Shown here: positions 1-64,000 of the stretch, piece by piece
How the letters are laid out: each line of letters starts with the position of its first letter
Position numbering within the stretch: the stretch's first letter is position 1
DNA from: Curvularia clavata
Taxonomy: Eukaryota
DNA length: 64,000 bases
Assembly: GCA_023920165.1 (NCBI GenBank)
Contig: CP089275.1
Span: forward strand, 744,001 to 808,000
Direction: 5' to 3'
Program-made: the position numbers and the translations under genes
Notes under the pieces: model-generated
The model's database searches: none
Seen by the model: the letters and a program-made list of their open reading frames with translations, nothing else
What the model was told of the DNA's origin: nothing

Positions 1-550
1 ATAAGGAAGAGGACTAGGAGGAGTTAGAGAAGCCTAAAAACGTCTAGGTTAGCTCTAATTAAGCTAAGTTGCTTTAGTTACTACTATAGTACGAGGACTT
101 TGTAGATTTAGCTTTAGAAGAGAATGCTAAGTGTCTTACTAAGTATAGCCCGTATAATTTAGTAATAACTTTAAAAAAAGATACTACGCCATTATATTAG
201 CCGCTATATAGGCTCTTGAAGAGCGAGTTAGTGCTACTCTAGAATTACTTGCGTAAGTATCTCGCGAGAGGGTAGATTAGATATTCGAAATCGCCAGTAG
301 ACGCACTAATACTCTTCGCGAAGAAAAAAGATAGTATAATAAGATTATATATAGACTATAGAGGTCTAAATAATATAACGCTTAAAAACTATTACTCTTT
401 ACCCTTAATTACGGAGTCTTTAGATAGATTAGCTAAGGCAAAATTCTATACTAAGCTAGACGTCTAAGAAGCATATTATAGGGTGAGGATTAAGAAGGGA
501 GACGAGTGGAAGATAGCTTTCCGCACTAGATATGGCTATTTTAAATATAC
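1..550 (+). mobile_element. RIP-degraded Ty3/gypsy retrotransposon fragment (reverse transcriptase N-half), element A
   Basis: Stop-riddled frame reads ...[87 protein letters not shown], the canonical gypsy RT signature; TpA-rich; breaks off abruptly at ~550. Confidence 0.92.
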
Positions 551-629
551 TACTGTAATAAAATTATTACTCTTTGTATACCTCTACACTCATCTCACCT
601 CTTACAGCCGCTTGATATAGACTGTTTTG
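551..629 (+). mobile_element. Short pogo/Fot1 DDE transposase fragment
   Basis: Reads NKIITLCIPLHSSHLLQPLDIDCF (DDE_1 motif LC.P.HSSHLLQPLD); similar to the reverse complement of ~6935-7015 in the pogo element. Confidence 0.8.
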
Positions 630-1011
630 TGTTAAGAGTATGATCTCGAGTGGAAGTAATATAAGACTTCTAGTGTCAAGATCTTCTTAGGTTAGTTTTC
701 GCGGATAAAGCAATAGTGTGTTATGAATAAAAGTTCTGTAGTAACTATTATATTATAGATACTATACTCGTAACTTAAATTAAATATATTAAGCTATAAG
801 GGCCTAATATCTATTCCTATATATTTATAGTGCTCGCAACTCTTGGTTAGAAGAGTCTAAGTAATCCTCGGTAGCTTATGTATGAGGAGCATTCCTCTAT
901 AGCTTAAGCACGAAGAGCCTGCCAAGACCCTTCCTTAGATATACGCTACTAAGGAGGTTACGTAATATATGCCCCTGCGTTACATATAGCTAGGTCAACT
1001 GGTCGTTAATA
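630..1011 (-). repeat. 3' LTR of element B (~382 bp)
   Basis: Starts TGTTAA and ends TTAATA (TTAACA after a RIP CA>TA change); followed by a pyrimidine-rich tract at ~1012-1045, i.e. a polypurine tract on the element strand. Confidence 0.7.
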
Positions 1012-1111
1012 CTTCTTAACTTAACTACTATACTTCTTCCTCCCTAGTTTATAATACTATCCTTCTCCTCCCTAAACTTATCCTCAAGCTTTTCCTTATA
1101 TCTAGCTAATA

Positions 1112-1624
1112 ATATCTGCCCCCAGGTCTAAAGAATATCTTCGTCTTACTCTTAAGATTCGTCGTAACGGTCTCCCCGCGCCCGTCCCTTATAATTATTA
1201 TTTTGTAAATAACTATTAGTACGTTATAATGCCCAAAGTCGACGGCAAGTGTTTGAAGTGCTCTGAGTGCACTCGTCTAGATTATCTATGTATTAATATA
1301 TTATAGATGTCGTTAGATAAGACTTATAAAAAGTATTAAAAGAAAGTAGATAAAGATAAGTAATTATTAGCTTAAGTAATTTTGTGGTTAATGCGAAATA
1401 AGAAGATTCTAAAATAGACTAAGGAACGTACTGCGAAGAAGACTATGTATTTAGCGAATTCCTTACGCGAAAGTAGTAATAACGTAGACGCGCAAGAGTC
1501 CCTAAACTACCTTATAGCCAACGCGTTAGTAGAGTTCTCGTCTATTATATAGAGCACTTTAGATTCTCTAGACGCCCTAGCGTTGTCCTCGAATTCTAGT
1601 AATACTCCTATTTTTTCTTTCTAA
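1112..1624 (+). pseudogene. Antisense accessory ORF (~170 codons) of retrotransposon B; Cys-rich Zn-cluster-like motif plus coiled coil, RIP-inactivated
   Basis: One frame from ATA (RIP'd ATG) at 1112 to TAA at 1622-1624 with only RIP-type TAA/TAG stops; reads GLPAPVPYNYYFVNNY*YVIMPKVDGKCLKCSECTRLDYLCINIL*MSLDKT...LMRNKKILK*TKERTAKK. Confidence 0.7.
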
Positions 1625-2542
1625 TAGTAAGTTCTTTTTATAGTTTTATAGTATCTTTTAATAATTACTAAGATTATCCTCTAGTTTCTATATATTTTTA
1701 CTATTATTATATCCTAACTATTTAACTAGATACTTGGTTTTGTTACGCGTAGTTTAGTATACTAGAATTTTCTCAACTTCAAATTCATCTTCTTCTTCTA
1801 GTTCGAAATAGAATATTTTTTATAATAGTATTTTAGAGTCTACTAGTTTTAATAACTTAATGTAAAACTTTAGATATATTTTTGTATCTAGTAGTAGATT
1901 AAGTATATAGGTAACTAGTCTATTTTAGATTTTAATTAAAAATAGCCTAATATAGATATTATCTAATCTCTTATTTGGTTGTATCGTGCGAAGGTTCTTT
2001 ATAAGCAGATATACTTTATCCCCCTTCTTTAGCTAAAGTGCTATTTTTCTTTTCTAGTTAATATATAAGATACTTTAGCGTTAAACCTTTTTAAGTAATT
2101 TTCGTAGTTCTTTATATATTTTCTTCATTTCTTTAGCTATAGCGATAGCTACTTTTATTTTTAAACTTGGTAACATTCTAGTAAAGAGATTCGGGTGTCT
2201 TCTATAGTTCGCATAAAACGGTGTTTGTTTCGTTAATTCTAATAGCTTATTATTATATGCCAGTTATACTATAGATAGCAGTCATACCTAATTATTTTAT
2301 TAGTGGTTGCTATATATCCTAAGATATATTTTTATCATACGATTTATTCTTTCTATTTATCTATTAGTCTCTAGATAGTAAGCTGTAGATAATTTTCTTT
2401 TAGTACCTATTTCTACTATAAGTATAGTCTAGAAATTTAATATGAAAAGCTTATCTCGATTGCTAATAATCGACCTTAGTATTCTATAATATCTAATAAT
2501 CTTATTATAGATAACGTGCGCAAGTTGTACTATAGTATAGTC

Positions 2543-3057
2543 TGTAAGAAAGTTGTAGGTAGGTAAATAGAATAACTTTCTTAATTAACTAAAATAGCTT
2601 ATTAAGAGGTGAGAAATAGATATAAAATATCTAGTAAGTGGTCAAAATGTAGGTAATAAGTAGATATATTAGAGCTAGGTTAACAAATAACTATAGACAG
2701 TCAGCGTCTTTTATAGACAACTAACGGAGATAGGCGCTGCGTCTATTTCCTATCTTGATTTCAAATCAACTACTAGACTAAAGTATAATTAGATTAGTTT
2801 TTTATCTTTTTTATGATTTATAAGATTTTATTATAGACTAAAATCTTTATAATCTAGCTTGCTAAGCAAGCTAGATCTAAAATATAGAATAATGACGTCT
2901 TATATCTAGATAAGAAAGCGGAGAAATACTTAAAATACTCGGCAGTTAATAGCTACATCAAATGTAGAGCTACAAGAACAAAAACAACTAATTTGAATAG
3001 CTAATCTTTTATAGAATAATACTAAAATATAATATAATAATTATATTATAATTTACA
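2543..3057. mobile_element. Solo LTR (515 bp) inserted in the integrase of element B
   Basis: TGTAA...TTACA termini; perfect 5-bp target-site duplication TAGTC at 2538-2542 and 3058-3062; removing it restores the integrase frame (..FQKDY/TIVQLAHVI..). Confidence 0.88.
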
Positions 3058-6000
3058 TAGTCCTTTTGGAATAGTATGTATTTAGCGTATTTCGTGAATC
3101 TGTTAATAACGACTAGTATTGCGTTATAAACTGTGTCGGTAATAGGGTCCGTTAATAGTGGTAGTTCTATAACGAAGTCCATAGAGATGTCTATCTAGAG
3201 TGTATCTGGCAGTTCTTGTATTTACATCTCTCCATATAGTGCGTGAGTGCTATATTTATTTTTTTAATAATATTCACATTTAGCGATAAAAACTACAACC
3301 TTTTCTTTTATTTTGCTAAATTCGAAGTTCCTTTAAATTAGTTCTATTATTCTAGCGATCCCGGGGTATCTATATATAGGGTCGTTATAATATTACTAAA
3401 TAATTGCTTCCTACTAGTCTTCAGATATATTATTTCCAATTATTATAAGTAGGTTAAGCTCGTATACTAGACTTAATATTCTATCCTTATTTATCTATAG
3501 TATTGGTCAGTCTATAATAGTTTTTATTTCTGCGATATCTAGTCTTCTACTAAAAGCGTCTGCTCTACCATTATCTTTTCCTAGTATATATACGATTTTA
3601 AACTTGTATTGCCCAAACAGCTTAGCCCATCGGGTTTATCGGCGGTTGAGAACCTTAGTGGTAGTGAAGTGGGTCAAGTTCTTATAATCCATGTATATAG
3701 TGAGTTCTAAGCAGCTATATACGTAGACTCTCTAGTGTTATATACAGGCTACTATAGCTAGTAGTTTTTTATTGTATACGTTATATTGTTTTTTAAATTC
3801 TAAAAATTTTCTTAAATAGTATATAATTAGGTGCTATTTATCTTCGTATAGTTAGTATATGCATCCTTCTAGAACTAGGTCTAATATATTAGTTTTAATT
3901 TGTAGTAGTTTATTTAGTTTGAATATTCTAAGGTATAGTACTTTTATATATGCTTCTTTAAGTGTTTCGAATACGATTTCTCCTTTAGGTCCTATATTAA
4001 AGTAGTCTACTACTTGTTTTTTTAATAACTATATAAGTAGAGCTGCGATTTTCAAGAAATTCTTAATAAATACTCTATTAAAGTTTATAAATCTTAGAAA
4101 GAATTGTACTTCCTTAAGCGTGTCTAGTAATGGCTATTCTATAATAACTTTAATTTTTTCTTTACTTATCTATACTCCTTATTTTCCTATAGTATAGCCT
4201 AAGAAGTCGATCTAAGTCTTATAGAATTTATACTTCTAAGGTTTAAGTCTGAGGCTATACTTGTCTAAAGCAGTCAGCACCTTATGGATATATTTAGTAT
4301 ATTATTCCTTATTCTTAGAGTAGACTAAGATGTCGTCTAGATATATAACAACAAATATATCTAGGTAGGGCCTAAGTATATTATTAATAAGTTCCTAGAA
4401 TGTGGCTAGGGCGTTTATAAATCCGAATAGTATAACTATATATTTAAAATACCCGTATCGTATTCTAAAAGCTATTTTCTATTCTTCGCCTTCTGCAATT
4501 CTAATAAGGTGGTAGCCGTCTTATAGATCTAGTACTGTAAAGATCTTTACTTATATTAGTCGATCCCTTAATTCTATAATATTTAGTAGCGGGTATTAGT
4601 TCTTAATAGTGATATTATTAAGCCCTTAGTAGTCGATATATAGTCAATCTAATCTGTCTTTCTTTAGTATGAATATAATTAGTACTCTAGCTAGTAATTC
4701 TGATTTTTATATATACCCTTTCCTTTAGGCTTTATCTAAATACTCTTATAGTACTTTAAGTTCTTATTCTATTAGTTAATATATTAGGCTGAAAGATAGT
4801 TCCTTTTCTTTCTAGATCACGATTCTATAGTCCTAAGATTAATACTTTAGTAACGCGTACTTATCTACCACTTCCTAAAATAAATGTTCTAGATCTCTAT
4901 ATTATTTAGGGATTTCTAGAGTTACACTTTTTTTCTTTTCTCTAGCCTCGTAGTCTATTAGCCTAGTTTCAGTATCTACTAAGTTTGGCTTCCTACTCTA
5001 GGAACTATCTTTTAAGTATACTCGTTTCTCTGCGTTATTATACTATTTGGTAATATTACTCTTATCTACTATCGAACTCTGCTAATACGTAGGCTAGCTT
5101 ATGGTTACGCCTAGTCTATAGCACTTGAATTTAAACACTTTTAACTTCTAGTTAATCTATAGATTGTATTCTCGTAGCTATAGAAGTCCTAAAATAATAT
5201 TATAGATAGCTAGTCTAAAGACGTTTAGGTCTACTTTCTTTTTATACTCTTAGATGCTAAGTGTTACTTGTCTAATCTCGTCTATAATTCTGTTTCCTTT
5301 AGATATTAGTTCGCCGCTAGCGATATATAGTAGGTATAGCTTTTGTTTCTGCTATATTTTAAGTCTAGCTCGTTATACTACGTGCGCTAAAACGTAGTTT
5401 GTCTATAATCCTAAGTCTACTAATACCTATATCTATATTCTACTAAGCTTTACTATAAGCTTAATCAATCCTAGAGAGTTTATTAAGTTAATTTTCCTAG
5501 AGAGGCCCTACCTTTATAGCGCTAGTCTAAAAAAGTCTATAATTCCTTTATAAATCTATTATAGAGTTTCTCTACTTCGTATTTCTTGTATTTATCTAAG
5601 AGATAAGTGTGCTATAAGGGTTAGTTATATACTTATTATACGTTACCTTTACTTCAAATAATACAGATAGTTTGTATATCTACTACTTCTCTTAGGCTAT
5701 CTCTTCCTAGGAAGTGTATTACGGTGCGCTTATCCTATAGATGCCTCGCGCATTCTATATTAGTATACTCTGACTATAATCTGTTGCATTTAGGATATTT
5801 GGGAACGTTAGTTAGGTTCTAGTCGGATCCTTGCTTAGCTTGCCAATATACTAGATAAAAGTCGTAGACGCAACCTGTCCAGTAAGTCTACGTATACTTA
5901 TAGTTGTTTACATAGTACTAGTAGAGATTAAGTTAGTACCGATTGTCGCGTGTCCAGTCTGCTTGTGCCTTTTTAGCCTATTAAGATGTCATTATAGAGT

Positions 6001-6100
6001 TCTCCTTCCAGGGGGTTTTCTTATCTTTGGGGAACTTCGTATTTCCTCGTAGTTGTTAGATGTTGGCCGTAATATACGTGTAGTCTGGTAGTTTCTAATT

Positions 6101-8254
6101 AGTTACAGTAGAATTATAACGTACCTCACGGGTTCGCGGTCTACACAGGTTCGCGGTCCACTTTTGCCAAGACCCTACCAAAACCACTACATTATAGCCT
6201 AATACAGCCCAACCTTAGCTAGTTTAATATAAAAAAATATAAAATACTATTCAGAGTCTACTTCTACTTCATTCTTACACGTTCGCGCATTATACCTAGT
6301 CCTATTGCACCGTCCACACCACTATTGAGACGGTTCACCCACTTCAGCGCGCTTCTACTTCTTTAACTTCTTCCCATTACTACGCACCCTAAAGTCCTAG
6401 AGAGCAGTTAAGCGCGCCCTATCTTCAACTATTAAAGTCCCCTCTGCCTAAATCTGCTTTCTTTTATATAATTTTCGTCGCGTAGCGGCTGTATTAGCTG
6501 CTTCAAGCTCACTAATCCGTTTTTATACTAATACTAGCTTATGCGCGATAATAGCTACCCTCTTTAAGACCTTCTCAAAAGCCTCTACTATAGACGTTAG
6601 TAAGCTATCTAGATGCCTCTAAATCCTCTACTTTACTAGCGTCGATTGCGACCCTATTTCAAGAGTATTCCTCGGGGTTTGCAACAGCCAGGGCTAGATA
6701 TCGACAGGTAGGGGTGATAGAGTGCGCAACTAGACATTAAGAGCGGATATAACCCGTTCTAGATTAGATAGAACCAATCCAGCGCCTCAAAACTCTCCTT
6801 AGACATTACTAGCTATAAATAATGCGTTAAAAGCCCGCCTAAAGCAAGATAGGAACTCTTATTTAGTAATATAGTTAATCTAGATACGCATAAGCAATTC
6901 GACTTAGCGCCCATAGGCCTACTTTAAAAGGGCAAAACAGCCCACATTAAGCGGCTATAAGAGATAAAACGAGTGTAGAGACATGCAAAAAGTAACAATT
7001 TTATTATCTTTACAGTATTTTTAGAAATCCAGCAAGTTATAGCTCTCATAGCCATTAATAAAGAGTAGACAGTAGATACCTACCACCTTCTTCTTTATAT
7101 ACTCATTAAAGTGCTTTAGCCACGCAAGACTAAGCTCATTAGTCGTCCAGCCGTTCTCAGAGACTCCAATAACCCAGTTCTAAAGTATATCTCCATCTTT
7201 ATACCAGCTTAAAAGATAGTGGCGCGCCTTAAGTATAATAAAGGGCGGAATCGTCCACCTGGTCGCATTAATGCCCTAGATAACCGTCGCCCACTCTCTA
7301 TTACCAGGCTGGATAGTCTTTAGCCGTCCACGTCTCTCTAAAGCTATAATAACTACTCTAGGAGTAATCTAGCCCATCATAAAGCCTATCTCGTCAAAGT
7401 TATACGTGTCGTCATCTTAGATACCATACTTAGCTTTCATATTAGCTACTAGGCCAAACCAATCTTAAATAGCCTTAGGATCCTTACAGAGTGCTCTCTT
7501 ATAGTTATACTTACGATTAAACTTTACTTTAAGCTTAGGGCAGCGCTTAACAAATATACTAGGCTAGTTTTAGCCAACCTAGCCTAAATTACGCTCAGCG
7601 TGCAAGAAATTAGCCATATTAGCCACATCTGCGAGCCTAGAAGGAAATCCACGTAAACCAAGATCAAGAATATGCTCAACAACCACCTCCTCCTCAAGCT
7701 TAGTTAGATTCATTATTTTAGGCCTATAATCTGCTTGTGAATCCCTTCCGTCGCGTCTTTAACATAGTGTTATTCAAGAGACGTTATAAAGAGCTGCAGT
7801 GCGTCGTTCTAAGAGATTCGCGTCCTATTTAAGAGCTTGAAGAGCAAGCTGTATTTAACATTCACTAGAAGACTATAACTGCTGTTATTATTATAACATT
7901 TGTGGGTAGTAGGTATTTTGGTAGGGTCTTGGCAAAAGTGGACCGCGAACCCGTGTGGACCGCGAACCCGTGAGGTACGTTATAGAATCTATAAAATATA
8001 CGTAATATATTTTATAGTAATATTCTACTAAGCCTATAAGACGTATAATTACTTATACGTTATTAGCTAGTAATATAGTTCTCTTTTAGAGAGGTCCCAA
8101 TATAGGCTTTATCCTTCTTTCTTCCCATATCTTGCACTATTCCTCTCTGTCAGGTTTGTAACAATAGCGATCTTTATCGTACATTCTAAGTAGTTTCTCA
8201 ACCTTTTGTCATCAGTATCTAGAGAGGAGATCCTTCTCCTTATTACTTGTAACA
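6101..8254. repeat. Probable LTR-like segment (~290 bp once the pogo insertion is removed), split by the 6119-7980 element
   Basis: AGTTACA at 6101 and TGTAACA at 8248-8254 form near-perfect 7-bp inverted termini; no matching TSD; not similar to the 630-1011 LTR. Confidence 0.4.
6119..7980 (-). mobile_element. Full-length pogo/Fot1-family DNA transposon (1862 bp), transposase RIP-inactivated
   Basis: ~65-bp TIRs ACGTACCTCACGGGTTCGCGGTC... at both ends with an internal direct repeat; TA TSD at 6117-6118 and 7981-7982; minus-strand remnants YNFDEIGF, QPGNREW, SENGWT, HSFYLL*PLNVGCF. Confidence 0.95.
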
Positions 8255-8531
8255 AATAGGCGATAGTCTACGCCTAGTAGATACCATCTCTAATTGTGGC
8301 TAGACATCTTAGAGGCGCGTTCGAAGAGTAGATTCGAGAACGTCGTACGCTACTATAAGTGCGCGCAATAATTGTGTTAGGTTATTATGATAGGAATCTA
8401 TAGCAAGACAAAGTCTACCTTCACGAGAAGTCTGTATAGAGCGTTGTTGTCGCGGCATTGTGGTAGTTGTGTGGAAAGTCGCGTCAGGTTTGGTGGGGTG
8501 CGCAGCTTACTGGTAGAATACGTCACACCGT
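8255..8531 (-). mobile_element. 5' relic of a second pogo-family transposon (HTH-encoding start)
   Basis: From ATG at 8458: MPRQQRSIQTSREGRLCLAIDSYHNNLTQLLRALIVAYDVLESTLRTRL*..RRRLSPI, a typical pogo psq-type HTH; truncated at 8255. Confidence 0.72.
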
Positions 8532-8975
8532 ACTAATACCGGCAGCGACGGCAATTCACAGTCTATTTTTATGCGCAGGTGATGCGCATGTTCCGATCCG
8601 TGTGTCGTCGATCGCAACCTAATTCCACAACCACTAATCATCACCTTGCAAACATTTCCCCGATACACGGGTTACTTCCCTGCAGCTTCCGCGTTTACGG
8701 GGTCGTGAGTATTTCCTCCGCTGGGTATGGCGCTGTTGGCCTTTGCTGGGGTGACGAAGCCTCGTATTCTCGGTCATATGAGCTCATGATGTTGCGGATC
8801 ATAGCCCAGATTGGCGCCGAGATAGACCACCTTCATCACTGCAAGAGATCCACATACGAGACCAAAAGACGTATAAAACGTGAGACGTAGTGCCTCACAA
8901 CTTAAGAATACAATCTGCAACACTATCCAACATTTACTTCTTATTCACTTAACGAGCTATCAAAGATACCTCAAC

Positions 8976-9608
8976 ATGAAGTACGCCACCGCCACAATCG
9001 CCGCCGTTACCATGGCTCTCGCATCCGCAAAGGACTGCAAGCTGCCCCCCATCTCTGAAGCCGTCGTCCCCGGCGACGTCTTTAAGCTCGTGGCTCTCCC
9101 TAAGGTCGCCAACGAGATCGAATGCGAGCCCTTCCAAGCCAAGAACAACAACCTCCTGATCGGCGATAGTTTCCAGAGCGCAAACTGCACCACACGACTC
9201 CCCCGCGACCATGCGTCGTTCGTCCTCAACGGTCAGGGTCTCCTCTTCCTCTACACCGGCGACACGCCCGACAACTTCGAAGCCCAGGAGATATTCGTCG
9301 ACCGCTCTGGCATGGGCCAAGGCAACATCCAATACACCACCGGCCTCCCTGCAAATATTGGCCGCAACCAGGAGTTGGGTCCTTTCAAGATTACCGAGAC
9401 TAGCGACCTTGTCTTTGATAACGGCAATGGTGCCGTCACGGCTTTCCAGGCTTGTCCCCCGGCTAACGGTGACAAGTTGACAGGCTGGAAGGTCTGGCTC
9501 GCGGGCAATGACAAGCCGGCCGGTAGCGAGGGTTGTGTTGAGCTGAATGCTAGAGCTGTCAAGGAGACGAACCCTGAGGCTTGCGAGTACTCTGTTTATA
9601 ACTCTTAG
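8976..9608 (+). CDS. phiA: Secreted cell-wall protein, PhiA-like (210 aa)
   Basis: Signal peptide MKYATATIAAVTMALASA; family motifs FVDRSGMGQGNIQYTTG, GPFKI, FQACP, W.VWL...P.G..GC; GC3-rich codon usage; ATG 8976 preferred over the longer ORF start. Confidence 0.85.
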   Translation: MKYATATIAAVTMALASAKDCKLPPISEAVVPGDVFKLVALPKVANEIECEPFQAKNNNLLIGDSFQSANCTTRLPRDHASFVLNGQGLLFLYTGDTPDNFEAQEIFVDRSGMGQGNIQYTTGLPANIGRNQELGPFKITETSDLVFDNGNGAVTAFQACPPANGDKLTGWKVWLAGNDKPAGSEGCVELNARAVKETNPEACEYSVYNS

Positions 9609-9639
9609 AGAGGTGGTTAGTGATAAATATCTATAGATA

Positions 9640-10370
9640 TAATAATAATGCAATAGGCTTAAATCGCGATTATAATTAATATCTTGTATGTTTCCTCTTA
9701 TCAACATTAGTTAAAGGAAAAGTTAGAGAGATGGGTTAGTCGATCTGGTCTCGCGGAACCCTTAATAGTGGATTCTTAATAATGTAGGATGATGTAGAGA
9801 AGGATATCACTAACATAAGATAACGCGTATGAGGGCGACTTTTTATAGAGGTAGAGTAGTGTTACGACCCTGGAAAACAATCACACGCGCGGACTAGTAA
9901 GTGTAACGGTACGAATAAGACTGTCGGATCTGTATTGGTGGGAAGTGTCACTTAGAGGCATATAGAAGTGTGTGGGATAACAGAAATATCTTAGATTTAT
10001 TTAGTAGACACTCGTTGGCTCTTAGTTAGACCATAATGAGCCTTTTTATCTAGGGTAGGTCTTGGTCTATGCATGGTTATAGTAAGCAGTTTGGAGGATC
10101 CTTGTAGTCAGACACTGCGCCGCAATCCTGTAGCTATGCCGTACGAAGATTACGTAACTTGCTCTATAATCTATAATGCTTAGCGAAATAGAGTAATAGA
10201 GTAATCTATATTAAAGGTCGAAAGGTAAATCCTTAAAGCCGCTTAGAGAGCTACTAATATTACACATTATAGGCAGCTATGACACGTCGAATGCCCTGAA
10301 ACTAATCTATACAATAAGCCTGAATAACTAGAGTAAGCCTATCTTCTTACTAAGTTAATATCGCGTTCTA
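9640..10370. repeat. AT/TpA-rich RIP-like relic, possibly degenerate LTR sequence
   Basis: No ORFs, TpA excess, LTR-like TGTTAC/TGTAAC words at ~9860 and ~9902, but no TSD found. Confidence 0.35.
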
Positions 10371-10588
10371 TTGTTGAGGCATTGTCAGCACAGTCTTCGG
10401 GATCATCTAAAATGTTCAGAAGCATGATGTCCAAACTGGATTTACAGTTGCAGCATACATGGTTGCTAGTGGGCTAACTCTGTTTGGATCGATGCAAGTA
10501 TTTTTTAGAGAAAGTTTGGAGTTATCTCCCGGCCCTCTCCTCCCAGACTGAGTGGCGCTAGTACGTGAGCGCTGCCTTATATCTCCAA

Positions 10589-13500
10589 CTATATGATATA
10601 AAAGTCTTCGTCTGAATAATCATTAGGGTCGACATTCCTGATTCCAGATTGGAAATTTGTAAATTCTGTGAAGCCAACTCGCTCATACACACGTGCCTTT
10701 TCAAACTGTGTGTCAACCGCCTTTAAGACCAGACATAATGTACATCTCGACTCTCTGTCCAGCTCAGTCTCTTCATTTGTTTTGTAGATTTTCTGGAACG
10801 ACACCTCGGTTTTTACCAATGGGAATATGTAAAGCATCGCTGCTGAGTGTAGCTGATTCGGACCGGGCTTAGCGATTGCATAATCTGGAGAAAATTTCAC
10901 GCCCAGCTGGTCCGTCTTGCCAAGTATTTGAGTGCCAACAATGTCTTTGAGACGATAAACCGACATGTTTTGAGCATCGGTTGTCAATTCCCAGGAACTC
11001 GTGGTGATTTTCCCTCTCAAATAGAGGTAACAGCCCTCTTTTACAGGTCCATATATGTCTTCTGTGGCCAAGTTGATTTGCGCATCTAGGAGAGTGAATT
11101 GCGGATCCGGATTAAACAGGCAGATGTATCGTATGGGATCCGATATCGAAGCCCATGACCAAGAAGGTGCAATGTAGGTTGTTGACTTGGACTTGCGCAC
11201 CCTCTCCGTCCCTATTGCTTCAGCATTGGAGTTATCGTCTTTCCTAAAGATCATAGTCGATCCCACAAACCATGACATATCTCTAGTGAGGTCCATCCGC
11301 CATAGTCCAGCAAGATACATCGGCAGGCTCCCATGCTCACCGCCTTCATTCAATTTGTATCTCATATCGTACAATGTAGATGCCAGACCAGATATAGCAA
11401 TCAAGCGATCCGTGCTATACGTAATTCTCAAAGCGCTGTATGTCGTAACGAGGTGGTCCCAGCCGATAGCTGCAAGCTGTGCACGCTTGGCTATTATCCC
11501 CTCCTGTGATGTTGTTGTCCATCGTACATCCATTAACGGTTTCATCAGATGCACGAAGGATTGTCTTGCCTGACCACACTCGCAAGTCGTTAACTGAGCA
11601 CATTCAAACACGACTTCAGAACCGCAAAAGTGAAGTACTCTCGGGGATAGCCAACGTTCTTGTAAGACCCATGCACGGGTAAGAAGAGGAAAGCTTTCAA
11701 GGGCAGTCTCCAGATTATTCGAGTGGCCAAAATGAGGCTTTTCCTCCATCAAGTCGCAAGGGTAAGCAAGGAGACTGAAAAACCCACTTTCGGGATCCGT
11801 ACTAGTTGAGCTCACCACCGAGGGTCTTTCTGCAATCTCGAAACTCTTCTCTGAATTGGCAGAGCTTGTAGCTGCGATGCATACGGTGCAGTTGCGATAG
11901 TATGGCCCCATTCTCTGCGACTCGTAACTCCAATCCTCTTTGCTGTCTTGCTGTATGCAGAGCGAATCAATCCAGAGTCTTCTCAAGCCAAGCTTCTTGC
12001 AGACCTTTATTGCGTCGAGGAACACTGGTGTGAGATCGCTTTTGCGAATTTTCTTAGTGTATTCTGCTCTGGTTTCTTCTGTCAAAGTGCAGGGATGCGA
12101 ACCACCCCAACAATGACTCAGGCACGCATACTCTCCATGTTCGCCATTGGAAATGACTAGTTTCACGGGATCTGACTCGCTCAATCCAACGTCTAGATAC
12201 CGTGATGGAAGCTGAGGCGAGGCCGGAGTTAAGCAACCTTCGTGTTCTGTTTGACAGAGTTTGATCCAGCTCCGAATCGTCGACCATCTCAGATTCGGAT
12301 CCAGCCAACAAAGATCATGCGTATTCCGTGGGATAGTTCGATAACGTTTTGGAGCACGGGCTTTTGCCGCCCCTTTCTCATTTGCTTTTTCGTGGTCTCC
12401 AACTTGAAGCATTATTGCGCAATTTATGTCGACGCATTTTGGTACGTTTTGTTTTCCATGTACTAGCCGATCGTACAAGATTCTCCTCGTGCTAGTCTTC
12501 ATTCCATAAGCTCGAATTACAAGCAGCACTTCCCTCTTTGAAATAACTCTTAAAGGCCCGCGGTTTTCCCAGCGGTCGCGAGCTAGTACCCATGTTTCGC
12601 ACCGGTCACAAGCAGGTGCGTACTCCTTGATAGCTTTGTCAACCAATTTGCAAAACGTACAATGGCGAGTCTTTGAAACTGTTGGTCCATTGAGATGTAT
12701 ACTCGATCCCGAGGAAGGGGTATAGAGTGCGCCCGAATAGAACAAGTTGCTACACCGAGGGCATTCTGAGCCGAATCTGCGTCTGCAACGCCTTGTTAGA
12801 TATGTTACCTAACAAGCCTGTGTGCTAAAACAGTGGATTCTGTCTAAACGAAAAGTTCACTTACTTGACTAATGCACCTCCTTCATTAGTCACCAATTCG
12901 GCTAGATCAAATGATCTCTGAATCCATTTGTTATCACCCGCATTGAAGCTAGCAGTTAAGATCCCGCTCTCAAATCTTGTTTCGCGTGCATGTTCGGGTA
13001 TTGGCGTCTCAGAGAAAAAGGCGAACATCTCATCATCGCCTGGTCCAATTATATCATGGAGTCTGATGGTCGATTCCTGATATGAACCGCGTGAATTGAG
13101 GCAATTTGCGATGAGATGCCATGAACGCTTTTGCTTGCAGGTGATTAGTTTGGGAACATCCGCGTTGGGTAGCCATCTCCTATCTGATAAATCCGCCAGG
13201 ACTTCATAGTCCAGATCCTCGTTCTTCGTCACTCTGAGGGGCGAGAATGACCCATCTTTCAACCGTAGCACCCTGGACAATGCGATCGAGATTGGGTGGC
13301 CGTCATTGTGAGTCGCGCACAGAGTAGTGCCAATCATGTGAGCATTCTGAACACTGGTTGAGAAGTTTCGCTCATTTCTGTCGAAAGCACCATTTTTGAC
13401 GCCAAGGTAATCCTTTAGGTCAATATATATGTCCTTGGCTTTCTCATTCGGTCCAAGATACTTGGCTGTGAGGAGTCGCTGATCTATAAGTCTGAGATTG

Positions 13501-13841
13501 TAGCATCCTTGCAGGCGAATTTGATCACATCGGCGAAATTCGACCGGGAAGTTCACTGGGTTAGGGTCCGTGGAAACATTAACGACCACCTCGAGCTGAT
13601 CGTACCACCAGTCCCCTCCACTAGTCTTCAGCTCAGCGCATAGAATGTTCTGTTCTAGAACGATGTTCCGAGCACTGAACGAAAAACGGTATCCACCAGG
13701 TTGGAAGCTTCCTTCGTGGTTGCCGATCTTGGAGTCTAAAGGTAAGAGGTATGCGCTCAATCCTTCTAGTGGGGTCTGATATTCAATACATAGTTGACAT
13801 CGATCAACAAGCGCTAGCTTTAGCACTGGAGTATAATTCAT
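10589..13841 (-). CDS. CVNH (cyanovirin-N homology) x3 - HET domain fusion protein, ~1056 aa, two exons (13841-12865, 12782-10589)
   Basis: Exon 1 has three CVNH-like repeats (LDSKIGNHEGSFQPGGYRFSFSARNIVLE..LCAEL...GDW; IDLKDYLGVKNGAF...NFSTS; FDLAELVTNEGGAL). An 82-bp GTAAGT..CTAAC..CAG intron at 12864-12783 joins in frame to the HET ORF (YACLSHCWGG, WIDSLCIQQD, RAWVLQERWLSPR, APSWSWAS, YERVG). Confidence 0.85.
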
Positions 13842-14943
13842 TTTTGAGAATGCTCGATACTAGAGACTGAGGCTTGATATAAGAGCTGATTCTCTGTAGC
13901 AGAGGTTAATGGCCAAAATGACAAAGATGATGCTCAAAATTGGAGATTGATGCTCAACGAATGCCTAAAACCAGAGATAAGGGCAGAAAGAGCAATACCC
14001 CGCTTTATCACAGTGTAAGGCGGTAACAAGTGGCAGTACTTTGAAGTTGGCAGCCTAATTTCGGCAGAAAGGCTCTCTACTTCATACAAAACCGGGAAGT
14101 AAGCATTCTTGGGAACAAGCCAGCAAGCACGATGCTTACATGTTCGCTTGGTTGCTAATTTAGAGGGGCCTGCTTGGCTTACGCTTGCTTATTTAGTTAA
14201 AAGTGAAAGAACTACTTACTTAAAGCTGGCTTAATTAATATATATACCTAACTATACTAAAGATTTATGTAGACTTCTATCATGACAGAACACCTACTGA
14301 CAGCTTGCTTTAGCCAGTTCTGCAGTTGGAACCCCGCTGTGGGGAGCGATTGCCAGAATCTGTGGCCAGATTACTACTACTGCGTTGGTATATGAGCGGT
14401 TAGGTGATGATTTCTATTCGAGGGCTGGCTGCACGGACGCCAGGGTCGAACATCAAGGAAAGATATTGATCCACGTGAAGTGGCTACATTGTTGGGGTAG
14501 CGTTCTGCGGCGGGGTCAAGTTCCATATCTCAGGGGAAATGCTTGTTGAGGCTAGCCCCACTTAGCGTCCGTTGTATAGATTGGACCTCGCAGCCCGTTC
14601 AGAGTCAAGTAACAAAACCTTTACATCTTTGGTATGAATGACGCCAATGGCGACGTGAGCGCCTCTTGCGCGCTAACGCCAAAGCCTTATCGATTGGCAT
14701 GAATATTGAACGATGTTGACGGTATGCGATAATCCCTAGTGGTCGAGATTTGATTCCATGTTGGGGGTAGCCAAATTTACAGGGGAGAGAAGACGGCTAA
14801 TGCCCTCTTCCATACCCCAACTCGTCGTAACTGATCCGATTGCATAAATTTGCTGCATCTGCTTGGCAACGTGAAGTATACGATCCTGTCCGCCGTATCC
14901 CGAGGTCCTCTGCTTACCTTTTCACTTACTTCCAATGATAACG

Positions 14944-16023
14944 ATGGCCAAACTTGGCGCATGGTTGAGGAGGCATCTGGTGTTCAGGACAGTTCGTGAA
15001 AAACAATCCAAGGACCAGCCACCCTTCTTTACCTCAACGAGACGTCCTATCACGCCGATGTGTTTTGACACGGCAACATGCCCCTTCTTCTAACTGCCAT
15101 ACGACATCTGGAGCAAAATCCTGAATATGGCTTTTGGAGGGCTTGTTCTCCATATGGACGCCGTGCACGAAGAGAAATCTTGGAGATGGGAAGGGGCCGT
15201 ATGCAATCGGAACGGAGCAAAGTTGCTCCCATCGATGCGATACGGTTGGATTGGTCCATCGAACGACAGTTGCATACGGCAGATGAAAGACCACAAGCGG
15301 AGCTGGCCCACCAACCCAGACGCATTCGTTGCTGGTCCAGAGACGTGGTGCATTGGCATAATGGGCTTCCTACTGTCGTGCAGGCAGGCGTATGCTGAAG
15401 GTATTGAAGTATTGTACTCTACCAACTACATCTCCATGCACAGCGAGTTTTTACTTTCTCACCTGCCCAAGCTCATACCGCACAACCGACTCGCATCCAT
15501 CACCTCACTCGAGATAGTCGTCAAGGCGCACTTTATAAAGCAAGAGAATGGGAGGTCATCCTACAACCTCGACCACCTAGAGCTAGTTCTCGATAATATT
15601 GTCAAGCACTGTGGTCACCTCTGCAGATTCTGCTTATCGTTCGTTATCGACGAACGCCACGGCCACGCTCTCCTTGACGGTCCGGCTCTATCCTTGGCCG
15701 ATGCCTTTTGGAGGACCACGCAGTTACGCATTATGAAGGTCGAGCTGCCCGAACGGGATTACTGGCCGGCGTGGGATTACCAGCTGCAACCCAAGCACGA
15801 TCATCCATGCGAAGGACCGACGAAGCGCCACAACGATAGAGCGCTATGGAGATCGTTAGATGGTGAAAAGCCTGCGGTGCAGAAAAGAGCTATTGAACGC
15901 TTTCCATATCCGCCACTAAAGCTGCCAGTAGAGGAGACTGAGGATAAGCGAGTAGAGAGTGCAGGGTATTGGATTTGCGAGGGTTATATCGGCCATAGTC
16001 GTCTTATATGTACACTAATTTAA
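14944..16023 (+). pseudogene. DUF7730-like fungal protein with a premature stop (or N-truncated product from ATG 15127)
   Basis: ATG 14944 MAKLGAWLRR...TCPFF*LPYDIWSKILNMAFGG is in frame with ORF 15127-16023; TAA at 15091-15093 sits in an FF.LP..I motif; family motif GFLLSCRQAYAEGIEVLYSTN. Confidence 0.65.
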
Positions 16024-16199
16024 ATGCTATTCTGGGTCCTACATACTTTTATATGCTTCCGAGTGACTACTAGTCTGATAATGATCTGAGCAGTCTTGTG
16101 TGCGCGGTTACAGATTAGAAGCTTGGCTTTTTATCAAATATAACCTCGTGCATACTAAGGCAATTGCTCCATAGAGCTTAGCCCCTTATATTTTATTCA

Positions 16200-17320
16200 T
16201 GACATTTTCAAGACGCAATGCTTAATATAATAGCAATGTAGGATTATTCTTTTTTACTTACTCGAGGTAAAATGTAAATCTTAGAAGTATGTGTGTATAG
16301 TTTTCTTTCTGTCGATTTATCTAAGTGTAGAGTGGTGATGTTGTAGTCGTGGTTTTGCTTGCAGTTACGCTGTCGGCCTTCCTTTCCTTACATGATTTGA
16401 AACCCTTCTATGGAAAGAAGGCTTTTAATCGACCTTATAGAATAGATTAACCTGAGATCTGTAATCTATGGTGCTAAAATGTATTGCAAATTCAATGGAT
16501 ATTTTCTAATACTCAATAGTGTCCCCAATCTTTCTACTAATATCGAATATTATAGTAACCCTTTTTCTTCTTTTTATATACTCTAAGAAATATAGTATAT
16601 TACAAGTAACAAAGAAGGATTCTCTGCTTTGTTGAAAGATGTACAAGGGAAAAAGTCAGGTGGCTGGGCCTGGCCACCCGGGTAACTGACATATATATAC
16701 TCTTCCCTGTCTATCTTAGTTAGCCAATGAATCCATTATCCAACATCCTTGACGCAGGAGTCATGGTTGAAGGCCAACTAGCGACCACGTCAGAAGGTAA
16801 TAATCATCGCGGTGCTTAGAGTCACGTGATGCCCCATCAGGCCAAGGCTGGCTATGAGCGATGGCAGACCTACCTATAATAGCAGCCACCGTCAGGAAGG
16901 ATCCGACCATCAGTGATAGCACGAAACTCTCTAATAGCAGGACCGAAGGCAATAGGTATAGCAATAGGTTGGATTTCATTACTTGTTATGGTCAATTTAC
17001 AATAGTTCATCTCTTATATACATAGTTAATTAAGAAAGCTACTTTGTCTACCTACCTCCAACCTTCTTACATATTTAGCTATCTTATCACCTCCAATTCA
17101 CGAACTCCAACGCCTAGTAGTTAATACAAAGATAGTAGAGCAGGCATAGTAATAGAGTAGGGTATTAAAATTTACAAATCTAGGGGTAGAAAATAGCTAA
17201 ATTTAGCATAAAACCCTAACACTAAATCTAATTTAGTACGAATCTAGATGCGATTCGCCGCGTTATATTGGTTAGGGATTGAGGATAGAGAGTATTATTC
17301 AAGGGAGTCTATACAGTATG
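16200..17320. repeat. AT-rich intergenic region with TpA-rich RIP-like patches (probable TE relics)
   Basis: Composition only (16200-16620 and 16980-17270); no recognisable coding motif. Confidence 0.3.
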
Positions 17321-17328
17321 GCACCCTT

Positions 17329-19360
17329 TTACTTGCTAATTACAAAGTCGACACTCTTGTCTGTAGTTCTCATGATGCCCAGTCTTGGAGTAGACCTTTC
17401 CTCTTCGAAGTCGCTGAGCGCATCGTCTGGCTTCTCTCCTGCGACTCTTCCACTGGTGATTTTGCGATCAAATAACGCATTCACTAAGCTAGCAACGCTA
17501 AATTTGTCTTGCGCCTGGCCCGCCTCTTCCGTCAACTTCAGAAAGGCCCAAAATGTGAGAGTTATCCCAAGTAATGCATATACCAAGTTTGCAGTGACGA
17601 GAAACCACAAAGCAGTAACTGGAAGCGACGTGACAGTCTTTACATAGCGCTCTTGCACAAGAAAGCTAGGTCGAGGACTCAGTTGAGAAGCAAGTGGATA
17701 TGAATATGCCTTACTCATCCCTACTTCAAACGAGCGTATAAAGTTATCGGGTGAGCTGCGCGAAAGTGGTCCCGTTGCTTCATCCTGGAAGATGTTGGCC
17801 AAAGTGCCGACTTGGCGCGTACCCAACATGCTCGATATCCCTGCAACGCTGCCGTTACTTCGGGTCTGGTTCAGAATACTAATCTGCGATGTAACAGATG
17901 TGTATACTATATCCCACACTAATGAAGTTAGCACTCGATGGCACATCATGTATGTGAGAGCACCATACCTGTGACCTTGCAATGCATGAGTACAAACGCT
18001 CCTAGAAGATCATGCTTCCAGATCCTTGGATCCATGACAAATGACCGGGGCAGATGCGAAAAGTCACCTTGTACTGCTGAAGGAATTTTTCGCATTACGA
18101 GCACTTCCCAGTTGTTCTTAAAAATTGAGTTACCGTCCTCAGTTCCATTCGCCACAATCGTGATATTTAATCTCACTAGCTTGTTGTCGAAAAAAGGTGC
18201 ACTTTCTGCGGCGTATTTATGAAAATTCATCATGTTGGTTATTGTGTTGTGGCTGGTCAGATTCCCAGCAACGTCTAGGCCAGTGGCCTCCTGGGTGCAG
18301 TTGAAAGGAACTAGCATAACGGGGTTGCTTTGACGGTCCTGCGCATTGGTAATTGGTCTTGATGTACTACATGCCGCAGGTGGAATTGCAGAACACGTGG
18401 TAGACACTCCAAATGATGAAGCTTTCCAGTCTAGATTGATGCCGTCATTGGCTGGCCCAACAATGACATACTGAAACCCGGCTTTATCCATATATGTGAA
18501 CGCTTTGTGTTGATTGGATACGCCGTTCTTCATGTCTGAAATAGTGCTGGCATTGGTAGGTGCCAGGGTTGTTGCGTTGTTGTATGTCGCCTGCTGCAGA
18601 GTGATAGCACACCCCCAGAAGATCTCTTCCCTTGAGCTTCCGAATTTCGCTTTATCTGTACACCATGGTGCGAGGCCTCGACTGAACTGATTTTCCATTT
18701 GCGACAACTCTCTGTACTGAACAATCTGGGCTGTCTCGGCCGCTATGTGGAAGTATACATCTGCAGCCTGGACCAAAAGACTTTACGCATTAATCAGCCG
18801 ATATATCTTCATAGATTTTCAAAAATGGCTAACCTCGCAACAACTCCTAGATTGAAGACCGCAGAACAATTCGTGAGCAAACGCGGTGCCTTTGATGCTC
18901 CCTCTGTCCTCTCATGGTCCCAGAACACGTTTTTAGCTGCTGCGAATGCGAGTTCAAAGGAAACAGTGATCTCAGCGTTGAGGAGTCTCAACAGCATAGT
19001 TGTATGATCTGGGCCGAGCAAAGATTCGTTCTCGTGCTTCTCGGAAATTCGCAGATAAGACGCTGCATTGACGTACGAGTAAAGAGCCATAAGAACTCCC
19101 AACAGCGTAAAACTTATCGTAGCAGACCAAGAAGATACAAATGCTAGACGAGCTGCAGGGAACTCAACGAGGTAATGATGTTTAGAGGTTGTATTGACTG
19201 ATTGAGGACTCAGAGCTTTGTCTGGGTGGCTTTCGCTAACAAGATTTGCGTGCACAATGTATATGACGATTGTGGAGGATGCGATCATTGGAACAGTAAT
19301 AAGAAACGACTGCCAGAGAATTCTGCGGCTATACACGCTTTGCAAGACCGGATCTTTCAT
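17329..19360 (-). CDS. Uncharacterised multi-pass membrane protein with a large Asn-rich (N-glycosylation-site) luminal domain, 3 exons
   Basis: ORFs 18809-19444, 17946-18776 and 17329-17982 join via GT-AG introns at ~18833-18781 and ~17968-17918; hydrophobic segments near both termini; ATG 19360 (MKDPVLQS). Confidence 0.75.
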
Positions 19361-19829
19361 AATTTGGTGTTTTTTGCTCGTATCGCGTGCAAAGAGATAA
19401 CTTTGGACGTGATGATTGTAACTACGAATATAAAAGACGGGCATTCTGAGGGCATGTCTCCCACGTATCGTAGGATGACTTCAGAAACATACTGTGTATC
19501 GACAAACTGCGCCGCCTCCGAGAAACTTATGTGACAGTAACCGGAGTCAGTGCCGTTCTCAGTCGGTTCCGAGATACAGCTGCAGAGATCGTGCAAGATG
19601 CATAAATGTTGCGCTGAAGCGAACCAGTGGCCTGCAATCGCGCTGTTGGTCAGTGCGTTACATGTCTCAGGCGCACCCTTGCATTTCGTAAGGCAAACCA
19701 CACACGAGACACTCTACATGGTACTCGGGCCCAACGGTAGCTGCAGTAGAATTTCAATGAAATTGCCTGTGCTCCGTACGGTCCTATCACCTCGACGATA
19801 ATGATTACCTCAATAATGAGAATATAACT

Positions 19830-20388
19830 ATATATCGTGGCTCGATCTTAGACGATTCTATCGCGCAGAAGTTCGAGATAGAGACGATGTTTTCGTTCTG
19901 AATCGGCTTGGTGGCGGCTGCAATCCATGGGTGCGGCTCGCTTTGATTGAGGAAACTCTAGGTAACGTTTGATAAAGCGATAGACCTAGTGTTAACCGAT
20001 TTTTTTGGCGATATTTGAAGCTAATTTCTAAATAAGATCTCGATCAAGTATGGCGCTGCGTACGGTAAGTCGATCTCTATATTTTATCAGATCGATTTCT
20101 TATTAAAGATAGAAAGCCTGACAATTTTGAGCATCAACATAGTATGAAGCCGTTTGACCCTGGTGTCGGCGCGTGAGCGTTCTTCAATTAATACCAAACC
20201 TTTTCGCGGCTTGGGGGTATAAGGGTTTTTCGCCAGGTTCTAAAGCAGCGATGACTGCAGCGCAGCGTCGATAGGCTTCATTTAGGGTGGCTGCGGTGCG
20301 ATCATATAGGTGGTGTTGGTGGTGGGGTGGAGCGGATTTTGGCCCATCTGGTACGGTATTAATGGTGGGACGACTAAACGCCGCCGTA
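19830..20388 (-). mobile_element. 5' relic of a pogo-family transposon (psq/CENP-B HTH region)
   Basis: Degenerate frame AALEPGEKPLYPQAAKRFGIN*RTLTRRHQGQT...QEIDLIKY.DRLT...LASNIAKKIG*H*VYRFIKRY...MDCSRHQADS; preceded by a TA and a CCACC-rich terminus. Confidence 0.78.
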
Positions 20389-20498
20389 ACCTGCGACATT
20401 ACGTCATTAGTTTGGCAGTGGCGCTGATGCCTAAATACCAAGATCTTGCTCTACGACTATAAGTGCGCCGTCCCCACATCACTGCTTCAACCATAAAC

Positions 20499-21301
20499 AT
20501 GGCAGAAGAGAGTAACATACCGTGCGCATCTACCCGTTCATATACATCCTTTGTCAACGTGTATACGTCAGTCGCAGATTTGGCACTTATGCTAATAGAT
20601 CCAGTTATACGCTCCAACTCAGCACCAAGATATGTGATCGTCTGCCACGCGAACTTCGCAACCAAATATACTCACTCCTGGACCTTGAACAAGAGACTAA
20701 ACGGTCGAAACCAATTGACGACTTCGTTGGTGACCAGTTTTGCGAACAATTCTCTCGAGAATGTCTGCTTTGGTACTACGAGAACGTGTCGCAGATGCTA
20801 CATCGGCCGTTTTTTATTTACTATGACATCAAACGTCTCATTCAACTTTATCCTAAAGTTAAGAAGAGCCCAGGTTTGACTATTGTCTTGGAAGCGAGTC
20901 AGCCAGACTTCGAATTTGAGGATCTCACAACGCTCATGGACATGTTCAAGGCTACTGGATATTTTGACGATCTCAATAAAGACTTTAAAGTCTGTATTTA
21001 CATCGATCTAGCAATTCATCATATGTGGCGTTCCATGAATCCGAATGTTGAGCAAGCCATTGTATTTTCTCAAAGCATCCTCCAGTATTTCAGAATGCGC
21101 ATCAAGGACACTTCGTGTTTCGTGCGGTTGATGGAAGCCGAGGAATATGAGGCCAGAGAAGTGGGAATGAATATTACAGAGAACCTGGAGGAGTCAATGG
21201 ACGAAATACTAGAAAGAATAGGATGCTTGGTTCACGTGGGGATGAAATTTTCAACCCCAAAGTATGTAGAGGATAAGTCCTTCAATCGTACCCTATTGTA
21301 G
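20499..21301 (+). CDS. Hypothetical protein with an F-box-like LPRELRNQIY motif
   Basis: ATG 20499, a probable short intron ending GCTAAT..CAG at ~20604, then the long ORF to 21301; exact donor site uncertain. Confidence 0.55.
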
Positions 21302-21579
21302 AGTTAACATGCTACAGGTGGATCCAAAAGCCTTATGAGATGGCTATTAGGAAGGAAGAGTTGCTCAAACTGATTTGATACGCTATTTTCTTTTATTAGG
21401 TACTCTACTCTATCGCATAGTCTACTATCTTCGCATTAGCATTGCACTTAAATTTTGGATAGATAGTACTTCTTCTAACTATAAATAGCAAAGGACTTAT
21501 GCCATAAGTACAATATCATGAATAGTAACTACAAGACGCAGTTAAGACGTTTTAACGTTTGTAGATAGCGCATACGAGC

Positions 21580-22787
21580 AAAGTACCTACTACAGCAGGT
21601 TTATCATGTACAAAACCTGCAAGTTCTTCTTCATCGTGTTTGGTGTGACATGCGCAGCGTCCAACAGCCTAGGCTCGCTGGTTGCATACCGTTTCCTCGC
21701 CGGCGCCATGGGTTCATGCTCCATGACAATCGGTACTGGATCTATTGCCGACATTTTCCCAGCAGAGAAACATGCTGTAGCTATGGGAACTTACGTTATT
21801 GGTATAAAAGTTGGCCCAACCATCGGTCCTATTGTTGGGGGTTTCCTTGCTCCAGTAGCAGGCTGGCGCTGGGGCTTTTGGGTTGTAGCTATTGCTAGCG
21901 GTTGTGTGACCATCGTTGTTATTCTGCGTATACTTGAGTCATACCCCTACGCCATCCTTGGACACAAGGCACGGCGCTTGCAGGAAGAGACAAGAAGTAC
22001 GAATCTGCGGTCGGTACTACACACTGGAAAAACGCCAAAGAATCCGTTTACCTATTCTATTACCCGTCCGGTAAAGATACCTTTGTTGCCAATCGTCTTA
22101 TTGCTTTCCCTCTACGTGGCTAGCTTATACGCCTATCTCTACCTCTGCTTCACTACCTTTGAGGTTGTTTTCTCTCGTCAATACGGGATTTCCAGTGGGG
22201 AGGCCGGCTTAGCCAATCTCGGTATAGGTTTTGACTCGGCCTTAGGATGTGCTGGTAGTGTAGCCGCGAATGAAGTTTCCAGGAAATTGGCTGAAAAGCA
22301 CGGTGGTGACCCAAAGTCCGAGTATCAATTGCCAATCATGATACTTGGCGGGTTTTGTACCCCAATTAGCCTGTTCTGGTACGGATGGTCCGCATTCGCT
22401 AAAGTGCATTGGATTGTGCCTATTATTGGCAGTTCCTTTATTGGGATGAACATGGCCTTTACCTTTGTACGATTCCCTTTGCGAGCATCTTGTCGGCTTT
22501 GCTTTATTAATAGCTTGACTGATAACCAGTAGATGCCTACCACCATATACCTTGTCGAACTTTACACAGTCCATACTGCATCTATGACAGCTGCAAATAC
22601 AATTCTTCGATGCCTTTTAGGAGCTTTACTTCCGCTTGCTGGTACTCCTTTGTATGATAATCTGGGACTGTGCTGGGCCAAATCACTTCCTGGCTTCATC
22701 TCTATCGTCTTCTTCCCAGTACCATTTATCTGGTATCTTTATGGGGAGCATTTGGAGAACGCCAAGATTTTCAAAGTAGAGTTTTGA
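21580..22787 (+). pseudogene. MFS DHA1-family drug:H+ antiporter, 5'-truncated
   Basis: Motifs RFLAG..GS....G.GSIADIF, GPTIGPIVGG, GWRW, LFWYGW; intron 22467-22532; the first ~3 TM helices are absent and replaced by AT/TpA-rich sequence (21370-21580). Confidence 0.7.
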
Positions 22788-23997
22788 GCGACTACAGCGA
22801 GCTCTATCTGGATTAAAGCAAGTGACTGCTGTTTGGTCAAGTCCAGCTGCATAGTAAGGTTATCAGTCTATGAGATTAGCATTGGAATTACCATTCTAAT
22901 ACGCATGTCTAGTGAATTGGGTTCGTCCGTACTTACGGGACGTCAACTCATATATCAGCTCAGTGTAGGCCTAATATTTCTCTTACGCCAAGTCCTGAGC
23001 TGTAAAGCGCTCGTTGGGGAAATCTCACGTGGTTAACTATGCGATGGATGAGGTAAAAGGGCTGAGGGAAGCTTGATGGGAGGCGGAGATGAGATGCAGT
23101 AAGGTACTATGCTTTTAGCGTTCTGTCAAGTAATAATAGAGGCGCTTGTCTATAGGCAAGCGTGAGGCAGGTATTGTATAGGAAGATGTAAGCCCAGAAG
23201 TACCATGTATGGTCATGTGGTTGTCCACTTACCAATAACACTGTATTTAAACTTGCTCTTAGCATCATAAAGTGTGTACATGTCGTTCCTTTCATGCCTA
23301 GTATGCGTGATATGCGTGATATGCTGATGGTAGCTGACTGCTTAGGCGTATGCTTCTGCTCACCGACGGTAAGTAGTTTAGAAGATTTCTCATATCAATT
23401 GTACCGCTATCCTTTTACCGTGCCGAAATCACGTCACTAATTAACAATTAGCAAACTGGCCAGTCACGAACTTCTCAGTATTAAGCAAGCCACCCTCCTT
23501 GGAACAATTACACTATAGATGTTGATCCTTTCTAGCTTGATGTATCAGAATTCCAGGTATTGATAGTTATAAGAGTCGCCTCTCAAGTTGTCTGTTAATA
23601 GAACCCATCTGCGACAATCAACTCCAAGGATCTCCATAGCAGGAGCTTTATACCATTCAATAGCAGGAGTAGTTACAATATTTTGGGACGCTCACGCTAG
23701 AACTAAAACGTGGGAACTAAGGGGCTGATTCGTGTTAGACTAGGGCAAGTATACAGTAATAACCTCCTCTTGAAGCTTTTTAAGCTTCTTTGAGTTGGGT
23801 TCACAATCACGTCGCGCACGATGCTATGGTATACAAGTCATGAACTAGTGCTAGAAAGCTGAGGGCCAAGGTTGGAGTATCTGAACGATCTAGAAAGTCT
23901 TGTTGATGGACTTGATATGTACTATAACGAACAGCCAACATCTGCGAAAACTGATAATTTCCCCAAGAATGTGATACTGGCTCCAGATGTCCTAAAC

Positions 23998-25381
23998 TCA
24001 CTTCATGAGTGCATCAAAGACAGAAGCCTTACCAGAGTCTAGCTCCAAAACGTCCTGCACCTCTTGATCGATGCTCTCCAAGTACTTCTTCTCGTCCCAC
24101 TGCGGTTTCCAGCCTAGCTCAAACGGCTTCTCAGTAACAATATCCCCGCTCGACGTCCCCATGGCACGGATGAATTGCCTCGGAAACCCATACTCATCTG
24201 CGGCCTGCTCGTAGCTGGGCCAGATTTCCACATTGGGTGAATTGACTAGGCCGCGCGCGTGCATTACTTTGGCGAGAATATCCATGGTTTTGTGCCAGGG
24301 GATTCGGTGTGCGAACGGGAAATAGTAGCCATTTTCGTTAGCGGGTGGAGTTTCGCCTAGGAGGATTTTGGCGACTAGGAGTTTATAGAGGGAGACCAGG
24401 TCGGAGATGTGAGCTGCTGTTGGGGCCTAGGAAGTTGTTAAGAGATGTCTTGGGGATAGGTGGTGGAGGGGGCTGGGAGGAGGTGGTAGATTTACTGCGT
24501 CTTCAGGGAACTTGTAGACTTGCTTCATCCGCATGCTGGTGCGGATGTATTGCGGAATGGAGACGGAGAGTTTGCGCCAGTTGCCAGTGCCACGGCCGTC
24601 TGTAGTAGAGTTAGCTGAGAGCATATAAAGCATCATTCCATGATACATACAGACTGAGGGGGCTGGGAGTATGAAGCTCTTGACGCCTAGTGCTTTCGAT
24701 TGTTCCACAATCAAGATGTCCGTCTGCGAAAGTACTTGTTAGTAAATAGGTCATGGCCATCACTGGAAAGGAGTTGCTTGCCAGTCGCACTGGATGCGCA
24801 TCGCCAATACCCTTTTCTTTGGCAAAAATTTCCGTATCACTGTCTTTGCATTGGCCGTAATGCCAACCACCCATATCGGTAAATGCAGTCAATACTCCAG
24901 TCTACATCAGACTGTTAGTGAATGAGAATTCGAGTTCCATGTCTGACTCGCCTGAATGAAGTACACTTCCTGGCTGCTTTGTTTGCGGCGCTCACCAAGT
25001 GCCTCCAGTAGGTTCTGTGAGTAACTTGCGACCATGGAGCTTGCCGCGTGGATGACCATATCGACTCATGTGAGTTAGTCAAACGATGTTATACAGTGGG
25101 AGTGTTGCTCACTGTGATTGTTCAAAATGACGTCCTTTACAGCCTCAAGGTCACCACAATCAAGCTGCAACATCTCTAACCCTGGGACTGATGCACTCTT
25201 GGCTTGTCCTTTGCTGCGGACGGCTGCGTAGATTTTCGCGTCTTTGATCGGGCCGTCCTTTTGAGTTGCAAACTCGGTCGCGAGGGATCCTCCACTGAAA
25301 TAAGTCAGCATGTCCAATGATGAATTATAGATCAACGTACATATAGCCCCCTGCTCCTGTGATGAGGATGTTACGGATCAT
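23998..25381 (-). CDS. NAD(P)-binding Rossmann-fold protein (atypical SDR / NAD-dependent epimerase-like), multi-exon
   Basis: MIRNILITGAGGY|IGGSL glycine-rich motif split by an intron; downstream exons include YFIQ|..SAFT, P.V.GRGTG.W, HISDL..LY, GYYF, LGWKP. Confidence 0.85.
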
Positions 25382-25735
25382 TGCGTTAGTCTCTGTTGTT
25401 CGAGTGTGAGAGGAGGGACTGGTTGTTTTTGGGCATTCAAGTCTTGACCTACACTACTACTTATAGTCTGGGCTCCCATTGTATTACCAATCTCTCTTCA
25501 TTCATCAGATAGGTCGAGATCCTAGGATCATGCTGGAAATCCGCGCACTTGCGTTGTGGACGTGGTAGTCGTGGCATCCATAAGTACGGACCAATCAGGA
25601 GCCTCGATTCTAGTGGGACGGATTACCGCGGGTGTCCGCTCCGTATTGTCGGCGCATCTACGCGCCCAACGATGCGAAACCACAGGGCCGCTTCATCTGA
25701 ATCTCGTGTGCAACGGTTAAGTCATTCCTCTCACA

Positions 25736-28040
25736 ATGGGAAGTGACGAAGCGGACGTGTCACCGCTGCAGAGCGGCCGTATCTACCGTCGTTCGGTAAG
25801 CACCACAATCGTGCCACCCTTAATACTGCTTCCTGGCAGGAGCTGACTATCCCAGTGTGATCGATGTCGCCATCGGAAGGTTAGCGCTCTACAATTAGGT
25901 GTATGCAAAAGCCAAGGGCATGCTGAGACGTCTAGATCGCTTGCGACAGGGCCTCTCCGTGTTCTAATTGTGTAACCGCTCGACTTAAATGCACGCACAG
26001 TGCTGTGGCACCCCATGTAACGCCGTCGAAGCAGAGAATCCTAATAACGCCGCAATAGTGAGTTCATAATGAAAATTCCTATTTAGAATCTCTAACCAAT
26101 CATAGTGAGCGCAAGATAGATGATATCTTGAATGGCATTGAGAGCATCACGCGACTCCTGCAGGGCAAAATCTCTTTCCAGCGCCAATCTCAACTGGGCG
26201 CACCGCAGTCTGCTAGTAGTTCTCATCCCGCCTCAGAGTATGGTTCCGATCATGTATGGGACCATTCTACTGAGGTAGTGGATTTTGTAAAGGCTGTTGT
26301 AGCAGAGAGTGAATCCTCGCTGGGGACTCTGGCTGCGGAGGATGCGGTGCACTCGTTGAAACAGGCTCTCAGCTCTCTAGGCAACTCTGAAGGTTTGCGC
26401 AAGTTACCATGCCCTGACATAGGTATCTCAAGATCTCAGTCTAGCCCTGTCCTCCCCCCGGTAGACGTGGTTCTTGTGGTCTTGAGATGGAGTCAAAGTA
26501 TCCTCTTCCCACACGCCTTCGTAATACCAAACTGATACCTTGTTCCAGAGCATTCACACTTTTCAAGAATACGCTGGATCTCTCGGATACTACCTCTCCA
26601 GAAATTCACAGATATCTGTCGCAATGTATGCTTTCCAGTTTCTGACTATGGCGAAGTCGACTTCATCCTCGCAAATGGTTATCTTTCACATGTATTCTCT
26701 GAATACATAATCATTACTGGATATTCAGAATATCGCAAATACTACGATATTTGTCGTATGACCTTTCAAAATGCAGTCGCGCGCTTACCACTCCTCCTGC
26801 CGACAACCGTGGAAGTCATTGCTGCGCTGGCCCTTGGGGTATGCTTAAGCCACGAACTTCATGCATCTCTCGCTGACCATCCAAGGCATTCACTGCAATA
26901 GAGAATTCTAAGGGCAATTTAGCGTGGAAATTCCTCTCGGCCGCTGTAAACCTCTGCCAAAGCCTAGGTTGCCATCGTTCTCAACTAATGCATTCAAACA
27001 ATGGGGCCGACTCTTCCTCGACCTCTTCCCTCTTCTGGACAATTTACATCATGGAGAAAGGTCTCTCACTTCGACTTGGTAGAGCCTCGCATATCCGGGA
27101 TGAAGATATAACACTCGCTTGGGAGTCAGATCCACTAGATATCAGGGCCGCAAGAATACAAGGAAAAGTCTATGATCAGCTGTATAGTCCTTGCGGACTA
27201 TCTAGAACACAGAACGAGCGAGTTGTTATAGCACAGTCACTTGTGAAAGAGCTGCGAAGCCTCATCGACGAAGCAGACGCAGAGATCGTAGTGAGCTTCT
27301 CGTAACCCAAATCCTTCTCATCTAACATGCTTCTATTAGTCATCAACCCAAATTTACTCTACAGATACGGATATTGATCCTATGCATGTACTATACCTTC
27401 GGTGTCATCTGCTTTGTCACTATTCGCTACTGGCAATGCTCTTGCGAGCCATCCCGGTTCCTCATGGCTCGTATACTGTTTCAGATGAGTGCGTCGGCGT
27501 CGCACGTCACTGCCTGGACATCCATCTGAAATGCATAACGCACATACGCAGCTGCAATAGCGACCCAATTTTGCTTGCCCAGTATATCAATTGGTAAGCC
27601 GTATTCTACTTGCGTCACACTTTCAAGATGATACTGATGTTTACAGGCCAATCGTACACATGCCATTTGTTCCATTCATCATCCTCGTAACGCACGCGGT
27701 GCAGTCTTCGGATTTGGATGACATTGCCCTGCTAGAGACTTTCGTAGAGTCTCTGAAACCTTCAGTCATTCCCACTACATCCACGCATCCATACCGACTC
27801 TATGGGCTCCTATGCCAGATTGCACGGTCATCAATAGAGTCCCCATCTGCAGTAGACTCCATGATGAATGAGGAATCGTCTGCCACTTTCGAAAACGTTG
27901 ACCTTCCAGCCTACTTAGGTATCATAAACGAGCAAACCCTTGGCTCTGAGACACCATTTGATAATCTCAGTGGGTGGTACTACAACAACCAGCATTTGAT
28001 GAGTCTGTTCGACGGCGACGCATCACTAGAAGGCTTCTAA
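25736..28040 (+). CDS. Zn(II)2Cys6 transcription factor with fungal TF middle-homology domain, multi-exon
   Basis: Spliced cluster RRS|CDRCRHRK|IACDRASPCSNCVTARLKC; middle region LFWTIYIMEKGLSLRLGRASHIRDEDI; multiple canonical introns. Confidence 0.88.
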
Positions 28041-28414
28041 GGGACGGGCCAGCGGTGAACCGACTTGAGTTTTCACAGGCTACAGAACAAGTTCGATTTG
28101 TGTTCAAACGATGCTTTGTCATGGAAGAGTTGCAAATGGCATGTTATTGCAGGAGGGTAGAACCTAACACTTTTAATTAGGTTCTAAACGTATAGCAGGA
28201 GATACTATAGATTGAGAGGTTTCTATAATCTAAGTTATAGCTATGATAACCAAAATCAGTCTGCTAAATCAACATGGATTTTGAATTTTAGAAGAGAACG
28301 TTAAGGGAAAGGGATTGGTAGGTTTTGCACGTTTAAATACTGCAACCCGAGCCCGCTAAGCTTGGCGACGAATTTGCCAGACCCAGACTATGTCCTGATG
28401 GCCCTGGCGATGGT

Positions 28415-28760
28415 GATAAGATAAGATGAGCACGAGACCAGATGAGCACGAGACCAGATGAGCACCATCCTTTAGCCAGCGTTATTACGCGAGCGCTGCA
28501 CGTAAAAGTACAGATATAACTACTAAAGACTAAACAATATAACTCTCTATGTATTACAGCAGACTTTCAAAAAGAAACGAACCGAAAAAGTTAGTAGTTT
28601 AGAACTGCTATAATTATTACTATTCGGTATTTAGTAAAACTACATATATTGTAGGAAACCTTTCCTTCCAGACTTTATAAGTCGATCGCTGCAAGCGCTT
28701 TTTGGATAGCTATTATAGTATTAGTGGCGTTGTTGCTTGTCAAATGTAGGGGTAGGGGTT
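28415..28760 (-). mobile_element. Internally deleted pogo-like relic / MITE with subterminal 16-bp tandem repeats
   Basis: GATGAGCACGAGACCA x2.5 at 28425-28465 after GATAAGATAAG; TpA-rich interior; minus strand IAIQKALAAIDL*SLEGKVSY resembles a pogo transposase start; second TIR not found. Confidence 0.4.
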
Positions 28761-29233
28761 AATCACTTGGCGATGCAGGGGCCTGTTGCATTGACTGAAC
28801 TGTTGCACGCACGGACCACCTACACTGGGTGGCTTAAAACCGACGCTAATGAGTCCACACTGGTTAATATCGACTAATTACAGCTGCTTAAGTGGAGCCA
28901 TTGGTCATGTTATCGTAACACTAATGCTAAAATAAGAAGGAGCTCATCTAGCATACGGAGTACAAGCCTTGTCAACAACCCCAATCCGAGGCTTATCTTT
29001 CTTAGTCGTTTGCTTGGACACGGTTGGTTTTTTCCAATGCATCGCATACGCGAACCGCGAAATGACCGAGTTGAGCAATCTAAACTGCATAGGGTAGGTT
29101 GAAATTAGCGTGCAGGGACTGAGGTCGACTGCGGGTGCGGTATAAAGATGCTATATTTTCCGCTGTTCATTACCTCTTCATCCGCTTTCGCTTCGGACTA
29201 CCTTGGCTCAAGACAATACTAGTTGCGGCAATA

Positions 29234-31063
29234 ATGGCCCCTGTGCTTTCATTCATCGTTGGCTCGCTGTTGGCTGTGAGTGCCTTCGCCAAGCCATTTG
29301 AGAAGCTGTTCGATGTTCCCGAGGGTGAGCTATATTTTAAACCAAGTTTCGGTTTATGCTAATGATCACCAGGATGGAAGCTTCAAGGCCCGGCATCGGA
29401 TACACAAACGCTCAAGCTGCAGATCGCGCTCCAGCAAGGCGATACTGCGGGCTTTGAGCAGACCGTCATAGATATCTCCACTCCCTCTAACCCAAAGTAC
29501 GGACAGCACTTTGAGTCCCATGAGGAAATGAAGCGTATGCTTATGCCCAGCGAGGAAACCATTTCTTCTGTCTCCTCATGGCTCAAGTCTGCCGGTATCA
29601 AGGAATTCGAGATAGATGCTGACTGGGTGACTTTCAAGACCACCGTCGGTGTTGCCAATGAGCTGCTCGAAACCAAGTTCTCCTGGTTCGTCAGCGAGGA
29701 AGGCACACCTCGTAAAGTCCTCCGCACACTCGAGTATTCAGTTCCCAACGAGATTGCGGACCACATCAATCTCGTTCAACCGACCACTCGGTTTGCTGCT
29801 GTTCGTGCGAACCACGAGACGGAGCGTGAGATCTATGGAATCGCGCTCGCCTCTTCTCCTAATGTCACTGTCAACTGTGATGCCTCCATCACTCCCCAGT
29901 GCCTGAAGCAGCTCTACAAGATCGATTACACCCCGGACCCCAAGAGTGGTAGTAAGGCTGCTTTTGCTTCCTACCTTGAGGAGTACGCTCGTTACAGCGA
30001 CCTCGCCCTGTTCGAGAAAAATATTCTTCCCGAGGCCGTGGGCCAGAACTTCTCCGTTGTTCAATTCAACGGTGGTTTGAATGACCAGAACTCCAGCGAC
30101 GACAGTGGCGAAGCCAACTTGGATTTGCAGTACATGCTTGGTCTTGCTCAGCCCCTGCCTATTACTGAGTACAGCACGGGTGGACGTGGCCCATGGGTTG
30201 CTGATCTCGATCAGCCTGATGAGGCCGATAGCGCCAACGAGCCTTACCTCGAGTTTCTTCAGTCGGTGCTCAAGCTCCCACAGAAAGACCTTCCCCAGGT
30301 TATTTCAACCTCATACGGCGAGAATGAGCAAAGTGTGCCCAAATCTTACGCCCTGAGCGTTTGCAACCTCTTTGCTCAGCTTGGTAGCCGTGGTGTCTCC
30401 GTCATCTTCTCATCTGGTGACTCGGGTACCGGCTCCGCCTGTCTCTCCAACGACGGCAAAAACACTACCAAGTTCCAGCCTCAGTACCCTGCTGCCTGCC
30501 CATTCGTCACTTCTGTCGGCTCAACTCGTTACCTTAACGAGACTGCTACTTTCTTCTCTTCCGGTGGCTTCTCTGACTACTGGAAGCGGCCCAGCTACCA
30601 AGACGACGCTGTAAAGGCGTACTTCCACCAACTTGGTCAGAAGAATAAGCCATACTTCAACCGCCATGGTCGCGGATTTCCCGACGTCTCTGCACAAGGT
30701 TTTGGATACAGGGTTTACGACAAAGGCTCTCTCAAGGGATACCAGGGTACTTCGTGCTCCGCCCCTGCATTTGGCGGTATCATCGCTCTTCTCAATGATG
30801 CGCGCCTGAGGGCCAAGAAGCCTGCCCTTGGTTTTTTGAACCCCCTGCTGTACTCTAACCCTGATGCGCTCAACGACGTCACTCTGGGAGGTAGCACGGG
30901 GTGCGACGGGCATGCGCGCTTTCACGGCGATCCTAACGGTAGCCCTGTCATTCCGTATGCGAGCTGGAACGCTACTACGGGATGGGACCCGGTTTCTGGA
31001 CTGGGTACCCCAAATTTCCCCAAGTTACTCAAGGCTGCTATGCCTGCTAGATACAGGGCTTAG
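29234..31063 (+). CDS. Secreted S53 sedolisin / tripeptidyl-peptidase
   Basis: Signal peptide, pro-domain ([11 protein letters not shown]), catalytic motifs EANLD, SSGDSG and GTSCSAP, C-terminal [11 protein letters not shown]; intron 29324-29373. Confidence 0.95.
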
Positions 31064-31777
31064 AGGGACAGTATGAATTTAGAAGTAGACGTAAAGTAAT
31101 AAACAAACTGTAACGGGATACAGGTATGCCTGGTATATACACACTGTCCACCTTTCAATGGCTTCTAAAGGCAGTAATATCACACTTTATCGTAGGAACT
31201 TCCTGCCTAGTATACGTCTGGCGTGGCTTTCTGCGGGGATGAAATCGACAGTTGGAATAGAGAGACTTGGTTGAAGGAGCTACTGAGGATGACGCATAAT
31301 CAATAGTTATCCGCATATACTCGAGCTGACATGTAGAACAACTTTAGATGTAGAAACCACTGCATCTCTGTAACTTGAGTTGGAATCTCGAGTCTGATTG
31401 TTGTTCTTAAACTTTATATACATATACCCCAATTACTGTAGCGGCGCGGGGAAGACTACTCAAATCAGTATCGGCGGTAGTGTCACTCCGAGGCATATAG
31501 GAGTGCCCGTACCATCTGGATTGTCTAGAAATTATTGTCTTGGCGTGGTCACGCTTAGCACTATGACCATCCGCCAAGCCATTATGGGAGGCATTGTTTA
31601 GCCGGATCCAAAGATATGATCCTGGTAGGATCTATGAAGTTTGTTGTCGACAAGGAAACGGAGACGTAGCTCATACAGCCATGCTAGACCGCTACAAATG
31701 CTGCGTTTCGTTCTTCACTTCTTGCTCGCATCTATCGTTTAACTTAACCCACTATCGCTCAGTCACACAGTTCCAGT

Positions 31778-32490
31778 ATGAGAGTCTTTCTGTTCTTCTT
31801 TATCTGTTGTCTCTCAGCTGTCATCTCTGGTGGTGGATACCAGGAATGTCTAGGACGCATTATGACGTTCTGAGCATATCGAATCGATGACCTTAACGAC
31901 GCTGCTTCGCAAACCATGGGTTTCAGGCGTAGAACCTGGGACAATACCGCCTACATATGCAATGGGCAATGGCAGATGTCCGAGTGGGCTTCACGCAGAT
32001 GCGACTTCGATGAATGGATGTCTAATTACAAAAGAGCTCCAAAACCTAAGGGATGGGCAGTATACCAGTCTGGCTCAAATAACCAACGGTTGGATATCGA
32101 CGCGACTGCAAAGATCTGCTATGACTATTTTGTCACAAACGCCCAAGGTAAAACGAAGGAAGTCCCTAGTACAAATCCTTATTTTGTTCATAAGACCGGA
32201 TACCAGAGTTACAACGACCAGGTCGACTATGTCTCGAAACTGGTTGGAAAAGCCTCCTATGATAAAAGAACGCCTCAGAATCAACACTTATGAGATGATT
32301 TCGACGATGTAGTCAAGAAGGTTGTGGTTGTGCGAGCTGGAGACCATGGTCCGTATCTGATCCAGGAAGCAAAAAACAATTTGCCCGGTATAACCATTGA
32401 GATGGAGACTCTTGGAACACATCTTGACGACAACAGCATTTCATGAGAGACAGTAGATTGTGATTTGACCCAGGACGAGGCTTAAAAAAA
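31778..32490 (+). pseudogene. Secreted effector-like protein pseudogene
   Basis: Signal peptide MRVFLFFFICCLSAVISG then GGYQECLGR..*AYRIDDLN...CDFDEW...RAGDHG in one frame with in-frame TGA stops at 31871, 32291 and 32444. Confidence 0.7.
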
Positions 32491-32815
32491 GGTGTCACTG
32501 AGGTGAATGCGAAGATCGCTGATATGCTGGATGCCTTCTACGGGCCAAAAATGGAACATTAGAATCGCAATGGAATTCCTTTCAGTAATCAATACCTTTA
32601 AGCTAGTTGAGTAAAGAAGCACAAGCTTTCGGTAGTGAACGAGGTGCCATGTCTCAAATGTCAACAATCTCACTCCTGTGTTGAAGCTATGTAGCTTTGA
32701 AACACCTACATACACATTTAGACAATCTTCATCCGCTAACTCTCGACAAATCCTCGTGCGTACATAGATGAAACTTCTGAAAGAGAATAATACAAAGATT
32801 GCACATATCCCCAGT

Positions 32816-33481
32816 CTATTTGATGATCACTCCGTGACAATACAAATCGTTTGTTCCATTTTGTCTCCTTTCTTCCCCTGCGATGCGATCGTACTTGACC
32901 TCCAAGTCCATGAGCTTTATCCCCTCACCCTCCTTTGCGTCGATGACCAGAACGTTTCGCGTTCCGCAAGGCCAGTGATAGAACGATGACGCCCCATGCC
33001 TGTCCTCCATATCGCAATCTTCACAGATAACTACTTGGATCTCAGAGGCATTTATAAAGTATCGGAGTTCTTCGTGCCCGGTGCTCATAGACCACCATTC
33101 CTCGGTATTATCACGTTCAAATCTCAGTCTCTTGATCATTTGTGCAACGGGCTTGAAAATCGAAAAAAAGATATCACCAATCGAAACTTCATCGATATCT
33201 AGATTCAACCATACATAAAGTCGTTCTGAGTCTTCTGGAGGGTCAAGGAGGATAGCTAAGTCAGAGTAGCAACGCTGATACAGTCCAGCGTTTCGCGATT
33301 CTCGACACGTCTGTAGTAGTGCTGGTATATGTATAGATGAGTACATGATCCACTCTGTACCGCGCCCGTAAGTATAAGACTCTCGACACCGAATCTCAAC
33401 AACTCGAGGCTAGACATTCATGTGCCATATTCGAAGACGAGGTTCCGTAGGGAGTCGAGGAAATGGGTGGAACGTAGCCAT
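32816..33481 (-). pseudogene. 2EXR-family protein with a premature stop
   Basis: MATFHPFPRLPTEPRLRIW...*PRVVE...PALLQTCRESR...WLNLDIDEV; TAG at 33412-33410 is in frame with ORF 32816-33346. Confidence 0.8.
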
Positions 33482-34063
33482 GCTGTACTGAAGACTCCAG
33501 TTGCTCTAGCAATACGTAGGAGCTCGACGTATGGGTGAAATGAGATGAATATTAAGAATTGTCCTCGTGTGGAAGCGATTCTTAAGCTGGGAGGCAACCG
33601 GCCGTCAAGAGTAAATTTTCTTCGCAAAGCGGGAAACTCACCCTACGCCTACCTGACTAGCAAGCGTCAGTGTTCACCTCCCATTCCTGGAATGGCTTTG
33701 GACCCTGAGGGTACGTGCGCAAGCTCCAGATCATATGACCAGGGAAGGAGAAGTTACAAATTTATCCTAGTATACGGACCGTTTTCACCCGCAACTTAAA
33801 CTCTACCTCAAACCCTAACATACTCAGTAAAGATATAGCCGAAGGAAAACCTAAGAGCACTAGTCCTTTGGCCGGTACGGATGCAAGTGTGTATTGCCGT
33901 TTCGTTGAAAACGAGATATCTGTTTATTCAACTACCATGAAGTTTAGTGAGTACATACTGACTTCTTCACAGCTTAAGCCGTTGTTTGGTTTTGCATTGT
34001 GCAAAAACTTTTCTTCTTTTTTGTTGAAGCAGAAATAGCTGCCTCATCTCACTGCTATTCGCT

Positions 34064-34738
34064 ATGAAGTTTTCATATCTCGTTTCGTCCGTTAGCCTGG
34101 TTGATAGGGTTGTTTCTATCCGCACGCCAACTCGTTATAAGGATCCGGAGCCCGCTAAGGACTGTGTCGAATGGCTAATTTCGTCAAATGGAACCCTACT
34201 ATGGAGAAGATTGCACGGGCATGTGGACGGAAGTCAACGTTTGTGCCGGAGTTGTTGGCGACTCAACCTCAAATACACCCTCGCCAACCACGAGTGCTGG
34301 TAACGGCGTCCAAAATCCTCGGCCCACAACCTGCGCCAAATTTTACTAGGTAGCTTCTAGGGTTGTTTGCAGCTAGATCACCAGCTATCAAAAGATTATA
34401 CTTGCTCACTTTGTTAAATGGAACCCTACTGTTGGCAATTACTGCAGCAGTCCTCAAAGCAATACAAATGTATGCGAGGCCTTATTGGGGGTACACCCAC
34501 TACGATCAAGCCAACTACAACCACTTCAGCTGGAAATGGCGTCCAAACACCACAGCCTACACAGCCGGGGATGGCCAACAGCTGTAAGAAGTTCCACTGG
34601 GTTGCTGAAGGCGTGACTTGCACTCAGATTATTAGCTATAACAAAATCACTCTTCAGGATTTTGTCGGATGTAATGCCAGGGTGGACTCAGATTGCAGAT
34701 CCATGTGGGCGAACACGAATGTATGCGTTGGTGTATGA
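34064..34738 (+). pseudogene. Multi-LysM secreted effector pseudogene (frameshifted/deleted)
   Basis: Three degenerate repeats in different frames: NFVKWNPT, ITLAHFVKWNPTVGNYCSS, and TPQPTQPGMANSCKKFHWVAEGVTCTQIISYNKITLQDF...C.SMWANTNVCVGV (fungal LysM); signal-like start MKFSYLVSSVSL. Confidence 0.8.
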
Positions 34739-35696
34739 GAGGGCTTGCGGAAAAATTCATTTGGTTTTACAGAACTTTCTCCCACTCCCAAAACTCAACT
34801 ACTGATATCAACTATCTAGCGAGCTTAGCGATCGATCCTCGCTGCTAATAATAATATTTCTTTTGGCAAGCTAGTAATATGAGCTTTTCAATTCATGTAC
34901 CAACCTATGTGCAGCACATCTCGGAAATCTTTTGGTCTGCATACCAACATTAGATGGCATCGCGTCTGCTTCGAGCCGTAATATCGCTCAATCTAGATTT
35001 GTTAAGTATAAATTTAAGGTCCATGACCATGTCGGAAATAGCAGGTGGAGATCAATCGAAACTTGTTAGATAGACGGGCAGTCAGCTTCTCTTCTCGCTA
35101 AAAATATTGACTCTTAACGAAGACTTGTTTAGTATTTTCATGGATATTTGCTCATATTTCTATAGGTATAAAATTATATTTTATAAATTTCTTAAACCTC
35201 CTTACTATCGTCTTTCCCAGTTTCAATACAACTATTGGTTAGGTGTCTTTCACCGTCGTATATTAGTTAGACGCTAGTCAGCACCATTCTAGCCCTAGCT
35301 AAATATACTACACTCTTCATTACAATATGAGTTCTCCATACTTATAAATGTTTTAGCGAATAATTATAGCAAGAAGTAGTAACCAAAGAATAAAGAGGGG
35401 AGACAGCAGGCTAAGTGGCGCATGTGGCAGCCAAGTCAGCGTACAGGTGACATGGATGGTAGCTGAGTGATGCTTTGGGCCTGTGGCCTTATGGTTGTTG
35501 ACCAATGTTATTTTTTATACAGAATACAACCCCTGAGAAGTTATGCTGTATAGGCTGGCGACAATTTCGTAGCTTTTAGCTTCTGTGACAAAATACTGTA
35601 TACCTGTTCATGAACCTCTACAATTTTAGAGCGCTATTGTTCTGCTATGTTGTACAGCTTTCGAGTCATCTTCTCCAATGCTACAGGTTGATAGGT

Positions 35697-37559
35697 TTAG
35701 CTTGAAGATATGGCGAACTTGGATCTTGCTCTGAGCTTTTCGCCATAGTGGTATAGGACCCAGATTCCGAAGATGCAGGCGATCGTTAAGCCAGCTAGAA
35801 GCGTGCAACCTTTGTCGACACCAAGGTTCTTAAAAAGTGGGCCTGACCACATGATACCAGCAAAAGCAATAGTCGAACGAACAACGTCATTGCCCGCAAA
35901 AAGCGAGGCTGAGTATTTTGGGTAGGCCAGAGCGATGTATAGCAAAATGTTGTTGATGATGGTGATCATACCCCCAGATATTAGCGCAGCGCCAATGGAT
36001 GGCACGATCCAGTGTATCGATTTGCGAGATGTCCAGCCAAAAAGGAAAAGGCCAATGGGAATCACAACGGAAGCAAGCATGGCGGGTAGCAGCCGTTGTT
36101 CTGGCCCTTCGTAGCCCTTCACACGCATACGCGGATTGACATAGAAGTACAGGAAACAAAATAAGAAAATCCCAGCAACAGTGACACCAATCGTGACAGA
36201 GAGAAAAGCAAGACCCATCTGTCCAAGGTTCATACCGTAGATGTCTATGTACACCAGTGGGAAGACCTCGAAGAAAGAGTAGAATACGGCATATACCAGA
36301 CCAGTGTATATTGACGTAAAAAGAATGGCTGGATCAAGGGCATTAATCTTCCAAGGGATTACCAGGGCGTCGTGAGTTATCTGCCGTGGTGAAAGACTCG
36401 CTTGTGCTATTTCAGACTCTGATTTGAGACTCATATTTCCAGTCAGCTTTCGTAGTCGATGCGCTCGGCGATACAAAATGGTTGGGGTCGAGGTCTCTGG
36501 TAAGAGAAGCAGGAAAATGAGAAAGGACGGCGCAGAAGCCCAGAGCAATTCCCACATTGACCAGTGCCAGTCTTCTGCGACGACAGCGAATCCAGCAACA
36601 ATTGGTCCAACAGATGGTCCCACAAATCCAGCGATGGCCCAGCCCATCATGAGATACGGCAAATGGAATAGATTTGTGATGTCTCCTAGCGATGCTCCAG
36701 TAGTAGCAATGCATGGCGAACCGAATATGCCTTGGAGAAACCGAAGAACCATGAAGCCCGCAACATTGTTGACCAAAGCTGTTGGTATCGATATGATGAT
36801 GAACAGCAGATACGATATCATGTAAGGAGGGTTGCGACCGATCGCAGGAATCTCGGAGATGGGTGATAGAAATAACGGTCCGAGACCGTATCCTAGAACG
36901 TACAAGCCAAGTCCAAGGGATGAGACGCTCTGTGAAACTCCAAAGATCTCCATAAACTGGGGGCCGCTTGGTGAGTATATCGCTGAACCCATATAGACGA
37001 CCACGACGTAGTGATACATGTGGAAGACAACGTTGAACTTCTGCCAAAAGCTCCAATTCTGGGGGTTTTCTGGATCATCTGTTGAGTACCAGGTAACAAG
37101 AACAATACCGTCTGATGTTTTAGTTGGCTGTATAGGACGAGACTTCTGGCATTTGAGCGACTTCTGGATGGAGTCTTGTTGAAATGCTGCTTCAAGGTCC
37201 TCCTGAGTTTTTATCTTCTGCATATCCGGTCTTGTAGTAACATTTGCGAGCTCTGACATGCTGTAAATTGAAGGCTTCCTGGCTCCAGAAGTCGTCGAAG
37301 AGGCGCATTCAATATCGGCACCTTCATGCTCATCTTCCTTTTCTGTAGTACATTTCGCAATGGGCTCCGTGCTGCGCTCTTGTTCTTGCTTCTCAATCAA
37401 GTCATAGACAGGCTCCTGATTGGTCGAAATCTTGGTGGTGGGGTCCAGGTACCCTGCGGGAACTTGAAAGCCATCGCGCTCTTCTGGATACAAAAGAATT
37501 TGATTCGAGGTCAGCCACCTCGCAATTTGGCCAAGCTGCGTATCGCGAAAGAAATCCAT
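35697..37559 (-). CDS. MFS DHA1-family multidrug transporter (Caf5/FLR1-like), intronless
   Basis: DDPENPQNWS, P.SE...GRNPPY, RFLQG.FGSP..ATTGAS..D, PEQRL, ASLFAGND..RS; ~12 TM segments; ATG 37559 (MDFFRDTQLGQ) preferred. Confidence 0.93.
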   Translation of the reverse strand: MDFFRDTQLGQIARWLTSNQILLYPEERDGFQVPAGYLDPTTKISTNQEPVYDLIEKQEQERSTEPIAKCTTEKEDEHEGADIECASSTTSGARKPSIYSMSELANVTTRPDMQKIKTQEDLEAAFQQDSIQKSLKCQKSRPIQPTKTSDGIVLVTWYSTDDPENPQNWSFWQKFNVVFHMYHYVVVVYMGSAIYSPSGPQFMEIFGVSQSVSSLGLGLYVLGYGLGPLFLSPISEIPAIGRNPPYMISYLLFIIISIPTALVNNVAGFMVLRFLQGIFGSPCIATTGASLGDITNLFHLPYLMMGWAIAGFVGPSVGPIVAGFAVVAEDWHWSMWELLWASAPSFLIFLLLLPETSTPTILYRRAHRLRKLTGNMSLKSESEIAQASLSPRQITHDALVIPWKINALDPAILFTSIYTGLVYAVFYSFFEVFPLVYIDIYGMNLGQMGLAFLSVTIGVTVAGIFLFCFLYFYVNPRMRVKGYEGPEQRLLPAMLASVVIPIGLFLFGWTSRKSIHWIVPSIGAALISGGMITIINNILLYIALAYPKYSASLFAGNDVVRSTIAFAGIMWSGPLFKNLGVDKGCTLLAGLTIACIFGIWVLYHYGEKLRARSKFAISSS

Positions 37560-38189
37560 ATCTGGCAGGAACAAGGTGTTGTGTGTGTCGAAGTGGCGGT
37601 GGTGGTGCTCATATACACTGTATGCAACGGCCGACAATAATGATGATAAAGATCGTCGATGCATTCTTTGTGTCTGTAATGCATTGCCAGGATGTCGTGT
37701 TTAGTAAACAATGCCGAAAATTCCTTGGAAAGGGCAATTGTCAGCTCCTCGACTTTGAGTTAACATGCCTCTCAAGATAAGTAATCAGACCCAATCAATC
37801 CCAATCAATTTGGTGACTGCACCCATGCTGATGTGCCAATTTGGCTCCATCGTAGATTACTCATCTCCTGTATTCCACCAACACAAAGCGACATAATCCG
37901 ATGAAAATGACGTAGCCATACTATGAGATGCATGAATGGAGTTTGGTTTTTTTGCTGACTACAAATGATCCACTTGAATAGGCGTGCACAGGCGTTGCTG
38001 AGGAAGTGACTAGTCGGGCGCAATATTGCATACTGAAAGAAACTGCTGTGAAACAAAATATGGAATATGTGCAAGTAAGCAGTATCAATCGGCCGGGAGA
38101 TCACTACTTCGATTAATCACTCTCTTCCCAAACACGCGCTGAAACGAAACACACAACATCTGCGTACGCTCCTCGTCTTGGATATCTCT

Positions 38190-39100
38190 TTGCCTTCCAC
38201 CGTGAAAGTTTTCAAGAGATCGAAGGAGGGCGTTCCCACTGAATCGACATTACTGGGACGCTCGAGCATTAGTGACAATGAAGTAGCCCTTTAGGTCACA
38301 CACAGTGGTGTAAGCAACTCTGTTTTCAGCCCGAATTTTTCATAGGTCTATGGAACCGACCTCTACCACATGCGTGATAATATGGCTCTAGGCCAAGAAG
38401 GAGCTGGAGTCGTAAAGGCCGTTGGTAAAGCAGTAGATAAGGTCAAGGTGTAAGTAAACATATTCAATGCTTTATTTCAACCCTAGCGGGTCTTCTTTTT
38501 TATTACACTTACGACGGCATTGGTTTCGCCATGTAAGAGATGGCTGTGGGTCTTACGGTACATGCAAGAAAAGCAATCTTTACTACGGCAAAGTCGTACC
38601 GCGCAACTATGGCTTGCCAGATTACGACCAAGGCCCTTTTTCCAACGTTGCCGTATGGTCGCAAATTAACCTTTACAAGATCCTGTATAATATCTTCACC
38701 ATAGGAGCTATACCATTTCTTTGCGCTGGTCTCAATATCGTCACTCCCACGAGTAGATATGGCATCAAACCTGGACACCGAGTTGGAATCGCAGGCATTG
38801 GCAGCTTGGGTCACCTTACCATCGTGATTGCCACAAAGTTGGGCACAGAAGTGACAGTATGCTCTTGTGGCAAGGAAAAAAAGACTAAGGCTCTAAGATG
38901 GGGGCTTCTCGATTCTGCCTGGTCAAAAGATCTTGAGATGGGTAAGCCAGACTTTGAGCTGCACTGTCTTATCGTCACAGTAACTCGTCATCCCAATTGG
39001 GAAGCGAAAGTCATCCTTCTTGTACTTTTGATTGAATGCTCACTTAATAAGCAAATTTGTAGGTATTATGCTCTCGACCACACTCAACCTAAACTCTGAA
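38190..39100 (+). pseudogene. Zn-dependent (CAD/ADH6-like) alcohol dehydrogenase pseudogene
   Basis: KVFK...EVAL*VTHSG|VYGTDL...ALGQEGAGVVKAVG; catalytic Zn ligands lost (C>Y in CGTD, H>Q in GHE), stop at ~38292; later PFLCAG and G.RVGIAGIGSLGHL; C-terminus missing. Confidence 0.8.
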
Positions 39101-39317
39101 GACCTTCCGGTGTTTCCGCGTCCGGCTGCTCGGATGTCCAATCAGCAATAGGTATAGCCACTGTATGCTGCTTCCTCCAATGGTCTATCATTTCGTCACT
39201 ATAATAATAAGACTTGCACTAAAAGTGTCCATTCGCATCTGGACTAGAGTGTATCGGGAGTGACTCCGTCGGCGTATAGGCTAGCATTTGCAAGTCGGAG
39301 TTCTAAATGCCAAGATA

Positions 39318-40403
39318 TTACATCATACTGTTGGCTGGCACCTGACAATGTGTCCCGCGATGCAGCGCCATTTTAACAGCTGGATGCAGCAGGCCGCTTG
39401 ATTCGATCGGTCTTGCTGCCGCCCTTCTGCAGTTTTTCAGATTTTTCAGACGAAGAATCCGAAGCTTTTGCATGAGGGAGAATGCCCTCAGTGTCTTTCG
39501 AATACCACGGCTTCGTTGATGAGCAAAATCCGTGATGTCACCATCGCTGCCGACTCCGGACGGCTCGAGTTCGTACATATTCAGACACACGAGCTCCATG
39601 AGCAAACATGAATCTGCCAATGTGGCCAAATCCTGGACGGAAATGCAACGACTTTGATCCTCACGGACCAAGTGTCCTATCACGAGAACGGGTTCACACA
39701 GTGTGTTACCATGATTCGAAACACTGGAAATTTCGTGTCTGTCGCAGACTATCCCGTGAATATATAAGCTTTTGAGATCTTGAAATGTCAAAAGAAATGC
39801 TTCTAGGTGTTCGAGTTATGTTGGTTCGCCGCCCACAGATTCCAGAGGTGTCATTCGAAACTTCTTCAGACATGGTTCGCTGCCATCAAAGGTAATTTTA
39901 AGCGCCTGCAGAAGGTTTTCGGAGTGCGCACATCCTCTGAGCTCAAACTCTCGCAATGCGCAGATGTTGGACCATCGAAAGCAATGATCAAGATCCCGTA
40001 GAAGCTCGATACAATTGGAGTAAAAGCAGGAGACGTGGAGGAAATTCTCAGAGCCAGCAATGCTCTTTAGTCAGGGGAGGATGTCCAGGGTCTGAGTAAT
40101 GTAATCATTATCTTCGAGCACTAAATCATCACTGCCATCAGCTGGATTTGAACGGCTGTTTTCCGTACCATCGCTTTCATCTTCAGAGCTCGAAAAAAGC
40201 CACTCTCCACCGTCAGAATCAACTATTTCGGTGTGGGAGAGCAGCTCCCCGTCGCCAGGATCGGTGACTTCGAGACTCACGGCAATACTGAAATCAGAGT
40301 CCCCAATAGCGGTAGGGCTAGTACTATTGAATCTGCAAAGGTGCAGGCTTCCAAGATTGGTTTGACAAAAACCCCAGAACTCCTGTAGACCATTGATCTT
40401 CAT
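39318..40403 (-). pseudogene. Fragmented hypothetical gene (possibly F-box/LRR-like)
   Basis: Consecutive minus-strand ORF pieces with Leu-rich repeats (LKSLYI, LRILRL) and an acidic linker, broken by stops/frameshifts. Confidence 0.35.
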
Positions 40404-41466
40404 AGCGTTTAGGTTAATGTCAACTCTTTTGAGGCAAGCAAAGATACTCGATATCTAAGGAAAAGACTACAAGTCAGAGAGAGAGAGATCCACAACCAAA
40501 TATATCGAATTCTCCCAGATAGTTCGTCTGAAGTCTTGATAAGACCTTCAGTGTCGCAAAGGATACGTTCCAATCGCTTTTGAAAGAACGTAATTTATTC
40601 GCTGGAAATCACGCCAGAAACATCACCGGATTTTCATTCCTGTGATCATCTATGTGCTCCGCATGGATATGAATCTGACTGATGTGTGTGATGACTTTTG
40701 GTTTTGGAGATACTGAGTAGTCCCATCGTCGCGTTGACGTCTCACGCAGAGCGGTGGTGAACGAACACCACAGGATTGGCAGAACGAAGTCTGTGCACGA
40801 TCGGCTTGTTAGTGTGACAGCTGCCAGATCGCGCGCAATGTCCCGCGACTGGCTGGATTACGTGATTGTCGCGAGTTTGCGCTCAGGAGGCAATCCAGTT
40901 TCCGCGTTGGCAGCGATGAGTGAAAGTTTGCGCTTCATATTGGTATATCTGATAAATAGTAATAGAACACAAACGTATAAGGGATTCTCGCGATGGGAAG
41001 AGGGCGCGTTGGCGGTTCGGCTGACCCAACTCTGACAGGGGTCAGGGCTCTTGGCCTGTAGCCTTGTACTCTATATGAAAGAAATGTTCAGAGAGCAACG
41101 GCAACATTCCGAGGTCCTCTCGTAATTTTAGGTTACCTTTCGAATGGACATCTTCCTACCCAATAGTTGAAGATCAAGCAATTTGAGCGGTGTTGACTTA
41201 GGCATTGATTATATAAGATAGCCTTCATAAGAAGATAAGGGCAACTTTCACGAGCATAGTGAGAAATTTGGACATACTAGCGTCTATCCTACCTGACACA
41301 ACTTCTCCGCTCAATCGGGTGAACTAGTGTTCACAATACTACTCAGTATGTTCGAATATTATATGAATATAAAATACGCGATGCTGATTCTGCGTTAATT
41401 ACTGCGTTCATCCATCTTCGTAATAAGCCCCGCGATTTCAGTTGATCAAGAGCAAATTAGGTACCA

Positions 41467-41993
41467 ATGATGGCGACGCTCAACAGTGCCTCATATGTGC
41501 AAGAATACACTATCAAGCACATCCTAATTCCTTGCAAAAACGACTACGCCACGGTGCGCAAGGTAATCGGAGTGTCGCTTCCTCGCATGTACAACTCGTA
41601 CACAAGTCTGCTCGGGACTGGCGACTTTCAAGGCGCATATCCAAAGCTGGAAACCCTCCCAACGCTCAACAGCTTCATCCGGCTACCACGAGACGTTGGC
41701 ATGATGCTAGAAACCAAGGGCATTCATGAGCGGAAGGCCATCCAGTACGATATCGGTAATCCATTCATCGTAATTACGATGGCGCAGTACCATATATCCC
41801 CATCGCACTCTACGCTTCCGTACGCGTCATGTTAAAGGAGCTTGAGGGTAATGCTCCGTTTCCTTGTGGCTTTAGCTTCGATCTGCCTTCAAGCACTTTT
41901 GGGAACCTATGACGAGGGAACAAGGATATGCTGGCCGCGGCCACGTTTTTGGAAGAGGAATTGATGAAAGCACTTACAGCTGCGGGCGAGTAA
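41467..41993 (+). pseudogene. DUF302 (TT1751-like) protein pseudogene
   Basis: AIQYDIGNPFIVITMAQYH, then a frameshift at ~41800 into ALYASVRVMLKE...FDLPSSTFG..*...LEEELMKAL; in-frame TGA ~41910. Confidence 0.65.
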
Positions 41994-43882
41994 TCTTCAG
42001 ACTCTTCAGAGCCCAGAGTAGACGGAAATGGAAGATGGTTTGAGGATAAGTACGTTTCCAAAGCGTGACTGTAATGTACTGATCGATTATACTTGCCTTG
42101 ATATATATTGTTCAAGAACTGTACCTGACTTATAAAAAGCGACTACAGGCGCTTTTGTCACAACAGAAGTAGTTTAACGATAGGGTGGGAAGTTCATAGA
42201 CTCAGAGAAGTAGCTACGATATAAAGCAGCTTATTAAGAATACGATTTGAACAGAAGACGATACGAAAATGTAGATGTTTACATGTTCTGTTCAAACCCA
42301 GAAAACTCTCGCTCCACGAGCACACTGCTATCACACCCTTCAGAAGATGTACATTCCTATACTCTGCAAGCCAAGTACGATATGGTGAATCCTCCCTGCC
42401 AACGTCCGCACGGCAACTTCCAACCATCGGAGGTAATGATTCTATTAACACAAACCCCATCCACCTTAAGGGATAGAATGACGCAAAGTGCGCTGCCATG
42501 TCATTTACACCCAAAAAACAAAGCAAAGTCAGGTCCTCCTTTCACACACATGACGTGAAAGGACATTAGCTGTAAGGATGTTTCACAAAATCTGTCATCG
42601 ATTTCAATGAGCGTGTTCGTCTCATCTTTTCGATGTTAAGGACCTCCCTCGAGATGTTAGGTGGCATTGTGCATGACTTGTAGGATAAGCTATCTCGTCA
42701 TTACGTCATTCAAACGCAACATGGTGCAGAAAATTGTAAAGGACCTCTTGATTTAGTGCATGTAAGATGTGAATTCTACGTGTAGTCCATCAGTTATTCA
42801 ATTACCAAGAATAGAGTATGTGGGCGGCGACCGTGTGTCATGGCTACTCTATCTCATTAGCCCTGGCTGTGGGCAGCGCCTCTTGCTACACGAGCCGTTT
42901 CAGGGACGTATTGTGCATAATTGGGGCAAGTCCACGCAGCTTAAAAGGAAGCAGAGACCTTCTCGGCAAGATGCCATACACAAATCTCTGATGCAAGATC
43001 GCTTTCATTCCTGGGATACAACTATAGCTTGTACATCTCCATCCACGTCACTCATCAGACCCTGAAGCTCTTGTACCGCAGCGTCATTCTGCTGAGTCTG
43101 GCGTCAAGTCTCACACAAATTCCAAAGCTCAACGGAACATCGCTTTTTCCAGAGGTGTAAGTCGATATATCGCAACGAAAATTTGGGAAAAAGCATACCG
43201 GCATCAAGCTCGAAATTGCAGTAATAAAGATGAAAAGATTAATTACACTTCCTATTGATCTTCCAAGTTTCGTTGTATCAGTACATTTCTGTCTTTCCGA
43301 TCGCGTCGTCGTATGTCCATGATTTTCCTATCATTCTAACGTCAATGGGGAATGGTTGGTAGGTTGAGCACGAAGGTGCTTTACGACAACCCTGCTATGC
43401 TTATGGGCACGTGTTGTTGTCTCACCTAGGGAGCGGAATACTCGACAAAAGTCATAGAGTGAACGGAATTGCTAGAAGCTTGACAAAAAGTCATCAAAGC
43501 TATAACAATGTTCGGATCTTATTGTATGGTTGACGTTATGTGTCTGGATTTGCTACTGATTGTATTAGTGGTGAAGGCGCGCGTCGCATTGCTTCTGATT
43601 AATTCAATAGTAGGCATAGAATGAAGAGACGAAGAGTTGTACTTGACTAGTCGCTGTTACAAGGGTTGCGACAGCCTTTCGCGAAGTGGTGGTTAAGCGC
43701 GAGGGGTGGGGCGAGATGGAACCTCCAATCGCGTCGCTATGCCATCAAGTCATTAACGTTACATTTCGCCCTATGAGTGATTGGTTAGCCAACCGAACAC
43801 CCAACCAGTTCTTCATAAGGCAGTCCATGCCTGTCCCGTGTCTCAATTAGACTTCTTCGCACATTCTTTATCACTTTCAAAA

Positions 43883-44527
43883 ATGTCCGCTTCAGAAGAA
43901 TTACAAACCTGCTTCAGCCTCCGCTCCTCTGGCATTGTAGTCCAGACCTCTGTGGACATGCTACGAATACACTGGTCGCTGTTTGGACCTTTGCAATCTT
44001 CCGTCGATGTTGCGGATACACTCGGTCCCGACTTTAACTGTCAGCAATATGCCACCTACGGTGGTTCTTTTCACCCCATATCAACCTCGCCCGCAACGGA
44101 GCCACCAGTCTCGTCCATTAGCGTGGAAGTAGATGTGTTGGAACAATGGCAATATAATTGGGAAATGGAGCATCGAGAAGACGATGGGGAAGACCATGAG
44201 TGGATTGAAGACGAGAACGGTGAAGATCGCAAGCTTATGCATTGCTGCGGCGAATCTCGTCCACCTGCTGCCTCGTCACTCAAGGTGCTATCTACCACAC
44301 GTCCTTTTGTGACTGTACACGATTACATTACTCAAGTTCACGCCTGGCTTGGGACGCTCCAGACAGATATTCTTAAGGCTATGGGGGAAATGGGTTATCC
44401 CGAAACACAGCTTTACATCAGCTTGATGTCCCTAGAAGTTCTATCGTTTGAGGAGGACATTGGCACCATGTGGAAATGGGTTGTGAGACATGCACGGCGA
44501 CGCAGAGACGGTACAATGATTTCTTGA
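43883..44527 (+). CDS. Conserved-looking fungal hypothetical protein (214 aa)
   Basis: Open ORF with motifs RIHWSL.GP, P.TEPPVSSI.V, CCGE.RP and FVTVHDYI..VH.WL; ATG 43883 in a good context. Confidence 0.7.
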   Translation: MSASEELQTCFSLRSSGIVVQTSVDMLRIHWSLFGPLQSSVDVADTLGPDFNCQQYATYGGSFHPISTSPATEPPVSSISVEVDVLEQWQYNWEMEHREDDGEDHEWIEDENGEDRKLMHCCGESRPPAASSLKVLSTTRPFVTVHDYITQVHAWLGTLQTDILKAMGEMGYPETQLYISLMSLEVLSFEEDIGTMWKWVVRHARRRRDGTMIS

Positions 44528-45469
44528 TTGAGATACAACACCACAGTATCTACAAGCAAATATTACTTCCCCACTTTCCAGTAAGGTTTGTGGACGATCT
44601 CCCACCTCGATCCGAATTTACCTCATGCGACGAGCGCAATGACTTCAAAAAGCTGGGGTCGCGGACTAGCTTGATTGTAATTCCATCAGGTCTTGACTTA
44701 GTAGCCTTGTATTCTGCTGATGTATACATTGGATTGGTTTTGTTGACGATAGTAGGCATCTCGCCGTCATTTTCCTGGCACCCCAGTCAAAAGCACCTGA
44801 GGGTTTTTTTTTGAGATCTTAATTGTCACTCTATGGATAAATGCTGTGCCGCGTGAACTGTGCACTAGCAGATCAAGGTCAATGAGTCACCTTTTATGAT
44901 TTTTCGGAGAACAGCTTGGAAATGGCAAGAATAAATACAGAGAAGCTGTTCAACTCAACGCCATAATCCACGCAAATGCACTCGATAACTGCCAACACCC
45001 CCTCCCCAGGGCTTCTCAGAGCTCAATTGATATAGTAATATGTCTCCACTCATCATATCACTTTATCGCGCCTAAGAAAGGACAGGACGTGATCCAAAAC
45101 TGTATCTTGACAGCAAAACCTGGAGGTTGCATGCTGCTTGCATATAATTCGACACACACACACACACCTTCCTAATCTATCGAGGCGTAAGTCGTCCCAT
45201 ATTGCGAGAAGATAGCAGTTTTACATACAGTATCTGGACAGTGGAGAGTACACCAGGAACCTAAGTAAAAGGTCTTTCCATATGCACCATGCAAATCTAC
45301 TAGAAGAATGTCTCGCTTTCCAGGAACAATTCCATATCAAGAAGGTTTTCAATAGAGCAGCGCGAAAGGTTTTGCTACACTCTGATTGGATCCTACACTG
45401 GTCTATATAACGGGACTAAATATGGCAACGAAACGATCAAGGCATGCTCATATCACACACAAACTATTA

Positions 45470-46186
45470 TTAAACCTTATTAACTTAAGAAAGGTTACTC
45501 ACGATACCTTAAGCGATCCGACCCTTGTACCCGAGGTCATCAATAAGCACCGCAAACTTTTCGAGGGATTTACGTCCCAGAGCCGCACAATAGTCGTCCA
45601 ACTTCTCCATGCAATCTCCCAGATCCTGGAGCTCGACCAGGAGACCTCCCTCAAAACTGAGCATCGCCTCGGAGAGCCGGGTTCCAGCTGCCTCAATCTG
45701 ATCCGCTACGTCAAGTCCTCGGACGCCAAATACGAAGGTCAGAACCAACACACTGACAACGGCACCCTTACTTTTCTGTTGTCCGAACAGCCTGGCCTGG
45801 AGGTCATCTCCAAAGATACAGGGGCATGAGAGCCCGTAATTCCCAAGCCGAATCACGGCATAGTCAATGTAGGGGATACCCTGCGATTCCTTTCCGGGCT
45901 GCGCTTTCGATCTCCTGTGCACCGTGCGATTCCAGTCTGGTCGCCAGGCCAGACGACGCGGTTTGTCGTAGGGTACTTTTTGTGGGCAGAGGATAGTGCA
46001 GTATTGGCTCACGCACCAGAAGGGCCGATGACGGCGAAGGAGTGGCATGATCAGAATTATGTGAACTATAAGGCACCTCATATAGCGCAGAAGCAGAATA
46101 ATATCCTACTTGGAGGCATGTCCATAGACAAAGCAGGGGCTATTGGGACACTGATGGAAGTTCCAGAGGTGAAGATGCAGGGCTGA
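45470..46186 (+). pseudogene. 2-oxoglutarate/Fe(II) oxygenase (IPNS/GA20ox-like) pseudogene
   Basis: HTDNGTLTFL..Q.GLE, then TGA at 45827-45829 (Trp position), then IVNVGDTLRFLSG..FRS.VHR...RFVVGYF; N-terminal part degraded. Confidence 0.85.
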
Positions 46187-46699
46187 AGGAGGTTTTACTA
46201 CAACTATTCAATATCACACATTCAGAATCTCCGGATCTGCTATCCCTGTCTCACTTCCTTCTGTCTCTTGGTTTCTGCATCCGCAAACACCCCCGTCTAT
46301 AATGCTTTCTCTAAGTTTTGGCTAACAGAAAGAAAGAGCTTTTCCTTCATCTATTGTTTCTGGCACTATGCTATAACTAGCTATATATCTCTGCTCACTT
46401 CCAGTTGTTATGCTAGAGAGGGCGCTATTTTCCGACAATTCTCTAGAAATCTTCACAACTGTAATGATGGTCACTCTTCGAGTGCTGTGCATTCGGTAAC
46501 ATGGGCGGAAATAGGCCTGTTGATGAGTATGTACTTCCTTCTATGTTTAATGGCGCAAACAAGGCCAATTCGATTAATAATTGGCAGTAGGGTCACTCAG
46601 AGGCATAAAGAGTGCGTGGGATACTGGAAGAGCTCTGTTAAACACCAATATGTTCCGTCTTCAAGAAAACTCTAGAAGGTTGAACACTCTAATTCCATA

Positions 46700-47340
46700 C
46701 GTTACAACGACTAACTAGTGGACTAGATAGTAGATATCACATGAGAAGCATAACTACCAAGAGTGTAAGAGATAAATAAGACATGTAATTACCTTTGTAT
46801 TTAAAATAGAAGATAGAGAAAGAACAGAGATATATAACATAAGAAAGAAGATAGAAGAAGTGGTGGTAAGAGATATAGAGTAACGGGTAATGTGAGAGAT
46901 TTGGCAGATAGAAATGACGATATCAAAGGTAGTATTAAAAAGAATTCTTCAGAATCTTTTTATAGTCCAGATGAAGATTATGGGTAGATAGGCTAAGACC
47001 TAAGCGACATCTAATAGAGCACCAAGATTTATCGTTGGCGCAATGCCTAAGATATAAGGAGCATGATGGGTTAAAACAAATAAATTACCTAACTAGTACG
47101 ATATATTATAAGAATTTTGGCTATCTACTATAGGTTAGATGTGTAGTGGAGTAGTTCCTATAATCAATATTGGAACTGGTTTTTCTACGTTGCCTCTTTA
47201 GTGAATGGGTTGTCATCGCAGTATAACCGGTCATTCGGCAACATCTCTAAACCTCTGAGAATACATCCTAAACCAGTCATTATCACGTTCAGAGCGAGAG
47301 AGCTAAGACTTCATTAAGGAACTATCTAAAGGGGGTCTTA
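46700..47340. repeat. AT/TpA-rich RIP-like relic
   Basis: Composition and absence of ORFs only. Confidence 0.3.
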
Positions 47341-47402
47341 ATCTGTTACAGATAGGCGTTCAACTGCCATAGGCATACATGAAAGGATATTGAGTCAATC
47401 TC

Positions 47403-48548
47403 CTAAACCTGGTGCACTCCTACCTCTTCTCGCTCCACAGTGAACGTGCTTGATTTCAAAATGGCTTTCTGGCATGGTGTTGTGCTATCTATTGAGTTCT
47501 GCTCGTCTGTAACGGGCTTAATCCGCACAAATGTTTGCCGATCTATATCCTTACGCGCCTCGTTGTTCACCCGGTTGAGCTCTATTGTGACAGGATCCTC
47601 TTTAGTAGATCTCTGACGAGCTGATGTGGCATTACTGGTGTCTTCGGCATTGGCGATGCGGGTAGCCAAGAGGTCAATTCTTTTAAGCGTATATCAGTAT
47701 CGGTCGCTTCTGGTAAGAGAGAATAGAAAGTACAATAGGAGCAGGTACTTACAGCATGATCATAGGGAAGTAATTTACGCACGTCACTAGGAGGCGATCC
47801 AATTGGCCAGCTAGATTAGTAGCGCTCTGCGCCGTGGTGTGGAAGTGATACGTAATTGTTCGACCGATACCGATGATAGCTAATGAGGAGACTCGAACCT
47901 CGGTGCTAAGTATAAGTTGTTTGAACAGGCTGCTCCCTGAGGGGAGAATCCGAGTTTGGCGCTTGCCTTGGATAAAGATACGGAGAAGGAAGAAAGCGCT
48001 AACGGTTTCAACGAGAGCCAAGGAGCCAAAATAGCCGATATGAAGCTCATTTATGAGGAATTGTCTAGCAGTGCTGCTAGATAGAATGTCGAGAACTCTC
48101 TGGCTGAGGATAGCAGTGCGGAAGGCAACGATAGATACCATAAGAAACCAGAAGAGTGAGAAGAAAATGATTCTGGATTTCCCTTGTAGGAATCGTCGGA
48201 GAATGTCGTAACTGTAAAAGGATAGTCCAGCTTCTTGAATCTGTAATATTGTTAGCTTCTGGTAGGCTTATCAACCTGGATTTGCTATGTATTTACCAAC
48301 CAAAATATGTCTGCAAGAGCAGCTGCTATCACTTTTGAATTTGTAGAAGCGTCAGAGTAGTATGCTACGTAACACAAGCCATTCGCAATAGCTGATGTGA
48401 TGGAACACACAACGGGCACGGCCCACAGCGTCGAGAAGCCCGTTATTGGAACAATCAATAACGCAGCGACAACATGGAGTAAATCGAAGGTGCTTAAGAT
48501 GGACCAGCTAAGTTCGAAGTAAGGAAGAACAGAGTCTGAGGACGACAT
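47403..48548 (-). CDS. Integral membrane protein with ~7 predicted TM helices, 3 exons
   Basis: Exons joined by GT-AG introns (~48296-48241, ~47752-47681): ..ADIFWL|IQEAGLSFYSY...FPMIML|IDLLATRI, followed by a polar C-terminal tail. Confidence 0.8.
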
Positions 48549-50302
48549 GGTAGCGACGGTTGAGCAAACTGTGGAGAAATTTCGACAGAAAAGTAGACTT
48601 TAGTAGTAGAAAAGGGTTCATGTCATTCTAGACCGAACTCACTAGCGCATGACTCAGTCCTCTGGCGTTACACTTATTACATGGCTCGAACTTTGTTTGC
48701 GTCTACCCTAACCCTTTTATGACGGGACTGTGGACAGGCTAAAGCCGTCGCGTCCTTTGCCTGCGCCTCTGGAACTTTTAAAGCTAATAAGTCCTAAGCA
48801 TTGCGATATAAATGCTAATAGCGTCTAGGACAAAGTGTTGGATAAGGGATGAAGACAAAGTCGAAAAATAAGAGTGAAAATGCAACATAAACATATATTC
48901 AAAATAAAAGACCGAGGTATCTTTTGGTAATCCTAGAAATGGTCGGAAACATTGTAGGGCTGGATGACACTCTGAAGGATTCGCGTTGACTCGGTCGGAG
49001 CGCAAGAGCTTGCTACAGTGTTGCAAGAGTGATTAGTTTCGCCAACCCGTGTCTCAAGAACTAAATCCATTGACTTATTGTTGTGTCGTATATATTCTTT
49101 TTCCGATGAACCAATAATATCGTGAGGCTGGCATACAGCCGAAATTCGCATAGAGAAATGAAGATTAGTTATTGAAAGCGCACTGATCAGCGGCATTGCC
49201 CGTTCCTGGGGTAAGTGGAGCTCCTAATTTGCGGTAACAATGTGCTAGCACTAAACAGCCGCATCTAGAAAACAAGGTCCCTGAGCGCCAGAAAAACTAT
49301 TGTGCGAGCTGTTGACGACTGGCTTTGACTCGGGCTAGAAGTCTAGACCTCTGTTGGGTTAAGCGAGGGGTTTTTGTCCGCTCGAGTCATTGGAACTGAA
49401 GCTTTGACCTATGGAAGCGGCGGAGCTGCACATCCTGTACCCCGCATCCCTGTTCTAGTCATCCCCTAAGTCCTAGTCATGGTCTAAATCCCCGCAACCT
49501 AGATGCAGGGAGAGGCGAAGGGACAGCGGAGAGCGAAAATGCTTGCGAGGAAAGGCATTGAAGAGACAGCTTGCTAGGATAGGAGCCTTGCATTAGTGCT
49601 ATTGCTGTCTAACAAAATTACTAGGATCTGGCCTGCAAGTCGTTCGAGGGCCTAAGTACTCGACGAAGCCTAGCCCACATTGTTGTACATGAAGTCTAGT
49701 CCATGCTGCAATTGCGACGAGCATCACTGGGAGCACAGTTATTGCGAGGAGAATAACTTCCTCTGTTCGCAAGAGACAGCCGTAAAAGAAGGACCTGCAT
49801 GATGAAAAATAGTTGTCCAGGGGCGAAAAGAGATGGTCAATCCGCAGCAACGCAAGACATTTCGGATCAGAGAACTTTGGCTCGCCTGTTTTAGCCAACA
49901 TCGCTTGACATTGGGTCGGCGCGGCTTAGATGATTTAGTTTGCGATCGGGCCAAACTTACACCATCAACGTCAAAAGCACGAGATAGTGCTCAAGCACGT
50001 AATCCAATCAGAGTCTCACAGCTATTGACTACAGCACACTCTGTGGGTGCGTAATCCTTCTACTCTCGCTTTGAAACGAGCTAACTGGTTGATCACCCGC
50101 TCTGGCTAGCGAGCGATAGGGCACACGGTCCCCACGGCTAATTCCATCCATGACAGCTGAGTGCCACAAGATCGCTTTACTTTACATAATCTGACGCTAT
50201 GCAAACTTTACGCCACGCTACCTTGCGTCAGCTGCATCTGCAGTTCCAGGAGTTCATTACACAAATTGTCTGTGCACGCGAACTTGCAGACGTCTTGAGA
50301 TA

Positions 50303-52092
50303 AGCTCGGCCATATAGTGTTCGGCCACATGTAGTGGTCGGCCACCTCGGCCACCCACCACAACGCGTGACTTCCGTCTGTATTCTCAACACCACGAATC
50401 CAAAATGGATCCCCGTGAGCTAGCTATACAATCTGCTATCAGAGATTTAAATTCTGGTGTTTTTACTAGCCAGCGCAAGGCTGCTCAGGCCTATGGTATT
50501 CCGCGATCCACACTTCAAGAACGTCTCCAAGGCCGACAACCCAACGCGACAGCTCACCAACACCAGCAGCGATTGACTCCCGAACAAGAGCATTTTCTAG
50601 TAGAGTGGATAATCGAAGAAGACTCACGCGCACAGCCGCCATCTCATCCACCTGTCCGAGAAATGGCTACTAGAATTCTACACATGAATGGCGACTACCA
50701 GCCACTTGGGCAACTATGGGTATCTCACTTTATCGCCCGTAACCCACGCGTCGCATCAATAGTCGGCAGAAAGATCGAGAGCGCACGTACTACTGGCGCC
50801 AACTACGAGACTGTGAAAGCTTTTCTTGAGCTCTTCGAGCGTACGCGTATAGAGCTAGGCATACAGTATGAAGATATATGGAATATGGACGAGACTGGAG
50901 TAGCGCTAGGGGTATGTACAAACGCTAGGGTGCTTGCAAGCTCTTCAAAGAAGAAAGCTTACGTCAAGTCTCCAGAGGATCGCGAGTGGGTGTCAGTTAT
51001 TGAGACCGTCTCCGCCACAGGCGCCAAGCTCCAGTGCCTAGTTATCTTCAAGGGCAAGCATCTTCAAACTACGTGGTTTCCAGCTACTAGTACACCAGAT
51101 TGGCTATACACTACGTCAGAGAATGGGTGGACGTCGAATTTGATTGGATCTGAGTGGCTACAGCGGATTTTTATACCAAATACTGCGCCTACAAGTGGTG
51201 GATATCGACTACTCCTTCTTGACGGCCATGGCTCCCACACGCCTATCGACTTCATGTGGCTCTGTAAGGTGAATAGGATCCAGCTACTATATCTTCCTGC
51301 GCATGCCTCTCACTTGCTGCAGCCGCTAGATCTAGCCCCCTTCTCTGTACTCAAGTCTCGCTATCGTAATCAGATTCAAGCTCTCTCAGCGCTTGACGAC
51401 GCAGCACCAGTAAAGAAAGAGCGCTTTGTTATATCATACAATAAAGCTAGAGCAGAAGGACTATCAGAGCGTGTTGTTAGAGCTGGCTGGAGGGCTGCTG
51501 GGCTCTGTCCATACAACCCGGACATTGTGCTGCTCTCGTCTCAAATAACTAGCCGACCAGTTACTCCGCCAGCCGCCCGTCAGGCCCAAGAACTACCACA
51601 ACAAGTCTTTAATACCCCTCGGAGCTCACAGGCTCTACATAAGACCCAACAGCAGCTACTACTGTCAGAATCTCTCTCACGAAGCACCCGGCTTATACTT
51701 AGCAAAGCAGGTAAGGCTATTGCGGAGACAAATACTAGAGCTGCCCAACTTGAAGCTTAAAATTAACAGCTTAGATATTAACTAGATAGCTACAAAATTA
51801 CTTACGTAAGAAAACGAGTTTAAGTTAACCTAAATGAACGCTTTAGTAACGTTGAGAGTATTAAGGCTGCTATTGACTAAGTAGTAGCTCTAAAGGCACA
51901 ACGGGCAACTGTTTCAGCTGAAAAAGAAGCTGAAAAAGTAGCAGTAGAAGCGGCTACGTTTACTCTTAGCTCTATGTGTAATGAGTGGCAAATGTAATTG
52001 TTGTTGTTGAGAAAATCGCGAATCTAAATTGTGTTGTGGGCTGGCCAAGGTGGCCGACCACTATATGTGGCCGAACACTATATGGCCGAGCT
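50303..52092 (+). mobile_element. Full-length pogo/Fot1-family DNA transposon (1790 bp)
   Basis: ~50-bp TIRs AGCTCGGCCATATAGTGTTCGGCCACAT.TAGTGGTCGGCCACC at both ends; TA TSD at 50301-50302 and 52093-52094. Confidence 0.96.
50405..51997 (+). pseudogene. pogo DDE_1 transposase: 451 codons open, C-terminal tail interrupted by five TAA stops
   Basis: HTH (AQAYGIPRSTL), NMDETG, LDGHGSH and QPLD intact; in-frame TAAs at 51758, 51764, 51779, 51821 and 51878; original stop at 51995-51997. Confidence 0.9.
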
Positions 52093-52507
52093 TATTCAGA
52101 GAAACTGGCTTTCTTACATCAACTGCATGCCTAAGCAGCCGCATCAATCGAGAAGTTGGAGTAAGAAACACAGATCTTGAAGCAACGGGGAGATCCATTG
52201 ATTTCCTAATTGTTAGAACTGCTAGCGCAGAGAGATCAACAACTTCGATTTGCTGTTGCTCAAGGACAACACAACCCTTCCCTTAAGAGACTTCCAGTAC
52301 AGTTCTTTTGAAAATCAGCTTCTTATTTGGCGCAAGTGGTTGAGTGCAAAACCTGGGCCACCCCAAGCTACTAACAGCCAAACTCTTCTTATCCTGTATT
52401 CCTTAATAGTGATTTGTCTTGCGAAAGAGTTACACATGCAGCCCAGATTGTATTAAGCCGGCTGTCGCCTACCTAAAGCTTTGTATACAATAGATATACG
52501 ACAAGTC

Positions 52508-54989
52508 CTAAGCCCCATCATCCTCGTCTTCAAAATCGATCTGCAAACCCAACGCGCGTTGTAAAATCTGCTCCACGATCAACCCACCAGCCCCGGACGC
52601 AATGAGGCCCTCCAATACGTATCGAGCGCCTTCTTGCACTTTACTAGTGACTTGAACACCTGGTAGCTTGGGCATGAGTAATTCGCCAAGTTCTTGATCA
52701 CGCGAAGATGTCATGAGAACGTAGCTTACCACGAATGGTAATTGACTCTCCCTCTGCATGTAGTCAGGCCCGTAGATATGAATGAGGTCTTCATGAACAT
52801 GGTCCTTCACAGCGCGCAACAAACGCCAGCATTGTCTGTGAAGCCGGAAGTAATCGAAAGAGATCTCGATCACCTCGGCATGCAGTAAGTCGCGGACCAG
52901 GCGAACGCATTTAGAGACTGACAGTTGTGTTTCACGTGTTTCTTTGGGTACATCACCGATGTCTTTGAAGGCCTGCTGTGCATTGTTGTCGTCGTCCAGC
53001 TCAAAATCCCAGCTGCTGTTGTGAAGAATCTTCTCTACATCCTCGGCGCGAATGTTTCTAGGCCCACTCGCGTCGCAGATACGGCTTCTAAACGCCTGCA
53101 TCATGGGGCCCAGCTCCTTTAGACCCTTGGGGCCCTTCTTGGAATAGACCGAGCCTCGCCTGGTGCGTGTTGATCTGGCTAGATTGGCCGCTGATGCACC
53201 CATGGCAAGCGCAAAACGTTTTAGGCACTCGTCCGGCATTGTCGGCGCTTCGCCAACAAAGAAAGTCTTAGGATCCTGCAGACCAATGACTACGTCAAGA
53301 TCCTTCCACATCATATTCTGGGTTTTGCCTCCATTGACAGCGTTATACAGATGTGCACACGACATGACGGAACCCCAAGCGTTGGCGAAGGCGATACCGA
53401 ACTCGTGAAATTGCATCAACACCCAGTACTTCCACAGTCCACAAGACCAAGGATGTGTGCGATAGAAGTGGAATGGTTTGGGATGGTATGTGCGGTTCAG
53501 CTGAAGAGCGATCTTGCGTTGCTGGTCTTGATGCACCCAGAACTCGACTGTCTGGACGAAGCGTTGCATCGCGTCGTCATTCTGCTTTGGCCATGTCTCC
53601 ATTTCGATGTCTTTGTGAAACTTTACCTCTTCTTGGATGTCACCGATGACAAAACGCGTTGCATCCGTGAGGCGCGTGAAGCCACGATCCACCTCGTCAC
53701 GCAAGATGTGGTGAATGTCCAAGAACAGTGTAGCAGCGAAGACTAGTGGAAGACTTACTTCTTTACTTTCGAACATACTTCGTAGAAGACGCGTGAGGTC
53801 ATCCTCTACGGGTAGAGGGCCAACCTTGGTCGTATGGCAATAAAGGTAAAACTCCGAAAGCGCCTCTAGCAGCAGGATCTTGTCTTCCAGGAATTTCTCT
53901 CTGTTTTTCTTGGTATTCCGATCCGACAAAGGGTCATACGTGCCGTAGAAGCCAGGCTTCATTTCTGGGTGTGGATTGATCTTATGCATATGAGAGAAGG
54001 CATCAAGTAGGACAAAAGCTGGCCAGAACAGGGCGTCTGCAACATCGAACATCGCAAAGTTCATCTCATCCCCTGGGCGCTGCTTGTGTGCCTCTCTCGT
54101 ACCGCGCGCGATTCACTGAGCATTATAGTAGATCTGCAGCATCCTTATGGCCCCACCATGTTTGGTAAAAGTGCTCTTTGAGTCTTCCATCATCGAATGT
54201 GCGAGATCGACTGCCGTGTTTGTTGTTATAGATGCAGCAATCAAGTCATGCCCGCCCTGCTTGTAACTTTCCCAGGCGTGCGAGACCTCTGTGCATAGAC
54301 TAGCGAAGTCGCAAAGCAACAGGTGCAGCGCAAAGAAGTCTTCCTCAATATTGTTGGGACGCTCAGCCTTGTATATGGGTACAGATGCCGGTGGTACATC
54401 TGGAGCTTGTTCGAAAGCTGTGGAAGGTTCCTCTAATTCTAGGTGCTCGAATACGTTGAGGATACTGTTCACGCTGGTCTTGTTTGCCTTCTTGGGAGCA
54501 GCAGCAGCAGCAGCAGCTCCCATAATCAGAGGACTCAGTACAACGCGAACCTTCTTTAGGATTCCAAGGAAAAAGGCGTGTCGGTTGGTGGAGTCCTCGT
54601 CAGCAGCATCTGCAGCGATCCCCACGATGTTCTCAGAATAAGACTCTCGGAGAAGAATGGTGGTGTCAAGCAGAGCAGCAAGCTTGGTGGGAATCGTGAC
54701 AGGTGGATCAGTCAAAGCCGCGATGAACTCAGCCATTGGCGTCCATTCCTTTACTGGGATTGTGTACGTTGGTCTTCCCTGTGGTACCTTTGCGCTTCGG
54801 CCAGATCCTCTGTTCTTCGGGGGAGGTATAGCCCCTGGCCTTAGCTGTTATTGCCAACCATTGCGCTATAGAATCTCTGCGAGCGTTCAGAGAGAGTGTT
54901 GGATTAGAATGTGCTAGGCCGGCGAGTACTTACGTGTGATTCTTGTACTTCTGATACGTACTTAGCAAGTTTTTTGGCAGCCCGGGCAT
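52508..54989 (-). pseudogene. DUF6604-family protein pseudogene
   Basis: MPGLPKNLLSTYQKYKNHT|DSIAQWLA.TA..RGY start; frameshift near the C-run at ~54820; in-frame TGA at 54115-54113 between ORFs 54113-54736 and 52508-54064; motifs H.FFL..L, N.FE.L, DL.AASITTNTAVD, HLYNA, FDYF.LH..CWRLLR. Confidence 0.75.
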
Positions 54990-56418
54990 TTTTGTAGTTT
55001 GTTTTACTGCTTGCGACTGTTTCCAGTCATCAACTAGATGTCGTGACCGAAGTCCAGAAGAGTTGGGCGGTAATGTGTACAGGTCGGATCCACAGGTTTA
55101 GCCGATCGCCGAAACAATCAAGGTGCAGTAGGCACCTAACCCACCGATGCGGGCCGCACAGGTTGATAGTACACAGTGGGGCATGCTAACCGGACCGATC
55201 CTTAAAGAGAGAGGGGTATTATACACACTCAACGTGCACGATTCCGTTCTTGATGCTTTGGTCAAGGTGTTTGCTGTCACTCATACTGCACGCTGCAGGG
55301 GGCCAGGGCACACCATAGTTCCTCTTGCGTGAGTCATCTCGTTGTTATTCTGAGCATCGCCTTCGCAGCTGCTAGCTCGGTCGGCAGCGCGTGTACCCAT
55401 TCCGCTATATCTTGTTTGCGACGCAACGGGCACGCCATCTGGACTCATTGCGAAAGAAACAAATGATGGGATGGAGAGCAACGACTCATTGCTGTGGAAG
55501 GAGGGCACGAGCTGGCAGCACCTCGATCTGCCTCAGTCTTGTCATAACCTAACCGCTCGGCTGCTAGCATGTCAGCAGAGTGTAGGCAATCCAAGGTTCC
55601 GCGAGAGGATGTTGAGTGTGACGGCTGGCTGCTGCCGTCTTGGGCTAGTGTGTGGAGCTGAGGGCCTACGATGGGTAAGACGCGGGGTGTTGAGGTCTGT
55701 ACCATGCGCTCGCTTAGGGTATAGTCTCACCGGTACAGCCTCACCAAGTACAATTACTGTCCGCACTATTCGAATTAATGCTCTAAACGATGCGTTCTCT
55801 TACCCTCGTGCATGCGCTAGAATCTGTGTATCGCGACGCGCCCTCTCGCGCTAAACGCCGTATAGAAGCTGAGCGTCAGAGCAGCATTTTACCCACTACA
55901 ACATTCTTGTACTTCGCATCAGTGATTCTATCTCCCAGGATGTATGCTCTGGCAAGCGACATGGAGACTTGGCGCGGACAAAGACGGCCGTCCCAAGGGT
56001 GGAGGTCCTGCCTGAAAAGCGACAGGGCATGCAAGTAATCACGCATTGTCGATGGTCATAGCCGCCGCTCTACGAGAGATGCGGGTGTAAGCGTCGGTTG
56101 CGATTAGCTGCAGTTCTTGGTGGCACCAGTAGCGCTATGGCTAGAATAACTATGTGTCATGGCTCGCTTGTGTCGATTTCGGGAAGGCGAATAAGACTTC
56201 GTGCACGAGCACCCATTCGGCTGCGCATGTGTCTGAATCGGTTCACCAACGGTCTGCGCTTCCGACTTACTTATCTTAAGGGATTCGCAGGAGCAGTATG
56301 TCTAGGAGGCGATTCACCGGCAATACCTTTATCGCCGATACCGACTCTCGTCCTGTGCTGACCCACCTCAACTCGTGTATGCTCAAAACCCCAACTCAGA
56401 TACGTTTGATCTCATATT

Positions 56419-57060
56419 ATGGGCTCTAAGAAAGACAAGAAGCAAAAAAATCATCATACCGTTGTTAGTGGACGATTTGCAGAGCCTATAATCTACTCCT
56501 TATAGTACTTGCTTTCATTGTGCTGTCATCAACATGTACTGATCATTGCCGTCGGTGTGGTGCACATTCATGAGTGACTAATTTTAAGGCTGTTTTCAAG
56601 GGCTTCCATAGCGTCGAAGATTTGTGGGAATACATGACAAAAAAAGGCACTCAAGACTGCAAGGAAAACATAAAGACGTCAGCTCTAGAGAACACACCCG
56701 CAAGAAATCAGCAAGCTTACTATGCGTTCTCATATGGAATATCCCAGGGTATATGTCCATTTTGGTATTGTGTGTTAACTTTTGCTTGATCGCAATTCAA
56801 ACATGCAGATTGGTAACACTTCTTAGCGGGAGTGAGAAACTTTCGATATGACCTACGAGATGAACGGCGCCTGCCACAAGTGTTTCAGCTCAAAGGAACA
56901 AACCGAAGCTCTCATTCAAGACTGAAAGACAGCTTACGCTGACGTTATACGTGAAGAAGTGATGAAGGCGTTAGGCCGAGGCTGCAAGCCTCGTGACCTG
57001 AAGATTGACATAAAAGCACTATTTTGGAATATAAGCAACGAACAAGCTACGTGAAATATT
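56419..57060 (+). pseudogene. Tandem RNase H1 N-terminal (Cauli_VI / hybrid-binding) domain protein pseudogene
   Basis: HTVVSGR..P.IYSL*..HS*VTNF..VFKGF.S.EDLWEYM, then YYAFSYG..QGI..FW and GACHKCFSSKEQTEALIQD*K.AYA; several stops; no catalytic RNase H domain seen. Confidence 0.6.
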
Positions 57061-59271
57061 GAACAAAAATTTCAAACTATAGTCGTCATCACCCAGCGTA
57101 GATGTCTGGATGATGACAGCAAGTTAATACAACAATATCAACACCATTAGCCCGGGAGTAATGATTTGGAGGATAATTCCCCAGAGGATCTATGCACAGT
57201 AGTGTTAAATTCATTCTCTCCAATCTGAAGATTACTGTCATCGAGTCTGTGGTTTCGTATCAGTCACAATACACACAAAAAGGGAAGTACAATTAGATCT
57301 AGGTCGTTCACTCTACTAGTGCCATTGCTTCATTTGGATAGACTGTGGTTAAAAATGTGTCGCTTTACAAGACGGTGGTCGACCTCTTAATAACGTCACA
57401 TGTTAAGGTTGATCTCCACACACCTTTGCCCCAAAGCGAGTTGAGTCAATTGACGCGTCCGCTATCACTCTTAGTCGCACTCGTGGAGCTTACCCTCGTC
57501 GAATTCTAGAATGCCAGCGTAGGTGTCTGTGTCCGCTTCTTGCAAAGATCCATATAAGAATTGAGAGAGACGAGCTTATGATTTTAAAGAATTCTTAGGA
57601 GTTGCAAACGCTCTGATATCGCAAAGGCCGAGCCGTTAATGCACATGTGCATCTTCTGCTTCCAATCATTTCCTCTTCTGATTTCCGAAAACGACTGACG
57701 ATTGAAGGGCTTCAACGACTTTGTCTCTACCTTCATCTGTAAAGCCAGCAATATAGTTAAGGTGAAGACAAAGGTCTCGCGATAAGAGAGTTCATGCGTC
57801 GGTATCAAAAGAATTACTACCGTATATTGGTGTCCAAGGGCACTTAGATTTGGCGTGTAGTAAGAGCGAAAAGTAATAAGGAGGTGCGGAGTGCTGGTCC
57901 ATGCGTCCACCAAGACTGGTAGGACGTGTTTGAGTTGTACTTTAAGCAAATCTCGTACACTCAGGCGCCTCTTCTTTCACTTGAGAATTGAATGTGGCTG
58001 TCTTTCCACCCTTTACGCCGCGGAGACAATTCTGATTGCCCTTGTGCTGTGCTGACGTCGGCGCTTACTCTCGGCATCTTTTCAATGGTAAGCATTGTCT
58101 TGATGACACTGCGCAACAGCCTTCGCAAGTTGCTAACCATTACACAGCTGTGAGACCGGGTTTTCATCATAATATGTACCTTACACGGCCTTGCCTGGAT
58201 CTAAAATCTCTCGTACGCCTCAGCTGCTGAGAGGAGACGAAGGGCTAGGATATGTAGCGCTTCAGCCCAAAGGATTGGCTCAAAACAATCACTATTTCCC
58301 GAAAGGGTTCAGTTTTGGAATAAAATTTGCGTCCTGCTATCGTGCCTGAGCGGGGCTCTATTATATAAGAGCAGGCGTGAAATCTCGTGTGAAACGTATA
58401 CAGAAAGGGGTCTGCTTAGTGCTGTCTGGTGTCTGGACGCTGGGGCGTAGCTGCATGTTGGCCTTTTGCGCTTAGCCAAAAAGCTAGGATATGGCTACAG
58501 TGTCCTGTGAGTCTGTAGGTAAAGAGGCGGTTGGACTTGGGATGGCCCTTGCAAGAAAATATCGAGATTAAGCCGATCAAGCTGGGGTATTCTGGTGAAT
58601 CGGAAAATATTGTCCATAATCAGGACAGGTGAGACAGGACTAGATGGATTTGAAGGAGAGGTAATCTGGCCTCTCCCAAAAGCTGCAGATCCAACACGAA
58701 GTGGCAAACTGTTTCAGGATCCTGGCGATCTCGAAGTAGCCACAGATAGTGTTGTTGTAGTGGAGGCTCGTCTCTCTTTTTTCAAGCCGCAAGTTCCAGG
58801 TGAGGGCCTTTTAATCGTACTGGTAGGGGTCGGTGTTGTTGACGAAGCGGGTCCTTCATATATTTCACCCGAACCATCATGCAAGAGCTTTCTAGTCTAA
58901 CTAGACAGGTATATGGGTGGCAGAGTGTAAATCGATACTTTTGACTTCGGGGACGTAGTTCCAATAGAACTATTTGGTATTAAAAACAGTGATTGATGAA
59001 AAGTCTGGATTTCAGCCCGTAGAACACCAAAATGGGTCTGTTATAACATACTCGAGTATCTACCTGATGCTGTATATATATGTGTCCATGAAGTCTTCCC
59101 TTATGATTCTGCATGATCAAAACCATCATAAAATCGACTTCTCTTGTGGGTCTTCATAAACATCCTTTTGCGAGTATGTGAAGGATAGCCACCTCTCCTT
59201 GTACTTTATAAAGCCTCACAATACTCTAAACTTGAATCCCAATTTGACTCAATTCTATCCCCTACTTAATT

Positions 59272-61514
59272 TTAGATGCCTGCGCCAGTAGCTGCGCTCA
59301 TCGGCTGCGCAAAATCTCCAATTCCAGGCCAGAAAGAGCTAAACGTAAATTCATCGAAAGAATATAAAGAGTAGTTGTCCTGGTAAAACCCTTGCTGTCC
59401 AGATTGGTCAACTGTTTTATTTGCATCGCCATCCACCGAAGGAATTAGTTCGGTTAGCATCATAGGAGGACTGATGCGGTTTATGAAAGCATTAGATGCC
59501 CCCGGGCTATGTGTTGAGGAGTATAGGGGTTCTTCCTGCTGCTTGTTTTGACGTTTCTGGAGACTTTCCAACATCTTGCTGTAGATGTGGCAAACATGGC
59601 TCTCAGTCACTGATGCCTGCCTCATTCGCGCAATGAGCCTCGAAATAAAAGCATTCGTGTCATTCACCTGCTTTTCGTCCTTAAGGGCCCCAACTTCAAT
59701 CGCTCTGTAAAGGAAGACGGCTGCATATATCGCGTATCTTCAGTCTGGTCAACGACGGAGTGAGCACTCAGAAGGCGTTATGAGAACATACAGATAGAAT
59801 CGCGACGGAAGGTACTGAACCTCACGCAAATAGTTCGAGCTAGTGATCCTTTTTAGCAGCCTGGTAGCTGCATGGATGGCGTTGTTAACGTATAGCCCGT
59901 CGGGCGAGGAGAGAGTCCCACGAGGGAAAAGCTTCTCCTTTAATGACTGGTTGTTTAGGCCTACCGGTCGAGAATTACGTGAATAGCGCATGAGGACCGC
60001 TTGAAAGGAGAAGGCGTTCACGTACAGGCAGACATAATCATATGTCATAAGTACAGAGCTCGAGACGCCTAGACCGGTCTCCAGATGCTTCCATGACTCA
60101 TGCCACGACGTCGCAGTGCTAAGAAAATCGTCAAGATATCGCGCATAGTCGCCGTCTCGTATTAGTGTCCACGTTCGCTGAGTCGAAGGATATAATATTA
60201 AGTGAGCATTGTAAAGGATTTGAACAAGCTCGAGGTTGGCGAGAAGAAGTGCTGAATGATCGTGTGTGCTTTCAGGCTTGGGTTTTAGAGTAGGGAAGTC
60301 ATCTGCCGTGAAATACGAAGACAACGACGGCCCACGAGACCAGAAAGATTGACCTAGACGGACTGAGATGTGTCGGTCAGCTAGATAGACAACTGGTCCA
60401 GAGTGAGTATCTCCACATCCCCAAACTAAATAAGTGGACTCACAGTGCCAGATTAGTCGGTTCTGCCTGAAATCCTCTTCTGTGGTTGCTTGAGTGTTGT
60501 CGCGGAAAGCCCCACGATCTAAATGCAGTAGATAACCGTGCCTTATAGCAAGACCCACGAGTGACCATGCAAGCCTGTCCTCACCGAACAGACTTGTCGC
60601 TGGTTCAATAGTGTCGAGTGTTGTTTCAATATGAGGTAGCCATTCCGCTAAAAGTAGGAGTCCTTCAACAGTGCGAGGAGTCTGAGTACTAGTGCGGGCC
60701 AAAGACACATCTAACAGCAGTCGTTGAGTATGTTCCCAGCAGTAGCGATGGGCAAGGACGTGCCCAGGTGAATCTCGTGAGGCTATCGTGAGTACAGCCG
60801 TGAGCAAGAAGTGGTCGATTTTGGTTATTTGTTCGATTGCGTGTACAGCCAGAAAGTACTCTGGAATCAAGGGACAATAAGGATGGTATATAGTCGTGTA
60901 CCTATCTCATGTATCAACAATTAGCATGTAAGACTGCATGCATAGTAGGCTGACCTTTGGAGCAGCTCGATTATGACGCTTACACTCAATGCCCCAATCT
61001 TGAGCAACTCATATCCATCGAGACCAAGCTTTCCAGTACCAATAGCATGTCTTCCGATGCCCAGTCGTGGCCTACTGTCGCGTGCGACAGAAGATTCATC
61101 CGTGGATAGCTGATGGTTTGATTGTGCCAGAATCTGGAGCGCATCAGCCGGGGTCTTCAGTTCGAGGTATCGGTCATGGTCGGTTGTAGAAGCTAAACGT
61201 GGCTTCGGCGACTGAGTTGCACACAAAATGGTCGCCTGAGGGGTTGAAGATGATGCATTGGTTGGGTCTGCAACCTCATTTCGGTCTCCTGAAGCCTCCG
61301 GTACATTAGCATTGCTCGCTCGAGATTTTCTCCACGTATGGTTTCTCCATTGACCCCTTCTTGATCGGACCAGAACACAGTCATCTCCAGAGAGTCGACA
61401 AGACTTGCAAGGTGATTCTGTGCGACCCCCTGTACCATCGAGATCACACTTTGTCTTTCGGCGACGACACCGCAAACATGCACGAAATGACCGCTTGCCA
61501 GTTGATGAAGTCAT
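59272..61514 (-). CDS. Zn(II)2Cys6 transcription factor, multi-exon
   Basis: ACLRCRRRKTKCDL...PCKSCRLSGDDC cluster; middle region VEGLLLLAEW, AWSLVGLAIR.GY, YLADRHISVRLGQSFWSRGP; canonical introns. Confidence 0.9.
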
Positions 61515-62143
61515 TAGTACCTATGGTGCGAGAGGGTGGTTTTGTGTGTGTGTGTATCTGTTTAGGTGGATGGAGTGTGTACGATTGGCCGGTAAAGGTG
61601 CGGCTTCTTCGGCTAGATATAGCACTGCGTATCTGCGGATCACGTCACCACCGACCATTGCCGCTAATGCCGCGCTCTCCATCGCTACAAAACGGTACAG
61701 TTGAGAGAGCATATACTAGGACAGCCACACACTATACTTGCGTGCAAAGCTAGTATGGATTCTGGGAGTCAAGGACAGCGCTCTCAAGTGACGTCTGACT
61801 CACTTTGCATATCTACCAATCACAGCCCTTAGCCCTCCAAATTCCCTATCCAAATGCCATTTTCCATTCAGCCAAATGATTTTGACGGAGCTCTAGCCTT
61901 CGAATATAGGACTATAAGTAGAGTCATTATTCTTGTAGCCTAACTTGCACAGTAGTACGAGTAGTTGACTGATGCGCATATGCGAGAAATTGGGATCGTT
62001 CGGCAACGGTCGGTGATTAGATACCTCTCATGAGTGCCCTAGAGCCTCGCTGGAACATAAATCCCAGCTGAGGCACCCGATGTGCATTCCAAGTGATCAT
62101 CTATCATATCATCTACTCTGTGGATACAGGGAGTTCACCAGAG

Positions 62144-63163
62144 ATGTCGACCACCGTTACTCCAATTAGTCATTCTTGTCCCAACCTCCAAGTTCGGACG
62201 CTTGGGAGCGGATTTTGTGTGGAGATCGAAAACCTTGATCTCGCAGCTGAAATCAACGATGACACCTTCAAGCTTCTGCAGGACCTCCTGACGAAGGTAA
62301 GCTACCTGGTTAGCCTGAGATTCATAATCCTCGCTGATTAATGATAGCACGGAGTGGTGGTTGTGCGCAAGACAGGTCTTAATGATGCCTCCCACATAGC
62401 CCTAGCCCGCAAGTTCGGTGAACTAGACGATGTGAAGCCATATAACAAAGCTGGGCGCAAGAACCGTCTTGCTTACGACGAGCTCTTCGATGTCGGCAAC
62501 ATTGAAGCTGACGATAGTCTCGTCTCACCCACCAGCCCACGTGCCCAAGCCAATAAGGGAAACAACTTTTTCCACGTCGACAGTAGCTTCAATCCGCGGC
62601 GAGCAGGCTACTCCTTACTTTTAGCTCACGAGCTACCTCCACCTGGCACAGGAGGCGCGACCGAGTTTTGCGACACGCGAGCAGCATGGGAAGACCTACC
62701 AGATGCTGTGAAGAGAGACTTGCTAATGAACAACTACGTCGCATGCCATTCCATTCTGCACTCAAAGAAACTCGCTGCGCCAGGTCACTTCGCAAACATC
62801 GAGCCTGCAGAGCATCCAATGGGCCGACACAGGCTGGTGCAGCCGCATGAGAAGTCTGGACGCACTAACTTGTATCTGGCTATGCACATACACCACCTAG
62901 AGGGCTTGGAACAGGAGAAAAGTCAAAAGCTTTTTGACATGCTGTTCCAACACGCCACTCAGGCCAAGTACCGGGTTGCGATCGAGTGGCACAATGTTGG
63001 CGACCTGGTCATCTGGGACAATACATGTACCATGCATCGAGCGATGGGAGGCGAATTTGCGTACAAGTACAGAAGGGACATGAGACGGGCCACGGTTCAT
63101 GATGGTAGCAGTCAAGCGTGGGGTCTCAATGAAAAGAGTGAGATGAGGCAGGGTCTTCCATAA
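62144..63163 (+). CDS. TauD/TfdA-family alpha-ketoglutarate-dependent dioxygenase (2,4-D dioxygenase-like)
   Basis: FHVDSSF (HxD), GG.TEFCD.RAAW and GDLVIWDNTCTMHR motifs; intron 62297-62347. Confidence 0.93.
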
Positions 63164-63266
63164 ACAATGCGTTTAGCTATAGCAAATCATGGTCCCACGA
63201 ATGCCTCTCAACTATCAGTATAATCTGCTAGGAGATGTATATCAATGGAATATTCTCGATTGAAAT

Positions 63267-63943
63267 TCAAGGCCTTCGAATCCGAACAAGCTCGCCGCCA
63301 TTTCCATATGCATATTCTGACCCTTCTACCCGGTCATAGTTTGCGACAACGCAGTGATCCAGGATAAATCCTCCACCGCGAGCGACATCGTTGCTGTCAT
63401 AGGTTTAGTGGTGAGGTATAACTAAATATGTGATATGGATACTCACCAATTGGAGTTGTGGTTACCATCGGTCGTCAGTACGCAACCACCAATTTGGCAC
63501 TGCAAATAAGCATCGCAGTTGCTCTTGCGTGCGACGGTGTTGATGCATGCAACAGCGTCAGAGATCTGATGAGTAAAGCAATGTTAGTTGAATTTTTGGG
63601 CGGGAGTCCTAGTTTCATGTTACGCACAGGACAATCAGTATTAGGCTGCTCATAGCAGCTGGCACGCTTCTGGAATAAACTACGAGCTTGCCTGGCTATA
63701 TTCCCGTAGGTTAGCTTCTATGTAGACAAGATGGATCGATCGGACGGCTGAAATACCTTCTGGTGGGCTGCTGAACTGTCCCGCCTTGAAGGCCTCGACG
63801 ACCTCCTCAGGTGTCATATTATCGCCATCAGGGTTGGCAACGATACCTTCAACCCATTCGGAAAAGGATGATACAGCCTTAGCGGCAGTAACAGCCTGAC
63901 TAAGGGCCAGCAGAGAGGCAATGTAAGATACGATTTGAACCAT
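63267..63943 (-). CDS. Small secreted Cys-rich protein with a pro-domain and Kex2 site (candidate effector), 4 exons
   Basis: Signal peptide; pro-region SFSEWVEGI..NPDG; spliced ..SLFQKR/ASCYEQPNTDCP|ISDAVACIN...NC|NDVARGGGFILDHC...GNGGELVRIRRP*. Confidence 0.8.
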
Positions 63944-64000
63944 AGTGCTAACTGATGGTACTAATGGAGGACACTCAGAGTTGCGTATATTGAGATGGAG

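Follow-up and report, generated by a model that had tools for sequence, protein, structure and literature searches.

A RIP-decayed antisense gene between pol and the 3' LTR of a fungal Ty3/gypsy chromovirus, with intact relatives that encode a protein with a Zn2Cys6-like cysteine pattern

Introduction

It is already known that retrotransposons can carry a gene in antisense behind pol, ahead of the 3' LTR. The closest described case is brtn of the Botrytis element Boty, which passages in PMC7264820, PMC8365987, PMC4227169 and PMC5987419 present as an extra antisense gene at this position and which, according to the passage in PMC8365987, is missed by the current B05.10 annotation. In plants comparable frames, named aORF-3R, are described in parts of PMC7264820 and PMC11963269 for maize Grande (gene23), rice RIRE2, Silene Retand and Phaseolus PvRetro13. 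The pertinent sections of PMC7264820 report an own promoter for the Grande antisense ORF, state that no clear similarity to other proteins has been described for any aORF-3R protein, and locate the antisense promoter of HTLV in the 3' LTR. In the literature covered, which includes few subscription journals, no description was found of an antisense ORF with Zn2Cys6-like features in retrotransposons of fungi; the excerpts of PMC3248453 ('LTR Retrotransposons in Fungi') contain neither 'antisense' nor 'zinc', and those of PMC6317226 contain no aORF terms.

Fungal LTR retrotransposons are usually annotated as gag-pol only, and a small third gene is either missed or called an anonymous 'Zn(2)-C6' or hypothetical host protein. 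Recognising such an antisense gene avoids that transposon genes are counted as host transcription factors. Should it encode a regulator of the element, it would also provide a handle on how a retrotransposon controls its own expression or interacts with genome defence, in fungi with genomes shaped by transposons and RIP.

HBZ of HTLV-1 is an antisense gene, expressed from the 3' LTR via a spliced mRNA, that encodes a dimerising bZIP regulator. Zn2Cys6 domains have the consensus spacing C-x2-C-x6-C-x5-12-C-x2-C-x6-8-C. The lysines by which Gal4 and Ppr1 contact CGG lie between Cys2 and Cys3, and the coiled coils of the Gal4 type are short and parallel.

We analysed a stretch of 64,000 nucleotides of Curvularia clavata (contig CP089275.1, hereafter the window), for which an initial annotation, made from the letters alone, had proposed that a Gypsy element carries an extra antisense frame of about 170 codons with a Zn-cluster-like cysteine pattern. 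Here we describe the decayed frame and its element, the intact relatives found elsewhere and what their protein may do.

Results

The host element

A degraded Ty3/gypsy pol, with a protease region, RT, RNase H, integrase and chromodomain, occupies positions 1577 to 5591 on the minus strand. Pfam domains RVT_1 (E 8.5e-21), RT_RNaseH (E 1.7e-15) and Integrase_H2C2 (E 0.0037) were identified on this strand from approximately 4630 down to approximately 3250; integrase and a weak Chromo match (E 6e-4) extend the pol matches to about 1634, and tblastn with intact relatives places pol at 5591..1604. Some 470 nt of foreign sequence interrupt it at 2582-3053. The part that codes for the chromodomain lies at 1634-1783 (minus strand), its Chromo E-value comparing with 5.6e-20 and 1.4e-18 in the intact relatives L005 and L006, respectively. 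With RT, RNase H and integrase in the same pol as a C-terminal chromodomain, the element is a Ty3/gypsy chromovirus. In the intact pol of L006, RT, RNase H, Integrase_H2C2 and Chromo are all present, and both relative pols that were tested contain Chromo, SH3_Tf2-1, rve and Integrase_H2C2.

At the 3' end of the element a polypurine tract (PPT; 1060-1072, minus strand), which reads GGGAGGAGAAGGA on the element strand, adjoins the LTR edge and belongs to a block that is conserved in 8/8 aligned sequences. The LTR itself is placed at 719-1056 (minus strand). Its right edge, at 1056, follows from alignment and reads TCGTAACA in the relatives, with the RIP form in the window; the left edge, at 719, is putative and was placed by the mirror-image terminus TGTTATGA only. 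Beyond the LTR, at 629-718 (minus strand), lies a leader-like sequence that is homologous to the stretch directly upstream of the gag ATG in L005 (window 629-705 versus L005 4099-4174: 74% over 80 nt, E 7e-9), and because of this homology the LTR seems to be common to a second, truncated tandem element. At the other end, alignment to the relatives revealed a C-terminal gag remnant at 5666-5881 (minus strand), the sole trace of gag; the element is 5'-truncated ahead of a DNA transposon at 6115. Neither a repeat search nor self-blastn of the window identified a second LTR. An inverted match, 556-629 with 6933-7006, was considered as LTR and rejected, being a fragment of a DDE_1 transposase.

The antisense frame and its decay

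On the plus strand, opposite to pol, a single frame of 171 codons runs from 1112 to 1624. It starts with ATA, where the relatives have ATG, and contains eight stops, seven internal plus the terminal TAA at 1622-1624, against 11-19 stops in the other five frames over the same positions. The ORF listing holds no ORF of at least 40 aa at 1112-1624, hence the frame is, as the initial annotation had remarked, invisible to the ORF track. That annotation was right that the frame converges on the end of pol, and the relation goes beyond mere convergence: the pol frame stops at 1577-1579 (minus strand), so the two overlap by approximately 48 nt rather than abut. Its estimate of about 100 bp to the 3' LTR was too large, since 55 nt separate the start of the ORF from the LTR edge at 1056.

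Comparison with intact relatives shows how the frame decayed. The residue encoded in the window is present in one of the five nearest intact relatives for 115 of the 171 codons. For 55 of the remaining 56, C>T or G>A changes alone suffice; none calls for the reverse direction only, and the lone exception is the terminal stop. At each of the seven internal stops the relatives have a codon for Q, W, K, E or R. The proposal that the lesions are of RIP type only is thus borne out. On the window frame itself, Pfam gave sub-threshold coiled-coil-like matches only (DBINO, UTP20_C). Between positions 1 and 6100 the RIP indices are RIP-like as well, with TpA/ApT of 1.5-1.8 and (CpA+TpG)/(ApC+GpT) of 0.32-0.58; for 9000-64000 the corresponding values are 0.85 and 1.21. 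Transitions predominate among the 1651 aligned pieces of DNA sequencing run X1, in which a loose end at 1508 belongs to a less mutated copy in the same organism. Read by eye in the ORF frame, that copy gives CPAADALVGF, as in the relatives. We conclude that 1112-1624 is almost certainly a dead copy of a real element-borne gene. The window copy is a RIP-destroyed pseudogene, without function.

Homologues and conserved layout

Intact homologues are stand-alone proteins of 165-178 aa, the best matching with an E-value of 9.1e-55 and 60% identity over 99% of the query. A protein search yielded 13 proteins at E<=0.01 among 36 candidates. The profile search identified 316 cluster representatives at E<=1e-3, 154 of them at <=1e-10 and 19 at <=1e-30, and a word-index search with the distant alignment A5, which covered lengths of 78-392 aa, gave 118 proteins, all without an organism name; the Atlas taxonomy reads 'Ascomycota' only. 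Scanning viral contigs with alignment A2 gave no further loci. The named homologue matches include proteins of Periconia macrospinosa, Macroventuria anomochaeta and Sporormia fimetaria, and no Botrytis or Sclerotinia protein occurs among them. Relatives have been annotated as genes, among them SETTUDRAFT_166766 of Exserohilum turcica, with the UniRef name Zn(2)-C6 fungal-type domain protein. Seven longer representatives (222-407 aa) showed no extra Pfam domain at E<=0.01, with sub-threshold coiled-coil-like matches only.

The initial annotation had staked its proposal on intact relatives carrying the antisense frame, and all nine related metagenome loci do: in each a small ORF lies antisense and converges on the chromodomain end of pol, and in seven the two frames overlap. 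Upstream of the ORF, at 55-104 nt, the PPT and the LTR edge are conserved as well, and many homologues reside on contigs of 6.0-6.9 kb, which is the length of the element. These elements, one group of Ty3/gypsy chromoviruses in Dothideomycetes, carry a third gene in antisense, placed between the end of pol that codes for the chromodomain and the PPT/3' LTR.

A conserved palindrome, GCGGGG-TT-GCCCCGC (CGG-N7-CCG), precedes the ATG by 30-45 nt in L004 and L005 and has an imperfect form in L006-L008; L001, L002 and the window lack it. It is a candidate binding site that we do not use as evidence.

Selection

Substitution rates were determined over codons 1-125, outside the overlap with pol. The comparisons of L003 and L004 with L005 gave dN 0.034 and dS 0.94-0.99, hence dN/dS of 0.03-0.04, and those of L006 and L007 with L008 gave dN/dS of 0.06; for more distant measurable pairs it ranged from 0.09 to 0.38. 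Across lineages with saturated synonymous sites the frame is open at 165-178 aa. By this test, which the initial annotation had suggested for un-RIPped relatives, the antisense gene in the intact relatives is under strong purifying selection, with values of 0.03-0.06 between moderately diverged copies. Because of this selection and the 316 cluster representatives, the gene is probably a widespread and functional accessory gene of these elements.

Antisense transcript and putative intron

Three contigs, L003, L007 and L008, lack exactly 57 nt that are retained in L004, L005, L006 and L009. The segment, GTTCGT...CCTAAC...(C/T)AG in the direction of the ORF, begins 1 nt past the stop codon. The ORFs on either side of this difference are almost identical (L003 versus L004 99%, L007 versus L006 100%). 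Since the precise absence concerns a GT..CTAAC..AG segment, the antisense RNA is apparently spliced, and the ORF strand thus appears to be transcribed in the relatives; alternatively, the three contigs might be DNA deletion variants. By position, the segment corresponds in the window to a putative 58-nt intron at 1627-1684 (plus strand; GTAAGT...CTAAG...TAG), 2 nt past the stop.

Runs X4, X5 and X6 were guessed to be RNA. At 80% likeness X6 provided one contig of 310 nt over 1103-1297, at a depth of 2.8, with 41 differences and a jump to 2543, too weak and uncertain to count for or against expression.

Cysteine cluster, helix and predicted dimer

The six cysteines of the pattern C-x2-C-x6-C-x12-C-x2-C-x6-C are invariant in 9/9 unselected close relatives, and a relaxed six-Cys pattern occurs in 59 of 80 representatives of 140-230 aa. 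The spacing is one that Zn2Cys6 domains of the Gal4 type (PF00172) allow. In the window the cluster region lies at 1190-1291 (plus strand; codons 27-60). Its first three positions now encode Tyr (TAT, TAT and TAC), Y27, Y30 and Y37 corresponding by G>A to Cys in the intact relatives, while C50, C53 and C60 are still Cys. The initial annotation had derived this pattern, followed by a charged coiled coil, by reversing RIP in the window; its inferred cysteines are cysteines in the un-RIPped relatives, in which the cluster is followed by a predicted long helix.

Profile methods were less decisive. Pfam Zn_clus was matched below threshold in six of nine members, at a best E of 0.23, and the intact relative P0002 scored 10.6 bits where the cutoff is 21; a PDB profile search found Gal4 1aw6 at a non-significant E of 0.21. 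An AlphaFold2 model was made from alignment A3 (67 rows), the members of which were chosen for having the Cys pattern. It has a mean pLDDT of 82.5, and two short helices (residues 28-32 and 51-56) precede a long one at 65-120, equivalent to window positions 1304-1471 (plus strand; codons 65-120). The nine best PDB rows of a Foldseek search with this model are all Zn2Cys6 DNA-binding domains, but at E 0.35-1.1. By VIA-align, residues 24-63 superimpose on Gal4 1d66_A with Z 2.4 and rmsd 1.3 A (34 aligned) and on Ppr1 1pyi_A with Z 2.5 and rmsd 1.3 A (35 aligned); for the cluster overall, in a model from which the metals are absent, Z is a low 2.4-3.1, with an rmsd of 1.3-2.0 A across 34-38 residues. 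The modelled fold may also reflect Zn2Cys6 structures that AlphaFold and ESMFold have learned.

Basic residues are not distributed as in Gal4 and Ppr1. In alignment A3 basic residues are rare at the six positions between Cys2 and Cys3 (K/R fraction 0.01-0.33), so the DNA-contacting lysines expected in this interval are not conserved there. Conserved basic residues do occur before Cys4 and between Cys5 and Cys6 (positions 49, 55, 56 and 58), and Arg/Lys that flank the cluster are conserved as R9, R11, K49, R55 and R/K58.

The predicted homodimer of P0002 scored 0.51 against 0.01 for the best control, with runs that share at least 98% of the contacts and a partner pLDDT of at least 78. Among proteins of solved structure, 21 of 30 pairs and none of 23 single chains attain this mark, and passing it may also reflect likeness to solved coiled coils. 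The predicted interface comprises residues 63-110 of the long helix in antiparallel arrangement (contacts at i+j of approximately 175). The initial description as a Zn2Cys6-like DNA-binding and dimerising protein thus agrees with the spacing, the modelled fold and the predicted homodimer, and disagrees with the Pfam threshold and the residues between Cys2 and Cys3. Its further proposals, that the gene was captured, may be driven by an antisense LTR promoter and regulates the element or counters silencing, are conjectural. We consider it more likely than not that the protein is a zinc-cluster dimer; that it acts as a sequence-specific DNA-binding regulator of the element is a tentative suggestion, with the odds somewhat against it.

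Discussion

Comparison with described systems

Boty resembles the present element in being, as far as the passages that describe it go, a fungal chromodomain-bearing Gypsy element with an antisense extra gene between pol and the 3' LTR. The host class differs, Leotiomycetes for brtn and Dothideomycetes for the named relatives here, and the likeness is one of position. A Cys cluster, a coiled coil and an intron are not mentioned for BRTN in the passages that cite it.

With the plant aORF-3R, as treated in the relevant sections of PMC7264820, the gene shares position and orientation, an ORF in most copies and conservation like that of other element proteins; here it is antisense between pol and the 3' LTR and is present and conserved in 9/9 related loci. 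The plant elements with aORF-3R are non-chromovirus lineages with long spacers between pol and LTR, whereas the ORF described here is short and overlaps pol. Unlike the aORF-3R proteins as reviewed in those sections of PMC7264820, its product has a recognisable Zn2Cys6-like pattern.

Gal4-type factors (Gal4, Ppr1, Put3, Hap1, Leu3, Pho7 and AlcR) are similar in having six Cys at allowed spacing and, as far as the model goes, a short helix starting at each CxxC and a helix after the cluster that pairs two chains, superimposing at 1.3-1.8 A over 34-36 residues. The protein studied here differs in its size of 165-178 aa, without the fungal-specific regulatory middle domain, in being transposon-encoded, in having its basic residues in the second half-cluster instead of the first, and in its helix of approximately 55 residues, predicted to be antiparallel. 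HBZ offers an analogy: it lies in antisense near the 3' end of an element that replicates by reverse transcription, has a spliced mRNA and encodes a small, dimerising, transcription-factor-like protein. It is an unrelated protein of an animal retrovirus, and the analogy serves as a working model only.

Proposed function

The best overall explanation, to which we assign a probability of roughly 0.6, is that the window holds a dead copy of an element gene and that the protein of the relatives is a nuclear Zn2Cys6-like regulator. Intact relatives would transcribe the gene against the direction of gag-pol, into an mRNA that has a small intron right behind the stop codon. In its product a basic helix would lead into a Zn2Cys6-like cluster with two zinc ions, and a subsequent helix of about 55 residues may pair two copies. 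Encoded by the element and acting in the nucleus, the protein could bind nucleic acid and thereby regulate how the element is transcribed or replicated. More speculatively, and in our judgement rather unlikely in its full form, this chromovirus clade might possess its own sequence-specific regulator, an unusual Zn2Cys6 relative made from a spliced antisense mRNA, in which a long antiparallel coiled coil spaces the clusters some 6-7 nm apart. Such a protein, encoded at the 3' end, would be the counterpart in fungal retrotransposons of the antisense regulators of retroviruses. It might then bridge two DNA sites, for example both LTRs, or one LTR and a site in the host genome, and so switch between sense and antisense transcription or guide the element.

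Alternative explanations

The most serious rival accepts a real element-borne gene and makes its product an adaptor or chaperone, which might bind RNA, Gag, integrase or the chromodomain, or else a protein of the host, for instance a silencing factor. The unconserved basic residues between Cys2 and Cys3, which reading of CGG would demand, point this way, as do the failure to reach the Zn_clus threshold and the antiparallel dimer model, which separates the clusters by the length of a helix pair of approximately 45 residues, one at either end; nuclear import and accessory-protein roles are also listed as options for antisense ORFs in the section concerned of PMC7264820. Cysteine spacing and modelled fold are nevertheless those of Zn2Cys6 DNA-binding domains, and conserved Arg/Lys flank the cluster, and we regard the adaptor as doubtful. 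That the antisense RNA is the functional product, forming dsRNA or siRNA with the element's genomic RNA while the frame is incidental, seems improbable. The transcript does overlap pol and is apparently spliced inside the chromodomain-coding region, and regulation by dsRNA is raised as possible in the consulted part of PMC7264820, yet an RNA role predicts neither dN/dS of 0.03-0.06 outside the pol overlap nor six invariant Cys in a conserved open frame. A role of the RNA and one of the protein could coexist.

Apart from the preferred regulator, the remaining readings concern the origin of the frame. The annotation of relatives as ordinary genes, SETTUDRAFT_166766 for example, might suggest a host-gene fragment or an unrelated nested insertion beside the element. 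This is very improbable and contradicted by synteny, with the same neighbour in the same orientation in 9/9 independent loci and overlapping frames in seven, next to a conserved PPT/LTR edge and often on contigs of element length. Finally, AT-rich RIP-mutated DNA is rich in Tyr, Asn, Lys and Ile codons, and selective reversal of RIP can create patterns, so that an open-looking frame could in principle arise by chance. Such an origin has a negligible probability and is refuted by the E-value of 9.1e-55 to intact proteins, the eight stops versus 11-19 in the other frames and the 115 of 171 codons that are unchanged.

Degraded host element

The AT-rich start of the window (GC 27-35% in the first 6 kb, ~47% elsewhere) is marked by repeat-induced point mutation (RIP), with TpA/ApT at 1.5-1.8 and (CpA+TpG)/(ApC+GpT) at 0.32-0.58, compared with 0.85 and 1.21, respectively, in 9000-64000. 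It contains a degraded Ty3/gypsy pol on the minus strand, which shows RVT_1 (E 8.5e-21), RT_RNaseH (1.7e-15) and Integrase_H2C2 (0.0037) in a single read-through frame, as well as a weak Chromo match (6e-4) at ~1634-1783 (-). Using tblastn with intact relatives, pol was traced from 5591 to 1604 (-) with a ~470-nt gap at 2582-3053, and a gag tail at 5881 to 5666 (-) was the sole gag remnant. Frame reading places the pol stop at 1577-1579 (-).

The gap is a non-pol insert of ~470 nt that breaks the integrase; palindromes lie within it at 2852-2876 and at 3023-3055. On the left it is flanked by 2543-2591, which is similar (86%) to window 17023-17071, and 2543-2603 has a depth of ~196 from one contig of run X6, a run guessed to be RNA.

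A RIP-killed antisense gene

Opposite pol, 1112-1624 (+) was found to be one frame of 171 codons with seven internal stops and a terminal stop, the other five frames having 11-19 stops each; this agrees with the single ~170-codon frame described in the initial annotation. Its invisibility in the ORF listing was likewise borne out, as no ORF of at least 40 aa is listed at 1112-1624. The read-through translation, with stops written as X, was used as query and found intact proteins of 157-178 aa: 13 of 36 candidates were homologues at E<=0.01, the top match having E 9.1e-55, 60% identity and 99% query coverage. When compared with the five nearest relatives, 115 of the 171 codons encode a residue that matches a relative, while 55 of the remaining 56 are explicable by C>T/G>A alone, the terminal stop being the sole exception, and reverse-only changes number zero; the lesions are thus of RIP type, as had been proposed. 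The start, ATA, corresponds to ATG after G>A. Y27, Y30 and Y37 align to cysteines of the intact proteins and C50, C53 and C60 remain Cys; the intact proteins have the pattern C-x2-C-x6-C-x12-C-x2-C-x6-C exactly at the predicted place. The window copy is therefore a dead pseudogene. DNA run X1, which carries the same organism label, yielded 1651 pieces with at least 80% likeness over window 1-8000, differing overwhelmingly by transitions. At a loose end at 1508 the ORF frame, translated by eye, encodes the CPAADALVGF of the relatives and hence less mutated copies are present in the X1 DNA.

Conservation of position and selection

A metagenome scan gave 61 pattern matches, from which nine loci (L001-L009) were confirmed. 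In all nine, L009 by means of tblastn, the ORF and a Gypsy pol lie on opposite strands and converge at the pol C-terminus. Seven loci have overlapping frames (L004 and L005, 92 nt; L006, 71 nt), and a short gap separates the frames in L001 and L002. Integrase_H2C2, rve, SH3_Tf2-1 and Chromo (5.6e-20 and 1.4e-18) were detected in each of the two intact pols scanned. Every aligned sequence has, 5' of the ATG, the LTR terminus, which reads TCGTAACA on the ORF strand and TGTTACGA on the element strand, and then a polypurine tract; this alignment places the LTR edge of the window at 1056 and its polypurine tract at 1060-1072. The distance between LTR and ORF start is 55 nt for the window and 104 nt for L004.

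Many homologues are on contigs of 6.0-6.9 kb, approximately the length of the element. Named relatives are all from Dothideomycetes, viz. Exserohilum turcica, Periconia macrospinosa, Sporormia fimetaria, Macroventuria anomochaeta, Boeremia exigua, Cercospora kikuchii and Hortaea werneckii. Among 1.84 billion cluster representatives, a profile search identified 316 with E<=1e-3, of which 154 reach <=1e-10 and 19 reach <=1e-30, mostly of 140-230 aa; no additional Pfam domain was detected in the seven longer representatives scanned.

The frame might be incidental or function in RNA only. This is argued against by Nei-Gojobori dN/dS estimates over codons 1-125, the part outside the pol overlap: L003 and L004 versus L005 show dN 0.034 and dS 0.94-0.99 (ratio 0.03-0.04), and L006 and L007 versus L008 a ratio of 0.06, low values in moderately diverged, un-RIPped relatives. 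More distant pairs with measurable dS gave 0.09-0.38, several pairs being saturated. ORF identity and pol-tail identity correlate with r 0.69 over 28 pairs from eight loci, a small sample of pairs that are not phylogenetically independent. The ancestral gene was an element-borne, selected, protein-coding antisense gene, in line with the extra antisense ORF of the initial annotation; the proposed zinc-cluster type is partly supported, as detailed below.

L009 has RIP-like indices (GC 0.43, TpA/ApT 2.41) with its layout unchanged, and hence RIP-killed copies of the element also occur in environmental fungi. The gag is long (664-673 aa) in L005, 2100-4118 (-), and L003, 3751-4491 (-), with Retrotrans_gag, one CCHC knuckle and a Cys/His-rich C-terminal extension without Pfam match.

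Protein structure

The six cysteines are invariant in nine of nine close relatives, and 59 of 80 representatives of 140-230 aa have the pattern, both sets being unbiased; in the 67-row alignment used for modelling invariance is by construction, since rows were picked for the pattern. The AlphaFold2 model (mean pLDDT 82.5) has helices at 7-19, 28-32 and 51-56 (both short) and a long one at 65-120. The best nine PDB rows in Foldseek were all Zn2Cys6 DNA-binding domains (Hap1, Put3, Pho7; E 0.35-1.1). With VIA-align, residues 24-63 superpose on Gal4 (1d66_A, Z 2.4, rmsd 1.3 A, 34 aligned), Ppr1 (1pyi_A, 2.5, 1.3 A, 35) and Leu3 (2er8_C, 2.7, 1.5 A, 36), Z scores that are too low alone. A PDB profile search listed Gal4, Leu3, Lac9, Pho7 and Ppr1 at E 0.21-7, interspersed with coiled-coil proteins. 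The Pfam Zn_clus threshold was not reached: six of nine members matched, with a best E of 0.23, far under the cutoff.

The two-copy prediction scored 0.51 versus 0.01 for the best control; among solved proteins, 21 of 30 pairs and 0 of 23 single chains attained the mark. Runs had at least 98% of contacts in common and a partner pLDDT of at least 78. The predicted interface covers residues 63-110 with residue i paired with ~175-i, hence the predicted dimer is antiparallel. These models support a putative dimer of the protein.

A putative spliced antisense transcript

In the pol-tail comparison the chromodomain core is 19 codons short in L003, L007 and L008. At the DNA level exactly 57 nt are absent (L003 ~523-530, L007 ~726-733, L008 ~908-915) that are present in L004, L005, L006 and L009. 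On the ORF strand the segment reads GTTCGT ... CCTAAC ... (C/T)AG, with GT-AG ends (CT..AC on the pol strand) and, 12-16 nt 5' of the AG, a branch motif of fungal type; it starts 1 nt past the ORF stop codon. Since the ORFs of L003 and L004 (99%) and of L007 and L006 (100%) are near-identical, the same precise loss is seen in two lineages. The simplest reading of these sequences is that the three contigs represent spliced antisense mRNA with an intron in the 3' untranslated region. Were they DNA copies, the loss would delete 19 in-frame codons of the chromodomain core. The window has comparable signals 2 nt past the ORF stop: GTAAGT at 1627-1632, CTAAG, and a TAG ending at 1684.

Proposed function

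We propose that the gene would be transcribed opposite to gag-pol and its transcript spliced directly after the stop codon, and that the product would be a small zinc-cluster protein, pairing via its long helix, that binds nucleic acid and may thereby regulate the element. The leading alternative is an adaptor protein without DNA binding, which is favoured by the Pfam threshold failure, by the predicted antiparallel dimer geometry and by missing canonical basic residues: none are conserved between Cys2 and Cys3, where the K/R fraction is 0.01-0.33. Conserved basic positions are R9, R11, K49, R55 and R/K58, plus an LDR/KTR motif after Cys6.

TTATAA(G) TATA-like boxes occur between polypurine tract and ORF start in L004 (1790-1866), L005 (4560-4639) and the same region of L006-L008. 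These five loci also have a palindrome there, GCGGGG-TT-GCCCCGC (CGG-N7-CCG; imperfect in L006-L008), which is absent from the aligned upstream regions of L001, L002 and the window. The region is a possible promoter or operator. All seven intact loci in the alignment carry CACGTG palindromes in their LTR.

Comparison with known antisense genes

The brtn gene of Botrytis Boty was reportedly first described by Zhao et al. in 2011. Antisense accessory ORFs of LTR retrotransposons are a known class. A review lists plant cases located between pol and the 3' LTR in Grande (gene23), RIRE2, Retand and PvRetro13 (PMC7264820), and this and other papers cite one fungal case, brtn, in Boty-like elements of Botrytis and Sclerotinia (PMC7264820, PMC8365987, PMC4227169, PMC5987419). 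Like our gene, brtn is a fungal antisense gene between pol and the 3' LTR, a likeness in position and orientation. According to the review, clear protein similarity is described for none of these ORFs (PMC7264820). The literature searched yielded no paper reporting an antisense gene of Zn2Cys6-like type from a fungal retrotransposon. The protein type is of interest, its functional role being a prediction from sequence and models.

Neighbouring transposon relics

A pogo/Tc5-type DNA transposon relic at 6115-7984 (-) (DDE_1, E 4e-18, many stops) borders the Gypsy element on its truncated 5' side; the 76-nt TIRs of the relic, 6115-6190 and 7909-7984, are 93% complementary. RIP-mutated transposon pieces form a mosaic at the window start: another Gypsy RT fragment at 90-557 (+) (tblastn 44-54% to the relatives' pol; RVT_1 4e-6) is directly followed by a short DDE_1-like transposase fragment at 556-~700 (+) with an inverted match to 6933-7006 (81%). 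Window 629-1056 comprises the LTR beside the antisense gene and then leader sequence, of which 629-705 matches L005 4099-4174 (E 7e-9), just 5' of the L005 gag ATG. The order pol, antisense ORF, LTR, gag also occurs in L004 (1260-1863) and L005 (4092-4636). This arrangement points to one LTR common to tandem elements or, for the L004 and L005 contigs, to assembly collapse.

Follow-up and report, generated by a model that had tools for sequence, protein, structure and literature searches.

Three CVNH repeats joined to a HET domain in a two-exon gene of Curvularia clavata: a candidate recognition protein without a NOD module

Introduction

Filamentous fungi have no more abundant presumed death effector than the HET domain, whose trigger is, to our knowledge, not known in almost all cases. 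A locus on contig CP089275.1 of Curvularia clavata, within the 64,000-nt stretch of DNA that was analysed as a whole (the window), raises the question of what such a domain might respond to when it is preceded by a lectin-like part. A sequence-only reading of two neighbouring open reading frames suggested that they encode one protein, in which the binding of an intracellular glycan could trigger HET-mediated death. The points at issue are whether the locus is a single gene, whether both parts belong to the families named, and which ligand and which outcome such a protein would most plausibly have.

One gene with two exons

The two reading frames were found on the minus strand where the sequence-only reading had placed them, one of 326 aa (12861..13841) and one of 718 aa (10589..12745); both lengths come from calls in which bacterial start codons were allowed. 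The proposal that they are joined in frame by a canonical intron of 82 bp to give about 1056 aa holds: the spliced coding sequence of 3171 nt encodes 1056 aa followed by a stop, with no internal stop codons. The gene is composed as follows:

12865..13841, minus strand: exon 1, with its ATG at 13841-13839, 325 codons and two bases of codon 326; codes for the three CVNH repeats
12783..12864, minus strand: intron of 82 nt, phase 2, with donor GTAAGT, branch-point-like CTAAC and acceptor TTGCAG
10589..12782, minus strand: exon 2, with the last base of codon 326, 730 codons and the stop TAG at 10591-10589

The codon split by the intron reads AA/A. An in-frame stop lies 6 codons upstream of the ATG of exon 1, the stop-to-stop frame starting at 13859, and the alignment of the orthologue P0003 to exon 1 starts at residue 1. 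In contigs of three of the four public runs compared (X1, X5 and X22; three studies), position 12782 is joined straight to 12865, and the part skipped is exactly 12783-12864, bordered by CT..AC on the plus strand, so that the predicted junction 12864/12783 is recovered to the nucleotide. The fourth run, X20, holds the entire stretch in one piece with the 82 nt retained, its longest record being 240,060 letters. As the label "RNA?" of these runs is a guess, the splice evidence consists of the bridging by contigs alone; the joined form in X1, X5 and X22 is either cDNA or an intron-less allele, and the frame is continuous in both cases. A search for related metagenome loci with a single protein query yielded five, of which L004 ends inside exon 1 and L005 (34 % over 50 aa) was ignored. 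An intron of the same length, at the same position and splitting the same codon AAA, is present in the other three, L001, L002 and L003, which are all of the loci that reach past exon 1. The CVNH-HET locus is one real, expressed two-exon gene of a Pleosporales-like ascomycete.

Two other readings of the locus were weighed. That the frames are independent neighbouring genes with a junction that is in frame by coincidence is favoured by the presence of two separate frames and nothing further; it is refuted by the spliced contigs and by the same-phase intron conserved in L001-L003, is also at odds with the collinear single-protein orthologues, and its probability is close to nil. A stand-alone 326-aa triple lectin might instead be the main product, made by intron retention, with the fusion as a minor isoform. 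The terminal TAA of the 326-aa frame does lie within the donor GTAAGT, and in one assembly of Xylaria grammica the annotation has a 358-aa CVNH gene and a separate 482-aa HET gene. Another assembly of X. grammica and 24 other relatives listed are, however, annotated as fusions, each of the three runs with a joint has the spliced form, the intron being in none of their listed contigs, and no ATG is located near the 5' end of exon 2, the first one lying 93 codons past the acceptor and opening a frame of 637 aa. Intron retention as the main mode of expression is thus very improbable.

As the stop codon lies inside the splice donor, gene callers that are weak or work from ORFs divide the CVNH-HET gene into a "cyanovirin" and a "HET" gene.

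The CVNH repeats

The CVNH family was reportedly defined by Percudani and colleagues in 2005. Exon 1 matches its profile (PF08881) in 3 stretches with an E-value of 2.1e-24 and 86.6 bits (cut-off 24.5). The three CVNH-like repeats that had been recognized in the translation each score above the Pfam threshold when scanned alone:

13530..13841, minus strand: CVNH repeat 1, aa 1-104; 24.6 bits against the cut-off of 24.5, barely above it
13224..13529, minus strand: CVNH repeat 2, aa 105-206; 30.4 bits
12867..13223, minus strand: CVNH repeat 3, aa 207-325; 40.3 bits, profile positions 11-102 of 102

An AlphaFold model of the triple module (pLDDT 90.2, pTM 0.82) retrieved cyanovirin-N or CVNH structures at all of Foldseek ranks 1-11, with target-normalised TM scores of 0.69-0.81, and VIA-align placed 17 CVNH-family chains at Z 10.0-14.4. 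Structure prediction matched the cyanovirin-N fold, with its two pseudo-symmetric beta halves, for exon 1 in the superposition of repeat 2 (model residues 107-203) on cyanovirin-N 2z21_A, with a Z-score of 14.4 and an rmsd of 1.7 Å over 96 residues. The superposition listed concerns repeat 2; for repeats 1 and 3 the support comes from the HMM and from the secondary structure of the model, in which repeat 1 is all-beta with a pLDDT mostly above 90.

Searches of PDB sequences by phmmer with exon 1 and with repeats 2 and 3 gave weak CVNH matches (E 0.0026 to 0.9), and the sugar-contact residues are therefore not mappable from those alignments. Glycan binding by the triple module would be expected from family membership only. 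Cyanovirin-N has two Man-α-1,2-Man sites per domain and needs multivalency for its activity (PMC4926178), while the function of fungal cyanovirin-like lectins has been described as "not elucidated" (PMC8227253).

The HET domain and the regions around it

Exon 2 encodes a conserved cysteine motif, a HET domain and a long C-terminal region:

12650..12763, minus strand: conserved 4-Cys motif, CxxC...(30 aa)...CxxC, aa 333-370
11657..12130, minus strand: HET domain (PF06985), aa 218-375 of P0002 and aa 544-701 of the full-length protein
10592..11656, minus strand: C-terminal HET-associated region, aa 702-1056, about 355 aa; no Pfam family

The match of exon 2 to PF06985 (E 1.2e-27, 97.5 bits, cut-off 22.5) spans profile positions 1-146 of 146, so that the HET domain is complete, as had been claimed, and the CVNH and HET profiles are both matched above cut-off. 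HET is the best-conserved part of the protein, with a mean identity of 53 % to 19 orthologues and a dN/dS of 0.12; 38 columns are invariant among 48 relatives, including W270, C275, Q278, W371, Q374 and E375 (P0002 numbering). In a wide VIA-align comparison, the neighbours of the HET core (model residues ~214-402) were deoxyribosyltransferases (Z 4.4-5.2) and TIR-domain chains (Z 3.4-4.6), none of which reached the tool's noise level of about 8. Foldseek gave no match of the 730-aa exon-2 model to the PDB at E ≤0.001, and the C-terminal region, searched as part of this 730-aa model only, had no match to a solved fold; neither it nor the extension ahead of HET is assigned a fold.

The cysteine pairs CPRC and CTFC of the proposed linker CPRC...HCTFC were found and are conserved, the four residues being cysteine in 25/27, 27/27, 32/32 and 33/33 aligned rows. 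The motif, a putative zinc site, is situated within an extension of about 215 aa between the CVNH module and HET, and also occurs in HET proteins that lack CVNH (e.g., P0121, P0127, P0133, P0145 and P0166). The C-terminal region contains PSWSW at 11153-11167 (APSWSWAS at 11153-11170), of which P539, S542 and W543 do not vary across 48 rows; a recent study ascribes the motif to HET proteins of the TOL and PIN-C type (PMC10890737). This region was modelled together with HET as one compact unit (pTM 0.86). A complex prediction of CVNH repeats 2-3 with the exon-2 protein, run without controls, scored 0.00, which speaks neither for nor against intramolecular docking.

Among other Pfam families, searched with both exons up to E = 10, only a sub-threshold DUF2442 was obtained; neither exon has a NACHT or NB-ARC match in this range, in agreement with the sequence-only reading. 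The latter had also excluded a signal peptide, and no recognisable export signal was found: a signal peptide was rejected on hydropathy and model only, as the maximum Kyte-Doolittle 19-residue mean across the protein is 1.03 and the model places residues 6-12 in the opening strand of CVNH repeat 1.

Relatives and selection

The CVNH-HET protein is not unique, as automatically annotated orthologues are already public. The same full-length domain order is found in Podospora didyma B0H63DRAFT_488202 (P0003, 1112 aa; 38-39 % identity in both exons), X. grammica KAI0414526.1 (P0010, 1051 aa) and Lasiosphaeris hirsuta (P0079, 1086 aa; 47 % identity in exon 2). In the databases such orthologues are named just "heterokaryon incompatibility protein-domain-containing" or "hypothetical". 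Literature searches brought up no account of the fusion or of these orthologues; Percudani et al. (2005) may list multidomain CVNH architectures, and CVNH and HET are mentioned separately, not fused, in the available portions of PMC10684091, PMC5870968, PMC8914235 and PMC3218866.

Both domains occur in 25 of 120 relatives, among the matches listed, and in 17 of the 34 CVNH relatives scanned. CVNH and HET are joined in at least three topologies: as an N-terminal tandem, with CVNH nested between HET blocks (4 relatives), and as CVNH with a partial HET and ankyrin repeats (4 relatives). Orthologues are present in Sordariomycetes, Dothideomycetes and Lecanoromycetes; the survey of the architecture thus shows a fusion that is recurrent and conserved in several classes of the Pezizomycotina.

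Relative to L001, dN/dS ranges from 0.12 to 0.35 across the parts of the protein (CVNH 0.35, C-terminal domain 0.35, HET 0.12), which is purifying throughout and indicates that the CVNH module is maintained. Strain X1 differs from the window at 25 coding positions, 18 synonymous and 7 non-synonymous, and five of the latter lie within aa 2-37, in CVNH repeat 1. Diversifying selection in the CVNH repeats, for which the sequence-only reading had proposed a survey, left no sign at the gene-average level in these pairwise comparisons with X1 and L001. The recurrence of the fusion in several topologies and its retention across classes under purifying selection argue that it is functional and not accidental, and the spread of orthologues over several classes is easier to reconcile with a conserved ligand than with an allorecognition partner that evolves fast.

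From about 250 nt upstream outwards, no DNA or protein similarity was found between the flanks of the window and L001-L004. Of the 750 six-frame ORFs of at least 40 aa in the window, the other 748 have no match to the family profiles, and a scan of 8 neighbouring ORFs yielded only DUF7730, MFS_1 and sedolisin domains or nothing, with no PII-like gene among them.

Comparison with known HET and lectin systems

The closest studied case is the BH protein of the het-B locus of Podospora anserina, in which a lectin-fold domain fused to HET sets recognition specificity (Clave et al. 2024; PMC10890737). Like the C. clavata protein, BH is a non-NLR HET protein with a fused lectin-fold domain. The lectin fold of BH is of the fruit-body-lectin/actinoporin type, single and C-terminal, whereas the C. 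clavata protein has a triple CVNH module at its N terminus. A PII-like partner gene is linked to BH but has no counterpart among the 8 neighbouring ORFs here, and the BH alleles are highly divergent and under balancing selection, in contrast to the 25 coding differences from X1 and the low dN/dS relative to L001 seen here in pairwise data only. The PSWSW motif, which the C-terminal domain carries here, is assigned in that paper to HET lineages other than that of BH. The ligand proposed by the authors for BH is a PII-like protein (BP2) and not a glycan.

The same study puts HET proteins with a lectin-fold domain and without an NLR module at 5-10 % of the HET proteins of Sordariales, counts 132 HET-domain genes in P. 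anserina, only four of which are incompatibility genes, and notes that the HET-associated domain is absent from HET proteins of NLR architecture (PMC10890737). The earlier statement that HET usually acts downstream of NLR sensors does not fit these observations. The TOL / PIN-C type of Neurospora crassa, likened here by the motif description in that paper, also has HET followed by a PSWSW domain and no NOD module, but no CVNH module has been reported for these proteins. The HET-NACHT-WD40 NLRs HET-E, HET-D and HET-R of P. anserina likewise are recognition proteins in which HET is presumed to be the death effector; they carry NACHT and WD40, while the C. clavata protein has no NACHT/NB-ARC and no WD, ANK or TPR repeats, its candidate sensor being the N-terminal lectin fold.

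On the lectin side, the solved fungal CVNHs (GzCVNH 2l2f, TbCVNH 2jzk, NcCVNH 2jzl, and MoCVNH3/CVNH-LysM 2l9y and 5c8o) and cyanovirin-N share Pfam family and fold with the exon-1 product; repeat 2 superposes on them with Z 10.9-14.4 and an rmsd of 1.7-2.4 Å over 95-98 residues, at 17-24 % identity. The solved CVNHs are single-domain or LysM-insertion proteins without an effector domain, unlike the three tandem CVNHs with HET described here.

Possible functions

The likeness to BH makes a sensor-effector reading reasonable, and glycan sensing and death induction would be its two parts. We tentatively favour, with slightly less than even confidence, a NOD-less recognition/cell-death protein that senses a conserved multivalent ligand, most likely a misplaced or foreign mannose-type glycan. 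The triple CVNH module would serve in ligand recognition and the TIR-like HET domain as effector. The ligand would be multivalent and conserved, a mannose-type glycan foreign to the cytosol or out of place in it; with up to six binding sites, the protein could be clustered by its ligand, and the HET domains brought together in this way may become activated. TIR domains are activated by being brought together. High-mannose glycans are normally absent from the cytosol, which counts against a glycan as ligand. This part is also weakened because the proposed ligand of BH is a protein and because a secreted fungal CVNH, SsCVNH, has been reported to target a plant peroxidase (PMC11064801). The death-effector part is weakened by the small share of incompatibility genes (4/132) among the HET genes of P. 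anserina, and the TIR-like effector step by the likeness of the HET model to TIR chains lying below the noise level.

The same observations on BH and SsCVNH favour a rival reading, in which the CVNH repeats would have been recruited to recognise a protein, be it a polymorphic self/non-self partner or a pathogen effector, for allorecognition or effector surveillance of the het-B kind (PMC10890737; PMC11064801). The clustering of five of the seven non-synonymous X1 differences in CVNH repeat 1 and the flanks that are non-syntenic with L001, as often in variable genes, point the same way. The low strain divergence, with most differences synonymous, speaks against such a role, as do a dN/dS of CVNH no higher than that of the C-terminal domain, neighbouring ORFs that include no PII-like or otherwise obvious partner and, unlike typical het alleles, orthologues retained across classes; protein recognition is possible but doubtful. 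If, on the other hand, the role of HET is non-lethal, CVNH may do no more than anchor the protein on a scaffold or on a structure rich in glycans. Most HET-domain genes have no known role in incompatibility (PMC10890737), and a role of this sort would be compatible with the "not elucidated" function of fungal cyanovirin-like lectins; yet the same study describes HET as inducing cell death in every case tested, and the repeated independent joining of CVNH and HET, nesting included, suggests coupling rather than tethering. We consider targeting without death decidedly unlikely.

The preferred reading, sensing of a conserved multivalent ligand, has a broader form, which we regard as rather unlikely: CVNH-HET proteins would form a widespread NOD-less class of cytosolic pattern or danger receptors, in which mannose-rich glycans lead to clustering and thereby to action of the TIR-like HET domain. 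The out-of-place glycans might then, for instance, be released by broken endomembranes or be brought in by invading microbes or mycoparasites, and the repeated independent joining of CVNH and HET could be the evolutionary footprint of sensor-effector coupling.

Significance

A HET protein that draws its recognition part from a lectin family of defined ligand class would be unusually tractable. The CVNH-HET protein adds a second lectin fold, unrelated to that of BH, to the HET and lectin-fold combination found in 2024 in het-B. If the broader receptor-class reading is true, such proteins would be the fungal equivalent of damage sensing by cytosolic galectins, with a death domain coupled to the sensor directly.

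Gene structure and splicing

When bacterial start codons are allowed, two open reading frames are called on the minus strand between 10589 and 13841, one of 326 aa (12861..13841) and one of 718 aa (10589..12745). The sequence-only reading had joined them in frame through a single intron to give a protein of about 1056 aa, and the sequence itself, contigs of three public runs and three related metagenome loci all bear this out:

12864..12783, minus strand: intron of 82 nt (GT..AG) that opens with GTAAGT, has CTAAC 11 nt 5' of the acceptor dinucleotide, and closes with TTGCAG

Upon removal of the intron the frames join via a split codon (AA-A), resulting in a CDS of 3171 nt that encodes 1056 aa plus a stop and has no internal stops. 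The TAA that terminates the 326-aa frame lies within the splice donor (G-TAA-GT, window 12861-12864, minus strand), so that ORF-based callers cut the gene in two. Two assemblies of Xylaria grammica differ in their annotation: one has a 1051-aa fusion, the other separate genes for cyanovirin (358 aa) and HET (482 aa). Many short matches from unannotated contigs are either "CVNH-only" (308-335 aa) or "HET-only" (about 640-760 aa), with boundaries that coincide with the exons of the window; such matches probably represent pairs of exons, each pair from a single gene that was called as two ORFs. P0006 and P0081, for instance, share a longest-contig value of 52,200. Intron retention in the transcript would give a stand-alone triple CVNH lectin. 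As an in-frame stop is present six codons 5' of the ATG at 13841 and the full-length orthologue of Podospora didyma (P0003) aligns with the N terminus from its own residue 1 onward, the N terminus as modelled is probably correct.

Contigs of four public sequencing runs were aligned to 10400-14100. In three of these, from three studies (X1, X5, and X22), a contig joins 12782 to 12865, exactly at the predicted junction (12864/12783), and omits exactly 82 nt, whose ends read CT..AC on the plus strand and hence GT..AG in the direction of the gene; in X1 both exons lie within one record spanning the joint. The fourth run, X20, contains the whole stretch as a single piece with the 82 nt retained and therefore looks like a genome assembly. 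The joined form is cDNA or an intron-less allele, the RNA nature of the runs being a guess, and the frame is continuous in both cases. All metagenome contigs that extend past exon 1 (L001, L002, and L003) encode relatives at 83-88 % identity; each shows a GT..AG interval of 82 nt at the matching position, with the identical split codon AAA (3/3) and a frame change that precludes read-through. The product of L001 is an intact protein of 1055 aa.

The CVNH module

The cyanovirin-N homology (CVNH) family was reportedly defined in a paper from 2005. Exon 1 matches it in Pfam (PF08881, E 2.1e-24) in three stretches. The three proposed repeats each exceed the Pfam cut-off of 24.5 bits when scanned singly (aa 1-104, 24.6 bits; aa 105-206, 30.4 bits; aa 207-325, 40.3 bits), repeat 1 being marginal on its own. 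The AlphaFold2 model of exon 1, built from a 31-row alignment, is all-beta (mean pLDDT 90.2, pTM 0.82), and cyanovirin-N or CVNH structures fill ranks 1-11 in Foldseek. Using VIA-align, the model was superposed on cyanovirin-N 2z21_A with a Z of 14.4 (rmsd 1.7 A, 96 residues); 17 chains of the CVNH family gave Z values of 10.0-14.4, every alignment falling on repeat 2 with one alignment given per chain. No hydrophobic segment suggestive of a signal peptide or membrane span was found in the whole protein (Kyte-Doolittle 19-residue mean, maximum 1.03), and residues 6-12 are modelled as the first strand of CVNH repeat 1, in agreement with the claim that a signal peptide is lacking.

The HET domain, cysteine motif, and C-terminal region

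In exon 2, HET (PF06985) is matched over its full length (E 1.2e-27, profile positions 1-146 of 146), and CVNH and HET were the only families found; neither exon matched NACHT or NB-ARC in Pfam up to E = 10, as anticipated from sequence. The exon-2 model (48-row alignment, pLDDT 84.4) has a pTM of 0.86 and is therefore predicted to form a single compact body, for which Foldseek returned no solved structural relative. In an exhaustive VIA-align comparison, the nearest neighbours of the HET core (approximately aa 214-402 of exon 2) were nucleoside deoxyribosyltransferases, at Z 4.4-5.2, and TIR domains, at Z 3.4-4.6, all below the noise level of the tool. A remote homology of HET and TIR has been published, and these nearest matches point in that expected direction.

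Between the CVNH module and HET lies a cysteine motif:

12650-12763, minus strand: CxxC...CxxC, conserved in the aligned rows

It is kept in 25/27, 27/27, 32/32, and 33/33 aligned rows; a third pair, CDRC, is not conserved. The motif had been regarded as a linker. Its conservation stands, but it does not belong to the fusion specifically: since related HET proteins without CVNH (P0121, P0127, P0133, P0145, and P0166) have it too, at their N termini, it is part of the HET-protein scaffold. It is a putative zinc site and may be a small zinc-binding module, so far undescribed, of this lineage of HET proteins. The C-terminal 355 aa match no Pfam family and contain an APSWSW motif that is invariant in the 48-row alignment.

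Distribution and fusion topologies

An exhaustive HMMER search with exon 1 yielded 56 proteins at E <= 0.001, 34 of which were scanned against Pfam, the 22 omitted being 55-319 aa long. Both CVNH and HET were present in 17 of the 34, and a word-indexed search with exon 2 gave both domains in 25 of 120 relatives among the matches listed; the architecture survey thus shows the fusion to be conserved and recurrent. Carriers include several Xylaria species, Astrocystis, Apiospora, Lasiosphaeris, Lasiosphaeria, Podospora didyma, Apodospora, Venturia effusa, Zasmidium, Recurvomyces, and Stictis. They span Sordariomycetes, Dothideomycetes, and Lecanoromycetes, and a nested form occurs in Eurotiomycetes. 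The closest named relative of exon 2 among the matches listed is from Periconia macrospinosa (63 %).

CVNH is N-terminal to HET in nine of the 17 proteins. Four others combine CVNH with a partial HET match and ankyrin repeats, and in a further four, including P0023, CVNH is nested within HET, after block 2 and before the QE-containing block 3. The cluster of P0023 contains Penicillium longicatenatum proteins, and P0065 is a member of it. In BLAST alignments of P0036, P0038, P0042, and P0065, the CVNH segment is flanked by matches to three parts of the window's protein, namely the first half of HET, the block that contains QE, and the PSWSW region; for P0023, the listed alignments comprise only the first half of HET and the PSWSW region. 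These alignments show the nested form, a second lineage with a topology unlike the N-terminal tandem of the window. The HET parts of the nested and ankyrin forms rank 124-138 of 138 by similarity to the window HET, below some 120 much closer HET proteins that mostly lack CVNH, and fusions of different topology therefore look independent.

Divergence and selection

Of the 25 coding differences that separate the X1 strain (about 0.8 % divergent) from the window, 18 are synonymous and 7 non-synonymous; among the latter, five lie in aa 2-37 of CVNH repeat 1 (window 13731-13838, minus strand), numbers too small to interpret. Relative to L001 (dS about 0.2), Nei-Gojobori dN/dS is lowest in HET, at 0.12, and stands at 0.26 in the N-extension between the CVNH module and HET; the CVNH module and the C-terminal domain both have a value of 0.35. 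In mean identity of 19 full-length orthologues to the window's protein, HET (53 %) is followed by the C-terminal domain (40 %), the individual CVNH repeats (34-35 % each), and the N-extension (29 %). By these dN/dS values and identities, all parts of the protein are maintained, with HET the most constrained. Diversifying selection, which had been raised for the CVNH repeats, was not indicated at the domain level by pairwise dN/dS against L001 (0.35 for the module), the X1 differences, or the orthologue identities.

Genomic surroundings

Neighbouring features are as follows:

8976-9608, plus strand: ORF of 210 aa, convergent with the CVNH-HET gene, whose N terminus resembles a signal peptide and which matches no Pfam family
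15094-16023, plus strand: DUF7730 protein (E 1.1e-11), divergent from the CVNH-HET gene
20516-22532, plus strand: MFS transporter, split across two ORFs
29366-31063, plus strand: sedolisin/tripeptidyl-peptidase, 95 % identical to the representative of a cluster named after Alternaria sp. (other Pleosporales, at most 87 %)

The sedolisin identity and the Periconia macrospinosa match of exon 2 make a Pleosporales fungus the probable source. No second HET or CVNH ORF was found within the 64-kb window, and no PII-like gene among the neighbouring ORFs scanned. The flanks of L001 (1-6000 and 9250-12975) are unrelated to those of the window (4500-10588 and 13842-20000) except for about 250 nt upstream of the ATG; the relative encoded by L001, at 86-90 % protein identity, has a patatin-like ORF of >1234 aa on its upstream side, while its downstream neighbours are an FAD monooxygenase and a short-chain dehydrogenase. 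Perhaps the CVNH-HET gene is located in a rearranging region; alternatively, L001 may represent a paralogue.

Proposed function and precedent

The gene encodes a single expressed protein in which a triple lectin-fold module is joined to a complete non-NLR HET domain of PSWSW type, and this pairing is conserved and recurrent. The CVNH module would be the recognition part, with a conserved, multivalent ligand that would most likely be a mannose-type glycan. Each domain of cyanovirin-N has two sites for Man-alpha-1,2-Man, and the activity of the protein requires multivalency (PMC4926178). By analogy with TIR domains, ligand-driven clustering might then activate HET.

The closest experimental precedent is BH of the Podospora anserina het-B locus, in which HET and a HET-associated domain are combined with a specificity-determining fruit-body-lectin fold (PMC10890737). 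The ligand its authors propose is a PII-like protein, and by this analogy the CVNH module might recognise a protein as well, which we consider unlikely enough to rank behind a glycan ligand and yet keep in view. The same authors stress that the mode of HET killing is not known (PMC10890737); a role of this HET other than in cell death is accordingly retained too, as the more improbable of the two alternatives.

No description of a CVNH-HET fusion was found in the literature searched, a scope that excludes most subscription journals, and the retrieved passages of papers naming both CVNH and HET treat the domains separately. As proteins of this kind are already in public databases under automatic names and the combination of HET with a lectin fold was described as a concept in 2024 (PMC10890737), the CVNH-HET protein extends a known concept. 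It is a real and tidy case of it, with a testable ligand hypothesis and a function that we infer.
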